From positions 682,001 to 746,000 of the forward strand of contig CM074817.1 in assembly GCA_037447605.1 (NCBI GenBank): a stretch of 64,000 nucleotides of DNA, written 5' to 3'. The DNA comes from Zygnema circumcarinatum SAG 698-1b. Its lineage: Eukaryota > Plantae > Zygnematophyceae. Both the position numbers and the translations under genes were made by a program. Of this stretch, positions 1 to 64,000 are shown piece after piece; within the stretch, counting starts at the first letter, position 1, and each line of letters opens with the position of its first letter. The notes below the pieces were generated by a model, which made no database searches, was not told where the DNA came from, and was given only the letters and a program-made list of their open reading frames with translations.

Positions 1-511
1 CAACCAATCCGATGCTGCAAACCTTTTTCGAAAAGGTAAGGATGGTTTCAAAACAAACGATCTGCACGGCGGTCATGGCGGGTCATGGAGGGTCATGAAA
101 GCACTGGCGATGGCTTCATATCTTCGTGGGAGCACCGGGGGGGGGGGGTCACGACCCCACTCGAAAGATGCCGTCGCAAAACTCGAAACCTGAGTTTGCA
201 GTTTGCAGTTTGCGCTTTCTGGTCCGCCCTGTTAAGTAGCGTGACGTCACGTCCGGCTCGGATGCGACTGCAGGTGCTCGGAATCTTCGAAAAGGTCCAC
301 GCCACGTGGCACCTCCTGCTGACAGACTTGAGAGTGACACGTGACAGATCGTGCGCCGTCGGACAAGGTCCAGATCCTGTTCCCGTGGCCGCTAAACTGC
401 CGAACGAAAACTGTCGCGTCTGACGGCGAACTGGAGAATGCCGCATGGAACGGAAGTCAGCGCCCCTCCGCCTCATGGAGGGAGCCGGCAGCTGTCCCTG
501 AGCATCTCTGT

Positions 512-957
512 TAGGGTTGGGGGCACGGGGCACGGGCATGCCCGGGGGGGGGGCATGCCCGGGGGGGGGGCATGCCCCCCATTTTTGACCGTCCGTGCCC
601 GGGGCACGCCTCCAAAAATTTTCCCCATATATTTCGTGCCCCCCCGTGCCCCCTGTCACGTGACGCTTACCTCGTACGACCAGGCCCGGGCCGGTGACGA
701 TTGGTGTTGAGTACTGTCCGTACTTTTCATATTTTCCCGTACATGTGTACCTTTATCCGTACGTTTAGTACATTAATCTGTACTTTCTGTACCTTCATCC
801 GTACCGTTTTTAAAATAGTATATTCTTTTTTGGACCGATTTGAATTGCTCAATGCAGTCACGTCACGGGGCACGAAAAAGGGGCATGCCCCCCCCCAAGG
901 GGGGGGGGGCACGTGCCCCTGGGCACGGGTCGGAGGGGGACCGTGCCCCCAACCCTA
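512..957. mobile_element. hAT-superfamily non-autonomous element (MITE), 446 bp
   Basis: Perfect 17-bp TIR TAGGGTTGGGGGCACGG (512-528) / CCGTGCCCCCAACCCTA (941-957), flanked by the 8-bp direct repeat ATCTCTGT (504-511 and 958-965). Many subterminal GGGCAC/GTGCCC motifs; no coding capacity. An 8-bp TSD with TAGGG ends is typical of hAT. Confidence 0.9.
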
Positions 958-1314
958 ATCTCTGTGCTCGTACAATTCAGCTGCTTTTAGGTTAATTTTT
1001 TTTTGTTTTTGTTGTTTGAATTGTTCCCAATTTTCAGCATCATATCAGGAGCACTGCTACACCCTTCCATCAGATAAAACATTATATTTCTTACAGCATA
1101 GGAGTTGTCAGAAGAGAGAGAGTGAGGAGGAGGAGGAAGACAGAGGAAGGAGGGCGAGGAGGGAGGTGGAGAGGGAGAGAGTGAGGGAGGGAGGTGGGTA
1201 AAACGGTTACAGGGACAGAGAGAGACAGGGAGAGGGCTAGACCTAAAGATCGAGAGAGAAAGGGGTGTAAGGAGGGAGGGAGAGTGAAGAGAGAGCAAGG
1301 CCGCGAGGGAAGCC

Positions 1315-1772
1315 ATGGGCTCTCTCTTGGGAGACCTTCCCTCCTACAACCCTCACAACTTCAGTCAGCTTCGACCTTCCGACCGCCATCCCTCCTCGGT
1401 ACCGCCACCTCCTCTTCCCAACCCCCGGCATTAGGGTCTCATGGGCCGTTAGAGTGCGTGATACACACAATTGGGTTTATGCATATGTTTGACGTGGGCC
1501 ACCCGCGCCCTCGCCTATATGCAGATATAGTTTGTAGAGTCCCCTTTTCTGACAGTTTTCACTCCCTGCACATGCTCATCTGCAAGGGTGGGCCTTCTTT
1601 CTGACGACTGAGTTTTGAAGCTTGATCTCCTGAAATTTTCGGCTTTAACGAAAGTTCTCTGATCGTTCTCTGATTCTCTCCCCTCCCTCAATCCCTCCCT
1701 CCCATGTGCAGCAAAGTCGCCTAGTGACGTATTACCCCACCGACAACTGCACTCTGCCGCCGCCAGACCAAG
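1315..1772 (+). other. DDA1: Partial DDA1 copy (exons 1-2 only), probably an assembly duplicate
   Basis: Exons 1315-1398 ([28 protein letters not shown]) and 1712-1772 ([20 protein letters not shown]) match those at 2623-3080; the copy is truncated by the gap. Confidence 0.7.
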
Positions 1773-1868
1773 GTGGGTCCGTTTTCGTAACGCTTTCTGT
1801 GTCAGAAAAAAACAGCAGAAGGAGTTGTGACGAGTGAAGTTACCTTAGTCGACCTCATNNNNNNNNNN

Positions 1869-2265
1869 GGGGGGGGGGCATGCCCCCCATTTTTGACCGT
1901 CCGTGCCCGGGGCACGCCTCCAAAAATTTTCCCCATATATTTCGTGCCCCCCCGTGCCCCCTGTCACGTGACGCTTACCTCGTACGACCAGGCCCGGGCC
2001 GGTGACGATTGGTGTTGAGTACTGTCCGTACTTTTCATATTTTCCCGTACATGTGTACCTTTATCCGTACGTTTAGTACATTAATCTGTACTTTCTGTAC
2101 CTTCATCCGTACCGTTTTTAAAATAGTATATTCTTTTTTGGACCGATTTGAATTGCTCAATGCAGTCACGTCACGGGGCACGAAAAAGGGGCATGCCCCC
2201 CCCCAAGGGGGGGGGGGCACGTGCCCCTGGGCACGGGTCGGAGGGGGACCGTGCCCCCAACCCTA
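1869..2265. mobile_element. Second, 5'-truncated copy of the hAT MITE inside the duplicated block
   Basis: Same sequence as 561-957; the right TIR ends at 2265 and is followed by ATCTCTGT. Confidence 0.7.
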
Positions 2266-2622
2266 ATCTCTGTGCTCGTACAATTCAGCTGCTTTTAGGT
2301 TAATTTTTTTTTGTTTTTGTTGTTTGAATTGTTCCCAATTTTCAGCATCATATCAGGAGCACTGCTACACCCTTCCATCAGATAAAACATTATATTTCTT
2401 ACAGCATAGGAGTTGTCAGAAGAGAGAGAGTGAGGAGGAGGAGGAAGACAGAGGAAGGAGGGCGAGGAGGGAGGTGGAGAGGGAGAGAGTGAGGGAGGGA
2501 GGTGGGTAAAACGGTTACAGGGACAGAGAGAGACAGGGAGAGGGCTAGACCTAAAGATCGAGAGAGAAAGGGGTGTAAGGAGGGAGGGAGAGTGAAGAGA
2601 GAGCAAGGCCGCGAGGGAAGCC

Positions 2623-3781
2623 ATGGGCTCTCTCTTGGGAGACCTTCCCTCCTACAACCCTCACAACTTCAGTCAGCTTCGACCTTCCGACCGCCATCCC
2701 TCCTCGGTACCGCCACCTCCTCTTCCCAACCCCCGGCATTAGGGTCTCATGGGCCGTTAGAGTGCGTGATACACACAATTGGGTTTATGCATATGTTTGA
2801 CGTGGGCCACCCGCGCCCTCGCCTATATGCAGATATAGTTTGTAGAGTCCCCTTTTCTGACAGTTTTCACTCCCTGCACATGCTCATCTGCAAGGGTGGG
2901 CCTTCTTTCTGACGACTGAGTTTTGAAGCTTGATCTCCTGAAATTTTCGGCTTTAACGAAAGTTCTCTGATCGTTCTCTGATTCTCTCCCCTCCCTCAAT
3001 CCCTCCCTCCCATGTGCAGCAAAGTCGCCTAGTGACGTATTACCCCACCGACAACTGCACTCTGCCGCCGCCAGACCAAGGTGGGTCCGTTTTCGTAACG
3101 CTTTCTGTGTCAGAAAAAAACAGCAGAAGGAGTTGTGACGAGTGAAGTTACCTTAGTCGACCTCATCCATAACGCCGTCGAAATTTACTTTAAAAGCTCC
3201 AAAATCGAAGGAGTTCTAAAAAAATTGAACTCATGGACTGACTCAGTACTGGTCTTGGGGAAGCAAATGTTAACCTGCAGTTTTATAACGGCACTTGAAA
3301 CCTGAAAGTTCTGAGTGCCTCGTAGTTGTGAAGCAATGTAAAGCTCCACAAAGTTGGTAACCAGACTCAAAAGCCAGATCTAAACTCTCTTGGACCCGCA
3401 TCCCTGATGTTCCTCCTCCTCACATACATTAGATTCATGGGAGCATTTTGGAGCAGTGATTACAACGGAGGCAACGAACATTTTGCTGCGCCGATTTTAT
3501 GAAATGGCAGAACATAAGGTGAGAGCAGATGAGAGCATATCTCCCTTAAGTTTCCAACTTTAAGTCTGTAAAAACTAAACCTTTAACACGAACTAAACAA
3601 TATACTGTTCATATTCCCTGAAAGCCTGCATTTCCTGAACCGTGAACCTCAATCAAATGCATTCCAAACTTTAAAACTCCGATTCTCGGTTGTCTGCCAG
3701 CATCGCTCCAAGCGGCCTGCGGGCGACCATTTGAAGCAGCAAGAGCCCGGGGGGAAGCAACCTCGAGTGGCTCAACCGTAA
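2623..3781 (+). CDS. DDA1: DET1- and DDB1-associated protein 1, 4 exons, 95 aa
   Basis: Exons 2623-2706, 3020-3080, 3457-3518, 3701-3781, all GT-AG and phase-consistent. Protein [23 protein letters not shown]...[47 protein letters not shown]...* closely resembles plant DDA1 (LGDLPSFDPHNFSQ..TLPPPDQVITTE..NILIR.FY). Confidence 0.93.
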
Positions 3782-5402
3782 CAGAATCTGAAATTTTGCC
3801 AAAAACCTGAACGCAGGGACTAGCCGTGCGAGCAAAATAATTACAGCGATGAAAACGCGAATGTGAACTTTTTTTTGAAACGATCAACAAAACTTTTTGT
3901 TCGTGAAACTGTATAGGATCTGTAGGAGGGCTTCGGTCTTTCAGAATCTCTGTCCAGGCAGCTGAAGAGGCGCTTTTAAGCCGCTTTAGTGTTAGAAAGT
4001 TTCTTAAACGGATTCAGATTTTAGGGTTTGTTTGAGGTAGCTCGACGCAGTTGCGCCTTCGGGTGGAACGTGGGATTAGGGCACTTAAAGAAGTTACAAA
4101 GGAATTACGTGTACAGAAATCCTTAATTTTTCTGTCTAACGGCAGTTCTATATAGTGTAGCGTTGTTAGTGAGTGGGCCAAACTGCAATTGCAGACGTTT
4201 GTACTGCGTTCACAGATTTACAGAAAATTGAGCTGAAATCGTCGCGTTTTTTTTCATCTCCATTCTGCCCCCCCCGCGTGGAGGCGTTAGAGGAGTTTCA
4301 CAGGTGAAGGAGTTTTGCTCTCAGATTTGTGTGATTTAAAATTTCTCACCTTTTCACCTCCTCCCGCCCCTGATCTCTCCACCTCTCCCCCTCTCCCTAT
4401 GTTTCTATGTGCCTCGCCTCTCACCCCCCCTCCCTCTCCTCCACATCCTCCACATTCTCTGCCACTAACTCTCCCTCTCCACTCTCTTTACATTTGTCGC
4501 TCCTCTCTCCCCCTATCCTTCGCCTACTGCTTCCGCTTCCTTCCTTCCTCTCTCTTTCACACTCCCCCACTTCCTCCCCCTCTCCCTTTCAATGTGCCTA
4601 TCTCCTCTCCCTCCCTCTCCCTCCCCTCATCCTTTCTCCATCCTGCCTACAGCACAAAGCTTTAAGTACAAATTTGTCATTTTCAGATTCTACCTTTTTT
4701 TTTCATCACATGAAAGCAATTGATAAAAAAGGCGCACATCTTTATGCGTGAAAGAATCCTCACGATAATTTATGGTACACGGCGTTGTCCCACAGTTCTC
4801 TCACCTACCAAAAAGCTGCAATGTACCTCTCGGTTCCATATACCCCACTTATACCCCTTCTGGTCGAATGAGTTTAATATCAATGTACCAATAAATCTCA
4901 ATCTATAATACCTAACAAAATAAGGTATAAGTAGCCCTATAAATATCCTTACTGTACCTAATAAAAAAGAATCGAGCATTCGCAGAGCCCTACTTTTCCT
5001 GTGGCTGTGGAATCCTTGCCTGCATTTGGCTAACACGCTAAGATGCCGTGTGCTATCCGTCCATATCCCGGCAATCGCCGGAGCCTTTTATTCTGCCAAC
5101 ACGTCAATTCCTCCCTCAACCCTCTCCTCTAAAAAGGACGCTCTGTAAGCAGAAATGGGAGCAGTCCCCCTGTGACATTTGTCACGCGCTGCCAACGCGT
5201 GCCGCGTATGTCGAATGGTCTGCCATCCGAAACATCGCGCGATGTTGGGGATGGAAAATGCCAATTATTGAAAGAGGCAGGATCTCAATCTAGATAATCG
5301 AAGAATGCAGAACAGTTCTCACCCTCGAGAACTGCTGCATGCGAGCGAGCGCGTATGTACATAGACACACTCGGGGAGCAAAAATAGGGTAGTTAATCCA
5401 CG

Positions 5403-8400
5403 TCAAGGCTTCTTGTAGGTCTTGAATTCGGACCAATAATAAGGCGCCGGGATATTGTAGAGAGGGGAATAGGCCGAGTCGGACACATATTTAATCCCGA
5501 CATTGCGCTTCGAACAAGAAATGAAGTTGGGGTTAATTTTGTATACGGGCGAAGTCTTGTCGTCAATTCCGTAGTCGCCAGTTTTGTAGTTGTTGAACTT
5601 GAAGTTTTTCATCGCCAGTCTGTTGGACTGGAAGTAGTTGAAGCCCTTTGCCACCGGGGTGTAGTGGCAGTTCTGAACCGCTGCTTGAAATGTGGTTTTC
5701 TGAACGAACAGGGTCAAATTGTTGCCTGTCGGCAGGCCACTGCACATCCCCGTCACGGCGGCCGGGGCGGACCCGGGGGGGTTGCAGGACTGCCCGCGGT
5801 AGGTGGCCTGACTGCAGAAGTCGTTGAATGCGGGGAATGTCTGCAGGGGAGGGGAGGGAGCAGAGGCCGTCAGAGCTTGCAGGGAGGGAGGGAAGCACGA
5901 CGTGACGCGTGCCTTATTCTGACAGCGGACCATCAGAATTGATGCGTTTGAATATGGGCGCGACTGGTTAGAGACAAGGAGATTCCTTGAGGGAGAGATT
6001 GCGAGGACAGAGAGAGAAATGACTAATGTGAGGGTTTATTATCGATGCGCCCTCCCTTCCAAGCAACTGGTTGCGGGGGGCTGAGAGAGGAGGGAGCTGC
6101 ACCTTGCGGATGAGCGGCGTGTCGAAGCTGGTGGTGCGCACGTTGTCCCAGTACGTGCCCGGGTCCTTGAGGCAGTTGTTCTTGTCGTAGTTCTGGCAGC
6201 TCACGTACGCTGTCTGCCACATGGGCCGGATCAGAATGATGTCCTTGAACATGTTCCTGCGCGCTCCCCACATCAATATTAGCATTGCGTCCCTCTCCCT
6301 CTCTCGCTTTCTCCCTCTTATTTCTACCTCTCTCGTTTTCCCGCTCCTCCCCATCCCTCCCTCCCTCCAACTCTCCCTCCCTCCCTCCCTCCCTCCCTCG
6401 GCGGCACTCACTCCTTCCCGGTGTTGATCTTGATCCCGTCGTCGTTGCTGACGCACACGCCCCCGTTGACGGTGACGCCCGACGACGCGTAGTCGAGGTA
6501 GTAGCAGTGCCCCGGGCCCTGCACGTAGTTGCAGGTCGCCGTGTTGCCTGCCACGTGGCCCAATCGCACATCAGCATTCCTCATGCCATGCCATGAGTCC
6601 CACCTCCCACCCCTACCCCATGCACCATACCCCATGCCCCATGCCCCATGGGGCCCATGCGCATCCATGTTCAACACGGCGCGGCCCTAGGCCCTAGGCC
6701 GTAGGCTCTCACCTGGCCCCCACCAGTGCAGGTTGAAGTAGATCCCGGCGGAGTCCGAGGTGTACCCGCGGCCCGTGATTTTGTTTTTGTTGAACACGAG
6801 GTTGTACTCGATGCGGTTCAACATGCAGTCGCCAGCCGTGTGGACTCCGAATCCACACGAGATCCCGAACAGCGTGAAGTCGTGCACGTAATTGTTCGCG
6901 ACCACGTTCCCCACCGCGCCGTAGTACATGTTGATCCCCACGTCCGACCCTGTACGGACATGCCCGTTCGTACATAAAATCTCGTTAGATTCTGATCTGA
7001 AGATCTGATAGGGACCCTAAATGCCGAGATCCACGACAAGATCAAGACCCGCAAAGGACAAGATCTTCCGGAGTCGGAGATTCCCGTCGCGCGTTTTGAA
7101 TGCGCGAGAAACGCGTGGCGGCGGACGTTGGCGCAACGCAACCGTGGCCGGCGTGGGCTAATTCCCGCACGCCACGTGGCGGGCAGCCATGTGCAGGCCA
7201 CCGCTTGCTTTCATGGCGGGCGGGGCCACTTGGAGCGCGTGCGAGCGGGGAGGGACCAGGGACGGGCGGGGCGGGTCCCTCCCTCTCACATTTTGAAAAG
7301 CTGTCAGCCCCTGATCGATCGCCTTCGAAGGTCGAATTGCAAAAATACACAAACTCGAATTCGGTTTTTTTTACCCAATTCATTGGTCAGCCCCCCCAAC
7401 ACTAAACTCCTGGATCCGCCTCTGCTTCGGGGCAGCCTTTTTGGGAGCCCAAGTAAGCAGGTATGGACGTCAGGTGGCGTCGCACCAAGGGTGAAAATTG
7501 AGTGGCGTGACGGGAGGGAGGGAGGGAGGGAGGGAGGGGCCCACCAGAGATGTCACAGTTGGAGATGATGTTGTTGGCCTTGACGAGCTTGGTGCCCATG
7601 CCCGAGTACGAGATGGTGACCGCCCCCGGGTTCACGTTCCGGCTCCCCACGGCCACCACCGCGAGGTGGTCCAGCCGGCAGCTGCCCGCGTTGATCAGCT
7701 CGATCCGCCCGCGGATGCGCGACTGCGCCCCAAGGCCACGCTCTCGCCACTCAGTCTCAGACTCAAACTCAACAACAGCCTTAACCGCACGAACACCCTC
7801 GCCTTTCCGATGCTCGACGGCGCATACAATGACTGTATAGATGTACAAACGCAGATGAAGCTTTGTAAGCCTGTGCTCACCCTGACCACCTGCACGCCGT
7901 ACGACCAGCTGAGCGTGACCGCCGCGCACATGCTCTCCCTCTGCGCCTGCGGGTACCCTCGGCACGCGCCCGCGCCCGCGCTCAGAGGCGTCGCCACGTG
8001 GACCGCCTTCCACACGATGTTGCTCGCGCGCAGGAACACGACCGCGGCCTTGTCGTTTAGCGGGTACGTGAGGGTGGCCGGGCCGCCCCCCTTGGCGAGC
8101 TGGCCGATGATCCACGTGCAGGAGAACTCCTCCGTCAGCCAGAGCGTGTCGTTTAGCGTGATGTCGGCCATGACGAACATGGTGACGTGCTGGCTGGCGG
8201 GGATGGTCCGCCGCTTCTGGAAGTCGGCCTGCTGGTACACGCGGAGGACGATGCGGGCGCCGGAGCACGGGCCGGGGCCTGCTGCGAACACGAGAGGAAA
8301 AATTGGGGTTACGTTGAGAATATGGGTAGGGAAATGCACTTGCAAGGGAATTACTGGAAAGGATAAGAGTTTGCTTTTTAAATAGTTTCAAAAAATGGGA

Positions 8401-9156
8401 CGAGTAAGTTTTAATGCAGCAGATAAGGAAGGGAGTGCTTCGCCATACTTGATGCTGCTTTTGATACGGCCCCGGCTGCTGCAACATCTGCAACCGCCAT
8501 GTCCATGGAAGCCTCCGTGAGCGCTGCTGATTCTGGATACATAGAAACACACTCCTCAGTAATGGGGACTGCCGAATGCTGCTAAACCGAGAGGGCGGGA
8601 CAGTGAGAGGGGAATCGTGAGAGAGAGGGGGGAGGTGGGGGCCAATGAGGAGGAATATGAACTGAGAAAAAGGGGAAAAGGCTACGGAATCTGAGCGCGT
8701 GACATTCGAGGGAGGAGGCAGGAATTGGCAGGAGCGGGAAAAGGAGGTAATGACATGGCGTGGAAGGGGAGGAGGGAGGGAGGATAGAGGGGGGACAGAG
8801 TGCAAGAACGAGATGGAGAGCTAGGGAGTGAGAGACGAAGAGAGGGAGAAGCAGGAGAGGTAGTGGGAGAGAGGGTCACCACCTTCGCTATGGTGTCCAA
8901 CCCCTTGAGGATGATGCCCTGCGCCTGGCGGGTGGTGGCCAGAGCCTGCAAATAAATCCAAAGTACGACGGAAAATAAAATTGAGTTAAATCAAAGAAAT
9001 TAGTGTATGAGAAGCCGTTAAATCAACATTGAACAGACTTGCCAATTTTTTTATATGCTTTATACAGATACATTCAAAAGTTTTTTTCTTCTTACCTTCA
9101 ATTTCTGCTGCTGCAAGGAGAAAAACAAGAGAGCTGAGAACGAGTGCAGCCTGCAT
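5403..9156 (-). CDS. Secreted right-handed parallel beta-helix (pectin lyase-like fold) protein, multi-exon
   Basis: Signal peptide MQAALVLSSLVFLLAAAEIE. Phase-consistent exons include TGPGPCSGARIVLRVY..., KANNIISNCDIS|GSDVGINMYYGAVGNVVANNYVHDFTLFGISCG..., HCYYLDYASSGVTVNGGVCVSNDDGIKINTG, and a C-terminal exon ending KTYKKP* at 5403. The N-x-V/I-x-N-N ladders and YYLD motif are typical of beta-helix repeats. Some internal exon borders are uncertain. Confidence 0.75.
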
Positions 9157-10739
9157 TGGCAAAAAGTGCACACGGAAATGAGGACCTCAGATTTGATTCA
9201 GAAAAAAAAAATGCAAGAATACATAGATGATCGATCCTGCCTCTCGCTCTCTCTCCCTCTCCAGCCTCTGTCGCTTTCTGTCTCCATTTTCCCCAGTCCA
9301 ACCCTCGCTCCGTCCCACACCTTCTCCCTCCCGCCCCTCCTCAACTCCTTCAAATCCTCTCCCCTCCCACCCACTACTTCTCTCCCGCTCTCGTTTGCGC
9401 GGCCCGTCTGAAAAATGCTTGTCCTTCCACCTTAGAAAAAACAATCTCTCTCTCCCTATCTCATCTGGATCAGTTCCCAACCCCCCCACCCGCCCTCCGC
9501 TCATAGTCCTCGCCTCCCTCGCTCCATCCGCTACTGCCTCCCCGTTGCATTGCAACTCAGTCTAACCCTCACCTGCATTGTCACCATTCTCGCCAGAGAA
9601 CAGAGGGAGAGAGAGAGACAGAGAGAAAGAGAGAGAGAGGGGGAGAGGCGAAAGAGAGAGAGAGTGAATGTGCTATGGAGTGGGAGGGGATTGACCGTGC
9701 GAGCGAGCACGGCCCCTGCGCCTTTTGACTGCGGCGCCGAAGCCATCCGCGCGCGCAACGTGGCCGTACAAACGAACTTCATTTCGAGGGCAGCGCCGAC
9801 CCGCGTCCCGGGCAGATTAAACATTTTGTTCCTGCCCGCTGACACGGCGCGGCTGTGGAAGCTGCCGACAAGCCGTCCATTTCGACAATTTCGGGAAAAC
9901 GTTTTAATGTTTCAGTTCTGCCCGTTTACGTGGGCAAGTAAGAAAACTTTCGAGCGGCCGCGCACCGAGTCAGCCCTCGCGCCATTATTGACCGTGTCCG
10001 GGTAGATCCCGGCGGCGCGGCGGCGCGTGCCAGCTCATCATCAACCACCACGTGGCGCAGCCTGAGCACGAGTTCAACGCAGCGGATGCGCCAAAAGTGG
10101 TCGGTGCCCGCTTTCAGTTTCCCGTTTGTCAGCAAGCGGGGGCGAGGGCGCGCCCGAATAGCGGGCGGTTTGTTGTTTGCGGGCGCGCGCTTAAACGCGT
10201 TTTGGCTCGGAGCGCTCGTGAGCGCCGCCCCACTTGAAGGACAGGCTGGGGGAGGGTCCAGATTCTGCGATGCACTCGCGCGTGTTAGATCGGACGGTTG
10301 GCGATGCGCAGACCCACAAATTGATTTGTGTGCGTCCAAATTCGCATCGACTCTCGGGAAATTCAAAGGGCGGTCAAATATCCGGAGGTCAAATCTTCTG
10401 GTTTCTGCCCGTGCTGCCCTGAAACGTTTGGTAGCGTCCCAAATGGACTCCCATTCGAACGTGGCACGGCTTTTTCTGACGGTTTCCGCAAATTTCCACG
10501 CGCTGTCCTTCGCTGTAGCGCGGGCACCTGACGGCGGGCAACAGTGAAAAAATGTCGCATGAGACCGCGCCTCCTTGATGGGGACAAGACAAAACGTTTG
10601 GAGCTGCCCGTCGCGGCATTTAACTTCAAATTAATTCCTACAATCAAGATCCCAGAAACGACAAGTGGAACGAGACACACCCGGGGGAGTTAGCAACCGA
10701 GGCGGGTCAGCCTGCCGCTGCTGAATGCCCGTCCGCTGC

Positions 10740-11260
10740 CTTGATTGGGCCGCAGCAGATCCGACCAGCCTGGCCCACACGATCCGATCACACTATTTGT
10801 CCACTTTCGCCTTCACCGATAGCAGATGCGCGCTGCCATTGGGCCACAAGGTAAGGACTTCACTGCCCTTGTCGATAGCTAGCAGGTCTGCTAGGTCCCG
10901 CCACGTGTGCAGTGCCAGCTGGAGAGGCGTGAGGTTCACGCGTTCGTACAATGTGAGTGGAGCTCTACGAGCGCCGTCGAGCAATGAAATGTCACCAGTT
11001 GGCCTTGCTGACGTCGACTGAGAGTTCGTACATCCACCGTATGAAATGCCAGCTGCCGATCCCGGCGGCCTCCCTTGTCGTGAAGCGGCCGACGGGCAGC
11101 AACGACCGCCAGCGACTCGGTGTGCGGCAGCGAATCGTTGAAAGCGATCGTCCGTCCGTACGGAAATATTTCTTCACGGAAGGGCGGACTCTTGTTGAGC
11201 GCGAGGGCGAGAGCCGTGGGAACAGCGAGCCCATGGACATGCGCACATGGCGCGTGGCTG
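10740..11260 (-). pseudogene. Possible decayed coding fragment of unknown family
   Basis: GC3-biased reading frame that can be followed through two frameshifts and one stop: ...ALNKSPPFREEIFPYGRTIAFNDSLPHTESLAV / LPVGRFTTREAAGIGSWHFIRWMYELSVDVSKAN / GDISLLDGARRAPLTLYERVNLTPLQLALHTWRDLADLLAIDKGSEV... No family recognised. Confidence 0.25.
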
Positions 11261-12000
11261 GCGGTGGCGCCACAGCCATCCGCGAGGACAATGTTCGTGT
11301 TGCTATGCATCATGGGCACTGTGTGCTTCTTCAAAACGCAATCTTATTTGTTGGAAACAATCACCGTTCACATACGTGTAAGAAATTGTTCTTGACACTA
11401 TCTGTATTCATACTTTGCCTGTGACAGCACGCCAATGCACGACATTGTTGCGCATTGTTGCATTGCAGCCGTGCACTCATGGACGACCACAACAACAGCA
11501 ATGCGCCGGCGAGCCCGCATGGTGCGCCGCCGGCCTGCAGCATACGACAAACGCGACCGCCCGGACGAGCACCTGGCTTTCATTGTGTACAGTCCCTGTA
11601 CGAACACTCACCTGACGTCATGTGTGACAGCTGGCCGCACGTAACTGGCCAACTACGCTCTGTGGTTTGTTACAGGAAGACTCCATGTGTCGGCCGTGCA
11701 ACTGCGCAAGCGTCGATCTGCACGCGTACGCTCAACTACGCCGCATAGAACGCCTGCGCGCCTCGCGACCCATCCAGCGGTCCGTATGGAGATGTTACGG
11801 CTTCTACTCCGATACGATACGGCCACGCGGCGAGCAGTGGGCCCGCCACGTGGTGGTCTGCGCCGCGCATGTCCGGCGGCCGTACGGCCCTACAGCGCGG
11901 CGACGTGGCAGACCCTCATTCGCCGCACGCGCATCGCTCCCCACCCCCCCCATCACTCTCCCTCTGTCCCCTACATCTCTCTCTCTCGCGCTGAGGCTCC

Positions 12001-14423
12001 ATGGCCGCAGCCGTGGCCTCCTGTCCTGCACACGCTGCCATCCCCTTCGCCCGCCCCGCAGTACCTCTCACCGAGGAGTCCATGGCGGCCCCTCCTCTTT
12101 ATTTTGGAAGGGCTTTCGTGCGAAGGGAAGGGAAGCCATGGCTGGCCTTTGCGGCACCGTCTCCGTTCGCGAGGAAGGTGGCGGCGGGAGGGACCCCGAG
12201 GGCCGCCCTGGATGCGGGAGGAACTGCGGAGGACGGAGGAGAGGGAGAGGGAGCGGAAGGAGAGGATGTGAGAGACACTTCCAAATCCTACCTCCTTCGA
12301 TTCACATCAACTCGTAGGTCAGAGGCGATTTTTGTTGGAGGGCTGCAATTTTTGTGACGGTTTAATTCTGGAGGTGAATATCAGTGGGATTAGGGTTAAT
12401 TTAAGAATCTGGGCTAGGGTCAGGCTTAGACTCAGGCTTAGGACCTAAATGAGGGTGATAATTGGGGTTTAAATTGAGGACGCAGTTGAATTAAGATTAA
12501 CTTTAGGGCTAGATTTGAAGCTTAAGTTACAGTTATTAAATTAGACCGGCGATTGGGGGTAGGATTAGATTTAAGGTCCACTTAAAGCCATCATCTTAGT
12601 CATGCATCTGTGTAGCTTTGGGTTTAAGGGCCGGGTGAAGGGCAGGTCTGCACAGACCCCCCCCCTCTTTCCTCTCCCTCTCACTCTTACTCGTCTTACA
12701 ACCCCTCGTTAGCATAGAAATTATCAATGCCCTAAAAAGGTGAACATTTCCATTTCGAATCTGCTTTTGGAGGCTGTGCCGTCAAGTAATGGTAAAGGAA
12801 TGAAAATGCAAACATGAGAAATGAGTGTTGGCAATGTGGGTTCGACGCGATGCATGCATTGCCTCTTCAGCTGGAAGGGCAACTCTATAGTTCGTGTTAA
12901 GCACAGTCATTTTTTTTGGCTAGGGTTAGCGTTAGCGTTCGCGTTAGCCTTAGGGTTAGGGTGAGGATTGGTCAGGGAGGTTGGTTAGGGTTCGACTTAG
13001 GGTTGGGATTAGGGTTAGGGTAAGGGCACGAGTTCAAACCTTGCGATACAAGCTGTTAAAGCAGCGACGGCAATCTAAAAACTTTTTTTCTGAAGCTGAG
13101 ATATGTTTGATTCTCGGCAGGGAAGTGGAAACTTCCTTTGCCTCTTCCCTTTTCAGTTTATCCGTGAGATGTACGGCGATGGACATTATTCCTTGTGTTT
13201 TGAACTTCTCTCATCTTATACCTCTCCCTCTCTCTCTCCCTCTTCCCAATCTCCTCTCCCTCCTTCCACTCCTTCATCCCATCCTGCAACACTGACTTTT
13301 TTTTGGTCCTTTTTGTTTTTTTGGGAATTGTGGTTGGAAATTCGAAGAAATCTGCCTCGGAGGCATTCAGGTCGCGCATGGAACGGCTCGTGAGCAACGG
13401 CGATGAGTCGTTTCGGGGCATAGACTTGGCAACCCTAATTCGAAATAAGTACGGAAAATCGTACGATGTGCAGCTCATAAAGAAGGTGCGTGAAGCGCCG
13501 CCTGACACGGACATTATTTTCAATTCTTAAAATTTGGATGCTGACCCTCAGCCCGCACGTTCATTGAAACTTTTGAGCTTCTGAAATATCTCCGTTCATT
13601 TCTAGCGCCCTGTAACCCCTTTCTCAGTGCTGTCAGAAACTTTTTTTTTGAAAGTGGAAAAGTTTGAGGTGTCTGAAGCACGTGTATTCTGAGTGGTACG
13701 AGAACAATTCCAGCTGCCGTCTGCATTTAACTTCATCTTTTCTTGCTTCTCAATGACATTGAACCGGTATTGACCCATTCTTGCGATTTTTGCTTTCAGG
13801 AGTTCATGGGAAGGCAACTGCTAGCAATGAACGTAATGTGGAAATACCGCGAGCAGGTAAAGTTTTCTCGGGACAAAAAGGAAACGTTGCCATTTTTATG
13901 CTTCAGATCTGTTTCAGCACTGCAGAAAGCGGGTCCGCAAATTGTTTTAGAAGTGTCTGTAGAGTCGCTGCCCTGTTTTAGCGTTCGGGGAGAGAGATCT
14001 TTTGCGTGCAGAAATCGTTTCCTCTGACGGAGGAGGAGTACATATATCACCTCGACTCCGTCGCCGACAATTTGCGTTGTTGGGGAGCCGTTTCAACGGT
14101 ACGGAGCGTTCTGGAGAAGACCAAAGAAAGGCCGCGAATCGGGAAGGTCGGTTCACCCTCCCAACCTCCTTTTCTCCATTTTTCTTTTAAGTTCTCGACT
14201 AAGCAGTCTGCTATTTTCTAAGTCTAAAGATCTAATGTTTTCAATGTTTTTGTGAGGCAATATTTAAATTGGAGATCAAGTGAGTGTAGTATCAGAAAGC
14301 TGCTCTTACTTGCGGCGAAGTGAAGTCTGTGTGTGCCTGCGCTGTGTGGCGATGCAGGCGGTGTCGATTTTCATCGATGTCGATGACACGGGAGGGCGGG
14401 CCAATGAATGGATCAATAGGTGA
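12001..14423 (+). CDS. Plastid-targeted DUF3067 family protein
   Basis: Transit-peptide-like exon 1 MAAAVASCPAHAAIPFARP..., then exons ...FRGIDLATLIRNKYGKSYDVQLIKK | EFMGRQLLAMNVMWKYREQ | KSFPLTEEEYIYHLDSVADNLRCWGAVSTVRSVLEKTKERPRIGK | AVSIFIDVDDTGGRANEWINR*. This matches the cyanobacterial/plant DUF3067 pattern (KWG.SYD...VMWKY.EQ.SFPL.E.EY...W...RPR.GKAVSI). Confidence 0.88.
12921..13026 (+). repeat. Degenerate (TTAGGG)n telomere-like array in intron 1 of DUF3067
   Basis: TAGGGTTAGCGTTAGCGTTCGCGTTAGCCTTAGGGTTAGGGTGAGG...TTAGGGTTGGGATTAGGGTTAGGGTAAGGG with 6-bp periodicity; a more decayed stretch lies at about 12385-12600. Confidence 0.7.
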
Positions 14424-15192
14424 AAATTAGATACAACGTATGCGTGTAGTTTCTCTTCCTGTTTACTTTTTCATGGAAAGAAATGGGAGCTGGCGATTTC
14501 AAGCTCCCTTTTTCATGGTTTGCCGAAAGGATTTGTTGCTGAAGGCGAGTGCATTGAGATATGTACGGATGGCAAGCTTCTGTATATACGAAGAAATATT
14601 ATTAATATTATATTATTATTATTATTTATTTAGTTTCGGAATCTGCAGGGCTTCTGGGCTCCTCAGCGAAATTATTAGGGGTTGACGAGTGAGCACTGAA
14701 TAAATACTGTAAGAAGTTTTTGAGATTTAGTGAAGTTTTCTCTCTTGAGCTTCGTTTACGATGATAGACTTTCTAAGGGGTACTATATCATGTCGTGTTG
14801 GTGAGAGAGCTGAGAAGCCAACATTGGTTGTGGCGACAGTAACTATAAAGCCAATAAGAAGCAAATGATGAAATGAAGGTTGCTCAATGAGATTGTTGCA
14901 GGTTACAGACAACATTGTGAGAGGAACAATTTCTGTTTTGTCAAAAAAAAAAACGTTCAGAGCCTCCTGCATTCAAGATCAGTGTTGTCAAGCTTATATA
15001 AGAGCAGAGCAGAATAAGAGCATTGATTTTGAGAGACGATATGAACAACAAATACTTGTTTCTCTATTGGTGCCCACTTCACATCCACAACAATAAGAGA
15101 GCAGCAAGTTTTTTTACAGAAACGACAGAACTGAACGCTCTTTCCTGCACAGCAACACTATTTACACTTTGATGTCCCCAAAGCTCTGTACT

Positions 15193-17690
15193 TTAGATCT
15201 GCTTATCGGAGGTCGTGTCAATCGACGCCTCATTTCCAGCATTTCCCTTCTCCGGCTCTCCCGCCTTCCCAAAGACGCTCTCCCTCACATACTGCACCGT
15301 GTTAACGACAGCGCTCCCCGTTGCCTGCAGAGCAGAAGTGGTGCGGTCTTTCGCAACGGCAGCAGTGTCACTCGACTTAGTGCCCACATAGTCCGCTCCC
15401 TCCTTTGCACCCTCCGCCGTACTGTTAGCCGTATCCTGCACCCCCTGGACAGTCTGATCTTTCGCCTTCTCTGTCTGGGCACCCGCGTAGCCTGCAGCTT
15501 CTTTTATTCCATCAACTACGCCTGCGACTGTATCTGAAACCACCGTATAAGCATTTTGCCCAGTCTGAACAGTACTGTCCTTCGCAGCCACATAGCCTTC
15601 TCCGGTCTTCTGCTTGGCAGCATCGTAGGTTTCGCCTGCATAGTTCTTGCTAGCCTCGTATTGGTCAGCTGCCAGATTTTGTCCTTGCTCATACCTGCAA
15701 AAGTAGAATCAGAAAATGTCAATGGAGGAGATGAAGTGGCAAAAGACGATGTAATATTCCCCATTGGCATTGTGGCTTGCGAGCAAGTAGACTGTGCTCG
15801 AGGCATGCACTTACCCCTGCCCCACTTTCTCTTTTGCAGCTTCGTACGTCCCGGTCGCCTGCTCCTGACCGGCAATTTTCAAGTCGTTCAGTTTTTGGGT
15901 TGCCGTGTCCAATCCTCTGGATGCGTACTCCTGCAAAATGCAACTCCCTCATTCCCATGTTATTAAGAGCATTTCCCATAACAAGAGCAAAACAACTCTC
16001 AAATTTTTTCCTGACCGAACACTCTCGCTTATCCCACCATTTAAGAAGCAGCTTAACTTCCATCATTATTGCAAAACATAAAACAAGTGCTAAAATTATA
16101 ACTTCCTTCTTGCTGAGCTTCACCTGCATTGTAGTGCCAGCTCCCTGCGCGCGAGTCTCTGCTCCCTCCTTTAAGCTCACACCTGTTTCCATTGCTGAGT
16201 TCTTCGCCTGCTCATACCCCTGCTGGGTCCCCTCTTGCATCTGTCCTGCCATCTCACTCACACCCTGCTTTGTCTGATCGTATTTCTCCTGTCCAAGTCT
16301 CTGCGCCTCCTCCGCTTTCTGCGACCCTATCTCCATGGCCTGATTGTACGTTTCCTGCGCAGAATTTTTCATCTGCCCAGCTTTCTCAGACCCCGCTTGT
16401 TTCGTCTGTTCATAATTCTCCTGTGCTACATCCTGCACCTGACCTGCTCGTTCATATCCAGCTTGCTTTGTCTGATCATAAGTCTGCTGAGCACTATCCA
16501 TATATTCCCCCGCCTTCTCCGACCCAACTTGCTTTGTTTGATCATATGTCTGCTGAGCACTGTCCATATATTCCCCTGCCTTCTCCGACCCAACTTGCTT
16601 TGTTTGATCGTAAGTCTGCTGAGCACTGTCCATATATTCCCCTACCTTCTCCGACCCAACTTGCTTTGTTTGATCGTAAGTCTGCTGAGCACTGTCCACA
16701 TATTCCCCAGCCTTCTCCGACCCAACTTCCTTTGTTTGATCATAACTTTCCTGCAGGCTCTCTCCATACTGCCCAGCTTTCTCCGAACCGGCTTGCTTTG
16801 TCTGATCATAAGTCTGCTGCGCACTATCCGTGACTTGCGCCGCTTTATCAGATCCAATATCCCTAGTCTGATTGTAATTTTGCGTTGCAGTATCTTGGAA
16901 TTGCCCAGTCTTCTCAGCTCCAGCCTTTGTGGCCTGCTCATAGGCCTCCTGCCCCTTTCCCAGTACGTCGGAAGACGCCTGCTTTGCTTGTTCATACTTG
17001 TCCTGAGCCGCCTGCATGTAAATGGAACAGATTTTCTCTTGATGATTATTCACAGAGGCACTGACTGAACGAGAGACAAAGAATTCCGAATTTGCTAACA
17101 ATCGGTGCACTCTGCCACTCTAATACTTAGCTATGTCACGACCGCCTCAATGAAAAAAAATGGACGACTTGACATGGGTTACATTAGCACGAGTTCCAAT
17201 GGTTGTACCCCAGTTCAAAAAAACATTGATGTCTTAGAAGTTTTGTACTTGAATTAAAATGGAGAAAAAAAGTGCAGCTTACTTGGATAACGGAGGCGGA
17301 TTGCTCCTGAGCTTTATTGCGGTATTGAGTTAATGCGTCAGCTGTTCCATCGTATATCTCATCTGCCTGCAAAACAGGAACCGAACAATGCATTCAAACT
17401 TCAAGCGACATAGAAGCTTTCGGCCATCCATGAAGAACCCTACACTTCTCCCAAAAGCAATCAAACGCGGCCTGGATACCTTGTCAAATTCAACCAAAAC
17501 CTGTTCAGGAGCTTAAACAAAATGCAGCACATCACATGCGCATCAGCAAGGAGGACGTGAGCAAGAACACATCATCACATGTCCATGTCCTTATAACGAG
17601 CCATTCTGCGTTCTCCCTGCCCCTACTTACCCGCTGCTGGCCCTCCTCGGCGGCAGCACCTGCAGAGCGAGTGTCCTGCTGCGAAGCCAT
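15193..17690 (-). CDS. Group 3 LEA-like (late embryogenesis abundant) hydrophilin
   Basis: Exons MASQQDTRSAGAAAEEGQQR | ADEIYDGTADALTQYRNKAQEQSASVIQ | AAQDKYEQAKQ...(22-aa repeats AQQTYDQTKQVGSEKAGEYMDS)... | ...YDAAKQKTGEGYVAAKD...TTSDKQI*. A/Q/E/K/T/G-rich, 11-mer-based amphipathic periodicity. Confidence 0.85.
16230..16960 (-). repeat. Coding 66-bp tandem repeat (22 aa), about 11 units
   Basis: Three to four central units (about 16480-16720) are near-identical at DNA level; flanking units diverge. Confidence 0.85.
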
Positions 17691-17875
17691 GGATGCCCTC
17701 CGTCTCCCTTCCCTCCCAGGTAGCTAAATACCAACGAGCGTTTAAACTCCGTGAAAACAAACAACTCAGTATTTCGAATCCCAGAAGTGTTCAGTCCCTT
17801 GAAACTTCCCTTGACGATCGACTCTTGGCGGAGTCCCGGCAGCTTTAATAGGTCCCCGGGCGGCAGGCTCGGAGA

Positions 17876-18001
17876 CACGTGGCGCGCGCACGGCGGCGCA
17901 GGTCGTTCTAACGCAATCAGCCTGCAACACGTGGTGGGGCTACACGTGGCACATTTCCACGTGGCGGAACAGGACGCGGCGTGGCTGGCACGCGCCACGT
18001 G
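17876..18001. promoter_or_regulatory. Cluster of five G-box/ABRE elements between the divergent LEA and ASR genes
   Basis: CACGTG at 17876, 17928, 17943, 17958 and 17996, each followed by G (ACGTGG ABRE core); TATA-like TATTAAA on the minus strand at about 17845-17851. Confidence 0.75.
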
Positions 18002-18881
18002 GGCGTTGTTTGAGTGGCACGACAGGGTTGGGGCTACATGAGCGCAGTTCCGTATTTTTTCACAGTGACTGTAACTTTCGTAGAGAAATCACTCGGTCCG
18101 TGAAACCATGAACTGGTTGGAAGGCGACGTTTCCATGTGGCTAGAGTCTACTTCAGTTGCAATCCCGTTTCACGGGTTTGACCGTAACAGGTTTTCATGT
18201 AGCGGTCCAGATTCACTCCCTCTAGAGCCAAAGCGGTTACCCCGCAACGGTCGGTCAAAGCGCGTCCCCGTGCCGGTCAAGAATCTCCATCATCCAATCA
18301 GAAACGTCCATTTCGTCAATGGACCAATGGCAGCGGAGCCCCATGGTCGGTCCGGCCAATGAGGGCGCGCGTCTGACGCAGCAAGGCGATGACGCGGGCA
18401 CAAAGAAATATCGCCCCGATGCGCGCTCGCCGTTGCCGGCCGGCGACTCGTTCCTGGCGGCGGCAAAGTCAAACCGTTGCCGGCCGTTCTGGAATTGTGA
18501 CGGTCGTTGCTTCTGCCGGCCGGCCGCGACTGCTTGTCTGGAGCTCGAAGCAGGCGGCCGACAGACGTACGCCTCAAACCGGCGCAAAGTCTTTCTCGGA
18601 CCGTCTAACGGTTTTGTGACGGCCGGTTAGTTTCCTGACGGCAGGCTAGTTTCCTGCCGGCCGGCAGTCTCATCTCCAGATCGCGTCGGCATATTCGTGT
18701 CACGTCACGCGGTCTTAACGCGGAGACTCCGCCGCGGTACATGAGAGGAACCTCCGGACCGATTGCGTTATAGCCAGCCGTAGGCGGAGAGAGGGAGAGG
18801 GAGAGGAGAGGGAGAGAGGGAGAGGAGAGGGAGAGAGGGAGAAAGGGAGGGAGGAAGAGAGGGAGAGAACAGGCAGCAGCC

Positions 18882-19664
18882 ATGGGGCACGGGGACGACG
18901 ATGATCGCCGTGAAAGGAGGCATGATGATGATGATGACCATCGCAAGCACCATGGGCACCGTGAGGATGACGACCATGAGCGCCGCCGCCATGGCGGTGA
19001 CGACGACAACGAACGTCGCCGCCATGGCGACGACGATGACAATGAGCGCCGCCGCCATGGCGACGACGGTGACCATGAGCGCCGACGTCCGGAGGGTTTT
19101 GGTGAATCTGGCGGTTTCGGTGGACCCGGTGGACCCGGTGGACCTCCTCCGGGAGGCTATGGAGGATACGGCGGGGGATACGGAAGCGAGGGTCTGAACC
19201 CCGACAGGCAGCGCCTGGCAGACGAAGCGAGGAAGGCCGCGGAGCAGGCGGAGGAGGCCCGCGTGTGGGCGCTGGAGAAGGCCAAGAAGGAGGAGAAGGA
19301 GAACGAGCGCAACGAGCTCATGGCGGGCGTGGGCGCTCTCGCTGCTGCCGGAGTCGCCGCTGTAAGTTGACTGGACTGAAAGTGACTTGGTTGCTTAATC
19401 TCACGCTCTTACGCTCTATATTTTCCAAGCTATTGCTCTGGTCAATGCTGACTTTGAGTATTTCTGGGGAATGAGCAGTGGCAGGCGCACGAAGCTTTTG
19501 CGGACCCGGGAAATGCGAAGAAGCACGAGGCCGCTGCGGCCGTGGCTGGCGCCGTGGCGGTGGGCGCGGGCGGGTACGCTGTGCACGAGCACATGGACCA
19601 GAAGAAGCTCGAGAAGGTGGAGGAGGGCCTGGGAGACACTGACAAGAAGCACGGCTGGTTCTAA
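18882..19664 (+). CDS. ASR: ASR (abscisic acid/stress/ripening, ABA_WDS domain) protein, 2 exons
   Basis: Exons 18882-19361 and 19479-19664. C-terminal ELMAGVGALAAAGVAA|WQAHEAFADPGNAKKHEAAAAVAGAVAVGAGGYAVHEHMDQKK matches the ABA/WDS consensus (ELGA.AAGA.ALHE.H....DPE.A..H......AAAVG.GG.A.HEHH.KK). N-terminus has His/Asp/Arg repeats and a Gly/Pro/Tyr-rich linker. Confidence 0.82.
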
Positions 19665-22600
19665 CTTGCTGGAGGCACAACGTGAGAGAGAGAGGGTTTA
19701 TGTGTGGGGTGTGGGGGGGAGGGGGAAGAGGGCAATTTTGCGATTATCAATGTACGAGATGTTTCCTTCCTGTGAATATGTAGCTGCGGTAGGAGCCTTA
19801 GTGGCTGGATGAAGCGTTTCATACCTGAGAGGCAGAATAGCAGTGGCCTGCGCTGCTTCAGACGGGTTTTTTGCCCGTGGAAGCTGTGACTGTAAAATCG
19901 AATTTGAAGTGCAATTGCGTAAAGTCGTGGATTTTTGCATTCTCTCCTCTTCTGGTTGAATACTGCTCCCACAATTGTTTAGTGAAAGGTTTCCACTTTT
20001 GTTCCGTTCGGTTTAATTTCGGCTGTGAACATTCAAAGCAGCGGACTGCCAAATCCTTAAATGCATGGCTGTTCTGTCTGGCAGGAAACAAGTTCATCAT
20101 CGTAAATGTAGAAACAATCAGTCACTTGCATCTAACTCGCAAATTCCGCAGCTTGCGTTTAGGAGTTATTTCTATGGTTTTCGAGGTTTATCTTCAAAAT
20201 GGGCTGATGTCTACGTGGCAGACACCAGGTCACCTTAGAGTCTTAGACACCTAAAGTTTATCACAGCAGGGTGTGGGCGTTCTTGCTGGCTGACACCTAC
20301 TTGGTGATCGTAAATTATCCAGTAGAGTTAGTGCAGTTTTAGGGTTTAAGTGATAAGGAACACAGTTGTTGCGTTTTCAAGCCTGGGGTTTCTAATGCAT
20401 CCAGTAATTCTGAAAAGGCTCCAGGAACACGATCGCGGCGGCGGGTCCACGGGTTGCCTTTATGGGGGGAGAATAGGCCCTTGAAAAGCTGTTATCGGCT
20501 GATCACCTTTGGAAGGTTGATTTGCAAAAATACACTCGAAATTCGGATTCTCCCCCACTCATTAGGGCAATGTCAGACTCAACGAAAAAAGAAGTTGATG
20601 AAGTACTTCTCTACAGGCATATCGCGATGTCACCGGAGTACTCATTTTGGTGTCAAAGTAACGAACAACTGTTTAGTCTGGCATGCTTTCTTGGTTACGT
20701 CCCCCTGGACTGAAATCCTGGAACTCAGCCACCCCTGAACAAAAAGCCTGAATCCCCTACACGTCGGCGACAAAGAGGCGACGTTTCGAATGGAGTGTAT
20801 GTAATCGATTGAGTGTGCCGCGAGCACGGGGGGATGGACCTCCACACGTTAATCGAGGCTACTTCTAGGAAGGGCTGCGTTGTTGAGCCCAGGCGTAGTT
20901 TTCCGCTCCTAGCTTTTTTCTTCTGCCCTTGGGTCCATTGCGACTAGTTTTGTTCCTCGTGGTTCCCCATGATGGATTTTGTCCATGTACAGTACATTTG
21001 ATGGCCTCGCCATGCGTGAGTTCAATGCCACATCCCTTCCGTTGATCCAATCAATGGTCCGACTCATGAAGGGTTCCATTGCTGCCCGGAAACCAAAACG
21101 TTTGAAACGTCCAAAATAAATTGTGGTACAGTTTGATCCTCTACAGTACGCAAATCATCCACGTGGCGACCGCGAGTTGGTCCTCACAATTTTTTTTTTT
21201 TTTTGTTATCGAGCAAGACATCCGACGTGGCGCGGTTTTTTTGTTTTTTTTTTGGGACCGCTTGATTGATCCCCCCGGCCTCAACTGATCCGTTTTGCCT
21301 CAAATATTTTTCAAAACTGCTTCTCCCCCCATTAGGCAGCGGCGGAAGGCAGCGGTACGCATTTGTGTAAATACTTTTCCTTTCAACATTGGGCCCATCG
21401 CAGGTCGAGAAATTTGGCCCGGTTGGCGAATTTCCGCCCGGCGGCGCGCGCGCTTCAGCCGAAGCGGCGCGCGGGCCCTCCCTCCCTCTCTCCCTCCCTC
21501 GCTCCCTCCCCCGGGAGGGAGGGGCCCTGTTAGGCCCTGAAGAAGGGGCGCAGCCTGGTCCGGCCGTCTGCATGCGCGCATCTCTGGACCGCCGTTTTCC
21601 GTATTTGATCCTTATAAATTATCATCCTTTTACTCTGCTTGGCTGCAGGAGCTGGCCTGGGCGTGTAGGGGGCGGGTGCGCTCGAGGAGACTCCGGTCTG
21701 CTTTAGGAGGAAATGGCACGGGAGAGTGAGTCTAGACCGGCGGGTTCTTGACAGGATTTCGGATTTTAGGGTTTCTGTGCATACATTTTAGTTGGGAGAA
21801 GTTCAGTTCCGGCGGAGAGGTTTGTTTGCAAGGAAGGGGAGAATGGAGGAGAGGTGGGGGAAGAGAAAGGACGATTGTGGAACGACGAAGGGTAGGAGCA
21901 TCCCGGGCGAGAAAAGGTGAAGCCTTTATGGAATCGTTATCAGAACGTTGTCGGTTTTTTATTAAGTTATATCATTGAATTAAAAAAGATCAAGGTTGAT
22001 TGGCTTCGGTCAAAGTTTTGAATATCTTGTGAATACTAGGCCAGGAGATGTGAGCGAAAATGCGCACTTTGGTCGGCTCTGGTGGCACCATTCAGATTGG
22101 CTTTTCAGGCAACTTTTCGCATGTCGCTTCATAAGCTCAGAGTCGTATGCATCCATCGTCCATCATGTTCATTCATTTATCAAGAAGGCCGTTTCCTGAG
22201 ATACATGCAGCGATTTATTCAGTTTACCGTTCCATAAAGCAGGCTGGCATTCTTCTCCTTTGGGGCTTTGATTCTTTTGGGGGGCATCAGCTCAGGACGC
22301 TTCGTTAAAACCGATACTGTTTGCGACCAGTTGCATACATCCTCATAACAAAACTTCTCTCAGAAAAGGGTTCGTTTATGCAGTAATTTCAATGTTGATT
22401 CATCTCACATATCGTCCGATGCTTTTGATGTTTTGTTGCTGATTTTGAAGAGGATGTTGTCCTGCTCATTCCGGTGAGAACTGCGAAGTGATGCTATTGC
22501 AGGCATGCCATGACTTGTTAACCAGGGATCAAGGTTCAATTTGACTGCCATAGAAATCTTCTGGTCAGTTTAATGCAATATAACTGCATTAATCAGACCG

Positions 22601-22902
22601 AATTCTGCATTGTTGGAATCGACCAGCCGTCAGTCAATGACCCTGCAACTACTAGCGTTTCAACTCTTGGCGCTCACATGCAAACAAATGCACGTCCTCT
22701 TTCCAGACGCGTTCGATTCATCTTAAACACAAACGCAATGGGTAATCGTGAACGTGACGAGATTGCGAGCGGGAGAGTAGTGCGAAGCTAAAGAAGTGAA
22801 AGGGACCATACACGGGTCAAATCTGAAACACACGAGTCTCCAGCACTCGTTTAAGCTCTTAAACCTGCGCAGAACTGAACTCAAACTTTCTGTTCTATGC
22901 AG

Positions 22903-25900
22903 GCGGAGATTGGACTCAGTCGTAGGAGTGATCCTCCTTCTTGGACTTTGCTCTACCACATTCGGCCAAACATTTCAAAAGGCGATTTTGGAGCCTCCCG
23001 AGGGAGTCTACTTTGGTGTGAACATGAACAACAGTGTGCCCCTAGCAAGCTACGCCAAGGCTATTGGCATCAACCCTGCAACCTATGTCATTTTCGTGGA
23101 GATTCCATTCCGCGATGAAGATATTGCCTCCATACGATCATTTCTTGCTCAGGTAACGGGGGATTGGCTTTATGTACTGGACATAATGTGTCATAGGGAC
23201 TGCTAATTCACAATAGCACAACCAAATCCATCCATGCCTACATGCTTGTTCTACTGTGTTTGTGGAGATGGCAATCTCCAAGTGATACCTATACTTGCAT
23301 GCGCATGCAGACATCAGGCTTTCTATGCGTTCATGTACCATATGTTCATTAGAAATTTATGCTTAGAGGGATTGGACGAGGGAGAGGGAGAGGGAGAGGG
23401 AGAGGGAGAGGGAGAGGGAGAGGGAGAGTGGGAGAGGGAGAGGGAGAGGAGAGAGGAGAGGGAGAGGGAGAGGGAGAGGGAGGAGGGGAGAGGTGGAGAG
23501 GGAGAGGGAGAGGGAGAGGGAGAGGGAGAGGGAGAGGAGAGGGAGAGGGAGAGGGAGAGGAGAGAGGAGAGGAGAGGGAGAGGAGAGGGAGAGGAGAGGG
23601 AGAGGAGAGGAGAGGAGAGAGGGAGAGGGAGAGGGAGAGGGAGAGGGAGAGGAGAGGGAGAGGGAGAGGGAGAGGGAGAGGGAGAGGGAGAGGGAGAGGG
23701 AGAGGGAGGAGGGAGAGGGAGAGGGAGAGGGAGAGGAGAGGGAGAGGGAGAGGGAGAGGGAGAGGGAGAGGGAGAGGGAGAGGGAGAGGAGAGGGAGAGG
23801 GAGAGGGAGAGGGAGAGGGAGAGGGAGAGGGAGGAGGAGAGGAGAGGGAGAGGGAGAGGGAGAGGGAGAGGGAGAGGGAGAGGGAGAGGGAGAGGGAGAG
23901 GGAGGGAGAGGGAGAGGAGAGGGAGAGGGAGAGGGAGAGGGAGAGGGAGAGGGAGAGGGAGAGGGAGAGGGAGAGGGAGAGGGAGAGGGAGAGGGAGAGG
24001 GAGAGGAGAGGGAGAGGAGAGGAGAGAGGAGAGGGAGAGGGAGAGGGAGAGGAGAGGGAGAGGGAGAGGGAGAGGGAGGAGGAGAGGGAGAGGGAGAGGG
24101 AGAGGGAGAGGGAGAGGGAGAGGGAGAGGGAGAGGGAGGGAGAGGGAGAGGGAGCGGGAGAGGGAGCGGGATAGTGGAGTGAATTCGTTTGGATACACGG
24201 AACGAACTAAAGGTGAGGGCTTCCACCAGGACTCACTCTGCCCCATCCTTCTTTCTCCCCCTGCTCGCACGTGTGACAGGTGGCGCAAACGGGGGGCATG
24301 GCCATGGTGACCGTGGAGCCCTTTCTCGGCCTCGAGACGGTGACCGACAGCGTGTGCAGGGCGGTGGTGGACATTCTGCAGCAGTACGAGCTGGCAGGAG
24401 TGTCCTTCTTCATCCGCTTTGCGCATGAAATGAACGGAGCATGGTCAGCATTCCACCAGCTTAGCAAATTCATACGCCAGTTTCCTACATTTTGACACCC
24501 TAGGTTACCATTCTATAGGAGTTTGGTACTGTATTCGACAGCTTCAACCAATGACATGATGATGTTGCTGCAATCTGCTGAAACAAATCTTGACAATCTG
24601 AAACCTTGCAAACTTGAACCTTACGCTACCATTCTTTGCTTCCAGGTACCCTTGGTGCCAGCAGCCCACATTGTACAAAAAAAAGTTTCGCCTTATGGCC
24701 GAATACGTTCACAACTACACATGCAGAACAGCCATGGTTTGGGCCCCGAATAACGGCGGAGGGTATCCATTTTCTGGGGGGGAATACGAATGCCGCGGTC
24801 CAAATTCAGCATTCTACACTCCACCTGGAAACTGCGCGGACTTTCAATACTTGGACACAAACAGCGATGGGGTCCTGACCATGGCAGACGACCCTTATCA
24901 GCCGTACTATCCGGGCGATGATGTGGTCGACTGGGTTGGCCAAACAATATACCATTGGGGGCGGCAAGAGCCTTGGAAGGAAAATGAAGTTTCGGAGCCT
25001 TACGCCTTTTATGAGAAGGTAAAAGGAAACATTGAGAGTTTTGAAGTTTTGGAGGCTTAATGGTTTTTAAGGTGTAAAAAAAAAATTTAAAAAAGTTTTA
25101 ATCGTGTTCAATTCAGTCCACAACCGAGCAATTCAGATCAAAGCTCGTCTCTAATTGGACTAGAACTGACATCCATGAAACACTCCTCCCTCCCTTGCTT
25201 CTCGCAGCTCACCGGAGTTTATGATGGCGAGGATGGAGATCAGTCAGAGATTCCGGATTTCTATGCACAATATTGCGGGGATGATGTGCATATGAAACCG
25301 ATGGTTATTCCAGAAACCGCTGCTCTGTTCAATCTCAACTACACAGGGGGAGAGAAAGAATTTGATATCAAGTACGCATGGTGGACGCAGGTCAGTCTCA
25401 CAAAAAAGACTTTAGCAACTATAAACGAATCCTTACGAATGCTCAAAAAGATTGTAGCGTGATCTAAGTACGTTGATCCTCGTCTTGTTTTACAGGTATT
25501 CAACGTGCAGGGGGAGACAGCAAATGCAGTGGACATTTCTGCGAGGCTTCCTCGAATCAAAAGCATCAACTGGTTTGACCAGATGAAGCCTGAAGTACGT
25601 GCATGAGTTCAACCCAAAAGAAACTCCAATCAAGAAATACCCAAAACAAAGCCGAAAAAACAGACCGCGAACAAAGTCCGAAAGCTTCGACACCCCCACT
25701 TTAAAAACAAACCATATCTTCAATCTCAGACCTTTAAAAAGCCCTAAAAAATGTGACCTTCTTGCAGAGACATTTTCCAAGTTAATGACGAAATGACTGA
25801 CCCCCCCACCATCTGCAGCGTCCCCTGTTCTCGCTGCACTTTCTGACGATCGTTTCATAATCTCCGCAGTCGCAAATCGGCGGGCAAATCGCCGACTGGA

Positions 25901-28900
25901 CGTTTTCGAACAACCCCATCGTTCGCGCAGCGTTCGTTCAGCACCTGCAGGTGATCCCCCGCCCCCACCTCTGCCATGCCATGCCATGCCATCACCATGC
26001 GCATGGCATGTGGCGATGATGTATGCGCGTATGTGTGGATGGCGCATGGCATGGGCATGCGGCCATGCGCGATGGATGGCATCATGACCATCGCGATGAG
26101 GTCATGCCGGCGCGCTGCTAGTTGTTGGCGCGCGGGAGGGAGAGAGGGAATTGCTGTAGCGAGAGGGCGAGAGGGCGAGAGAGAGACGGAGTCTTATTAG
26201 GATGAGAGCGAGAGAGATAGAGGCGTATGATGCGGCGCTTGACGGAGAACTCAGAGGAGACAGAGAGGCAATGGAGAGCGTGGGAGGGCGGTGGAATGGA
26301 CGAGACATGCAGGAATATGCATGCGACGATGGGAAGAGCGGGCGGGGATTACAGAGGGAGAGAGAGAAAGAGAGGGACAGAGAGGGAGGGGGTAGAGAAG
26401 GACATCAATGCCTGCACGAGAGTGAGGAGCTCGCTCATCATCCTTAGAACATTTGCTTGGAAGGATTGGCCAGAAAAAAACAGGAACTAAGTGCTGGACT
26501 TTCCTGCTCTATGCTGCACTTTCTTTCTTCTCCCTCTTTCCTTCTCTCTCGAGCAGAGACAATCGTCAAGTGGGACGAAGTATTGGAAGTTTTTGGAAGA
26601 CCTGCATTGGGATGAAGACCTTGTCGACCCCTCGGGCGCTCTCCAACACATCATTCTCTACCGCGGTAAACTAAGAATTGTTCGAGCTGAAAAGTACTTA
26701 TACCTGCATGATATTGGTGGAAATATTTCATACTCTGGCTAGCTGAAGTTTTTGAAAAATTTAAAGTACACTTCATTCGACTATGCATGTCGTCTCGTTT
26801 CATTCTGTAAGAATCATGCTTTGATGAGATGAGGTCGTGGGTTGGGCTTTCAAATTGCAAGGTTTTGAGGCTTTCAATATTTAAGTTCTTGGAGAGTTTT
26901 TAAGGACGAGTCAGCAATTATAGACTTTGAATGGTTCTACCAGGAGGTTTACGTTTAGCCGGCCTTTTAAATTATGTGAGACTTATGCGGTTTTGGCTTT
27001 AAGCTTGCAATGCGTGCCAGGGATTTTAGAAATATAAAGCTTCTGAAGTTTTGACCTTTTTAGAGCTCGAGTATTTTGGATTTTACACCTAGGTAGTCTG
27101 ATTCCAAGGCTGAACTTTTTTTATTTTTCTGCAGCTAGATTCTGATCCTTTATCGGGTTTTACAATGTGCTTATAATCGTAATCATTGTCGTTTTAAAAA
27201 CTAGCTTTGTTCCTGTATGCAGGAAAAGATACAATTTCTGTCCGTGTCCAAGGACCAACGACTGCGAGCGTCATTGGAGTAGACCTTTTCAGGTACAATC
27301 CTCAATCTTTTTTTCTTTAATCTTTAGAACGGGGTTATTTTTGGAATTATTTGTGAAGTTTCTCCAACGTGATCCGACATTTTGTGCCTCCTATTTTCTG
27401 TCCTGCGACTTGTCTGTTGCAGTATCGATGGCGATTACCACACGGTGATAGAAAAGGTCGGAGCCGGACACGTTACTGTGAACAGCAGTACAGAACTGCA
27501 AGTTGTGAACATAGAACTGGTGTATAACAGAACCGTAAAGTGGACCCAAGGGACGCTTTACTACAGCACATGGATACGACCGATCAGCGGAAATCCTTAT
27601 AACAGGTATTTGCAATGAGTCTATTGAGAACAGAGAAGTAGAGAGGGAGGGAGATAGAGAGAGACGGCGGGTGATCTCTAGAGTAAGTGACAGCGAGGAA
27701 GGAAGGACGAGGGAGGGGGGACGGAAGAGAGATCCTTTACCGCCATACGTAGACTTTTCATGTTCTGCGGTTTCTAGAATATGCATGAAATTAACCTATA
27801 CAATGCGATGTACGCTGCGGTTTGTTGTGCAGATCAGACGAGTGCGCTGTGCGTTCACCATTCTATGGCGTGTACGCGGAGGCGGGTTCCATATTCATGG
27901 TGCACGGACTGGTGGCAGTCATGTTGGGGTGGGAAACCCTGGCAGTGTGTTTAGCGGCACTCCTCTTCCTCTCTCTCGCCGTTTTCTTCATCCGCCAGCT
28001 GCGCTTCTACCCCCGCATGAGTGACGTCACCGCTGGAGCGTTCCGATATGCAGCAACACAGGTAAGCTCTGCCTTGGTTGGAAGAATGAAAATGTTAAGA
28101 CTTTGAGGTTTGCATGCTAATCTTACCCCAAAATTACCCGAAATGTGAAGAGTCAAAGGCCCCTAAACACTTCAACATGCTCAAGACTCTTATCCGTTTT
28201 TGCTCCCTCTCCTTCTCTCTCTCCCACTGCGCTCCTCATCTCTGCGTGACGCAATGTTCAGGGCAACATTGCGGTGCTGGAAGCGATTTCAAAGAAGAGA
28301 AATTTTAATGTGGACTGCCATGTGGGGGGCTTCACAGCTCTCCACGCAGCCTGCATTCAAGGACAGGTGTGCCACAAACCCAAACCTTCAAAATCTCAAA
28401 CTCCAAAAACCTCAGGCCCAAGAAGGCTCTAAAAAACCAAAGAAAATTGACTCCAGACGTCCCCCCTCCCCCCTCTTTCTTGTTCTTTCCTTTTCCTTTA
28501 TTCCGCCTCGTCTTCATTTTCTGCAGGAGGAAGTTGTGGAATGGCTTCTTGAAAGGGGTGCTTCAGTTCACAAAGTAAAAAATGATGACTGGATGGACAC
28601 TCCTCTCCACTATGCAGCTGCCAACGGACATAGAAAAGTTGCCCAAGTCCTCCTCTCGCACGGAGCAGACCCCCAAAGAAAAAATTATCAAGACTGTATT
28701 CCTTCAGAACTCGCCGCAATGTCCGGTTATAAAGACCTCGCCACCTTTCTTTTAACAGCAGAAAAAGTGGAACCCCCGGCAAAGGAAACGGTTTCTAAGT
28801 TTTCAACCAAATTTTCAATATTTAGGTCAAGGAAAAGCGTCCCAAACCCGGAACTGACGGAACGAGAACGGAACGGAACCGGTGGCGCAAGCATGGAAAG

Positions 28901-29252
28901 AGGGAGATCATTGAAATCTGGATGTCAAGTGAATGACTATGATGCTGCAAATGCCTCCCATGCTGGAGAAGCAGATCAAAGTGCAGACGGAAATTTTGCG
29001 GAAGAAGTTTCACAATTGCAAAGTGTTCTGCATCAGTTTAAGGCAGCAGCTGCCACTTCGAGCGGAAACCAATCGGAAGGTTTGGACATGCGAAAATTAA
29101 ACCTAATTGAGCCAATGCCTGTTTTGTCGGAAGAGGGCATTTCAAACGGAGCGGCACCAAGCCCCACTTCTGGGCTTTCTTCTCCTCACGATTTCCTCGC
29201 AAAAAAGGTGCTGAGTTTTGACTCTTTGTTTGGGAAGAATAGGTATAAATGA
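22903..29252 (+). CDS. GH26 glycoside hydrolase + beta-rich linker + transmembrane segment + ankyrin repeats (5' end uncertain; possibly continues into the GT2 gene)
   Basis: Signal-like VVGVILLLGLCSTTFG. GH26 motifs IRFAHEMNGAW|YPW (acid/base Glu), VWAPN.G.GYPF, DPYQPYYPGDDVVDWVG, KPMVIPETAA (nucleophile Glu), KSINWFD..PE|SQIGGQIADWTF. Phase-consistent exons continue to the TM LAVCLAALLFLSLAVFFI and ankyrin repeats GFTALHAACIQGQ|EEVVEWLLERGA..DTPLHYAAANGHRKVAQVLLSHGAD. Confidence 0.82.
23378..24168 (+). repeat. About 790-bp nearly pure-purine (GAGGGA/GAGAG)n microsatellite in a GH26 intron
   Basis: Read directly; it generates the ERERE/GRGRG/PSPSP pseudo-ORFs at 23234-24426. Confidence 0.97.
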
Positions 29253-29501
29253 GCTTTATATGACACAGCTTGAATTCTTTGTCATACTAACCCATTCTTC
29301 GTCTTATTGAACCTGAATGCTTTTTACCTTTATGGATTTGTTGAATAGCAGAAAGATAGTCTTTCAACCTTCAAGCACCTTTTGCAGGTGCAAGTGGGTC
29401 TTTAGGGCTTTCGCATGATGTGTTTCATAAAATTTAGAAGGCAACCAGGAATTGGGGATTAGGGAGTTATATTGAACTCGTTTCAAGTGGATGAAAAGCA
29501 G

Positions 29502-32500
29502 ATGAAACCTCAGGAGGTCGAAGAATACATTTCGAGGGGATTTGACGGAGCCGGAACTCCTGGAACACAGTTAAAGCCGGGGACACGGCTATGGCGATTT
29601 TTTGCAGTCGTCTGCCAAGTAAGTCTGTCTGTCTGTCTGTAAGTTTTATTAGCTGGGATAGTTTGAGATTTGTGAATGTTGGTATGTTTGATTTTTACAG
29701 GTTAGGGCAGGTTGTTGAACTAATTCTTGGGCATGCACTAATGTGTGCATTTAGAGGCGGCTTTCCGGGTTTCGGAGACCGTTAGGGTTTGCTAGGCGAG
29801 CTCTTTCTCGCTTTTTTCGTTCCTCTCTATTTCTCTCTTACCCTTCCCTTTTAATTTTGTAAAATGATATCCGGCGGCTCATGCAGGGGACGGGTTTGAT
29901 CTACTTTGCATGGCGGGCCGTTCGGAGCTTCAACGACAGCCAAGTGTGGCTGAGCGTAATCTTCTTCGTCTGCGAATTTGTCACTTTTGTGCCGTCCTTC
30001 TTCTTTTGCATGGAGGTATCTCTCCGTCTTTCTCTCTGTCTCTCTCACTCTCGCTCTCTATCTTTCTCCTTGCCTTTATTTTGAACAAACTTGTTCATTA
30101 AGTTTTTGTGGAGGGGGGGAGTGTGGAAGGGGGAGAGAAGGGAGGCGAGGAGGAGCTGGGGAGGGGAGAGTGCCATGGAGGAGGAAGGGTGGGAGGGGGA
30201 GGGCGAGAGGGAGGGAGGGAAGGAGAGGGAGAGAACAAGGTCCAGTTTGTTATTAATTGAATTTTCACCTGAATTTATTTATCATTTTTATTACGGCCTT
30301 ATTTGGTTGTGTATATTATTTTCGTTTCTGCCTGAACGATCATCTCCACGCAAGGTCTATATGCAAGTCATTCGTCTTACCATTTCCCTAAAACATCAAT
30401 CAACCTTAGGGCTTTTCATGTCCTACCCACTAAATGCTTTCTTTAAAGATTTTTCTTATTGAAACCATATTCTCCCTGCGATGATCATCCATTGGGCTTG
30501 TCCATTGGCATGTCCCAGGTTTGGTCGCCGATTGAGAGAGAAAAGCGGCTCCTTTCAACGATGGATCTAAGGCCGGAGGACTATCCGAGTGTGGACATTT
30601 ACGTCGTCTGCTACAACGAGCCGGTGGATATCATTGAAGCGACTGTTTGTGCAGCCCTTAATTTGAAGTAAAGTTCCTCACAGTTGCTCCCAAGTCCCCC
30701 TAAAGAGCTCGACACCTCTTAAACTTAACAAAATCTGAAAGCCTTAGCCATATAATCTCCAATTTTGAAGCTTTGAAATCCTTGCAAATCCTAAAACCCT
30801 TGGAAAGCCGACAACCCTAGAAACGGCATTCATTTGCTCGCTCCCCATCTCGCCCCTCTAGTTTCTCCCTTTCTTTTTTTGTCTCCCCTCTTTTCTCTCT
30901 CCTCCTGATTGATCCATGTGGACTTTGCACGCAATCTGGGTTGTGTGCAGATACCCAGCAAACAAGCTTGTGGTGTATGTCCTGGACGATGGGAGGCGGG
31001 AGGAGGTGAAGGCGATGTGCCACAAGTTGGAGTTCCAAGGCCGCCTCCTCTCACGAAAGGGGAGGGGGAGAGGGAGAGGGAGGGAGCAGGCGCAGCTCGT
31101 CTACACCACGCGTACTAAGGTTAGCCTCTTCTCTTACCTCGCAACCCCTTGAACGTGCGAACCTCATCGCATGTCGCACTCTCTCGTTTCCTTTCTCCCT
31201 GTTCCATCTAAAAGCTCTTCTAACTGAAACTCTAATGCGTCCTCCTTCCCTCCCTCGACCCACTCCCTTTCCCCCTCGACCTCGTGTCCCTCTTCCCTCC
31301 TCCCTCCATACCCAGAACCCTAAGGGCTTGCTGAAAACTCTGTTCCCTGAACCTGCTGTAAAGCCTGCGCTTCTGTAGGTTGCCTGTTGATTCTTGAGCC
31401 TTCAACTCTCCGATCGCTGAACCCCAGACTCTAGAAGCCTCTGCATTATGAACCTTGAACCCTGAACCTGAACCTTTAACCTTCGCACCTGGAACCCTAA
31501 CTTCTGAACCCTAGACCGAACCCCCAACCCCTACCGCCAACCCCTTACACTCAAATCCCAACACCCCAAACCCGAAACTCCTTCCCCCTTCTCCCAATCC
31601 CCTACACCCTCCCCTCTTAACCCCACCTTCTCAATCCCTACACCCTACTTCCTTACCCCCTTGACCCCGTTCCCCCTCTTCCCTCCCCCTCCCCCCCTCC
31701 CTCCCCCCCTCCCTCCCCCTTAGACCATGGACCATGGAGCCTAGAGCCTTAACGCTAGAGTCTAGGATATAGAGGTCAGCCCTCCCCTCTGAGCCTTCTG
31801 CTGTGCCCCACCCCGGCAGGTGAAGGGCGTGGCGCACCACGCAAAGGCGGGCAACATCAACAGCGCTCTGCTCAAGGGGGCGCGGCGAGGGGGCGCGTTT
31901 GTGGCCGTACTCGACTGCGACATGATCGCACAGCCCGAATTCCTGCAAGCCGCGCTGCCGCACTTTTTCCGGAAGGGGAGAGAGGGGGGAGAGGGAGGGG
32001 AGGGAGGGGAGGGAGGGGGATGGCGGCTCAAGCCCAAGGCAGCCTTCCTGCAGAGTCCCCAGGTGATGACTCAAAACACTGATTTTGGTTTACAGCATTG
32101 GGATTTGGGGGAACCCTAAATGCGCTACGGAATTCTAAAGGTTTGACTGCTCTACGGCTTTCGAAACTCATACAGACCTTACAACTCTGCAACCCTAAAC
32201 GTCTGACGATGTCAAAACCTAAAATTGACCGTAAGCACGGTGAATTAAAGGCAACTCTGAGAACTTGGAAAGCAGCTTCCTACCTGCTTTTTGTAGTTGT
32301 CTGGACCCTCATTAACGCTCAAAATATTTGCAAAACAGGACTTCTACAACGTTGAGAAGAGCGACCCCATGGGACATAGAGCTGCGTTCTTTTACGGTCC
32401 CATGATGCAAGGCCGCGACGGACTGGGAGCGTGTCCATGTGTTGGAACTGGAGTCATTTTCCGTAGAGACGCTCTCATCTCCATTGGAGGACAAGCGTAC

Positions 32501-35500
32501 GGCTCCATCACGGAAGATTACAATTCTGCAATGGCCCTCATGGGGGCAGGTGAGGGCGCTTTGTTTTTTTCTTTTTGACCCGTTGAAATTATGAAACTAT
32601 GGGTTTTGAGGAGTGGCAGGTTTTTGTTTAGTGAAGGTTTTGTTAAGGAAAGCACAAATTGGGACGAACCATGCAGGGTTTTCCTCCATGTATTTGAATG
32701 TGAGACTCATTTACGGGCTTGCTCCGGACGATATCGACTCGGTGCTTAAGCAGCGATTGCGCTGGGCGATGGGCTCTCTGCAGGTGAGAGAGAGAAAGAT
32801 GGACAAAGGAGGGGGAGAGAGGAAAGGGTGAGAGAGTATGATGGTAAGAGAGCGAAACAGACAGACTGACAGAGCGACTCCCCTCCGGAATTATGACTTG
32901 CTCAGAGATTTCAGGGAGTTGAGAGCTGTATGTGTCAAGAAATTGCAAAATTATGTTTGGAAGTTTTGATGTCCAGATTCTAATCTTGGGGCCTTGATTT
33001 CTAGATTCTTTGTCGGGACAACCCGCTGCTGAAGCCCGGCCTCACTTTTGCACAGTCTCTACTTTTCTTCCAGTCAGCTTTTCAGGTGTGCTTGAAGCCT
33101 ACCCAAATGCGCAACCCAAAACTTTATGAACCTAAAGCCCCTAATACCAATGGCAATCTTATGGCGTGATGACGTTAGAAACCCTTCATCTGTATACTTA
33201 TTCAGCTTATTCAGCCCTTGAAGGCTTTGCGATTCTATGATGCAAACCCTAAACTCTAACACACTTATAGAGGTTCCATGTAAGGCCAAAACAACTGAAC
33301 TTCCTAAAGCAGTAACTATGCGTTTTTTAAAGTGCCACTAACCACCTAAAGTTGCTTTCTTTGCTTCGGACAGCTCCTTGTTTGATCTGGTTAGCTACTT
33401 TGGAGAGGTCTTGAAAGGTTTTGGAGGATCTTACGGTTGAGGATTTTGATTCTTTTATTTCCGGCCCGTGAAATGCAGTATGTGTTGGCCATACCGACAA
33501 TTCTGATGGCTCTTGTGCCAATCATTTACCTCTTTTTCTCCATACCCCCTATTTACGCCCCAATTTACGAGTTTTGCGCGTTTTTCTTCGCTTACTATGC
33601 GGCGAATCGATTAATGCTGTTCCACGCACACCGCGGAATACCAAATAAGGTTCAAATCGCAATCTGAACCCTATCTGGCTTGTTAATGGGAGCGAGAGGG
33701 GGGTGGAGGGAGAGGGAAGCGATTCGCTGAAGGAAGGAGAGGACAAGAAAGGGAGAGGAGCAAGAGAAAATTGGGGGGGGGGGGGGGGGGGGGGGGGGNN
33801 NNNNNNNNCGCGGGAGAGAGAGAGTTAGAGATAGAGATAGAGAGAGGAGGGTGGGGGAGGGAGGGGGAAGGGGCTAGAGGAGGGAGAAAAGGACGATGTG
33901 AGAATGATACGGTTGTTGGAGAGGGGGAGGAGGTAGGCTGTGGGTTAACTTGACTAGGCTTGACTGGACGTGACTTTACTGAACTTTGACCTGATTATAT
34001 ATCTCTGTCCAGGGTTTGGAAATGTGGAGAGGGTCCCAAATGTGGCTGTGGAATGCCCCCAACAATGTGTTGGCGTGCTGGAAAGTTTTCACCACCGAGT
34101 TTTGGATTTTCCGACTGCTGGGATTCGGCAAGGTCAGTCCAAACTACTATTTAAAGAAAATCAAAGAGAATTTACTGAAATTGGAAGTATGGAGCGGAAG
34201 TAAAACTTGAGTTGTACAACTTTAGACTTTCAAACTCTTAAAATCGGTTCTTCCTTTGCATATATTGTAAAAAACATTGATACGCTAAGAGCCATGAACC
34301 TTTCTTACTAATCCATTTGGATGTTATCGCAGATTGGATTTACTGTCACGAGCAAAGAGAAGCAGAACGATTGGAAGAAGGCGTTTCTATGTGTTTGGAT
34401 GTTCCTTTTGTACTATGCGGCGGTGATGGGTGGAGTGGCGTACAATATCGTCTATATCGTGAGGGGCGACCTCGACCAATACCAAGTTGCATCGCAGGTA
34501 TCGTCAAGATGTCTCTCTCTCTCTCTCCGTCTTTCTACTCCTTCCTGCCTACCCTTTCTCTCTCCCCTTCTCGCTTTTGTTTGCTCTCCCTAACTCTCTT
34601 TCTTTTCCCTCCCCCTTCTCTCCACCCTGCCTCCTCCCTTTTCACATCTCTCTCTCTCTGCCCCCTCGCCACTGTCATTTTCCGCACTTATCCTTCCCTC
34701 CGCTTTCCTCCCTCTCCCTCGTTTTCTCTCAACCCTTTTCCTCTATTGTCGTCAATCCCTCTCTCCCTCGCCCCTCCATCTCTCCCTTTCTATCTCTCTC
34801 TCTACCTCCGAATCTCTCTATTTTGCTCTCCCTTCTCTCTCTCTCAATCTCTCCTTCTCTTTCCATCTACCATCATCCATCCATCCATCTATCCATCTAC
34901 CTCCTCTTCCTCTCCCTCTCCCCCCCTCTCAACCTCTCCCTCTCTTTCTTGCTCCCCCTCTTTCTCCATCTCTCCCTTTTCTCTCCCCTCTTTTCCCAAA
35001 ACCTCTCCTCCTCTCTCGCCCCCTCCCTCCCCCTCTCTCTCCCTCCCTCACCCTCTCTCCCTCTCCCTCCCTCCTCTCTCCCTCCCTCTCTCTCCGCGTG
35101 CAGGCGGTGGCCCTTGCGTGGGGCCTCCTTGTGTGTCTAATGCTGCTCCCCCCTGTGGCGGTAGCCTTCCCCCTTTGGCGGCGGCCCCGCCCGGGCCGCG
35201 TCCTCTGGGAGGAGAGCCTCTCGCAGGGCGTGCCCACCCCCGCCCGCCAACCCTCGGGTGGGCTTCTAAAACCCTAAACCCCCTGCATCGTTACAATTTC
35301 AAACCCTTTGAAGTTTGGCCTGAAAAACCTCTATCCCCTTTCCCCCCGCCCCCCCTCCCTCCTCCCTCCCCTGTAAAGGTCCTGAAGCTCTAAAAACTTG
35401 AAGGCATACACAGCTCATTTCTTTTTGGGGGGTAGCAGCATTCATGCGCTCTGTCACGTCACCTCTCGCTCGGGTTGGTAATCGCCTTCGCCGAGTTGCT

Positions 35501-37834
35501 TTTTCGGATCCGTTGGGAGGAGAAGAGGGAGCAGAACCTTCGAATCCTTATAACGGAAGGAATTCGCAGCATGTGTCGGACGTTCCGTCGCACACAACGG
35601 TGGTGCAGGTGGAGGAGAGGGGGGAGGAGGTGGCTGCAGAGGGAGAGGCGGACCTCTCTCTGCCAAAAAGACCTCCAGTGATCAAAGTGGATAGACATGC
35701 TAGGGAGTTTTCTGGACAATTATACGCGGTAAAGTGCCACACTAACACTTGGGGTATGAAATTATATAAATCATTATTATATTCTGGATAGCATGGTGAC
35801 GATGAGGGAAGGGAGAGCGATCGGTGAGTGGAGAGGAGGGTGGAAGAGAGGGGGAGAGCGAGTGAGTATCAGTGTATCAGTGCCAAGTATCAGTGTTTGT
35901 AGTGAGTGAGAAAAGTTGAATTTTTCACTTCCGTATGAGTTCCATTCAAACGATCTGCACCTTCTATACATGTAGAGCCCACTCTTGATATTGTGGGGGA
36001 AATAAGGCTCAGGATGTGTTGTATTTGCGTCGTAATTTCAGGGTTTCAATTCCTTTTTTGCAGAATTCGTATGTTGTTACACCCTCGGCACCTGAATATC
36101 CACGCTTCCCTGGGCACGTAAGTGATAATCTTTCTGCCTTGGTTGGAGCAGTAGAGAAAGTGGCTGATTATAATGTAAAACATTCAGTCCGTAAATAGAG
36201 GAAGAAACTGCTCCTCGATGCATTGAACAGGTGTGACGGGCCGAATCTCGATGTACAAGTGACTTTGGACACCTGCGGATTTCCATGCTTCAGTCAGCCG
36301 TAGTTTCTGTCTAACAGATCCCACTGTAACGAAGTGCAGGTAAACGAGTTGGCAACAACTGCCCGTCCGGCTCGAGTGGTGGAAAGTGTCGCTGCCGACG
36401 ATGACATGGATGCGCAAATGGAGATTAGCGCCATTTACAGGTATGCCCCCTACTCTCCCCCCTCACTCACTCACTATCTCTGACTCTCTCTCCCTTTCTC
36501 GAACCCTCTTATCCCTTTCTTTTTACCCTTTCTCTCCCTGCTTCTCTCATTCTCTTGCACTCTTGCCTCCTCGTCCCCCCTCCCTCACCCCCGCCCCCCC
36601 TCTCATATTCTCCTCTATTTCTTGTGCACTCTCACTTTTTCCACTCCACTGAAAGCTATCAACTTTATCCGCATAACATTCCACGATGTACAGCATTTAG
36701 GCTACTTTTCTGCGACCTACTCGTCAAATTTCCCTGAATCCAGCATCCAAACTCCTCCGGCCCTCCCCCCACCCCCTTTTTTTCTCTCTCTCTCTTTCAC
36801 AGCCTTGCGACGGGAGGTATCAGCATTCCCAATTCCGGTCTTCTCTCTGTCCCTTCCTCCGCCCCCATTCGTCTCTCCTCCCTCTCTCCTCTCCAAAGCG
36901 CTTTCTCTTCCTTCCGACTCATCGCGGAAACTGCCCAAAATTCCATTCAGCTTCACGGCAGCTCCGTTATTTCAAGCACTGTTGCTTCCCCTCGAATTGT
37001 AACGGAATCTCAGCATGGAGAGAAGGCCCAACTTGAACCAAGTTATGGGCCCGGAGAAGGAGAAGCTACCACGGAAACTGAGCTGAGGAGGGGCCGTCCT
37101 CCCACTGTCTCACTACCGCAAATGGGACCCTCTCTCTCACAAAACGGGCGACCCTCTCTCATAACACCTGGTGAGGTCTTCAGATCCATAAAATCCAACT
37201 CTCTTCACTCTAATGATATGAATTGAACACCCGAAGGCCACTTGTTTAGTTGCAGATGGATAGTTATTTGTAATGTGTGGTTTTTGTGCTGATGTCACGA
37301 GTATACATTGACGACTGTACTTTTCCCTTCCCTGTGCAGCCCGCTTGGATCTTACCGAAGAAGAGATGAACTTCGAAAACTTCAGGTGCGATCACTTGTA
37401 CCTCTTTTGATATTTCAACGGTTTAATTAATTCCGAGAGTTGGAGAGTTTTTAGGGTTCTCAAAAAAGTCTCGCCTAAATCCAGGCTTCATGATGCCCCT
37501 TCATGGGGCTTACTTTACACGCTCTTCGTTCATTGCTCAAGTTTCAATACCCCTAAATCCCTAAAATTCCAAATCCCGACACTGACATTTTCCCGATATG
37601 CGGCAATTCAGGACGTACATGACAAGCCGAATTGTCTATTCGGACACAGCGAGCCTCTCTGCGAAGCCCAAATTCGACCTCAAACGGCCTCTTTGGGACA
37701 ACCACATGTTCGCTTTCGTGAATGGACTTTTCCTCGTCGGCCTCGCCGCGGGCGGCACGCTGTACACGGTCTTCCTGGCCACAAATCGCGACTGGTTCGG
37801 AATCCATGCTGGGCAATCCTTCTCGCTGCACTGA
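29502..37834 (+). CDS. Cellulose synthase-like GT2 processive glycan synthase, bacterial BcsA-like type
   Basis: Two N-terminal TMs, then YPSVDIYVVCYNEP, VLDDGRR, HHAKAGNIN, VLDCDM, FLQSPQ|DFYN, CVGTGVIFRRDAL, SITEDY, QRLRW (D,D,D,QxxRW), further TMs and a long C-terminal tail ending ...GIHAGQSFSLH* at 37834. No plant P-CR/CSR domains or zinc finger. C-terminal exon borders are uncertain. Confidence 0.88.
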
Positions 37835-38780
37835 GTTGTTACGGCGGGGAGGATAGGGAGATACGGATTTCGAGTTAGGGCTCCGCATCGCAAGGTGCAG
37901 CTCTGATAGGCCATGCACGAGGGAACTTGTTTGTTTGCTGTGTTTTATTGTCATTGTGGAGGAGGAAATGGGGCGAATAGGTATTCTACTTTTGTGGCCC
38001 ACATTGGTTCAGATAAGTTAATATATTTGTAAATAATTTGATCATATTCTCTCTCACTCTCGCTCCCTCTCTCGCTCACTGTCTCTCTCTCCCTTACTGT
38101 TTGTTTTCAATTATGTGCCACCCATTCAATGCCAGTTCCTGTCGACTTCCTGTATGAGAAAACTCTTGAATGGAAAACATCCGAGTAACAGGACATTTTT
38201 GAGTGGCATTGGATCTTTCAAAGTTACCGAAGTTACATCCCTTCTTCAACCACATGCCTGTGTGGCCTCAAATACCATATGCTTTTTGGTGTTTTCGTAA
38301 GAGGCTGGTTGACTTCACTAAAGGGACGCATTCCTTTAACAAGTCGAGGTGACTTATGTACATAAACTAAACCTAATGTCTATCATCTTAGTCAAATTAC
38401 ATTGACCTCCAGACTTTCGCTTGATGAAAACGACGTGTTCAGTACAGGAAGTGTGCCTATCGAGGTGAGGCTTTTATTATGAAACAGAGTAAGGAGAGCA
38501 CACCTGGAAAGAAAACGAGTGGGTTCCCTTGCCCTTCACCTCCCTAACACTCTATTCCTTCCTTTCCTAGCAAGCTCTCAACTTGCATTACAACAAAACA
38601 TGCTCAAAACTTTTCAAGTCAGCTTTTTCCCTGAATCTTCAATATTAACGCCGTAGTCACTGAGCTCACATGACGACGCCATCAAGTGTACGTGGACAAA
38701 CCCAGCATGTAGAACCAATGTGAAACGGTCACAAAATGACCTACGAACGAATGAAAGCCAATATAAAAATGAGCAGCAAC

Positions 38781-41700
38781 TTACGCCCCATGAGATGGCT
38801 CACACATTTCGAGCCCTTCATTTTGACATTCAGTGGGGAGTTGCGAAACGCAGGCTCGAGACGAGGAGTCGTAGACCGCTCTCCTCCTCACGAGGGGCGG
38901 CGATATTGGCGCGACGTTCCTATAGAGAGCCTCGAGGCGGAGGTTAACCTCGTGCATGTTCGGCCGCCTATGGCCGCTCTTCTCTGTGCAGTGCCGCGCG
39001 ACTTCCGCAAACTCTAAAATGTGCTTCATGTGGTACGACGCGCCCTCCAAAAGAGGGTCCACAATGGAGGGGACGCCGCCCCCCCTCAGTGCAGGCCTTG
39101 CCTGCAAGATAGGGTTTGTTGCAATTAATCAGTGGGGGAAACGGTTTGATGTTCCGACTTTTTGGGTTGCGGTAAGGAGTATATCAAAATTTGAAAAAAC
39201 GATTCAAAGCTTTTCATCGTTTTACTGTTTGGAGTTTTGAGGTCTCTGTGCGTTGTGCATTTACAGGAGCAGGGCTCGGAGGGGACTGTTCTTCGTTTTC
39301 TGCTGTTTCTTAGATTCTGTGCTTTAGAAAAAAACAACTGAAGTTGAAACCATATAATTACTAAAAATAAATTTGAAATAAAGCAGAACTGTGTAAGAGC
39401 TTACCCAGTCCGCGAGAGTGATGAACTGGCAACCAGGAGGGATGACGTGGCAGCCGGGATGGAGGCCTTGCTGCTTGCCGCCCGGCGGGCAGCCGAAAAT
39501 ATTTTCGGGAAGAACATTCATGTTGGCGTCCACTAAGAGGACGGGCTTCTTCCCGGTCAGAAGCTCAAGGAGAACAACCCCAAAGCTGCAGGCACCGAGC
39601 GATGATAGGAAAGTAAAAAACGCGGGAGGGAGCAGAGCAGAATAAAAAATCCATAAAATGCTACAGTATCCCTAAACCTGAAAACTACATCCTCAACCCT
39701 AAACTGTAGAGCGCAAACAATGGACCCTAAACCCCAAACCTTGACCCTTACGTCCTCCTCCATACCCTAAACGAAACGCCTAAAAACTCTACGTCCTCTG
39801 AACCTCCCCTCACCCCCCTTCCCCCCTTCCCCCCTCCCCCCTTTCCCCCTGTCCCCCCTCCCCCATCCCCCCCTCCCCCCTCCCCCCTCCCCTCCTCCTT
39901 ACCTCCCCCCCTCCCCCTCCCCCTCCCCCTCCCCCTCCCCCTCCCCTCCTCCCCCTTCTCCCCCCTCCTCCCCTCCTCCCCCCTCTCTTCCCTCTCCCCC
40001 CTCCCCCCCTCCCCCTCCCCCCTCCTCCCCCCTCCTCCCCCCTCTCCCCCTCTCCCCCTCTCCCCCTCTCCCCCTCTCCCCCTCTCCCCCTCCTCCCCCT
40101 CTCCCCCTCTCCCCCTCTCCCCCTCTCCCCCTCTCCCCCCTCCCCCCCTCCCTCTGCTGCGGTCACCCACCTGTAGACGTCGATCATGGCGGACACCTTG
40201 TGCGTGGCGACGTACTCGGGGTCGATGTATCCGCGCGTGCCCCCCAGCGCGTCCGTGTACAGACTCGCGCCGCCCGCCGGGACCAACTTCGACAGCCCGA
40301 AGTCCGCCACGCGGGCCTGAACCGCACCAACCATTGGTAGAGGAAAAAACAAAGGGAGGGAGAAGAGAGATGAGATGGGGTCGAGGAGAAGCGTAGGGTT
40401 ATGATGATTATTAGTTATCGATTTTTAAAAACCTTGATGATTTAGATGATGAAACACCTGCTGCATACCTCCATCTTCTCGTCCAGTAGGATGTTCGGCG
40501 ATTTCACATCGCGGTGGACGCATGTTCCGAGGCTTGTTTGGTCGTGAAGGTATGCGAGTCCCCTCGCCGCCGTGGCCGCAACTTTGAGTCGATACTCGAT
40601 GCTCAAAGGAACGGAGGGAGGGTTCATGCCGTCACCTATGCCTCCAAAAAACGTTATTTTTGGGTGCTACGGTTTGAGCGTGGTAGAGTTAAAAGGCTGA
40701 AGAGTTTGAAAGGGATTAGTGGCCATGGGGTGGGTATGCACGTTGAGGTTAGAGGGTGAATTCTGAGGTTTGGGAGTCTGCATGCCAGCATTAAAGTGTT
40801 TAGGATTTTAGGGTTGGCATAATCACCGTGGATCCAATATGCGAGGTCTCCGTTCGGCACATATTCGTACACCAGAATCTGCTCGCTTTCATGTGAACAC
40901 CAGCCTATGAGGGAGACCAAATTTCGGTGGTTCATTCGCCAAATCAAGAGCACCTGCAGCAAAGTTAGATTCTTTTACTCAATATCAACTCATGTGTCCT
41001 CGAAAGCGTTGACGTGGGAGCATACACGCATTTCTGTGCCAAGCCGTATAATCCCAGCCGCAGCATTTACCATCCCTTGACGACTTAAGCTAAATTCCTT
41101 TTTCGGGTTCTAGAAGGTAGAAATATAAGCCACAATTTTCCGTATTCTACTTTCAAGTTGTGAGTTCTGCCATAACTCGATTGCTTCCCAGAGTCTTGAA
41201 GTTCCCTTAACTGAACCCACAACACCTTGAACTCCTGAAGCATGATTACTTCAGTCCCACAACAACCCCTCACAACTCTAAAAAAAAAGTACGGAATTCA
41301 TGAGGGTTCAGGGCTGAAGGCTACCTCTCTCTCAAAGGCCTCCCTCCCGCTGCGCGTTCCCTTCTTGGCACGCTTGACGGCCCACGCCTCTCCCTTGGGC
41401 CCCGAAGCGCGGTACACGGTCCCGAACCCGCCGTCGCCAATTTTTTGATCCTCGGAAAATTTCTCAGTGAGCTGCAGAACCTCCCCAAAGGAGAAGCTGC
41501 GGGGACCCTCCGAGGCAACCTGCACTACGAGGGGGTCGACGGAGGGGGTAGAGGCGCCTGGTGGAGGGGCAGAGAGGGTACCGTGTGTGTGAGAGAGAGT
41601 GGGAGTGAGGGAGGGAGGGACGAAGGAAGGGGAGACGGAGAGCGAGAGGGAGAGAGGGGGGGAGAGCGGGAAAGGGAGAGGGAGAGGGAGAGAGAGAGAG

Positions 41701-42340
41701 AGGAGAGGGCTGAACAGAGAGAGCGATACATAAATACCCGGAATGCAACCATTTTAATCCCAAAGAAAATTTTCTAACAGAAAATCAAGCAATGACAAGA
41801 ATTCAGTTCAGTTATTAATTAGTTACTAATTTTCATCACTTGCTTCATCATCATCCCTTTGAAATTTAAATGTAAATACCAGGGACTCGGGAATTGGTCA
41901 TGTTCGCACCACCGTCACCGATCCGATTTCCTTTCAGCCTGAACGGAAAACTAGCGTTAATAAGCCATGATGCCTCTCGCCTGCGACTCGTCCGCCGCAC
42001 CCACCAGCAAAGGAAGAGCGCTACAATCAACGCTATCAGCACCACACCTCCCACCAATTCCAACACGCCAAAGGGCCCGAGAGTAAACCCACTCCCGTCT
42101 TTTGTGGGAGGAGGAGGAGGCGGGTATGGAGGAGGAGGAGGGGGGGGACGAGGAGGAGGAGGGGAAGGGTATGGAGGTGGGGGAGAAGGAGGGGGAGGAG
42201 AGTAGTTGGGGAGGATGCAGGGTCCTGCTTGGCAGCCGGGACCGCAGGAGTTGAGATCGAGGCCACAGTGGCTATCGGGCGAGCAGCAGGCGAGGGGCGA
42301 ACAGGGGAAAGAGGCGTTGCAGGATAAAAGGTCCAGAGCC
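38781..42340 (-). CDS. RLK/Pelle receptor-like kinase with hevein (CBM18/chitin-binding type 1)-like and extensin-like ectodomain; 5' end probably extends to about 42917 or further
   Basis: CNASFPCSPLACCSPDSHCGLDLNSCGPGCQAGPC (8 Cys), SPPPP/YPPPP tract, TM LVGGVVLIALIVALFLCWWV. Kinase motifs IGDGGFGTVY, AVKR, HRNLVSLIGWC, HRDVKSPNILL, DFGLSK, GTRGYIDPEY, DVYS|FGVVLLELLTG, RRPNMHEV. Confidence 0.9.
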
Positions 42341-43032
42341 TGAAGAAGCACGCGCTTCATAGGCATTTTATGAGAGGTAAGGCGAGGAAGGGAGAGAGAG
42401 AATACGAGAGGAAGGGAAACGTGTCTTTGTGAATGTCTCGTCAGAGGGACGGAGCGGCTTGACAGACGCGTGAAAGGAGAAACTGAAAGAGATAGGGAAA
42501 GAAAGAGAGGGAGAGAGAGGGAGAGAAAGACAGAGAGAGGAGGAGGAAGAAAGGGAGCGGGAGAGGAGATGGAGAGAAGAGGATCCATGGCGGCGGTGTC
42601 CTGTCGGGCGAGTGACGCGACATGCGACCGGCGGGTGGCGCCGACGAGGGGGAGCGCGGCCTCGAGCGGACCGGCCACGCCCCGGAGCGCTTCCCGGCTC
42701 CATGCATGCACAGGCAGGCAGGCAGTTCTACGGAGCGTGGGCTTTCTTGTCGAAGGACAACGCTAGGGATCGCGCACACCACAAACTTGCACAACAACAC
42801 AGCACCTATCAACACCGTGAAGCACAACAATGGTGCTGTCGTCCATGGGAAGGCTTCACATATTACTGCTATTTGCTCGATTGGGAATGTGTAGTAGTGT
42901 TGATGTAGGAACACCACCTACGACGCATCTAGTTACTACAACAATCTTACGTATGTGCATGTTAGTTGCCATGTGTTGTTGCCTTTGTCGTTGCAGATGT
43001 TATCAAAGTTTTCAAGTAGTATCAAGTAGTAT

Positions 43033-43141
<109 letters not shown>

Positions 43142-43193
43142 AGTAGAGTTGGGAACGACTAGAAGAAATTCGTCACGTCATGGAATGGGAGAG

Positions 43194-43241
43194 TTCCAGT
43201 TCCAGTTCCAGTTCCAGTTCCAGTTCCAGTTCCAGTTCCAG
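43194..43241 (+). repeat. (TTCCAG)8 microsatellite
   Basis: Perfect hexanucleotide run, read directly. Confidence 0.95.
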
Positions 43242-43420
43242 TTAGTGTTCTGTTGCGCAGACCATGGCGATCCCGTTCTACTGCGACGGGCTGCCCCCTC
43301 AAGTGCCCTCCGACCGTCCTCCGCAGCCGTCCGATCTCCGCAAACGGACAAACAGTCGGATCGCCTGTCCTTGGGAGGCGCAATCCGGTCCGCCGACTCT
43401 TTCGATCACTCATGACCTGC

Positions 43421-43493
43421 CACGTGTAGACACGTGACGATTTGTTCGTACGTACCACGTGCACACATGTACGGCATATGTACAAATCAGTAC
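43421..43493. promoter_or_regulatory. Putative bidirectional promoter core: three G-boxes plus five GTAC (SBP/CuRE-like) cores
   Basis: CACGTG at 43421, 43431, 43456; GTAC at 43448, 43452, 43469, 43480, 43490. Lies between the minus-strand RLK and a CT-rich leader that runs toward urease. Confidence 0.5.
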
Positions 43494-43590
43494 GAATCTT
43501 ACAATCGTAAAAATTTGGACTTCTGACAGTCGGCACGGCCTTCCAAGAGCTGCTTGCGAAATTGCAGAGGCTCTCTCTCGCTCTTTCTCT

Positions 43591-43630
<40 letters not shown>

Positions 43631-43685
43631 CTCGTTCTCTCCCCCTTCCCACTCCCGCTGCCATGGCGGGCGTGTGAGAGAGGCC

Positions 43686-45562
43686 ATGCCTGCTTACCTG
43701 GACTGTCCTTCCTCCAAAGGGAGCGCCGGTTTGCTGTCGCCCGCTGACCTTCTGCAGCTGCTGCACGCTGAAGGCGTAGCAGGATCCTCCACCTCTGGTG
43801 TCGAGGTGCTAACCAGACGCTGCCCTGTATAGTTTGACGCATTTTTTATCTTCTCACTTTCGTCTCTTCTTTCTCTTTTGTTTGTGTTCTGTCAGCCGTC
43901 AGACTTACAAGGTGGTCTTTCCGCTCTTGAAGCTGAATCATGCACAGTTGTGCGGCTGAGCAAGCTGCATTCTTTTGTCCATAATAGTCAGGGTTTCTAG
44001 TCAATTCTTCAATCTGTAGTCACTCTGATCGTGCGCCTCAATCGGCAGTTTCTGTCGTTCTGTTTCTCCTGTTGTTCAACCTCCTGATGCCATTGAAATC
44101 CTCTGCATTAGTCGATTTACTATCTGAATTCATGAAGGAAAGCTTGCATTGCTTTTTATAGATGCTTGCAAATTAATTCCTCCATTTTCCAAATCTTATA
44201 ATTGTATTTCAAATGTTGAATGTGGCAGGACCTCCGCCGATCAGTGGACAGGCAGGCAGCAGGAACCCCCTGCACCTTCCCGGTAGCTTCGGGGGGCAGT
44301 CGGAGGAGAGCTCCGCGGCACCGCAGGAAGCACGCCCCGCGCTCGCGGCGCTGCCCTCGGGGCTGGGCTGTGACGCGACAGGTGGGAGGGAGGGAGGGGA
44401 AGGAGGGAGGGAGGGAGGGAGGAAGGAGGGAGGGAGGGAGGGAGGGAGGCAGGGAGGGAGGGAGGGAGGGAGGGCGGGAGAGAGGGGAGGNNNNNNNNNN
44501 AGGGCGGGAGAGAGGGGAGGGAAGGAACTGGGAGGGATGGGCGGAAGAGGGAAGGTGGGACGGAGGGAGGGAACGGAGGGACGAGGGACGCCAGAAGGGA
44601 GGGGAGGGAGGGTGCGGCGAATGGGAGGGAAGGAGGGAGGGAGGGAGGGAAGGAGGGAGGGAGGGAGGGAGGGAAGAGGGGGGGGAAGACAATGGGGTCC
44701 CGAGGGGAGCAAGTCGGAGGAAAAGAGGGGAATGGAGAGGGAAGAGAGATAGAGACGGAGGTTTTGAAGGAAGCGGGAGAGATGCGGAGAATTGTGGAGA
44801 GAGGCATTAACAAAAGCTCTTTACCAAGTTGCTGATAATTTTTGCCTTTTGTTTGAAAAAGCCCATAATTGAGGCGGAGGTTGGCAGAAACTTTGCAGCT
44901 GTGTCTGACACTCTTGAATGAGCTTCTCTTTTGCTCTGCTTTGCAGTATCCAGATCTCAATTGCACAGAAGCGTTCCCACTTCTAACGGTATGAATACAT
45001 TGACCCAAGGATATCTTGAAAAATATGAAAAACAAAACATAACGTATGAATGGCTTTTTCTCATTTGCTTGTAGGTCAGTTCAGCGTTTCTTGGAGGCCT
45101 TTAGAGACCGCATCTGCCTTTCACGTCATATTCCCTGTCTCGCCCACTTCCTGTCTCACTCCTGCTGCCTTTTCCTCTTCCTCTACTGCTGTCTTCTTCC
45201 CTGCACTTTTATTCTCACGCCCTTTTCGCCCTTCTCTCCCTCACCCCCTTCCCTCACCTCTCCGCACGTTCCCTCAACTTCTCCACCCTCTCTTGCTTTC
45301 CCATGGTTCCCATCTCGAGTCCTCTCTCCCTTCCTCGCCTTCTTTCTCCAGATCCTTTCTCCCCTCTCCCCTAATGCCCATTTCCTCTCCTTACCTCGCT
45401 CAATGCACGAGTTCTGCCATGAAGGACATCTATTTGTTCTCGTCTTCTCCTTCATCTTCCGCTATTTTCCCCTTTTACTGTTGTGCAGCCTATTCCAGAA
45501 GAAGAGGGAGACTCTCCCGCACCAAGTTCTGCTGCTCGTGTGGTCCTGAAACTATCCCTTAG
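43686..45562 (+). other. Putative spliced orphan ORF or multi-exon leader upstream of urease
   Basis: Phase-consistent GT-AG chain 43686-43805 | 43896-43911 | about 44229-44381 | about 44947-44988 | about 45488-45562, giving about 135 aa (MPAYLDCPSSKGSAGLLSPADLLQLLHAEG...GPETIP*). No family recognised. Confidence 0.3.
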
Positions 45563-46203
45563 TCCTGTGGCTTCGGTTTTTAGCAGCATTCCGCCAGGTA
45601 CAAATAAATATCAGATTGAGGCCACATCAAGCACTCGAAAGATCGCAGCTAAGACCACAACTTTTGCCTCGATTGCTGCACATCGGAACCGAGAAGTTCC
45701 ATTGGTCCAATACTCCAAGGCCTTATCCAGGAAAGTCGTCTTTTTCCGACGTCCGGTTCTGACTCCAAGGCGAGCTTCAAGGGTGTTCTTTAGGTGAATT
45801 CTGATCTCATACCTGACCTTGTTTACTACTTGTTCGTTTGAATGAACTGAAATTCGATGTGGAATTTGCCGATAGCAGGTGAATCGTGTTCATTGGTTTT
45901 CAGCATTAAAAGCGGCTATGATTATCTCGACAAGAAACTCAACGAGTTTTTTATATTTTCCGTGTGTTACAGGTACCCAGTCGGTCCTTTCGTCTCGAGA
46001 AGAAAACACTCTTCAGAACGGATAACTCTCGTTCGACTTCTCTCCTCTTCGTCTGTAACGACTCTTATCTGTCGAGATACTGATTTCAACAACAGACTGC
46101 AAAGATCTGGTCGCCGTCTTTCACTTCAGATAGGAGGTCAGGGGTGGTGAATGCAAGCTTGTAGCTGTCAAAACCCTAAATTCTGAGGTAACAAGTCTTC
46201 ACG

Positions 46204-49200
46204 ATGAAGCTCTCTCCAAAGGAGTTGGAGAAACTCCGTCTCCATCAGGCGGGCGTTCTCGCTCAAAAACGACTCGCTCGCGGAGTTCAGCTAAATTACT
46301 CCGAAGCAGTTGCTCTTATATCAACACAAGTGAGTGTTGATTAGTTTATAAGTTATCTGAAATGCTTTGGGAAGTTTGCCCTAAGTGGTATCTTTTTGAA
46401 TTCTCAAATCAGGTAAAGTCTTACATGGGACATTTCCCTTTATGTCGGGTTGCAGGAATTTTACTGAGAATGGTTCTCTCTTGCATGGTGTTTGCTGTAG
46501 ACGTCGTGAAATGTAACTGCCGAAATTATAACTGCTGATGGTTTCGTTTCGCAGGTTTTGGAGTTTATAAGAGATGGCAAAAGTGTTGCTGAACTTATGG
46601 ACTTAGGGAAGCAGCTGCTTGGAAGGTACTTAAAGCCCAAAAAGGCCCTTGTTTACTTTGTTCCTTTTAAGAAACAGACTCACTCGTAAAACTTAGTCTT
46701 AAGAGTAGCACCTTTGCTCTGTGAAGCCCACCTGTATTAACCTTCCAAGTTTTCGGAAAATCCATTTTTTGGCTTCGTTAGGTTTGTCATTGTCAATTGT
46801 CAACCAGCCTTTTATATCTATGTCCACAAAACACAGAATGTGCATATTTTTTTGCTGTTTTTTTGGCAGGAGCAATGTGCTGCCCGCCGTACACTCCCTC
46901 CTGCACGTGGTGCAGGTGGAGGGGACTTTTCCGGATGGGACAAAACTGGTCACCATTCACCATCCCATTTCTCGCGAATCCGGAGACCTCAGCCTCGCAC
47001 TTTACGGCTCTTTCCTGCCAAGTACAATACCTCTGCTTAAAAAACCAACAGAAAAAGAAAAGAAGAGAGATTTTTAATCAGATTTAATCTGTTTCTGGAT
47101 GCACAGCCGTTCACCCTCCTGCGTTTTTTTTTTTTCGTTTTTTTTTCTTGTCGTTGCAGTTCCCACTGCAACCGTTCCTTCCTCTTCAACGGAGCAAGTT
47201 AGCGCAGGCTCTATCATTACTCCGGCAAGTTCTATTGTGCTCAACAAGGGCCGGAGAGCGGTCAGACTCACAGTCTCTAATAAGTGCGATCGTCCCATTC
47301 AGGTAAAGGCTCCAAGAAGTTAACCCAATACGTTCTTTCTTTGGAGATAAACGGCTGAGAGTAAAAGAGGAAGTGAAGCTTTGGAAAGGCAGTTTCAAAA
47401 GCAACTAGCAGTTTACAGAATAGAGAGATTTTTTCCTCATTCAGCAATCTGTTGCCTCTCCTCCTCTCACAACCACTCATTACCAACCCTAAAGGCAACT
47501 CGACATTGTTCATTACGCAGATTGGCAGCCATTACCACTTTGTGGAGACCAACCCCTACCTTGTTTTCGACCGGGCATTGGCCTACGGCCTACGCCTTAA
47601 CATTCTTGCAGGCACTGCTGTCCGCTTTGAGGTCAGCTCTCCCCGGACTCTCTCCCATACCTTCTCACACTTCTTCCAGTGAGTATGTCTTTTGACCTGC
47701 GCTCAATCCAACATACTTCTGCAACGGTGCACGGAATAAGCCCACTTCCCTACTTTTCTGCTGATGCTAGAATCCCTAGAATGTCTCATTTTTTTCTTTT
47801 TCTGATGTTATTATTTTATGGGTCTGCAGCCCGGTGATTCGAAAACCGTAGTGCTGGTGGAGATTGGAGGAAAGAAGGTGATCCGGGGAGGAAACAGCCT
47901 TGCAGATGGGCCAGTTTCAGCTGAAGCAATTCCTGCTCTTATGGAAAAGCTTTTGGCAGCCAATTTCGGGCACATATCGCAAGCCAATGCTTTGTGAGTC
48001 TATCCTTTTACAGGTCATCCCTTACATTTTTGAAAGCTATTAATTCATTTTTCCTGCTCCGGAGGACTCTGTCTCAATCGATATGATACCGATTGCGAAA
48101 CTCTTGAAACTGATTCACATTAAGGTTGTCTATGCAGAGAGGGAGTGGTAGGAGAGGTGGCTGCTCTGACTACCACAGTAGAAAGAGAGCAGTATGCTGC
48201 TGTGTTCGGGCCCACAGTGGGAGATAAGGTGCAGTTGGGAGACACGCAGCTGATGGCAGAGGTGGAACGGGACTTCACTGTGTATGGAGACGAGTGCAAG
48301 TTCGGAGGGGGCAAAGTCCTGCGAGAGGGCATGGGCCAGGTGGGATGCAATCAATATAAGAAACCCTAAATCCGTTCTACAACAGATCCATACTCACACC
48401 GCTTCTGCAGAGCCATAAGTTCAAATTTGACCAATCACAGAATAGGTTTGCCCTCTTCACAACAATAGGTCAGATGATATCTTTGGAAGCAATTTTTTCA
48501 TACAATTCAACAGTGATCGGTACAAATCACTTATCTGAAGCCGCCCAAACAGGATCGCCCTATTGTTAGGTCCATTTGCTGGACCAACTATGATGATACA
48601 AATGGTTGTTGGTTTGCAACATTCAAAGACTGAAACTGTGATTGTTGTGATTGTGATTGTTGTGATTGGCAGGCGGCGGGAGTCGGCGCAGCGGATGTTT
48701 TGGACACAGTGATCACGAATGCGCTCATAATTGACTACACAGGAATCTACAAAGCGGACATCGGCATCAAGGGCTGCCTCATTGCTGGTCTCGGAAAGGC
48801 CGGCAATCCGGATGTCATGGATGGGGTTACGCCCGGCATGGTGGTTGGGGTATGCCTTCTTTCCTGCATTCTCCAATTTGCAAATTGTTTTGTTAAAGAT
48901 TTGCTTAAAAAGTGTTGCAAATTTACAAAAAGTTGTAATTCTGCAAGCGCAAAACATGCAAATTGCAGGCATTGCAAATTAAAGTTAGCAGCTATTTCAG
49001 ACAGTGGCGGGAAGTGATAGAAGCTGTGGAAGGTAGTACGTCTGGGAATTGAGGTTATGATTTCTGCATCTAGAACTATGAATGCAGCGTATGTTTTGCT
49101 TGGTGTTGCTCCTTAGGTGCCACATGATGTCTTATTTTTTATTTTCTTGAATACTGTTTGGGCAGGTGAACACTGAAGTGATCGCGGGAGAAGGTCTGAT

Positions 49201-52200
49201 CATAACTGCGGGAGGGGTGGATACTCACATTCATTTCATTTGCCCTCAGCTCGCAGACGAGGCCATTTGCGGAGGTATCTCTCTCTCTCTCTCCTTCCTC
49301 TTTTCCTTTTGTTGTGCATGTGACTCAACAACTCAAAGCCTACATATACAAGCTATGTATATACAGCCTTTTTCTCACAACTTATGGTTTTTTGAGCTCG
49401 CTGTGGACCCCTTTCCCTCGTTTACGATATTCGCAAATTCACTCTGATTCACTTCAAATTCTGAAAAGAACCCATTTCATGATCCTTGTTTGCGGTTTCT
49501 GGTTGTTCGTTTGTTGTGTTCTATGCAGGTCTGACAACGCTGGTTGGAGGAGGCACCGGCCCCGCCCACGGCACTATGGCCACCACCTGCACTCCCTCGC
49601 CCGATCACATGAAGTTCATGCTGCAGGCAACAGACGATATGCCTCTCAATATTGGGTTTACTGGCAAGGTATGCTGTTTCTAATCAGAAAGCCTTTAAAG
49701 AAAAAAGGGAAGGGGGGGGGGGAGGGGAGAAAGAATCTTCGCAATAAAACTGATCTCCCAAAGGTGACTCGTTTTGCTGTTTCGTATATCCCTTTCCTTC
49801 GGTTCTGAGAGAGACAGTGCATCAAATTGAGCAGTCCCAAGATATACAGAGTGCAGAAGTAGTACTAGTTACAGAGCTTTAGGTTTTGCAGATCCATGAC
49901 GAGGTGTAACGAGCTGTGTATATGCGAGAAATTTGCAATTTTCTTTTTTCTTTTTTCGTTTTTTTCTTGGAGCAGGGAAATACGTCGAAGCCAGAGGGGC
50001 TCGGCGAAGTGATCATTAGCGGAGCCATTGGGCTGAAGCTGCATGAAGATTGGGGGACCACACCCGCGGCTATCGACAACTGCCTCAGTATCGCTGATCA
50101 GTTCGATATTCAGGTCAATATCTTGCTGCAAAAGTTTGAAAGCTTGTTCTATTTCACGACTAACAGTAAACCACAAAGTCGTAACTTCAAAACAGCTTAC
50201 CTCAGAAATCCAAGCACCAAAACCAAATGTTGATGGGTTTGAAAAGTATCTCCTTCTGTTGGGTTATGCAGGTCACTATTCACACCGACACTCTGAACGA
50301 GTCGGCCTGTGTGGAGCACACTATCGCCGCCTTTAAAGGCCGTACGATTCACACGTATCACAGGTAGCCGCCTTTTCCCACACAAAAGTATGCCTTTCAT
50401 TCCGTCCCTTTGATTCCCATTTTTCGCCCATGGGGTCCTTGAGTAGTTGATTGAATGTTTGAATTTCCGGCGGGCGAACAGTGAGGGTGCAGGAGGAGGG
50501 CACGCCCCTGACATTATCAAGATATGCAGCGAGCCCAATGTGCTGCCGTCCTCCACAAATCCGACTCGCCCCTTTACAAAAAACACCATCGATGAGCATC
50601 TTGACATGCTGGTGGGGGACATTTCCCCCCCCATGCCTCCTTTCTTTACTCTGCATCCCTTACTTTTGCATGCAAATAGCGGATCTTTTGCAACCGGTTT
50701 TTTTTTTTTTGGTCAACATGGCTAGATGTAATTTAAGGGCGGTTTTTGGGGTACCCTATGTGAATTCATGCTTGATGCCCCATCTTGCAGATGCAAGGTA
50801 GTGAGTCTTTCCTGATTTGTAACGTTTTAAAGCATTTTTTTTTTCGCATGGTTTTAGATGGTCTGCCACCACTTAGACTCCGAGAACAAGGAGGATGTTG
50901 CTTTTGCGGAATCACGAATTCGCGCGGAAACCATCCGAGCCGAGGACATTCTGCATGACATGGGGGCCATCAGCATGATGTCATCCGACTCGCAGGCGAT
51001 GGGCCGCATAGGCGAAGTAGGAGACTCCTGCTTGTCTTTCTGTGCTCTTGTTTTTAGGTTTCAATTTTGAAAGTTACCATAGACGTTTTGATTTTTTTGT
51101 TTTTCATCCCTGGCATCGCATCAATTGACAGTTAAAACCCTTGGAGTTTCAAGTTTCAAAGCTCCGGAAACGTTGATTATTTCCTGGAGAGCCTCAGGCT
51201 GTGGGGATATTTAGGCCTTAAAATCCCTAAAAGCGGCCAATTCTCGTCCATTTTCTGCGCAGGTGGTGACTCGGACATGGCAGACGGCTCACAAGATGAA
51301 GGTCCAGCGCGGGCCGCTCCTCGAAGATAAAGATGCAGGGAACGATAATTTCCGTATCAAGCGCTATGTGGCAAAATATACGATCAACCCGGCAATAGCA
51401 CATGGATTTGGGCATCTTGTTGGGTCTGTGGAGGTGGGCAAAATCAACCTTATCCTTCGTTCTCTCAATCTTATCACAATTTGGGACTGTCACCTCCCTC
51501 TCGCTCTTCCTCGCCCTCGCCCTCGTCCGACGTATCAAAACTCCTCAATTGGAGAATCTGTGGAAGATCTTCAGACGTTTGTAGGATGGTAGAATCCTCC
51601 ACATGTTTGACATGTTTTGCATGTTTGGAAGGTCTGATGTCTCAAAAGGTTACATGGTTTGTTGGTTTTTGGGGGAAAACCAGGTTGGAAAGTTAGCGGA
51701 TTTGGTGCTATGGCAGCCCGGATTCTTTGGGGCAAAGCCGGAAATTGTGATGAAGGGAGGAGTCATATCGTGGGCCCAAATGGGAGACGCCAATGCGAGC
51801 ATTCCTACGCCAGAGCCGGTACATTCTAAAAAGAAAAGAATTCCTGTAACCTAGTGACTCATCATAACAACTCCCAAATTTTGGAAAATTTCTGGTCCTT
51901 CTTGAGAAGAATTTCGGATCCTTGGCTTCAGTTCTGGGGATACTCAAGGTTTCGAAGCGCCTTTGATTGGTTGAAATTACAGTTTTTGACAGGTTTATTG
52001 AAAAGCATTCGGAAGAGAAGCTGAAAGTAGGAGAAGAGAGAATGAACGGAGTTGAAAAATCAACCAAGGGAGAACAGGATGTTTGAAGTGGGTTTTCTGG
52101 CTTTTTTTTGTGGAAAAAGCGCACTTCTGGTAACTTTTTTGGCGGTTTTTGGTGAGATCTGTCGCAGGTTATTATGCGGCCTCAGTTTGGAGCTCTCGGG

Positions 52201-52597
52201 AAAGCTGTGGGCCCTCGCTCCTACGCATTTGTCAGCAAGGTATGAAAATATGCTCCTTTACATTTCGAATGATTAAAAAAACCTAAACGCCAAAAACTCT
52301 GAAAGCCCTAAAAAATCTCATTGCAGGAAGCTGTGCATGCAGCTCATGCCACATCCTGCTTGATGCAATGTGCAGGCATGTTTGGATGCCGGAAAAGCGA
52401 CGGAATATGGAATTACTAAAACTGTGGCAGCAATACAGAATGTACGGAAGTTGGGCAAAAAGGACATGAAACTAAATGATGCCATGCCCGCCATTGTGGT
52501 TGATCCGGAAACGTACAAAGTGACGGCGGACGGAGTCGAGCTTGTTTGTGAGCCGGCGGAGCAGCTTCCGCTGACGCAGAACTACTTCCTCTTCTAG
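46204..52597 (+). CDS. URE: Urease (eukaryotic single-chain gamma-beta-alpha fusion), many exons
   Basis: [27 protein letters not shown]..., [22 protein letters not shown]|[96 protein letters not shown], ending [10 protein letters not shown]. The Ni-ligand His, carbamylated Lys and Asp motifs are intact. Confidence 0.98.
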
Positions 52598-52781
52598 TGT
52601 ATTCTGCATAGAGGGGGTTCAGGGTTGGTGGGTTTGTTTGGATTTTTAGGGTTTTGGGAACACGCGGTAGAGGGTGGGGTCAGACTACGGGAGGGAGCAT
52701 ACGCATAACTTCTGGCAGTAGTAGTTGGAGTCAGGTGAAGGCTTGTTTTAATCTTAGGTTTGTTCGGACGTTTTTCTCAAC

Positions 52782-53768
52782 ATGATGGGTGGAGGCAAAA
52801 ACACGGGCGATGTCGGAATTTCACAGTCATTGCCCTCTGATTGGGCCACGTGGCAGCTTCTAGACTCTCTCCTTCCAACGGGAGGCTTTGCGCACTCGTA
52901 CGGACTGGAATCTGCTCTGCAAGCAGGGCTTATAGGGGGCTCAGGGGGACTCGAAAACTTCATCGTCACTGCTTTGGAAAATACAGGGAGCTTGGTCCTT
53001 CCGTTTCTATGTGCAGCTCATCAAAGTGCACAGTTGCATTTAGCGGAACTGCAGCAGGCAGAGCAGCATGGAAACGAAGACTTAGAACAAGGACGACAGC
53101 AAACTGAAAGGGGGAATGCATGGAGTCCTGCAGTTAGGAGATGGGTCGTAACGGATTCAATACTGAACGCAGCTCTGAGCAATCATGTAGCTCGGAGGGC
53201 TTCCACAGCACAGGGAGGTGCTCTTCTGAGGCTTGCTGTCAGTGTATTTCCAGAAGCCTCTTTACTTAAAGATATGCGAATTCGAACTCGAAAAGGAGGA
53301 GATAAAGGAGCAGATAAATTGCAGCATCGTGGAGGGGAAGTGGAGTATAGAAATGACATTATTGCTGGAGAGATAAGTAACAGCTCCAGTAACGGTAAGG
53401 GTGACAGTTCCAGTTCAGTTATGTCGGAAACAAGTGACAGCCTATCCGAGTGCGACACCTGGCCGGTTTCAATGCACCATGCTCCCATATTTGGAACAAT
53501 TTGTGGGACAGTTGGAATTGATGTTTTAGTGACTCAAAGGTCCTACCTCTTCACTGCTCTTCGAGATATGCTCTCTGCAGCCACGCGACTGAATGTGATT
53601 GGTCCGTTGGAATCAGCAACTCTGCAAAGAAAATTGGCTCCTTTGGCCGAGAAAATTTTACTGCAGTCGGCAAATCGGCCAATCTCATCTGCTTATCAAA
53701 TTGCGCCTCTTTTCGACCTCGTGCAAGGAAGCCATGATAGCTTGTTTTCTCGCCTTTTTTCTTCATAG
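52782..53768 (+). CDS. UREF: Urease accessory protein UreF, intronless CDS, 328 aa
   Basis: WQLLDSLLPTGGFAHSYGLESA..., LNAALSNHVARRASTAQGGALLRLA, HHAPIFG, YLFTALRDMLSAATRLNVIGPLE, DLVQGSHDSLFSRLFSS* (plant UreF C-terminus). Confidence 0.95.
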   Translation: MMGGGKNTGDVGISQSLPSDWATWQLLDSLLPTGGFAHSYGLESALQAGLIGGSGGLENFIVTALENTGSLVLPFLCAAHQSAQLHLAELQQAEQHGNEDLEQGRQQTERGNAWSPAVRRWVVTDSILNAALSNHVARRASTAQGGALLRLAVSVFPEASLLKDMRIRTRKGGDKGADKLQHRGGEVEYRNDIIAGEISNSSSNGKGDSSSSVMSETSDSLSECDTWPVSMHHAPIFGTICGTVGIDVLVTQRSYLFTALRDMLSAATRLNVIGPLESATLQRKLAPLAEKILLQSANRPISSAYQIAPLFDLVQGSHDSLFSRLFSS

Positions 53769-53916
53769 TGGGGGCTTTCAGGCGCTACGGAAATTTTAGG
53801 GTTAAACTCCAGTGACTCTTCACGGTACTTGGGTGGGTTTCAAAGTCATTTACAGTTGAGATTTTTCCTTTTTTCTGAATAGAAGTAGCACAGGAATAGG
53901 GTAGCAGGGCAGGAGA

Positions 53917-56417
53917 ATGGAGGACAGCATGAATTCTGCACTGCGGGATGTTCTGGACGGGAAGGCTGAGGGAGAGGAGGTCATGAAAGTGGGAGCCTTA
54001 GAGATGGAGATGGTGAGAGGGAGGACTGTGGCGACACGTGTGATGGGAAAGTACCCATTGAAATTCATGGTACCCTCTAAGGTGAAGGCCCAACTCCTTT
54101 CAATTCTTTTCGTATTTTTATCATAACTTGATTTGATGATTTGCCGAGCTAACGGAATCCTCTGCCTTTGCATGTCTGAGAAGACGGGATATGGATATGT
54201 TCTACGATTTGTAGGGAGATGAGAGAGAGGGAACGGTGGGAATGGGACGAGGGGGAGAGAGAAAGCGAGGGGGTTCTGAAGGGAGGAAAGGTCAGAGGGA
54301 AGGTGGAGGGAAGCGGTAAATGCAAGAGAGTAAGAGCGAGAGAGAGAGAGAGTTATAGCTAGCTAGCTAGCTAGCAGCTGTCATGAAATACAAAGTGCAG
54401 GAAATACCAGTAAATAGGATAGTAATAATAGGTAAATACCATTAAGTACCAGGAAATACACTGTGCTATCCTATAACTCCTTTCTGAAGGGTGCGAGCTA
54501 TTGAATTCAGCAGTTTTTCTGTGTTGTTTTGTTTCAGGTCGCACGTGCGGGAGTGGATGCTGTGTGGGTGTATGTGATAACGTATGGAGGAGGAATTGTG
54601 TCCGGCGACGCTGTCGCCTTCACTCTCACTGTGGGCACAGGCTGCACGGGAGTGCTCACCACACAGGCCTCCACAAAGGTGCGCCAATTCCCTTCCTATT
54701 CCCTTCTCAAGGAAGAGGAAGATGAGAGGGAGTGGAAGGAGGGAGGGAGAAGGTAGACGGGAGGTAGCGAGGCGTGGAGGTCACAGAAAGTGGGATGAAA
54801 GCGTGGGGGGGGGGGTGTTGGGGAGAGGGAGGAGAGATGGAGAGGAGAAACATGTTAGAGAGATAGAGAGGTGGGGAGAGAGAGGCGGAGGGAGGCAGAG
54901 AAGAGGGGAGCACGATGATGAAACGAGTCTATCAAAAGTGTTTCAAGACGGAGCTGATATCTGATGTGATGCGCTCGTCTGAGTGGCTCTCCCTCCCTCC
55001 CTCCTTGGCATTAGGGTTTAGGGGGTAGCAGGGCCTTTCGAACTTAATTTGAGACTCTCAAATTAAGAGAGTCAATCGAGTTTTTTTTGGAGTTACGTAC
55101 GGCATGTTGAACAGACTCACTTCTTTTCTGCATTTGTTAATACCACAGGCTATTCATATTGACCCTTTCTTTGTACTTGATCGCTCCTACCCGTGCCCCC
55201 ACACTCTCTCTCCTGCAGATCTACCACTCCAGTGAGGGAAAAAACGCACAGCAGAGACTAGATGCTGTTGTACGCGACGGAGCCCTGTTGGCAGTTCTAC
55301 CAGACCCTGTCACATGCTTCCGTGATGCGAAATACGTGCAGGATCAGACCTTCAAACTTGCGCCAGGTGGCAGCCTCGTATTGGTCGATTGGCTCACCAG
55401 TGGCCGGCGGGAACGAGATGAAGTTTGGGCCTTCGACTCGTACTTGAGCTCGAACAGTGTCCTTGTAGAGGGCCGGCCTCCTCTCCTCTTGGATAAGGTG
55501 AGAGATTTTGCCTCTAATTGAAAACCATAAAGTCCTGAAAAGCCTAAGGGTTTCGTTCTCTTTTTGAGCTTCTAAGAACTGACTCTTTCTCTCTCTCTCC
55601 CTCTCTGTTGAACAGGTCAACCTCAGTACAAATGGCGCCTCCTCCGTAGCAGAGCGCATGTGTGGGCTGCATGTGGTTGGCCTTGTGGTGCTCTGCGGGT
55701 GAGTGATAGGGAGAGAAAGGTACCCTAATCTAACGCTGAATCTTCACAATGCTGAACCCTGATAACATGGAAACTAAACTTTGAAGCCCTACAATTGCTT
55801 TGAAACCCTAAAGTCTTGTCACGTGCATGCAGGCCGCGAGTGAAGGACACGTGGAAGAGTATGGAGGCTGCAGCCAATGGCGTGGCTCGAGCCTCTCTGG
55901 GGAGAGGGAGATCCCGGGGACAGATGGCACGCACAACCTCGGAAGCTTCTGAGAAGGATCCGGTTGAAGGGAGACTGTGGGCCTCGTGCAGCGTGATTGG
56001 GACCACGGTGATGTTTCTCAGCCTCTTTAAATCACAGTATTCGTCTCCCTTTCGTTTACTTTATTTTTTTCTGTTTTCGTTGTATATGTTGCATCTTGGC
56101 AGGCGATTCGTCGTGTTTACCCTGCAGCACGTTTCTCCCAAAACCTGGCTGTCCATGTAGAGCCCTAGCAGAAGCCTGATCCAAAGAGCCAACGCTTTTT
56201 GGAAGAATGAACGATCTCGACTGTACTTTTACCTCTATGGCGATGTGAAACAGCACTGAAACTGAAACTGACGTATGAACTTTGAAACCTGCAGGGAGAG
56301 GCCCTTCTTGTGCGTCTGGCAGCCGCCACGACGGAGACGGTGTACAAATTTCTGAGAGCTCATCTTGCTCCATTGTCTTCCCAGTTGGGCGCTGAACCTT
56401 ATGCTTCATTAGGCTAA
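53917..56417 (+). CDS. URED: Urease accessory protein UreD, 6 exons
   Basis: KYPLKFMVPSK | VARAGVDAVWVYVITYGGGIVSGD...LTTQASTK | IYHS...LAVLPDPVTCFRDAKYVQDQTF...VLVDWLTSGR...W.F..Y.S | ... | GEALLVRLAAATTETVYKFLRAHL...GAEPYASLG*. Plant UreD motifs. Confidence 0.93.
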
Positions 56418-57441
56418 AACATACCCCCCCCTCAATGGTAAAGACAGTCCGGCCTGTTGCATAATGCACGACAAACCGGTTTTTTTAGGGTTTTTAGGGT
56501 TTTCTCATCTACACATGTGCTTGCTGCAGAAAAGTTACTGACTTTGTGTGAAGGTTTTGGGTCATGAAATAATGGAGACGGGACCGTGGTTTTAGGAGTG
56601 AGACCTTGCTTTAAGGTATCATCAACTGAACATGTGATGGTGCGGACGAGCACGGAACTGGCCTTTTTTTGATTTGGACTCTCTGTGAACTGCGACTGAT
56701 ACACGCCGCCTTTTGATCTTGTTCTTTATTCTGCTTCCTCTCCTTGCTCGTTCAGCCATTTGCCTTTGGCCATTCGGTCGCCCGGCCGTTAGGGCGTTGT
56801 GGACTTAAAAATCGTCATCAGTACTCAAAGGGGAAACTTCCGACAATCTGATACCAAAATGCATACTCAGGACACATAGCGATCAGCCTGCAAAAGAGTA
56901 CTTCCCACAAACAATCTTTAGTACTACTGAAGACTAATCCTCCATTCGATTTTGAGAAGTCTGGCATGCCCTATTGTGAGGTTTCTAAGTTTACTTTTTG
57001 TGTTTTAGTTTCTATTTTTTTTTCTTTTTCATCAGCCTTTGCTCAGGCATACCTTGCAGTTGAAGAACTTTAAAAAATCGTCGATGCTAGCCTTGAACGG
57101 AGCGACATGCGTGAATTGAGGTCGGTATTGCCGATACGAAATCGCCGTACCGTATCGTATCGTATTGTACATGCCAATACTGTTGGTGAGCGGATCGCCG
57201 ACAAACCGGTGCCTATCTGCCAGCGCAGCAAAGTGTGACACGTGGCCCAGTCAGTTTGTCCCAAATTTACAACGCTGCCCTATTACCGAACTTTTCACTG
57301 TCAGTTGCACATGGAGCCTGCCTCCCCTGTCCCCGTCAGCAGCTGACCTGTCAGATCCGATGCTACGTCACGCGGTCGGCGAGCCCAGCAGGGCCGTGGG
57401 AGAGGTGACAATTTGGGGAGGGAGAGAGGAAGGCCCAGGCC

Positions 57442-60400
57442 ATGGCCATGGCTGCCGGCCCCGGCATGGCGGGACCCATGGCGCGCGCCGCGCATGGTCA
57501 GAGCATGGCCGCCATGTCCCGCCCCGCGCACATGCCCATGATGGCCATGCCCATGCGCATGGCCATGGCGCCGTCCGCCTTCTTGCCGTCGCGGTTCTCT
57601 TCAGGGCTGTGCGGCGTCAGGCGGGGACACGTATGGCTGCCACGTGGAGCTGCAAGTGCTGCACGTGTGGCCGTACGAGCGGAGGCGGCGGCGGCGGAGG
57701 TGGTTGTGACGGATATCGGGGACGAGGTTGTCCACGTGGCGGCTGACTTTGGCAGCTGGACGCTGCCACTTGGCAGAGAAGAGGTGAGGACACGTGTGCT
57801 CTTGACGAGTTGATTGGAAAACTTTTAACGACTGAGTTTTAGGGTTATTGCGGTTTGAGCTTAGTTAAGCTGAAAAGCTTTCAACCCTTACACCCAAAAA
57901 TAGTTTCCACAATTGGACCACGTGCCATTAACTTCAAGAAAATTTACCCCAAATGCCGAACCCTTCAAGCTGAAAATGAATTTTAAGAATACCGTACTAC
58001 AAGCTCTTGAAATTGATTTTGAACGCTTAAACCCATAATATTCCGTACTCATTAAACAGTTATTCAAAAGCCTTAATCCAAAAAAGTGAGCAAGTTAAAT
58101 ACGGCTTCAATCGACTCCAATTGAGAAGCATTTCTGTAGTTAGATATTGTCCCAAAGCATTTTAAGAATTCTCCCTTTCTGTCCCTTGGCAGTACGACGC
58201 CATGTACGCGCAGTCCGTGAGCGACCCGGACGCCTTTTGGGGGGCCATGGCGGAGGGCTTCTACTGGCACAAAAAATGGGACGCGCCTTCCGGGAAGCTG
58301 CACAAGTTCAACTTTGACATTCGCGAAGGCCCTGTCCATGTGGAGGTCAGTTGAACGGAACGGCTTGAGGTAATGCTGCATGGAGGAGGAACATGAGGAG
58401 GATCCGTGACAGCCCCCTCCCTCTCCTTCTCCCTTGCCCTATCCCGCTCTCTCTCCCTCTCCCTCCCTCACCCTTTCTCCAATTCTGCTCTCGTCTTCCT
58501 CCCTGCCTCCGCCCACCTCCCCCTCTCCACCTCTCCCTCTCCCTTCCTCCCTCTTCCCCCTCCCCTCCCCCCCTCCCCCCGATACTCTCGTCCCCCCCTC
58601 CTCCCGCCCTTCTCTCTCCCTGCATGCATGCATGCATGCACCTGTCGTTTTATTCCCTCCCTGAGAGATGGTAGATTTCTATGTGGCCCCTTCCCAGTGG
58701 TTCCGAGGCGGCCAAACGAACCTATGCTACAACGCCATAGACCGCCACGTGGCAGCAGGGCGCGGGGAGGCGACAGCTGTCATCTGGGAAGGCAACGAAC
58801 CGGGGCTCGACTACTCCCTCTCCTACAAGGACCTGCTGGAGAGGGTGTGCCAGGTGGGCCGGACTCACACGTGTGGGACAGAGGGAGGGGGAGGGAGGGA
58901 GAGAAGAGGGACACAGGGAGGGAAAGGGACTTGGGATGTGGGACTTTATAGTAGTATAATTATTTATTATTACTTATTGGGTTCTGTTTTGTATTATTTG
59001 TGATTGGCCTCTTGTGAATTGACAGGTGGCGAACTATCTGAGGTCGGTAGGAGTGGAGAAGGGCGACTTTGTCACGATTTACATGCCCATGGTGGCGGAA
59101 CTCCCCATCGCCATGCTGGCATGTGCCCGCATTGGGGCTGTGCATTCGGTGAAATTTCGTTCTTTCTAAGCCCTCCATCTCCCCTCCACCTTTCTTTTGC
59201 TTGAAGGAAAGAAGAGACGTCGGAACTGGATGTGGTCGGAACGATGATGATGATGATGTGATGATGCATCGCCATGATGTATGCATGCCGTGAGGAAAGC
59301 ATTCGACGATTAACTTCATAGCCATTTGATGTGAAGGCAAGTTGATTAAAAGCGTTTTGATGAACTATGTCTGATGCTCGGAGGGGTTCCATGTGCCGGC
59401 AGAGCAGGTGGTATTTGGCGGATTTTCAGCGGAAGCTCTCTCGCAGCGAATCATGGACTGCAGGTATCCCTCCTCAATGAAAACCATAATACAAAAAGTT
59501 AATTGCTTGAAGGGTTTGCGGAATTAGAGTGTTTTTGGCTTTTGGAGCAGGTTCCGATCGTTTAGGGTTTCAGAGTTTTGAGGATTCTGAACTTGCGGAG
59601 GTTTGAAGCTTTCATAAAGCCAATAGTGATGTCGTTGTGGCGATGATAATGATGTTGCGTGGGGGTGTGATGCAGGCCGAAGGTGATGTTGACGTGCAGC
59701 GCGGTGATGCGCGGGTCGAAGAACATCACTCTCAAGGCCATTGTGGACGCCGCCTTGGACCACTGCACCGCCGGGGGCGTCTCTGTCGGTATGCAGAAAA
59801 AAATCTTGCCCTAAAAGTTATCAAATCTTCATCTTGGCAAGAAAAAGAAAAAAAAAAAAAAAAAATCTAATTCTAATTCTTATTTAATTTTTAAATTCGA
59901 ATTTTGGCATATATCGAACCTAAAAAGAAATTCTGAAATCTGGGTTGTTTGTTGAGCTCCACTTACCGATTTTTGCTCTTTTTTTTTTTTATCATCTGTT
60001 TTGGAGCGTTCTTTGAGAGCAGAAACCTGTGTCGTTTACGACAACGCAGTGGCCATCGCACGCGCGGACACGCCGTGGGTGTACGGCCGCGACGTGTGGT
60101 GGCAGGACGTGATTGGCCCACAGCCCAAACATGCTGACGTGGCATGGGTGGATGCGGAGGACCCTCTCTTCCTCCTCTACACTTCGGGAAGCACAGGACG
60201 GCCAAAGGTGTGCCGCTACTCGGAAACCCTAAAAAATTTGAAACCCTAAAAACTTGCAGTTTGTGACTTTGAAAACTCCGAAGCCATTGCTATTGCTGAA
60301 ATGTGTTGTTTCGAATTCACGGCAGGGAAAAGGAAAGGTTACAGTTTTTTTTTGTTTTGTTTTGTTTAGTTTTTTTTTTCTTTAATAAAGTTTGTGGGGG

Positions 60401-63400
60401 GTTCAGGGTGTTCTGCACACCACGGGAGGGTACATGGTGTATACCGCCACAACGTTTAAATACGCATTTGACTACCGACCAGGAGATGTTTATTGGTCAG
60501 TTTCTGCATAGCCCTAAAAGCCTGATAAAATCTTAAAATACTGAAAATTCTTAAAACTCGATATGTTCCAAAAAACCGAAACTCTGGCAGCCCTACAACC
60601 CCTACGAGTCTTGAAAAAGGTGGAATTTTTGAGGAACATGGAACTCGGAATACTGTGAGGGTGGACATTCTAACGGAACTGCCGCACATAGAACCGCAGG
60701 TGCACTGCTGACTGCGGATGGATCACCGGCCATTCCTATGTGGCGTACGGTCCGTTGGTCAACGGAGCTACAGTTCTGTTGTACGAAGGAATTCCAAATT
60801 ATCCAAATTGGGGGCGGACATGGGAAATTGTGGACCGCCATAAAGTTAATATTTTCTATACGGCCCCGACCGCGATTCGGGCTCAAATGCGGGCAGGAAA
60901 CGAGGTTGGAAATGCTTGATTTTGCCAAATGCTAAAAAAGAAAGATTTGCAATCGTGAACCTTGAAATTTTGTCACGAGGAAAGGTGGGGGAGGATAGAA
61001 GAGGGAATGTGGGAGCGGGTCAAAGAAGGGAGGGTGGGAGAGAGAGAGAGCGGGTGAGGGAGGTAGTGCTAAACACTTATATGGAGGTATGATGCAGTTC
61101 GTGCGGCGCTATTCGAGGTCATCTCTCAGAGTGTTGGGAAGTGTGGGGGAACCGATCAACCCCGCAGCATGGAGGTCCGTTGAACTGAAACTGAACTGAG
61201 ACAGCGATCTGGAGGTTGAATAAACGGTCAGAGATTCACATGTGAATGCCTTTTTATGGCCAGGAAGCAAGTGAAGGAATTTTGGAGCTCCCAAGAAAGT
61301 CACTTGTAGAAGCAGTAGTGTCAAAACCCTGACGACGCGAATGCTGAGTGATTCCATGTACCGATTTCTGTTTGCTCAGGTGGTACTATGAGGTTGTAGG
61401 CGATTCACGCTGTCCTATTTCTGACACATGGTGGCAAACTGAGACTGGCGGATTCATGGTATGGTCCCTCATCCTCTCTTATTCCCCGCCCCTCTCTCCT
61501 TCTCCCTCTCTCTCTCTCTCTCACTCTCTCTCTCTCTCTCCCTCTCTCACTGTCCCCTCTCTCTCTTTCTTTCTCTCTCTCTTCGTCTGTCGGCCTTCAC
61601 TCCCCCGAAATTTTGAAAGCCTTCTGAAGCACCATTCGCTCCCAAAACTCCCAAGCCCGAATAGAGAGAGGGATTAACTGGGCGAAGGATATGGGCTCGC
61701 AGTTGACTCCTCTACCGGCGGCATGGGGGCTGAAGCCGGGCTCTGCGACTCTGCCCTTCTTTGGAGTGCAGGTAGGCCTCCCGCCCCCTCCTCTCCCCCA
61801 CTTCTACCTCCCTTCCTCCCCTCCCTCCCAACCCCCCTCCCTCTTCCCCCCCCTCCCTCTCTCCCTTCCCTTCCTCCCCTCCCTCCCTCCTTCCCCTCCC
61901 TCCCCTCCCTCTTTTCCACCCCTCCCCCCCTCCTTCCTCTCTTCCTCCCCTCCCTCCCTCTTGCCCTCCCCTCCCTCCCTTCCCCCTCCCTCCCCTCCCT
62001 CTCTCCCACCCCCCCTAGCCTCCCTTTCTTCCTCCCCTCCCTTCCCCCTCCCTCTCTCCCTCCCCTCTCTCCCTCCCCTCCCTCCTTCCCCTCCCTCGCG
62101 ACCCCTCCCCCCTCCCCTNNNNNNNNNNCCCTCCCTCCCTCTCCCCCCTCCCTCCCTCCCCTCCCTCCCTCCCTGCCCCAACAGGAGGTGCCTTGGGGGG
62201 TTGGGCCTGCAGCCTGCCGTGGTGAGTGCATTGGGCGAGGAGCAGGCGGGGCCCTGCGCGGGCCTCCTCTGCCTCAAGGCCGCGTGGCCCGCCGCCTGCC
62301 GCACGCTGCACGGGGACCACGCGCGATACGAGGCCACGTCGGCACATAAACCCTAAACCCTAACCACGTCAACACTGTATAACTCTTCTTGAAGTCTTTG
62401 TGTCTATGACTGTGAGGGTGAATTTGAGGGTTCGCGAGAGTCCCCAAGCCTTTGTTGTTAGGGTTTTAGGGTTTTGGGCTTACGAGTGCTTCCCTGCTGC
62501 TCCTCTGCAGCTACTTCGCGCCCTTCAAGGGCTACTACTTCAGCGGGGACGGATGCAGAAGGTGACTAGTCTGTTCCACTGCCTTTTTTTTAAGGCCTCT
62601 GAACTTTCATGACCCTTTTTAACCACCCTTGCGACCTTTTACGCAGTTCTGCTGTTGATGCGGTGTTAGGCGAGTACATGTGAAGCAGATTCTATGCTTG
62701 TTAACCCTTCCGTTGAACGGATGCAAAATTTGTAACAGGGACAAGGATGGCTACTATTGGCTGACGGGCCGTGTGGATGACGTCATCAACGTCAGCGGCC
62801 ACCGCATTGGCACCGCCGAGGTGGAATCCGCCCTCGTCGCGCATCCACTTTGCTCCGAGGCCGCGGTCGTGGGGGTGGATCACGAGGTGGGTGGAACCGT
62901 GCTGACGTAAGCGCCATGCATGTCAACGTCATCACTGCTCACCACCTTCTGTCGTTGCTGCTGCTGACGTCATCAACTCGTTGCTATTGCCATCACCATT
63001 GTCGCTGACAGTGTCGTTATTGCTGACATCATCCACAATCCTCGTTCTCGTTTCCAGCGTCATCATCGTTGTTGTTATTCAGAGGAACATGGACTACGAC
63101 TCAACCCCAATGTCTGACAACACTATCAAAACCCTACTTCTTTTTTTTTTTTTGAGGACCTTAGATGAGCCAAGCATTGAAGCAAGAGGGCGGGGGGAGG
63201 GTTCAGATCAAAGGGCAGGGAATCTACGCCTTTGTGACGATTCTGGAAGGGCACGAGTACAGCGACGAGCTCAGACGGAGCCTTGTTCAGACTGTGCGCG
63301 CACAGGTGCGAACGGGCTCCGAAAAAACGTCTTTCTCAGCCTTAGTGTGAACGCCTCAGAGTTAGGCCAATAGGCGACGACTTCTACTTGCAGAAAAATC

Positions 63401-63623
63401 CCTTGGTTTTCTCTCAAATTGCAGTTATCTCTCCTTCTCTCGCTCTCCCTGTCACCCTCCCACATTTGACCACGTCCTTTTCCCTGTTGAAAGAAATAGA
63501 TGTGTTTTTTAGGCCCTAAACATGAGTCGGGTAGTAAAAAAGTGAGGGTAGTTGAGACTACTTATATGTGACTAAGTGGTCCCAAATCGTTCGTTGTTGG
63601 CTGTGCTGCAGATCAGCCCCTTT
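57442..63623 (+). CDS. ACS: Acetyl-CoA synthetase (AMP-forming), organelle (probably plastid) targeted; 3' end lost in the 100-N gap
   Basis: Transit-peptide-like exon 1; [27 protein letters not shown]|[79 protein letters not shown]. The next exon (ATC AGC CCC TTT) runs into the gap at 63624. Confidence 0.96.
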
Positions 63624-63723
63624 NNNNNNNNNNNNNNNNNNNNNNNNNNNNNNNNNNNNNNNNNNNNNNNNNNNNNNNNNNNNNNNNNNNNNNNNNNNNN
63701 NNNNNNNNNNNNNNNNNNNNNNN
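63624..63723. other. 100-N scaffold gap; 10-N gaps also at 1859-1868, 33799-33808, 44491-44500, 62119-62128
   Basis: N runs read directly; the 10-N gaps sit in G/C homopolymer or microsatellite sequence. Confidence 1.
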
Positions 63724-64000
63724 ACCTTTTCCCTATCCTGCCTCCCCTGCACACAATTCCCTCACAAGTCCTAATCCTCTCCTCCTCTCTCCCTCGCTTT
63801 CACCTCGCTCTCTCTCTCTCCCTCCACCCCCCCTCTTCCCCTTCCTCTCTTCTCTCTCTCTCCCCCTCCCTCTCTTTCCCTCTCTCTCTCGCTCTCTCTC
63901 TCTCCTTCCCTCTCTTTCTCCCTCTCTTTCTCTCTCTCGCCCGCCCTTCCTCTCCTACGCGAGTCGTGCCCTCACCCGAGCAGGCAGCCATGGCGGACTC

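What the first reader, a model, noticed from the sequence alone, without database searches (positions are those of the whole stretch)
22903..37834. Possible single giant protein: GH26 hydrolase - TM - ankyrin - BcsA-like GT2 synthase
Seen: the GH26/ankyrin ORF stops at 29252 and the GT2 frame opens at 29463 (ATG 29502), same strand. The gap can be bridged in frame by phase-0 GT-AG introns: donor AAG|GTGCTG at 29208, a perfect branch point TACTAAC at 29285-91, acceptor 29350-51, a 36-nt exon (KDSLSTFKHLLQ), donor 29388, acceptor 29461-62, then GVILNSFQVDEKQMKPQ...RLWRFFAVVCQ. The topology is self-consistent: secreted GH26 outside, TM, ankyrins inside, two TMs, GT domain inside. Established: bacterial synthase systems pair a GT2 with a processing hydrolase (BcsA with BcsZ), and GH26 includes beta-mannanases, lichenases and beta-1,3-xylanases. 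Inference: a self-contained polysaccharide synthesis/trimming machine with an ankyrin scaffold, an architecture I do not recognise from plants. Even unfused it is a tight synthase-hydrolase pair.
Basis: partly seen in the sequence, partly recalled or inferred. Interest (0 to 1): 0.87.

Follow-up and report, generated by a model that had tools for sequence, protein, structure and literature searches.

The report
Fused hydrolase-ankyrin-glucan synthase gene, RNA-confirmed
This green-lineage locus really is one gene: spliced RNA and full-length relatives in three other algae show a single membrane protein of about 1,530 residues with a GH26-type glycan-cutting domain outside the cell, ankyrin repeats inside, and a bacterial-type (BcsA-like) beta-glucan synthase, an architecture I found in no paper searched.

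Summary
The central claim holds, but the proposed splicing is wrong in detail. RNA-derived contigs from 4 runs (3 studies) join 29207 directly to 29502 through one 294-nt GT..AG intron, in frame. One contig runs spliced from the ankyrin exons into the GT2 catalytic exons.

The N gap (33799-33808) lies in intron 33650-34012, which is spliced out in all 4 runs. Orthologue alignments are continuous across that junction.

A 25-exon model (22901-37834) gives one open frame of 1,529 codons. It aligns end to end with P0199, a 1,534-aa single ORF on a full-length mRNA contig from another organism (47% identity). The same GH26-TM-ankyrin-GT2 order occurs in P0263 and in Chlorokybus atmophyticus (P0265).

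Klebsormidium, many chlorophytes and a chytrid have TM-ankyrin-GT2 without GH26.

- The GT2 is closest to bacterial BcsA (E 6e-43, against 3e-23 for plant CesA), has every processive-synthase motif, and lacks PilZ.
- The GH26 domain is closest to the Clostridium lichenase Lic26A and sits among mostly metagenomic, apparently bacterial sequences.

Function (a synthase with a tethered trimming hydrolase) is inferred. Still unresolved: the GH26-to-TM join by RNA, the start codon, and the exons between 35258 and 37611.

The parts
22454..22473 (+). Candidate first coding exon (ATG at 22454, 'MLSCSF', donor CCG|GTGAGA, phase 2). Prediction only.
   Evidence: the best-scoring ATG-plus-donor combination that fits the phase of acceptor 22903. 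No RNA or orthologue support.
22903..23152 (+). Exon with a signal-peptide-like segment (RRRLDSVVGVILLLGLCSTTFG) and the start of the GH26-like domain. The model script starts at 22901 only for codon register.
   Evidence: tblastn of P0199, P0263 and P0265 onto 22961-23158.
23153..24279 (+). 1.1-kb intron filled with (GAG/GA)n microsatellite. It is the source of spurious 270-367-aa ORFs on both strands.
   Evidence: Flanking donor CAG|GTAACG and acceptor ACAG|GTG.
24280..25950 (+). Five GH26-like catalytic exons: 24280-24443, 24646-25018, 25208-25390, 25496-25594 and 25870-25950. They carry the HEMNG acid/base motif and the IPET putative nucleophile.
   Evidence: Splice sites and phases. Homologue tblastn. 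854 relatives found with exon C. Profile against PDB: Lic26A, E 1.9e-8. RNA runs hold 0.89-1.00 of the sampled words of 24280-25600.
26557..27605 (+). Two exons (26557-26693 and 27423-27605) of a beta-rich 'mid' ectodomain between GH26 and the first TM. Boundaries are predicted.
   Evidence: Exon enumeration scored by codon usage. The YWK..L.D...DE.L.DPS motif is shared with P0199 and P0263. tblastn of P0263 619-654 onto 27505-27606. The same GH26+mid module occurs in metagenomic, probably bacterial, proteins P0179, P0182 and P0183.
27833..28061 (+). Exon encoding TM1 (TLAVCLAALLFLSLAVFFI) and the start of the first ankyrin repeat. Its 3' end is spliced to 28262.
   Evidence: In all 4 runs the loose end before 28259 equals window 28029-28058. 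Hydropathy.
28262..29207 (+). Ankyrin-repeat exons 28262-28366 and 28527-29207, followed by a poorly conserved linker of about 150 residues.
   Evidence: RNA joints 28366|28527 and 29207|29502. Pfam Ank E 6e-13, Ank_2 E 1.4e-11.
29208..29501 (+). The decisive intron: 294 nt, GT..AG, phase 0. It joins the 'GH26/ankyrin ORF' to the 'GT2 ORF'. If retained, translation stops at 29250-29252.
   Evidence: the joint is seen in X1, X2, X3 and X5 (depth 14.8-54.3). An unspliced 352-nt contig (29178-29529) has depth 0-15, similar to other introns of the gene. Splice sites.
29502..30015 (+). Exons 29502-29618 and 29887-30015. They encode the two TM helices that precede the GT domain.
   Evidence: Joint 29618|29887. 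The 30015|30519 join is inferred from 278 nt of contig X1 record 1 and from splice sites. Translation.
30519..33649 (+). Seven exons of the BcsA-like GT2 catalytic domain and the following helices: 30519-30667, 30951-31119, 31820-32062, 32339-32549, 32677-32783, 33005-33085 and 33479-33649. Motifs DDG, DCD, TED and QRLRW are present.
   Evidence: All joints. Continuous translation. Motifs. PDB hits.
33650..34012 (+). Intron that contains the assembly gap (N at 33799-33808), flanked by poly-G and GA-rich low complexity.
   Evidence: joint 33649|34013 in 4 runs; orthologue continuity.
34013..34497 (+). Exons 34013-34132 and 34333-34497: an interface helix, the FTVTSK (FxVTxK) gating-loop motif, and a TM helix.
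   Evidence: Start of the 34013 exon. The remainder rests on splice sites and orthologue tblastn.
35104..35257 (+). Exon with a further TM helix (VALAWGLLVCLMLLPPVAV). The donor is uncertain. Exon(s) between 35258 and 37611 are unresolved.
   Evidence: tblastn of P0199 and P0263 onto 35098-35217. Several exon chains score about equally.
37612..37834 (+). Last exon: a conserved C-terminal TM helix and the stop codon (37832-37834).
   Evidence: tblastn of P0199, P0264 and P0265 onto 37598-37807..

Best explanation
Window 22.4-37.8 kb holds one intron-rich nuclear gene of about 25 exons. It encodes a polytopic membrane protein of about 1,530 residues.

Domain order: signal peptide; a GH26-like (beta/alpha)8 hydrolase plus a small beta-rich domain on the outside; one TM helix; three ankyrin repeats and a disordered linker in the cytosol; two TM helices; a cytosolic BcsA-type processive GT2 domain; its channel-forming helices; a tail with a last TM helix.

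Shown: the Ank-to-GT2 and TM-to-Ank joins are spliced in frame in RNA; the whole architecture is conserved as a single ORF in three other organisms; the motifs of both enzymes are present.

Inferred mechanism: the GT2 polymerises a beta-glucan (most likely beta-1,4-glucan from UDP-glucose) and extrudes it through its own channel. The N-terminal GH26 ectodomain is tethered by TM1 beside the channel exit. There it trims, releases or edits the nascent chain, the role BcsZ plays for BcsA and KORRIGAN plays for plant CesA. The ankyrin repeats take the regulatory or scaffolding place that PilZ holds in bacteria.

Inferred history: the TM-Ank-GT2 core is old in the green lineage. The GH26+mid module, whose nearest relatives are mostly metagenomic and apparently bacterial, was fused on once in an early streptophyte.
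For: RNA evidence:
- One search shows the in-frame joint 29207|29502 in 4 runs from 3 studies.
- X1 record 1 (2,231 nt) runs spliced from 28259 to 31974 and carries 718 nt further upstream.
- X3 record 11 carries 1,335 nt upstream of 28259. On my exon model that reaches exon 24280-24443.
- In all 4 runs the loose end before 28259 equals the TM exon end.

Gene model:
- the RNA-supported part is a 721-codon open frame, and the full model is 1,529 codons without a stop.
- a single BLASTP alignment of model residues 28-1511 to P0199 residues 41-1503 (47% identity), and 43% identity to P0263.

Orthologues:
- P0199 is one ORF (668-5272) on a 5,924-nt contig with UTR-like ends.
- GH26+Ank+GT2 also occur together in P0263 and in Chlorokybus P0265. 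These were the only full fusions among proteins of 844-2,684 aa.
- the GT2 tree and the GH26 tree give the same branching for the four fused proteins. The streptophyte GT2 clade has SH-aLRT 96; the GH26 clade has 80.

Enzyme identity:
- BcsA E 6e-43 against plant CesA 3e-23.
- DDG, DCD, TED, QRLRW and FTVTSK are present.
- the GH26 profile hits Lic26A at E 1.9e-8 with HE(M/A)NG aligned. In the AlphaFold model of P0199 the barrel blocks are mostly at pLDDT 85-95, and its best Foldseek hits are Lic26A structures (TM 0.75).

Precedents for coupling:
- bacterial BcsA-PilZ proteins with a GH8 domain.
- a bacterial GT2-GH26 fusion with this same GH26 subfamily.
Against: - Exons 26557-26693 and 27423-27605 are predicted.
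- The start codon and the exons between 35258 and 37611 are unresolved.
- Contig depth is a poor measure of isoform ratios. An unspliced 29178-29529 contig exists in 3 of 4 runs.
- No biochemical datum exists for any member, so product, hydrolase specificity and ankyrin role are all inferred.
- The Pfam GH26 score is marginal: 15.5 bits for the window exon, and 16-22 bits for orthologues against a cut-off of 20.2.
- The nucleophile Glu was not aligned to a solved structure residue by residue.
- Klebsormidium and all chlorophyte relatives work without the GH26 domain, so it is not essential to the synthase.
- The linker could be cleaved after translation.
Confidence: 0.8

Rival explanations
1. 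There are two neighbouring genes: GH26-TM-Ank ending at 29252, and a GT2 synthase starting at ATG 29502. The joined contigs would then reflect read-through transcription or assembly chimeras.
For: The unspliced form has a stop at 29250-29252 and the next exon begins exactly with an ATG. An unspliced 352-nt contig is present in 3 runs. The tool itself warns that a contig across two genes does not prove a single transcript.
Against: The junction is a canonical spliced GT..AG joint in frame in 4 runs, at 3-4 times the depth of the unspliced form. In X1 the bin inside the intron (29300-29499) has zero depth. Other introns of the gene show the same low unspliced signal, so this intron is not special. 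Three orthologues have a continuous ORF across the equivalent linker. Klebsormidium and the chlorophyte relatives all have Ank covalently N-terminal to the GT2.
Confidence: 0.04
2. It is one gene, but regulated intron retention at 29208-29501 gives two products. The retained form would yield a stand-alone GH26-TM-Ank 'receptor-like hydrolase'. Internal initiation at ATG 29502 would yield a GT2-only synthase alongside the fusion.
For: Retention creates a clean stop 14 codons into the intron, and the downstream exon starts with ATG. Unspliced k-mers are present at roughly 20-35% of exon depth in X2, X3 and X5.
Against: Comparable unspliced signal is seen over other introns (30100-30499, 31300-31699, 32100-32299). 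It therefore looks like pre-mRNA or DNA carry-over. The signal is zero in X1. A GT2 starting at 29502 would lack the conserved TM-Ank module that every relative keeps. Internal initiation on a retained-intron mRNA after an upstream ORF of about 840 codons is unlikely in a eukaryote (general knowledge).
Confidence: 0.08
3. It is one fused protein, but the GH26-like ectodomain does not process the enzyme's own product. It might instead be a wall-glycan sensor or binding module, a remodelling enzyme for a different polymer, or a transglycosylase, with the ankyrins relaying a signal to the synthase.
For: The GH26 domain is dispensable in Klebsormidium and chlorophyte relatives. The same GH26 subfamily is fused in bacteria to quite different partners: OpgC/acyltransferase-3, PQQ dehydrogenase, and an unrelated GT2. 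An earlier first-reader note read it as a receptor-like hydrolase.
Against: HEMNG and the second Glu (in the PE(T/V)AA motif) are invariant across 29 aligned relatives, and the window's own model carries both motifs. That argues for catalysis rather than binding only. Recurrent fusion or adjacency of this GH26 type with membrane polysaccharide-synthesis or modification proteins fits action on nascent exopolysaccharide. The GH26 and GT2 trees are congruent, which fits co-evolution.
Confidence: 0.2

Closest known systems
Bacterial cellulose synthase BcsA with its endoglucanase BcsZ (GH8), including natural BcsA-PilZ-GH8 fusions
   Same: The GT2 core is the best solved-structure match (Rhodobacter BcsA E 6e-43, E. 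coli BcsA 7e-39). It shares the D, DxD, TED, QxxRW and FxVTxK motifs. The pairing logic is the same: a cytosolic synthase and an extracytoplasmic endoglucanase. Several bacterial hits carry Glyco_hydro_8 (PF01270) on the same chain as BcsA-PilZ.
   Different: There is no PilZ/c-di-GMP module. Ankyrin repeats sit N-terminal to the GT domain instead. The hydrolase is GH26, not GH8, and it is N-terminal behind its own TM helix. Only about 30% identity to BcsA. No BcsB partner was looked for.
Tunicate cellulose synthase CesA with a C-terminal GH6-like domain
   Same: It is a eukaryotic BcsA-type GT2 cellulose synthase covalently fused to a glycoside-hydrolase-like domain of bacterial ancestry (PMC7464555 abstract).
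   Different: The tunicate domain is GH6 at the C-terminus, whereas this one is GH26 at the N-terminus. Tunicate CesA has no ankyrin repeats. [quoted passage not shown]
Plant rosette CesA with the membrane-anchored endoglucanase KORRIGAN (GH9)
   Same: A membrane-tethered endo-beta-glucanase outside, working with a GT2 synthase at the plasma membrane (general knowledge; KOR co-expression with CesA is noted in PMC9915684).
   Different: In plants these are separate polypeptides. Plant CesA is a weaker match (E 3e-23 to 3e-18). A Pfam scan of the orthologues reports no zinc-finger or other CesA-specific N-terminal domain, only GH26, Ank and GT2 families.
Unnamed TM-ankyrin-GT2 family of green algae, for example Klebsormidium nitens 'cellulose synthase catalytic subunit' (P0264). 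It is possibly the BcsA-like 'CslP' group of Feng et al.
   Same: 46% identity over 953 residues from TM1 to the last channel helices. P0264 falls in the same starred streptophyte clade in the GT2 tree. Members occur in Micractinium, Picochlorum, Nannochloris, Scenedesmus, Chlorella sorokiniana, Tetradesmus, Symbiochloris and a chytrid.
   Different: These relatives have only a short extracellular N-terminus instead of the GH26+mid ectodomain of about 500 residues. Whether the family equals CslP could not be tested, because no CslP reference sequence was available. The Zygnema-genome preprint searched (PMC9915684) does not contain the word ankyrin.
Clostridium thermocellum Lic26A (GH26 lichenase, PDB 2BV9/2CIP)
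   Same: It is the best sequence-profile hit (E 1.9e-8) and the best fold hit (Foldseek E 8e-14, TM 0.75) for the ectodomain. The acid/base Glu in HE.NG is aligned.
   Different: Only about 18% identity. The algal domain has long insertions and an added beta-rich domain. Specificity is unknown: GH26 mannanases, beta-1,3-xylanase and a mixed-linkage xylanase follow closely in the fold ranking.

Membership tests
CAZy GH26 (Pfam PF02156) | Pfam Glyco_hydro_26 score at or above the gathering cut-off (20.2 bits) | tested here: inconclusive
   The window exon 24614-25060 alone scores 15.5 bits. Full-length orthologues score 20.8 (P0199), 22.2 (P0263) and 16.1 (P0265). The spliced window protein could not be submitted by reference.
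CAZy GH26 (Pfam PF02156) | Significant profile similarity to solved GH26 enzymes | tested here: met
   Profile A1 (15 relatives) against PDB: Lic26A E 1.9e-8, and GH26 mannanases 1.6e-4 to 6e-3. All 22 listed hits are GH26 enzymes, or chimeras or designs built on them.
CAZy GH26 (Pfam PF02156) | (beta/alpha)8 clan GH-A fold, nearest to GH26 structures | tested here: met
   AlphaFold model of orthologue P0199:35-530 has barrel blocks mostly at pLDDT 85-95. The top 24 Foldseek PDB hits are GH26 entries or constructs that contain one, with Lic26A first. This was tested on the orthologue (47-59% identical), not on the window protein itself.
CAZy GH26 (Pfam PF02156) | Catalytic acid/base Glu in the H-E-x-N-G motif | tested here: met
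   HEMNG is at model residues 132-136. It is invariant in A2 and aligned to the HEANG of Lic26A, chain residue 109.
CAZy GH26 (Pfam PF02156) | Catalytic nucleophile Glu on strand beta-7 | tested here: inconclusive
   An invariant Glu (E270 in A2 numbering; IPET in the window) lies on a predicted strand. HMMER did not align it to the Lic26A nucleophile, and no structural superposition by residue was available.
BcsA-type processive GT2 (cellulose synthase superfamily) | D, DxD, TED and QxxRW motifs plus the FxVTxK gating loop | tested here: met
   DDG 973, DCD 1049, TED 1156, QRLRW 1194 and FTVTSK 1331 in the spliced model. The exons carrying the first four motifs are RNA-supported.
BcsA-type processive GT2 (cellulose synthase superfamily) | Closer to BcsA than to plant CesA or Csl | tested here: met
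   P0199:830-1390 against PDB: BcsA 6e-43 and 7e-39; plant CesA 3e-23 to 8e-16; CslF6 2.5e-8. The window exon alone hits both at 5e-4 to 7e-3.
Bacterial BcsA proper (c-di-GMP regulated) | C-terminal PilZ domain (PF07238) | tested here: not met
   There is no PF07238 in P0199, P0263 or P0265, nor in any algal hit. It is present in most of the bacterial hits listed in the same search.
Land-plant rosette CesA | N-terminal RING zinc finger and CesA-specific domains | tested here: not met
   The N-terminus is GH26-TM-Ank. The Pfam scan reports no zinc-finger family. The P-CR and CSR insertions were not examined separately.
Ankyrin repeat | Pfam Ank/Ank_2 above the cut-off | tested here: met
   Ank E 6.2e-13 (48.6 bits) and Ank_2 45.2 bits in 28200-29252. 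The preceding repeat is split over exons 27833-28061 and 28262-28366.
CslP (BcsA-like Csl of green algae, Feng et al.) | Clustering with ZcCslP1 in a GT2 phylogeny | not tested
Mesotaenium and Closterium GT2s form a separate starred clade outside the Ank-GT2 group in my tree. Family description from PMC9915684.
Tunicate CesA-GH6 fusion | GH6-like domain at the C-terminus of the synthase | tested here: not met
   The hydrolase domain is GH26 and N-terminal. The C-terminus is a short tail with one TM helix.

The most novel reading that the evidence does not exclude
The protein is not a cellulose synthase. It would instead be a one-polypeptide synthase-editor for a non-cellulosic beta-glucan, for example a mixed-linkage (1,3;1,4)-beta-glucan. 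That would fit the ectodomain's nearest characterised relative being a lichenase. The tethered GH26 would set chain length or release the polymer, and the ankyrin repeats would couple output to a cytosolic partner. This would be a streptophyte-algal route to such glucans independent of CslF/H/J, built from bacterial parts by domain fusion before the Chlorokybus split.
Probability: 0.12. Interest if true: 0.85.

Novelty: new variant of a known kind. Interest (0 to 1): 0.62.

Why it matters
Why endoglucanases are needed for glucan synthesis (BcsZ with BcsA, KORRIGAN with CesA) is still debated. A natural 1:1 covalent fusion, conserved from Chlorokybus to this organism, argues that the hydrolase acts at the channel exit on the nascent chain. 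It also offers a single-gene system in which to test this by expressing the protein, mutating either active site, and measuring product length and yield.

The locus also documents three further points:
- An ankyrin-bearing BcsA-like synthase family spread through green algae and a chytrid, which is annotated only automatically.
- A GH26 subfamily that in bacteria is repeatedly fused to polysaccharide-synthesis or modification membrane proteins.
- A probable bacterial-to-algal domain acquisition at the base of the streptophytes.

For annotation, gene callers are likely to split or truncate such loci. The Klebsormidium model starts at TM1, and this locus has a stop just inside the key intron.

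Tried and rejected
- A fused relative among the 150 best GH26 representatives: none has Ank or GT2 by BLASTP, and seven long ones carry other domains. The fusions appeared only when long proteins were searched with a proxy query.
- P0001, the best GH26 hit (65% identity over 121 residues): it lies on a dense, bacterial-looking contig and is not an algal orthologue.
- The bacterial GT2-GH26 fusion P0207 as a possible ancestor of the whole fusion: its GT2 has no BLASTP similarity to the algal GT2, so only the GH26 part is related.
- GH26 exons upstream of the Klebsormidium gene: none in the 2.8 kb available before the contig end.
- GH26 genes next to the Nannochloris Ank-GT2 genes: none, only a tandem triplet of Ank-GT2 genes.
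- ESM Atlas search with a 70-aa GT2 exon: only generic GT2 fragments, uninformative.
- PDB search with single window exons: weak hits (E 0.1 for GH26, 5e-4 for GT2). Profiles and orthologues were needed.
- Literature: six full-text searches found no paper describing GH26-ankyrin-GT2 or ankyrin-GT2 synthases in algae.
- Exon chain 35258-37611: several chains score about equally, so it was left unresolved.
- Start codon: the only nearby ATG (22897) is one base out of frame with the signal-peptide frame. A 20-nt upstream exon at 22454 is a guess.
- The window's own annotated protein or transcript did not appear in any protein search, so no same-species full-length record could be checked.

Full report
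**Observation**

The window is intron-rich eukaryotic DNA of about 50% GC, with GA/CT microsatellites in its introns. On the + strand between 22.9 and 37.8 kb lie short coding segments, in this order: a divergent GH26-like domain, a hydrophobic helix, ankyrin repeats, and a cellulose-synthase-type GT2.

The frame-2 ORF stops at 29250-29252. The same frame reopens at 29463 with an ATG at 29502. AAG|GTGCTG is a donor at 29207|29208.

**RNA test of the junction and of the gap**

Ten runs labelled with the same organism were listed for this stretch. They are Logan contigs of runs flagged 'RNA?' or '?'. The canonical spliced joints they contain show that they derive from cDNA.

All four runs join 29207 to 29502 through one 294-nt GT..AG intron. 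Both exons are in frame 2 and the intron length is a multiple of three, so the reading frame runs ...FLAKK|MKPQEVEEY... without interruption.

One X1 contig of 2,231 nt runs spliced from 28259 to 31974, that is from the ankyrin exons into the GT2 catalytic exons. Nine further joints define the GT2 exons. Concatenating the RNA-supported exons 28262-33649 gives a stop-free frame of 721 codons.

An unspliced contig over 29178-29529 exists in three runs at depth 10-15, against 32-54 for the spliced form. Similar unspliced signal covers other introns of the gene, and in X1 the bin inside the intron (29300-29499) has zero depth. I read this as pre-mRNA or DNA carry-over rather than a specific isoform.

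The assembly gap at 33799-33808 lies in a poly-G/GA tract inside intron 33650-34012. All four runs remove this intron. Orthologue alignments are contiguous across the junction. The gap is irrelevant to the protein.

**Upstream half**

In all four runs, the sequence lying just before 28259 equals window 28029-28058. This is the end of the exon that encodes the TM helix, so TM-to-Ank is also RNA-supported.

Further upstream I had no reads. I built exons from canonical splice sites, phases, a codon-usage score and homologue tblastn. The nine exons from 22982 to 28061 form a continuous frame.

Contig lengths fit this model. X3 record 11 has 1,335 nt upstream of 28259, which on the model reaches exon 24280-24443. 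This remains an inference. The same runs hold 0.89-1.00 of the sampled words of 24280-25600, so the GH26 exons are present in those libraries.

**Whole model and orthologues**

A 25-exon model (22901-37834) translates to 1,529 codons with no internal stop.

A direct search with the largest GH26 exon found 854 relatives. None of the best 150 carries Ank or GT2, and the best hit sits on a bacterial-looking contig.

Because the word-indexed protein search only sees proteins of similar length, I used a long GH26 homologue (P0018) as a proxy query. This recovered P0199, a 1,534-aa protein with GH26-like, ankyrin and GT2 domains. It is encoded as a single ORF (668-5272) on a 5,924-nt Logan contig, which looks like a full-length mRNA. 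P0199 maps collinearly to the window exon by exon at 31-80% identity. It aligns to my model in one BLASTP alignment covering model residues 28-1511 (47% identity).

Searches seeded with P0199 found the same full architecture in P0263 (1,725 aa, a EukProt Trinity transcript) and P0265 (2,015 aa, Chlorokybus atmophyticus). These three were the only full fusions among proteins of 844-2,684 aa.

Relatives with TM-Ank-GT2 but no GH26 are common:
- Klebsormidium nitens ('cellulose synthase catalytic subunit', 1,360 aa);
- Micractinium, Picochlorum, Nannochloris, Scenedesmus, Tetradesmus, Symbiochloris and Chlorella sorokiniana;
- a chytrid.

No GH26 exons lie in the 2.8 kb upstream of the Klebsormidium gene before its contig ends. 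None lie beside a Nannochloris tandem triplet of Ank-GT2 genes.

**Trees**

In a quick maximum-likelihood tree of the GT2 region, the window protein groups with P0199 and P0263 (SH-aLRT 96). Together with Chlorokybus and Klebsormidium they form a streptophyte clade (96), separate from a chlorophyte clade (99). Bacterial BcsA was used as the outgroup.

In a GH26 tree the four fused proteins form one group (support 80) with the same internal branching. That group is nested among metagenomic, mostly bacterial-looking sequences.

This fits one fusion event early in streptophytes, with loss or mis-annotation in Klebsormidium, and a bacterial source for the GH26 module. The unnamed metagenomic rows are not proven to be bacterial, and support for the GH26 clade is modest.

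**What the domains are**

GT2:
- The motifs DDG, DCD, TED, QRLRW and FTVTSK are all present.
- The best solved relatives are Rhodobacter and E. coli BcsA (E 6e-43 and 7e-39), well ahead of plant CesA (3e-23 or weaker) and CslF6.
- There is no PilZ domain.

GH26:
- The Pfam score is marginal.
- A 15-sequence profile hits only GH26 enzymes, or chimeras or designs built on them, in the PDB. The lichenase Lic26A is best (E 1.9e-8), with its acid/base Glu motif aligned.
- An AlphaFold model of the orthologue ectodomain is confident over the barrel, with blocks mostly at pLDDT 85-95. It is poor over the following beta-rich 'mid' domain.
- Its best Foldseek hits are Lic26A structures. GH26 mannanases, a mixed-linkage xylanase and a beta-1,3-xylanase follow.
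- Both putative catalytic Glu residues are invariant in a 29-sequence alignment, and the window's own model carries both motifs.

In bacteria the same GH26 subfamily is fused to OpgC/acyltransferase-3 proteins, to a PQQ dehydrogenase, and, in a Mycobacteriaceae MAG, to an unrelated GT2 followed by a second GH26 gene.

**Mechanism (inferred)**

Hydropathy gives the following picture:
- a signal-like N-terminus;
- TM1 at residues 526-544;
- a strongly hydrophobic helix at 892-910, and a weaker one at about 858-880 that I read from the sequence (it falls below the hydropathy threshold), both before the GT domain;
- several helices after the GT domain;
- a conserved last helix.

I propose a BcsA-like synthase-translocase whose own N-terminal ectodomain trims or releases the nascent beta-glucan. 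The ankyrins would serve as the cytosolic regulatory or scaffold module.

Precedents for covalent synthase-hydrolase coupling are bacterial BcsA-PilZ-GH8 proteins seen and tunicate CesA with a C-terminal GH6-like domain (PMC7464555). The polymer made is unknown. Cellulose is the default guess, and the lichenase-like ectodomain keeps a mixed-linkage or other beta-glucan open.

**Novelty**

Feng et al. (PMC9915684) describe BcsA-like Csl families (CslP, CslN) in streptophyte algae. That text does not contain the word ankyrin. Six full-text searches found no description of a GH26-ankyrin-GT2 or ankyrin-GT2 synthase.

The proteins exist in public databases with automatic names only. I therefore class this as a new variant of a known kind, namely a processive GT2 synthase coupled to a hydrolase.

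An earlier first-reader note (s1-358249, untested) reports a second such locus elsewhere in this genome.

**Limits**

- Only 28100-34099 was laid with reads.
- The start codon, exons 26557-26693 and 27423-27605, the 30015|30519 join and the chain between 35258 and 37611 are predictions.
- Structure and PDB comparisons used orthologues or profiles, because a spliced window protein cannot be passed by reference.
- No function has been measured.

Noticed in passing
window 23153-24279 and 34498-35103: Introns made almost entirely of (GAG/GA)n and CT-rich microsatellite. They create long spurious ORFs (up to 367 aa) on both strands that a naive ORF scan would list as genes.
   Followed up: partly
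window 30277-30281: Three RNA-derived runs (X2, X5, X3) agree on an inserted T after 30277 and A>T at 30281, inside an intron. This is either a strain polymorphism or a small assembly error.
   Followed up: no
L004:7239-11278 (Mycobacteriaceae MAG, GCA_051646185.1): A bacterial GT2(N-terminal)-TM-GH26(C-terminal) fusion of 1,006 aa (P0207), immediately followed by a second GH26 gene. The GH26 is the same subfamily as the algal ectodomain, but the GT2 is unrelated to the algal one.
   Followed up: partly
proteins P0210-P0262: A large set of proteins of about 820-870 aa, those with names being actinobacterial, combine Acyl_transf_3/OpgC domains with this GH26-like domain. That suggests a general role of the subfamily beside membrane polysaccharide-modifying enzymes.
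   Followed up: no
L006:2362-23042 (Nannochloris sp. 'desiccata'): Three TM-ankyrin-GT2 genes lie in tandem within 21 kb, with no GH26 neighbour.
   Followed up: partly
protein P0170 (JGI 'Picre1' entry in EukProt): A 712-aa protein from a eukaryote protein collection (JGI code Picre1, probably a chlorophyte) with two tandem GH26-like domains of the same subfamily. It groups in the tree with two unnamed metagenomic sequences.
   Followed up: partly
   Followed up: no
window 22897-22903: The only ATG near the signal-peptide-like segment is one base out of frame with it. Either a tiny upstream coding exon splices onto 22903, or the assembly has a 1-nt indel here.
   Followed up: partly

Follow-up and report, generated by a model that had tools for sequence, protein, structure and literature searches.

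The green alga Zygnema circumcarinatum SAG 698-1b harbours the genes for urease (46204-52597), UreF (52782-53768) and UreD (53917-56417) head-to-tail on the + strand of the 64-kb window analysed here, the window being the whole stretch of 64,000 nucleotides. This array very probably represents one more instance of an ancient urease neighbourhood of the green lineage, passed on by inheritance, and the explanation that best accommodates the evidence overall is, on balance, an old green-lineage array with shared or overlapping transcription. An earlier note on this DNA had reported the head-to-tail trio with spacers of 184 and 148 bp and had called it operon-like: its coordinates are exact to the base and the term is apt as far as the layout is concerned. 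UreG is absent from the 64-kb window. The features of the locus, including an additional open reading frame (ORF1) that is discussed at the end, are the following.

44866..44989, + strand: ORF1, tentative first visible exon (local alignment, boundaries uncertain)
45489..45793, + strand: ORF1, exon (tblastn, 54% to L001:2-655, an RNA contig of the sister species)
45973..46150, + strand: ORF1, last exon, with stop codon TGA at 46148-46150
46151..46203, + strand: ORF1-urease spacer, 53 nt
46172-46180: antisense telobox in the ORF1-urease spacer
46204..52597, + strand: urease gene, 18 exons, 838 aa, single chain (gamma-beta-alpha), with ATG at 46204 and stop codon at 52595-52597
52598..52781, + strand: spacer 1, 184 nt, urease to UreF, kept in RNA
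52645: telobox in spacer 1
52782..53768, + strand: UreF gene, intronless ORF, 328 aa, Pfam PF01730
53769..53916, + strand: spacer 2, 148 nt, UreF to UreD, kept in RNA
53795: telobox in spacer 2
53917..56417, + strand: UreD gene, 6 exons, 321 aa, Pfam PF01774 on two exons
53917-54081, 54538-54678, 55219-55497, 55616-55698, 55833-56007 and 56295-56417, + strand: UreD exons
56418..56854, + strand: UreD 3' untranslated region, RNA contigs reaching 56654 (run X12) and 56854 (run X20)
56484 and 56493: two copies of the telobox in the UreD 3' untranslated region

All three genes are intact, spliced (with the exception of the intronless UreF) and expressed in RNA. Single urease exons are matched by Pfam Urease_beta, Urease_alpha and Amidohydro_1, and the spliced 838-aa model displays 85.6% identity to the 838-aa urease of the sister species, which has all urease domains. 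Gamma, beta and alpha/amidohydrolase domains reside in one polypeptide, as is characteristic of the eukaryotic single-chain (plant-type) urease. The model includes the motifs [28 protein letters not shown] and SSDSQAMGR, and judged from the predicted protein the nickel-site motifs appear intact: we take them to be the His-x-His, the carbamylated Lys, the flap Cys-His and the Asp, the active-site assignment being made via jack bean urease. The UreF ORF matches PF01730 (1.9e-20, 74.1 bits; gathering cut-off 23.3) and keeps 25 of 25 invariant columns in an alignment (A1) of 15 UreF sequences. Its length of 328 aa, compared with about 240 aa in most relatives, is due to two low-complexity insertions; its closest counterpart is UreF of the sister species (56% identity), followed by those of land plants. 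PF01774 is detected on two UreD exons (97.3 and 41.3 bits; gathering cut-off 27), and the 321-aa model can be aligned end-to-end with the UreD of the sister species. The RNA contigs contain seven GT..AG joints (51433/51684, 51818/52168, 52239/52376, 54081/54538, 54678/55219, 55698/55833 and 56007/56295), all matched by the gene models; these joints confirm the last three urease introns and four of the five UreD introns.

The order urease, UreF, UreD is also found in Klebsormidium nitens, in three further streptophyte-like algae and in Bathycoccus prasinos. In K. nitens (DF236964.1) a small gene is located between urease and UreF. The UreF-UreD gap measures 2-16 nt in five other algae: there are 5 nt between the UreF stop and the UreD ATG in contig L012, 7 nt in L016, and 2, 9 or 16 nt in Bathycoccus-type contigs, in which urease and UreF are 135-206 nt apart. 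On another contig, L006, only urease followed by UreF is seen. The synteny survey suggested in the earlier note thus recovers the array in K. nitens, Bathycoccus and further algae and fails to do so around UreF in Marchantia and Chara: the 10-kb flanks of UreF contain no urease or UreD in Marchantia, Chara, plant-like contigs or the oomycete Aphanomyces, the survey of Chara covering ±10 kb within a very large genome. Marchantia UreF is intronless, as is that of soybean, whose region is without another urease accessory gene (PMC3130180). Land plants such as Arabidopsis and soybean possess the orthologous proteins, but their URE, UreD, UreF and UreG genes are unlinked. The array was very probably passed down vertically and dispersed in land plants.

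A conserved urease/UreD/UreF neighbourhood was described by Foflonker & Blaby-Haas (2021; Mol Biol Evol 38:650, PMC7826186, citing Qiu et al. 2013), whose main text and supplementary file 3 place it in Ostreococcus tauri (chr 15), B. prasinos and K. nitens (kfl00015_0050/0060/0080). The K. nitens and Bathycoccus arrays were re-found independently here, and the window belongs to the same green-algal urease assembly neighbourhood, as urease, UreD and UreF adjoin in it and are conserved across species. According to the same source the three O. tauri genes are close but interleaved with others, which indicates that green algae do not all have the tight order. Little therefore survives of the novelty that the earlier note had expected, since these parts of the study already include a charophyte, K. 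nitens. They deal with gene proximity only, whereas gene order, spacer length, transcripts and translation are not covered in them; the source alga and four relatives are extra members, and the absence from Marchantia and plant-like contigs is added here. No published description was found of the fine structure, namely the continuous spliced RNA, the ATG-free unstructured spacers and the 2-16 nt UreF-UreD gaps.

That the adjacency is an assembly artefact or stems from a contaminant can be dismissed almost entirely: in DNA runs from three studies 0.99-1.00 of the sampled words are present, a further three studies supply RNA contigs that span both junctions, the layout in the sister species is identical, and none of the five short N runs of the window falls inside 46204-56417. 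Nor is the adjacency due to chance, as the same order and strand are found again in several other algae. The block could also be imagined as a bacterial urease operon that reached the nuclear genome by recent transfer and was fixed there, a very improbable origin. Bacterial metagenome loci do have urease beside UreF, and the order urease-F-D is reminiscent of the bacterial ureABC-(E)-F-(G)-D. However, the bacterial loci sampled show the order D-ABC-F with split subunits, whereas here urease is a single fused chain interrupted by 17 spliceosomal introns, and UreD contains five. The best named UreF matches are land plants and Klebsormidium, in keeping with the label 'plant-type' used in the earlier note. 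Moreover, in an unrooted UreF tree that comprises three bacterial sequences, a 98/90 branch parts the green lineage, with land plants nested, from oomycete, amoebozoan and bacterial sequences; the gene-tree check proposed for vertical versus horizontal origin accordingly sets the green lineage apart from bacteria. Bacterial affinity and split ureA/B/C are lacking, urease and UreD contain introns, and a bacterial origin by transfer is effectively refuted. Of the two origins contemplated in the earlier note, a newly assembled cluster is rejected, the array being inherited, and an ancestral streptophyte cluster is correct as regards ancestry but not as regards a streptophyte-only age, the order being present in B. 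prasinos too. The likeness to bacterial urease operons consists of a structural gene followed by accessory genes on one strand, the UreF, UreD and UreG proteins forming one activation complex (PMC3792862). The differences from these operons (ureABC with ureD/E/F/G) are the fused urease, the spliceosomal introns, and the lack of UreE and of Shine-Dalgarno-type restarts.

The RNA evidence consists of short-read assemblies (Logan contigs), in which a contig over two genes may not equal one molecule. Spliced contigs from X8, X12 and X20, which belong to three studies, are unbroken over 52374-54079 and joined to upstream urease and downstream UreD exons; the X12 contig is 5968 nt long. In X7, the shallowest run, the contig breaks in spacer 1 at 52659/52693, as expected if the urease mRNA ends and the UreF mRNA starts there. 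Across spacer 2 the contigs are continuous in each of the four runs, X7 included. The longest contigs of X7 and X8 extend 3' of UreD, past the end of the aligned stretch. Intron-free contigs of the sister species, derived from four runs, stretch from ORF1 through urease and UreF to the UreD start (L001, L002), from urease through UreF to the UreD start (L003), or from the urease 3' end through UreF and the complete UreD (L004). The co-expression envisaged in the earlier note is upheld only to the extent of these continuous spliced contigs. Merging of neighbours does occur in compact genomes: an MMETSP Bathycoccus 'transcript' contains urease and UreG, although the two lie on opposite strands in contig L054.

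Both spacers are devoid of ATG, against 4.1 expected in spacer 1 and 3.3 in spacer 2. When the four spacers of the two species are pooled, there is no ATG in 896 nt (17.4 expected), and the K. nitens UreF-UreD spacer likewise has none in 205 nt. The UreD 3' untranslated region, an internal control, contains ATGs at normal density (7 in 437 nt in the window, 7.3 expected, and 7/512). ATG-free 5' leaders are also usual for monocistronic genes. Of 200 shuffles of spacer 2, 198 are more structured than the spacer itself (z +2.06), and the folding z-score of spacer 1 is +0.85. Every spacer includes a telobox, a plant promoter-proximal motif that is frequent across the non-coding DNA of this genome.

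Two readings of the spacers compete with shared transcription. According to one, which has hardly any probability, both spacers are spliced out as introns and the three reading frames yield a single fusion protein. The spacers resemble the introns of this genome in composition (telobox, G-rich tracts), and a UreH/UreF fusion protein is known from some metagenomes (P0150). Yet none of the four runs yields a splice joint that takes out either spacer, while all neighbouring introns have been spliced from those very contigs, both spacers lack a terminal AG, and the stop codons are kept in the RNA of both species; the unspliced spacers in the contigs refute this reading for the abundant RNA form. 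The other possibility deserves serious consideration, albeit as a minority view: three ordinary, separately transcribed neighbours, each driven by a compact promoter located within its spacer or close by, whose mRNAs would end soon after the stop codon or overlap the next gene. The contigs would then represent overlapping ends or minor read-through, and linkage would be kept by inertia or a shared chromatin domain. The teloboxes make separate promoters possible, and the X7 break is positioned just 3' of the telobox of spacer 1. In the same direction point the extension of contigs past UreD, the merger of urease with divergent UreG in the MMETSP transcript, the strong contexts of all start codons (purine at -3) and the fact that land plants function well with unlinked genes. 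The urease coding region and the UreF CDS contain 52 and 18 ATGs in all frames, which bar leaky scanning to the downstream genes. On the other hand, 148 nt, or the 2-16 nt of L012, L016 and Bathycoccus-type contigs, is too short for a poly(A) site, a promoter and a leader, and gaps of this size imply at least overlapping units, with the UreD promoter inside UreF. Separate transcription is also at odds with the bridging of spacer 2 in every run and with spacers that are ATG-free over their full length in two species, when the UreD 3' untranslated region is not. Finally, order and orientation are common to chlorophyte and streptophyte algae, for which inertia alone is a poor explanation.

Shared or overlapping transcription units for urease, UreF and UreD are therefore favoured, with some confidence, by spacers of just 148-184 nt here and UreF-UreD gaps of 2-16 nt elsewhere. 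The spacers would be the leaders scanned on the way to the downstream start codons. A reason for the persistence of the layout may be that urease would be co-expressed in fixed proportion with the scaffold that activates it, and the UreF-UreD pair in particular: UreF and UreD form a (UreF/UreD)2 scaffold, which recruits UreG and gives nickel access to the active site of urease (UreF/UreH complex, PMC3792862), and stoichiometry matters (PMC3130180).

Translation of the downstream ORFs from a multi-gene mRNA is a more speculative proposition and rather unlikely; equally tentative is the idea that UreF and UreD, perhaps the whole ORF1-urease-UreF-UreD series, are translated from one capped nuclear mRNA. 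As the upstream ORFs are long and ATG-rich, termination-reinitiation over the ATG-free, unstructured spacers would be needed for ribosomes to reach the downstream ORFs. Polycistronic nuclear loci have been documented in chlorophyte algae (Gallaher et al. 2021; PMC7896298), a leaky-scanning model has been presented for them (PMC11291117), and their conservation spans hundreds of millions of years (PMC7896298; PMC11291117). The array shares with these loci co-directional ORFs, very short gaps and the under-representation of start codons before the downstream ORF. The chlorophyte loci are proven by Iso-Seq, proteomics and reporters, whereas the array is known from short-read contigs; their upstream ORFs are small, ATG-poor and endowed with a weak Kozak sequence, whereas here they are 2.5 kb and 1 kb long with strong contexts. 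Neither paper mentions urease or streptophytes. Leaky scanning as modelled in PMC11291117 is ruled out for the urease-UreF and UreF-UreD junctions by the 52 and 18 upstream ATGs together with the strong start contexts.

Eukaryotic genes of one pathway that stay in fixed order for about a billion years are rare, and the present array belongs among them. Common to prasinophytes and streptophyte algae and dismantled in land plants, it marks a shift in how the genome was organised during the transition to land. The locus adds a testable case of shared or overlapping transcription in a streptophyte, its features being continuous spliced RNA, very short spacers that are unstructured and free of ATG, and UreF and UreD ORFs that nearly touch in several lineages. 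If multi-gene mRNAs prove real, polycistronic expression would reach beyond Chlorophyta by a mechanism other than leaky scanning, and streptophytes would gain their first polycistronic nuclear locus, an operon-like unit conserved from prasinophytes to streptophyte algae; co-translation of the (UreF/UreD)2 partners would then explain the billion-year linkage. Should they not, what remains is a clear case of promoters nested within a compact algal genome.

The block is longer than the earlier note perceived: a conserved spliced open reading frame, ORF1, ends 53 bp 5' of the urease ATG. ORF1 has no Pfam family and, its counterpart in L001 of the sister species aside, no homologue was found. The segment 44866..44989 aligns locally (score 69) with the N-terminal portion of the ORF that precedes urease in L001, and a GT donor follows directly after 44989. 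The next exon, 45489..45793, is preceded by an AG acceptor with a pyrimidine tract and followed by a GT donor; its mismatches by codon position (55/36/79) display a coding pattern resembling that of UreF. From there the frame continues over a 179-nt GT..AG intron, which is missing from the RNA contig of the sister species. An 11-codon mini-ORF starts straight after the ORF1 stop, within the spacer. Ahead of the urease start, ATGs number 0 in 773 nt (L001) and 1 in 537 nt (window), the paucity expected of leaky-scanning bicistrons, and the ORF1-urease junction in the window matches the signature of chlorophyte polycistronic loci. The conserved, ATG-free ORF1 before urease might constitute a separate leaky-scanning bicistron. 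Gene callers may fuse or miss genes packed as closely as these; in the published table of PMC7826186 one Bathycoccus protein appears among the UreD rows as well as the UreF rows.

The three genes of one pathway that the earlier note placed on the plus strand between 46204 and 56417 are borne out by Pfam matches and spliced gene models, and the spacer lengths that it gave, 184 nt and 148 nt, are exact. The array is organized as follows.

46204-52597, plus strand, urease
52598-52781, spacer 1, between urease and UreF
52782-53768, plus strand, UreF
53769-53916, spacer 2, between UreF and UreD
53917-56417, plus strand, UreD

Separate exons match Urease_beta, Urease_alpha and Amidohydro_1, the 328-aa ORF at 52782-53768 matches UreF and two further exons match UreD. 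Spliced models of urease and UreD, guided by a close relative's proteins, consist of 18 exons encoding 838 aa (85.6% identity to the relative's urease) and 6 exons encoding 321 aa, respectively. The spliced urease retains intact what we take to be the nickel-site motifs, and UreF possesses every residue that is invariant across a 15-sequence UreF alignment. Most relatives have a UreF of ∼240 aa; two low-complexity insertions, partly common to the sister species (354 aa) and to a further algal contig, L006 (379 aa), bring it to 328 aa here. UreG was detected in the window neither by motif regex nor by tblastn with the Bathycoccus protein, and tblastn with Bathycoccus proteins disclosed no DUR3-like SSF or HPP genes there. 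Pfam searches of other large ORFs in the window yielded little.

The adjacency of urease, UreF and UreD is real. An assembly artefact is ruled out, as 99–100% of the sampled words of 51200-56500 are present in DNA runs from three studies and both spacers are crossed by RNA-derived contigs from three other studies. Seven introns of the models coincide to the base with GT..AG joints of RNA contigs. Runs of N, marking assembly gaps, are located at 1859-1868, 33799-33808, 44491-44500, 62119-62128 and 63624-63723, none of them inside the three-gene block.

In each of three RNA runs (X8, X12 and X20) a single contig spans 52374-54079 unbroken, a stretch that runs from the final urease exon through spacer 1, UreF and spacer 2 to the first exon of UreD, and the flanking introns on either side are spliced out in the same contigs. 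The spacers are not themselves introns, because the RNA contigs retain both and contain no splice joint removing either. The X12 contig is 5968 nt long and by arithmetic reaches, counted along the spliced sequence, to a point ∼930 nt 5′ of the urease ATG; in the shallow run X7 spacer 2 is bridged and spacer 1 is broken at 52659/52693. All these contigs are short-read assemblies, and a contig that crosses genes is therefore no proof of one molecule. Neighbours can indeed be merged, since the longest X7 and X8 contigs extend past UreD, beyond the stretch compared, and an MMETSP Bathycoccus ‘transcript’ carries both urease and UreG, two genes encoded on opposite strands of the genomic contig. Shared or overlapping transcription of the array genes is rather probable, and their co-expression is plausible. 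One X8 contig joins 52631, in spacer 1, to 56483, in the telobox region after UreD, with a side of 21 nt; this join is most likely an assembly jump over the shared telobox repeat and no splice.

The same gene order recurs in other algae. The closest UreF (56% identity) derives from Logan contigs of runs SRR8128903-07. In contigs from four of these runs, an 838-aa urease lacking introns is preceded by an ORF and followed by UreF and UreD, all in line, so that the contigs represent cDNA from a sister species whose layout is the same. In Klebsormidium nitens (DF236964.1) urease, a small annotated gene, an intron-containing UreF and UreD follow one another on one strand, with a UreF/UreD gap of 205 nt. 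The small gene (L005:9217-9873 on this contig) has an LplA-B_cat match of 178 aa and is found at this position in K. nitens only; it may be genuine or an annotation artefact. A contig of ERR12684107 carries urease followed by UreF, and two algal genomic contigs harbour all three genes with UreF/UreD gaps of 5 nt (L012) and 7 nt (L016). A metagenome scan revealed many marine intron-free contigs with a fused urease followed by UreF and UreD, in which the urease/UreF gap measures 135–206 nt and the UreF/UreD gap 2, 9 or 16 nt. By exact look-up one of these belongs to Bathycoccus prasinos, with UreG divergent upstream and a DUR3-like symporter nearby. Its wider urea/nitrogen neighbourhood (L054:3968-18135) comprises an HPP-family membrane protein, the divergent UreG and the urease-UreF-UreD genes, as well as a PP2C-kinase fusion, a TLC-domain protein and the SSF (DUR3-like) symporter. 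In the 10 kb on either side of UreF, neither urease nor UreD is present in Marchantia polymorpha, in several plant-like contigs or in the oomycete Aphanomyces; the same holds for Chara braunii, in whose very large genome 10 kb is a narrow view. In Chara braunii UreF is represented by two divergent paralogues, 411 and 405 aa in length (L013, P0132), the locus of one being covered here. Proteins of UreH/UreF fusion length are present in metagenomes (P0150, 632 aa; P0138, 552 aa).

A UreF tree, unrooted and built on a single short gene, contains a well-supported branch (98/90) that separates the Bathycoccus group and all streptophytes from oomycete, amoebozoan and bacterial UreF. Land-plant sequences form a nested group (81/94), and UreF of the window, its relatives, Klebsormidium and Chara make up an unresolved basal streptophyte grade. 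The earlier note had left two origins side by side, an ancestral streptophyte cluster and a newly assembled one. The tree, the introns and the fused urease indicate vertical descent, which upholds the former and speaks against the latter; horizontal transfer of the array is ruled out by these same features, UreF being split from its bacterial counterparts. Judged from sequence comparison, the array would predate the chlorophyte-streptophyte split, with vertical inheritance and later break-up in land plants, a proposal held with moderate confidence because it leans on one short gene tree.

Both spacers of the array, like their two counterparts in the sister species, lack ATG in all frames (pooled, 0 in 896 nt versus 17.4 expected), and the K. 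nitens UreF-UreD spacer likewise has none in 205 nt. ATG density in the UreD 3′UTR is normal in both species (7/437 and 7/512). Neither spacer folds better than shuffled sequence; for spacer 2, 198 of 200 shuffles fold better. Such ATG-free, unstructured spacers are what is expected of ribosome-scanned leaders and are at odds with 3′UTRs or structured internal entry sites. Leaky scanning is the mechanism demonstrated for chlorophyte bicistrons (PMC11291117). For UreF and UreD it is ruled out, as the coding regions of urease and UreF contain 52 and 18 ATGs, respectively, and every start codon is in good context, so that scanning ribosomes could not reach the downstream genes. A multi-gene mRNA, if translated, must then rely on reinitiation after termination; otherwise downstream promoters must reside inside the upstream genes. 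An ATG-free zone at the UreF 3′ end, which would favour an internal UreD promoter, gives mixed results: the nearest upstream ATG is 32–140 nt away where UreF and UreD nearly abut and 183–400 nt away elsewhere. Real polycistronic translation from an array mRNA appears rather unlikely.

Upstream of urease there is a conserved spliced ORF, ORF1, which is separated from the urease ATG by 53 nt.

45489-45793, plus strand, ORF1 exon conserved with the sister species
45973-46150, plus strand, ORF1 exon conserved with the sister species
about 44866-44989, plus strand, probable further exon of ORF1

ORF1 shows 54% identity to the ORF preceding urease in the sister species and, as for UreF, the differences fall mostly at third codon positions. 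In-frame ATGs are absent from its ∼200 codons and from the 218 codons of the relative, whose entire 773-nt leader (L001:1-773) has no ATG in any frame versus 11.9 expected. ORF1 matches no Pfam family, no homologue was detected in the protein collection and Atlas leads are weak. By analogy, its ATG pattern resembles the leaky-scanning signature of chlorophyte bicistrons: ORF1 and urease may constitute such a bicistron, or ORF1 may be a non-AUG-initiated upstream ORF. At 46148-46186 the ORF1 stop TGA directly abuts an ATG (TGAATG) opening an 11-codon mini-ORF, which stops 17 nt short of the urease ATG.

The telobox TTTAGGGTT occurs at 24 sites in the window versus 0.49 expected, among them the following.

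46172, 52645, 53795, 56484 and 56493, telobox sites

Sense teloboxes follow urease, UreF and UreD 27–67 nt past their stop codons, and in the sister species the motif likewise follows the urease and UreD stops (L001:3319; L004:3344, 3358). It may act as a promoter, boundary or 3′-end signal; as evidence for separate promoters it is weakened by an enrichment of ∼50-fold that is window-wide, introns included.

The (UreF/UreH)2 scaffold, in which UreH is the equivalent of UreD, recruits UreG and is required for urease maturation (PMC3792862), and the stoichiometry of accessory proteins matters (PMC3130180). Abutting UreF and UreD genes beside their client urease would fit selection for joint, proportionate expression. 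Fixed gene order, tiny ATG-free spacers, continuous RNA and absence from land plants were not found described in the open-access literature, nor did that literature yield any account of polycistronic nuclear transcripts from streptophyte algae.

Foflonker & Blaby-Haas 2021 (PMC7826186) count a ‘urease assembly’ neighbourhood among the previously reported clusters recovered by their method. According to their supplementary table, the genes for urease, UreD and UreF neighbour one another in Ostreococcus tauri, where they carry the identifiers ostta15g01680, 01700 and 01720 and are interspersed with other genes, which supports the clustering that the earlier note had ascribed to Ostreococcus; the same three are neighbours in Bathycoccus and K. 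nitens (kfl00015_0050/0060/0080). With the cluster thus published for a charophyte, the novelty claimed for it is largely gone, and the locus joins an already known urease neighbourhood as an additional member. In supplementary file 3 of that article a single Bathycoccus protein appears in the UreD as well as the UreF rows, and so does an identical pair of K. nitens models; this double listing may reflect gene models that merge near-abutting ORFs.

What the first reader, a model, noticed from the sequence alone, without database searches (positions are those of the whole stretch)
52598..53916. Spacers of the urease cluster look like introns, suggesting a polycistronic transcript
Seen: spacer 1 has GT donor candidates 20-70 nt after the urease stop (52617, 52624, 52667) and a pyrimidine tract with AG (TTGTTTTAATCTTAG, 52756-57) 25 nt before the UreF ATG. 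Spacer 2 has CACG|GTACTT at 53825, a T/C tract (ATTTTTCCTTTTTTCTG) and several AGs (53881-53907) before the UreD ATG. There is little room for a poly(A) site plus promoter. A strong CAG|GTGAAG donor at 52735 is too close to the nearest AG and could instead splice past UreF to the UreD acceptor. Established: polycistronic mRNAs occur in green algae. Inference: one pre-mRNA may yield urease, UreF and UreD by splicing and leaky scanning. Alternative: each spacer has a TTTAGGGTT telo-box (52645, 53795) that could mark a tiny independent promoter.
Basis: inference. Interest (0 to 1): 0.8.

Follow-up and report, generated by a model that had tools for sequence, protein, structure and literature searches.

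The report
Co-transcribed urease gene array, spacers unspliced
The two short gaps between the urease, UreF and UreD genes of this land-plant-related green alga are not introns but stay in the RNA, and the genes, together with a previously unnoticed upstream gene, form a tight array that RNA assemblies cross in one piece in several related algae, which looks like a rare operon-like unit in a nuclear genome.

Summary
In four RNA data sets from three studies, one assembled contig removes all flanking GT..AG introns yet runs unbroken from 52374 to 54079, through spacer 1, UreF and spacer 2. The spacers are therefore retained, not spliced.

Continuous transcription is supported. Intron-free RNA contigs of three other streptophyte algae carry urease-UreF(-UreD) collinearly. 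The Klebsormidium nitens genome and two further contigs keep the same order, and in two of them the UreF stop lies only 5-7 nt from the UreD ATG.

A fourth, unannotated cistron (ORF0, 228 aa, 44220-46150) ends 53 nt before the urease ATG. It is conserved under purifying selection and has no ATG after its start. That is the leaky-scanning signature of chlorophyte polycistrons.

Urease carries 51 ATGs and UreF 17, so leaky scanning cannot serve UreF or UreD. Both spacers are ATG-free and weakly structured. Contigs cannot prove single molecules, so nested or overlapping mRNAs remain a live rival.

An earlier scan note (s1-343939) flagged the same cluster on this same window, not on other DNA.

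The parts
44220..46150 (+). ORF0, a new upstream cistron of 228 aa. Exons: 44220-44381, 44947-44988, 45489-45793, 45973-46150. It is an orphan, predicted disordered, and has no ATG in any frame after its start codon.
   Evidence: tblastn/tblastx against the relative's RNA contig. Exon model and translation. 52% aa identity, codon-position differences 84/64/127, pN 0.35 against pS 0.75. 0 ATG in 684 nt against 9 expected. No Pfam, homolog or atlas match. pLDDT 49. The exon 1 boundary and the start codon are inferred, not seen in reads.
46151..46203 (+). Spacer 0 (53 nt) between the ORF0 stop and the urease ATG. It holds one ATG (46151), which opens an 11-codon mini-ORF, and a reverse telo-box at 46172-46180.
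46204..52597 (+). Urease CDS: 18 exons, 838 aa, 17 GT..AG introns of 118-349 nt.
   Evidence: Spliced model built against the relative's urease, 717/838 identical. The last three introns are confirmed as joints in RNA contigs, and the intron ending at 51262 by the upstream-exon sequence that precedes 51263 in the contigs.
52598..52781 (+). Spacer 1 (184 nt). It is retained in RNA, has 0 ATG and is not unusually structured. It carries a sense telo-box at 52645-52653 and one consensus-grade but unused donor-like site at 52735.
52782..53768 (+). UreF, intronless, 328 aa, with a low-complexity insert; 17 ATGs after its start codon.
53769..53916 (+). Spacer 2 (148 nt). It is retained in RNA, has 0 ATG and folds less stably than shuffles (z +2.06). 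Sense telo-box at 53795-53803.
53917..56417 (+). UreD CDS: 6 exons (53917-54081, 54538-54678, 55219-55497, 55616-55698, 55833-56007, 56295-56417), 321 aa.
   Evidence: Four of the five introns are listed as GT..AG joints in RNA contigs; the 55498-55615 intron follows from the adjoining contig pieces of X4. ORF check. Pfam UreD.
56418..56854 (+). Sequence after the UreD stop that the same RNA contigs cover (contig ends at 56602-56854), with two sense telo-boxes at 56484-56501. The next gene's ATG is about 1 kb downstream, at 57442.

Best explanation
The spacers are retained inter-ORF segments, not introns. They belong to a conserved, co-oriented array ORF0 - urease - UreF - UreD that is transcribed continuously. 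Most likely it is one transcription unit that gives a polycistronic RNA.

Shown: RNA contigs cross both spacers unspliced while all neighbouring introns are removed. The same collinear RNA is seen in three other species. Order and tight spacing persist across deep divergence.

Inferred: ORF0 and urease are expressed from one mRNA by leaky scanning. ORF0 has a weak start context (T at -3 and at +4) and no further ATG, as in Chlamydomonas-type bicistrons. UreF and UreD cannot be reached by leaky scanning. They are translated either by reinitiation after scanning the ATG-free, weakly structured spacers, or from shorter nested RNAs that begin near the spacers. Which of the two applies is not resolved here.
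For: One search covers 4 runs from 3 studies. In each run one contig runs unbroken from 52374 to 54079 with 0 mismatches. GT..AG joints are removed on both sides (51431/51682, 51817/52167, 52237/52374, 54079/54536, 54676/55217, 55697/55832, 56006/56294). The X4 contig is 5900 nt. It extends about 916 nt upstream of the urease ATG, so it includes ORF0.

the relative's intron-free RNA contigs carry ORF0 -115 nt- urease -313- UreF -248- UreD; two more species have ORF0-urease-UreF on RNA contigs; the K. nitens genome has an ORF0-like segment, then urease -283- LipB-like -128- UreF -206- UreD, all on one strand; two further contigs have the UreF stop 5-7 nt from the UreD ATG.

ORF0 has 0 ATG in 684 nt (P 1e-4). 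The relative's leader has 0 in 773 nt (P 7e-6). Spacers 1 and 2 have 0 ATG in both species (15 expected in total); a 586-nt leader with 0 ATG in a fourth species; spacer fold z-scores are -0.3, +1.05 and +2.06; spacer CpG o/e is 0.74 and 0.45, against 1.4-1.6 in the promoter-like island at 57000-57200.

Inter-ORF lengths match chlorophyte polycistrons, whose median in Chlamydomonas is 183 nt (PMC11291117).
Against: Assembled contigs cannot show that one molecule carries several ORFs. Overlapping same-strand mRNAs would assemble identically, as the tool's own caveat says.

Urease (51 ATGs) and UreF (17 ATGs) block leaky scanning. Reinitiation after ORFs of 838 or 328 codons has no precedent that I know of.

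UreD introns downstream of the urease and UreF stops should make a long polycistronic RNA a target of nonsense-mediated decay. Read-through polycistronic RNAs in Arabidopsis are suppressed in that way (PMC9768141, abstract).

In X2 and X3 the mean depth rises from 14-18 on urease contigs to 36-42 on the UreF-UreD contigs. That fits extra downstream start sites as well as it fits 3' bias.

No cap, poly(A) or long-read data could be examined.
Confidence: 0.6

Rival explanations
1. Three or four separate but overlapping or nested transcription units. Each gene has its own start site within the 3' end of the upstream gene or in the spacer, possibly marked by the telo-box. Upstream transcripts read through or end inside the next gene. 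Short-read assembly merges them into one contig, and each ORF is translated as the 5'-proximal ORF of its own mRNA.
For: ATG-free runs of 295 nt before UreF and 180 nt before UreD are what 5' UTRs look like; the relative shows 429 nt before UreF and at least 217 nt before UreD, and K. nitens 397 nt before UreD. Neither urease nor UreF shows ATG depletion. Depth steps up 5' to 3' in X2 and X3. A telo-box sits in each spacer and in the relative's spacer 1. itself warns that a contig across two genes shows no single transcript.
Against: With 5-7 nt between UreF and UreD in two taxa, the UreD start site would have to lie inside the UreF coding sequence. The spacers lack the CpG-rich character of the promoter-like island before the next gene. 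At depth ~500 (X1) no contig break, loose end or branch was reported in either spacer, though 11 loose ends were not shown and assemblers clip tips. Sense-strand telo-boxes also follow the last stop (UreD), where no array gene follows, so they need not mark promoters.
Confidence: 0.33
2. The spacers are facultative introns, or a donor at 52735 splices past UreF, so that alternative splicing of one pre-mRNA makes distinct mRNAs.
For: One consensus-grade donor at 52735 (score 8.6 against a real median of 6.0). The spacer lengths fall within the local intron range of 118-565 nt.
Against: No joint lies within or across a spacer in any of 4 runs, while all true introns are removed. The other candidate sites score below the real medians, and one strong GT in 28 is the chance expectation. 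Relatives' RNA contigs also retain their spacers. Removing a spacer downstream of a stop codon would not help translation of the next ORF. Contigs drop rare isoforms, so a minor spliced form is not excluded.
Confidence: 0.04
3. A nematode- or kinetoplastid-type operon: a polycistronic precursor is cut into monocistronic mRNAs by spliced-leader trans-splicing and coupled polyadenylation in the spacers.
For: Short co-oriented spacers and weak acceptor-like AGs before the UreF and UreD ATGs.
Against: No loose ends (foreign 5' leader or poly(A)) were reported at the spacers, and the contigs are unbroken there. To my own knowledge spliced-leader trans-splicing is not known in green plants or algae; I did not search for this.
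Confidence: 0.02

Closest known systems
Nuclear polycistronic (mostly bicistronic) loci of chlorophyte green algae: Chlamydomonas reinhardtii, Chromochloris zofingiensis, Auxenochlorella protothecoides (Gallaher et al. 2021, PMC7896298; leaky-scanning study PMC11291117)
   Same: [quoted passage not shown] Inter-ORF spacers of tens to a few hundred nt (Chlamydomonas median 183 nt; here 53, 184 and 148). Collinearity is conserved between species. The ORF0-to-urease pair shows the diagnostic ATG depletion of everything between the first start codon and the second ORF, and a weak first start context.
   Different: This lineage is a streptophyte alga; my literature search found no report of nuclear polycistrons there. 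The array holds up to four cistrons. They are functionally related: an enzyme plus its maturation factors. Two of the upstream ORFs are long (838 and 328 codons) and are not ATG-depleted, so the accepted leaky-scanning mechanism cannot serve UreF and UreD. Single-molecule evidence (Iso-Seq) is missing here.
Bacterial urease operons (ureABC with ureD/E/F/G)
   Same: The structural urease and its accessory genes UreF and UreD are adjacent, co-oriented and apparently co-transcribed. In two related contigs the UreF stop and the UreD start are 5-7 nt apart, as in translationally coupled operon genes.
   Different: These are nuclear genes with spliceosomal introns: 17 in urease and 5 in UreD. The urease is a fused single chain of plant type, and its nearest homologs are plant and streptophyte proteins. 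UreG and UreE are not in the array. An orphan ORF0 lies upstream. There is no evidence of recent transfer.
Read-through polycistronic transcripts of Arabidopsis, suppressed by nonsense-mediated decay (PMC9768141)
   Same: Long RNAs that span neighbouring co-oriented genes, with introns downstream of the first stop codon.
   Different: Here the spanning RNA is the dominant assembled form in every run examined, and the arrangement is conserved across distant species. That argues against an accidental by-product.
Land-plant urease system (URE, UreD, UreF, UreG as dispersed single genes; from my knowledge of Arabidopsis, not tested here)
   Same: The same proteins. UreF and urease are most similar to plant orthologs.
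   Different: In land plants the genes are unlinked. Here and in other streptophyte algae three of them form a tight collinear array.

Membership tests
Spliceosomal intron (applied to spacers 1 and 2) | Removed from mature RNA | tested here: not met
   Contigs of 4 runs from 3 studies retain 52598-52781 and 53769-53916 in full while removing all flanking introns. Rare isoforms are not excluded.
Spliceosomal intron (applied to spacers 1 and 2) | Donor and acceptor of local consensus quality, at a workable distance from each other | tested here: not met
   Scoring used a matrix from 25 local introns. Only the donor at 52735 reaches the real median, and it lies 22 nt from the nearest downstream AG. 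All acceptors fall below the real median of 8.6.
Green-algal nuclear polycistronic locus (Gallaher type) | A single mature capped and polyadenylated mRNA molecule carries two or more separate ORFs | tested here: inconclusive
   Spliced RNA contigs bridge all cistrons here and in 3 other species. Contigs are not single molecules, and no long reads could be laid.
Green-algal nuclear polycistronic locus (Gallaher type) | Inter-ORF distance far shorter than between ordinary collinear genes | tested here: met
   Spacers of 53, 184 and 148 nt, against about 1 kb to the next gene's ATG. Chlamydomonas bicistronic median is 183 nt, against 3415 nt for monocistronic neighbours (PMC11291117).
Green-algal nuclear polycistronic locus (Gallaher type) | ATG depletion of ORF 1 and the spacer upstream of ORF 2 (leaky scanning) | tested here: met
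   This row covers the ORF0-to-urease pair only. 0 ATG in 684 nt of ORF0 (P 1e-4); 0 in 773 nt in the relative (P 7e-6); 0 in 586 nt in a fourth species; 2 in about 890 nt in a third.
Green-algal nuclear polycistronic locus (Gallaher type) | ATG depletion upstream of the downstream ORFs UreF and UreD | tested here: not met
   Urease has 51 ATGs (38.6 expected) and UreF 17 (17.3 expected). The relatives are likewise not depleted. Only the spacers themselves are ATG-free.
Green-algal nuclear polycistronic locus (Gallaher type) | Collinearity conserved between species | tested here: met
   The window organism plus three species at RNA level, and K. nitens plus two further contigs at DNA level.
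Green-algal nuclear polycistronic locus (Gallaher type) | Independent translation of each ORF (proteomics, Ribo-seq) | not testable with these tools
   No proteomic or ribosome-profiling data are accessible.
Telo-box-marked plant core promoter | AAACCCTA/TAGGGTTT close to a mapped transcription start site | tested here: inconclusive
   The motif is present in each spacer but no start sites are mapped. The same sense-strand motif follows the UreD stop inside transcribed sequence, and it is frequent in introns.
Spliced-leader trans-spliced operon | A common leader added at an acceptor upstream of each downstream cistron | tested here: not met
   No loose ends were reported in the spacers and the contigs are unbroken there. 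Contig data only, so this is a weak test.

The most novel reading that the evidence does not exclude
Streptophyte algae keep an ancient nuclear 'urease operon'. One mature mRNA encodes an orphan leader protein (ORF0), urease, UreF and UreD. All four are translated from it. ORF0 and urease use leaky scanning. UreF and UreD use efficient reinitiation, or another cap-independent route, after very long ORFs, across ATG-free, unstructured spacers that carry a sense AGGGTT(T) element. That would be a mode of eukaryotic polycistronic translation not covered by the chlorophyte leaky-scanning model.
Probability: 0.25. Interest if true: 0.85.

Novelty: new variant of a known kind. Interest (0 to 1): 0.62.

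Why it matters
Nuclear polycistronic mRNAs are documented in chlorophyte algae. There they usually pair a short, ATG-poor first ORF with a second ORF. This array sits in the lineage leading to land plants. It groups an enzyme with two of its own maturation factors, as a bacterial operon does. Its order has held from Klebsormidium to the relatives of this alga while synonymous sites saturated. It also includes long, ATG-rich upstream ORFs that the accepted leaky-scanning mechanism cannot bypass.

If single molecules carry these ORFs, the locus becomes a test case for how eukaryotic ribosomes reach downstream cistrons. It would also bear on when land plants lost such units.

The analysis also exposes an unannotated conserved protein-coding ORF that probably gates urease translation. 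Public RNA data for these algae make the question directly testable.

Tried and rejected
- Looking up the window's UreF by exact sequence to retrieve full RNA contigs: not on record with either ATG.
- ORF0 function: no Pfam match and no homolog by word-indexed search. A profile search of 1.84 billion representatives returned only the ORF0 of L013, which is itself a row of the query profile, plus low-complexity hits. The atlas gave nothing above noise. AlphaFold gave pLDDT 49 and pTM 0.15, so it is probably disordered.
- RNA elements in the spacers: no Rfam match at E<=1 and no excess structure, so an IRES-like or processed-RNA reading has no support.
- Spacer alignment across five taxa: nothing is conserved beyond the last urease codons and a telo-like motif.
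- Identifying the relatives from run accessions in the literature: no hits.
- Supplement of Gallaher 2021 for urease loci: not held. Literature on a urease polycistron or cluster in algae: nothing relevant.
- The second run search, meant to compare urease-only expression with UreF/UreD, returned a different set of runs, so no comparison was possible.
- The contig break in X3 at 52940-52961 was considered as an internal start site. I rejected this because it lies downstream of the conserved UreF N-terminus.

Full report
**Layout.** The region is a eukaryotic nuclear locus with spliceosomal introns. On the + strand a multi-exon urease CDS ends with TAG at 52595-97. An intronless UreF ORF runs from 52782 to 53768 (328 aa, Pfam UreF E 1.9e-20). 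A multi-exon UreD starts at 53917 (Pfam UreD on exons 2 and 3). The spacers are therefore 184 nt (52598-52781) and 148 nt (53769-53916). The next gene downstream, which looks like an acetyl-CoA synthetase, has its ATG near 57442, about 1 kb after the UreD stop at 56415-17.

I built full gene models against a relative's proteins. Urease has 18 exons (46204-52597, 838 aa, 717/838 identical to the relative). UreD has 6 exons (321 aa).

**Check of the observation.** I built donor and acceptor matrices from the 25 real introns of the locus. Leave-one-out medians are 6.0 for donors and 8.6 for acceptors.
- The acceptor at 52757 scores 4.1, and the best spacer-2 acceptors score 5.3-5.6.
- Only CAG|GTGAAG at 52735 (8.6) is consensus-grade.
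- About 5% of exonic decoy GTs reach the real median, so one such site among the 28 GTs in the spacers is the chance expectation.

The telo-box TTTAGGGTT occurs 24 times in the window against 0.49 expected, introns included. It is a genome-wide enriched motif rather than a marker special to these spacers.

**RNA evidence.** Seven runs of the same organism hold 96-99% of the sampled words of 52300-54100. These are Logan contigs, not raw reads.
- In each run one contig lies on 52374-54079 without a mismatch or gap. That stretch is the last urease exon, spacer 1, UreF, spacer 2 and UreD exon 1.
- The same contigs skip GT..AG introns on both sides, with joints at 51431/51682, 51817/52167, 52237/52374, 54079/54536, 54676/55217, 55697/55832 and 56006/56294.
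- No joint falls inside or across a spacer.
- The X4 contig is 5900 nt. From the exon model it reaches about 916 nt upstream of the urease ATG.
- Contigs end between 56602 and 56854.

So the spacers are not removed from the dominant RNA, and they are transcribed contiguously with both neighbours. The limit is explicit. Contigs can merge overlapping mRNAs, they have no strand, and they drop rare isoforms. In X2 and X3 the mean contig depth rises from 14-18 on urease pieces to 36-42 on the UreF-UreD pieces. That fits 3' bias and it fits additional downstream start sites.

**Relatives.** The best UreF homologs are unnamed transcript contigs.
- One relative (56% UreF identity, five runs) has intron-free RNA contigs. 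They carry a cut upstream ORF, then 115 nt, urease (838 aa), 313 nt, UreF, 248 nt to the UreD ATG, UreD, and about 500 nt of trailer.
- A second species carries ORF0 (270 aa) -99 nt- urease -416 nt- UreF on RNA contigs.
- A third species carries a 586-nt leader, urease, 368 nt and UreF.
- The Klebsormidium nitens genome has urease -283 nt- an intronless LipB-like gene (Pfam LplA-B_cat 2e-45) -128 nt- UreF -206 nt- UreD, all on one strand.
- Two further genomic-looking contigs have urease-UreF-UreD with the UreF stop only 5 and 7 nt from the UreD ATG.
- Some other UreF contigs, probably from land plants or other taxa, show no such neighbours.

The nearest named ureases to the relative are Spirogloea muscicola (77%) and K. 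nitens (75%). The organisms are therefore streptophyte algae, in line with the earlier notes of the scan.

**A fourth cistron.** The relative's contig has 773 nt before the urease ATG without a single ATG in any frame (11.8 expected, P 7e-6). It contains a long open frame that matches the window at protein level.

In the window this gives ORF0 (228 aa; exons 44220-44381, 44947-44988, 45489-45793, 45973-46150). It ends 53 nt before the urease ATG.
- Against the relative it is 52% identical, with codon-position differences 84/64/127 and pN 0.35 against pS 0.75. That indicates purifying selection on a protein.
- After its start it has 0 ATG in 684 nt (9 expected, P 1e-4).
- Its start context is weak, with T at -3 and T at +4.
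- Homologs sit upstream of urease in the two other transcriptome species. A weak match (E 0.035) precedes the K. nitens urease, whose ATG follows 537 ATG-free nt.
- ORF0 is an orphan and predicted disordered.

This is the published signature of leaky-scanning bicistrons in chlorophytes (PMC7896298, PMC11291117). The first exon and the start codon of ORF0 are inferred, not observed in reads.

**What this means for UreF and UreD.** Urease has 51 ATGs after its start and UreF has 17, neither depleted.

The spacers themselves are ATG-free here and in the relative: 0 observed against about 15 expected over four spacers. The ATG-free run extends to 295 nt before UreF and 180 nt before UreD. The spacers fold no better, or worse, than shuffles (z -0.3, +1.05, +2.06). 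They have no Rfam match and are not conserved in sequence apart from a telo-like motif.

These properties suit any leader that 40S subunits must scan. That holds whether scanning follows termination (reinitiation) or starts from the cap of a shorter nested mRNA.

The spacers have CpG o/e of 0.74 and 0.45, like introns (0.54). The promoter-like island before the next gene reaches 1.4-1.6. This is weak evidence against autonomous promoters in the spacers.

The 5-7 nt UreF-UreD spacing in two taxa leaves no room for a promoter between those genes. It argues that at least UreF-UreD is ancestrally one unit.

**Verdict.** The intron reading is rejected for the dominant RNA. Continuous transcription of a conserved ORF0-urease-UreF-UreD array is well supported. 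A true mature polycistronic mRNA is the most economical reading (about 0.6). Overlapping or nested mRNAs remain a serious rival (about 0.33).

The ORF0-to-urease pair fits the known chlorophyte mechanism. The UreF and UreD steps do not, and that is the interesting open point.

I found no report of nuclear polycistrons in streptophyte algae, or of a urease polycistron, in the searchable library. That is absence in that library only.

An earlier scan note (s1-343939) had flagged the cluster on this same window.

Noticed in passing
window 44220-46150 (+): An unannotated conserved ORF0 (228 aa, 4 exons) lies directly upstream of urease. It has no internal Met and no out-of-frame ATG. It carries the motifs RHRRKHAPRS, LKLSLSP and TFAS, is an orphan and is predicted disordered. 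It may act as a translational gate for urease.
   Followed up: yes
window 52621, 52648, 53798, 56487, 56496; L001, L004 and L015 spacers: Sense-strand AGGGTT (the telo-box core) occurs 15 times in 3.6 kb of inter-ORF spacers and post-stop sequence across species, against 1 antisense and about 2.3 expected. Most lie within 2-130 nt after a stop codon, including after the last gene UreD. In the introns of the locus the antisense orientation dominates (5 against 2). It may be a 3'-UTR or termination-linked element rather than a promoter mark.
   Followed up: partly
L015 18270-18926 (K. nitens DF236964.1): An intronless LipB/LplA-like octanoyltransferase ORF (218 aa) sits between urease and UreF in Klebsormidium, with spacers of 283 and 128 nt. 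The array seems able to take up an unrelated cistron.
   Followed up: partly
window 46151-46186: An ATG immediately after the ORF0 stop (TGAATG) opens an 11-codon mini-ORF that ends 17 nt before the urease ATG. It is the only ATG between the ORF0 start and urease.
   Followed up: no
window 52940-52961: In run X3 the RNA contig breaks inside UreF with a 22-nt overlap. Mean depth is 18 upstream and 42 downstream. The cause is unknown: a coverage dip, an isoform or bias.
   Followed up: partly
window 44491-44500 (also 1859-1868, 33799-33808, 62119-62128, 63624-63723): These are runs of N (assembly gaps). The one at 44491 lies inside the GGAGGGAGG-rich first intron of ORF0, so that intron's length is uncertain.
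   Followed up: no
window 53270-53470 (UreF residues ~165-230): UreF carries a low-complexity Ser/Gly/Lys-rich insert of about 70-80 aa relative to the Pfam model and to plant orthologs. The relatives' UreF proteins are also lengthened (354 and 379 aa).
   Followed up: no
window 54330-54380 and 54700-54900: GA-rich and TAGC-repeat low-complexity tracts in UreD introns 1 and 2 attract unrelated contigs and false joints in the read layout (54350/54983 and 54353/54857).
   Followed up: no
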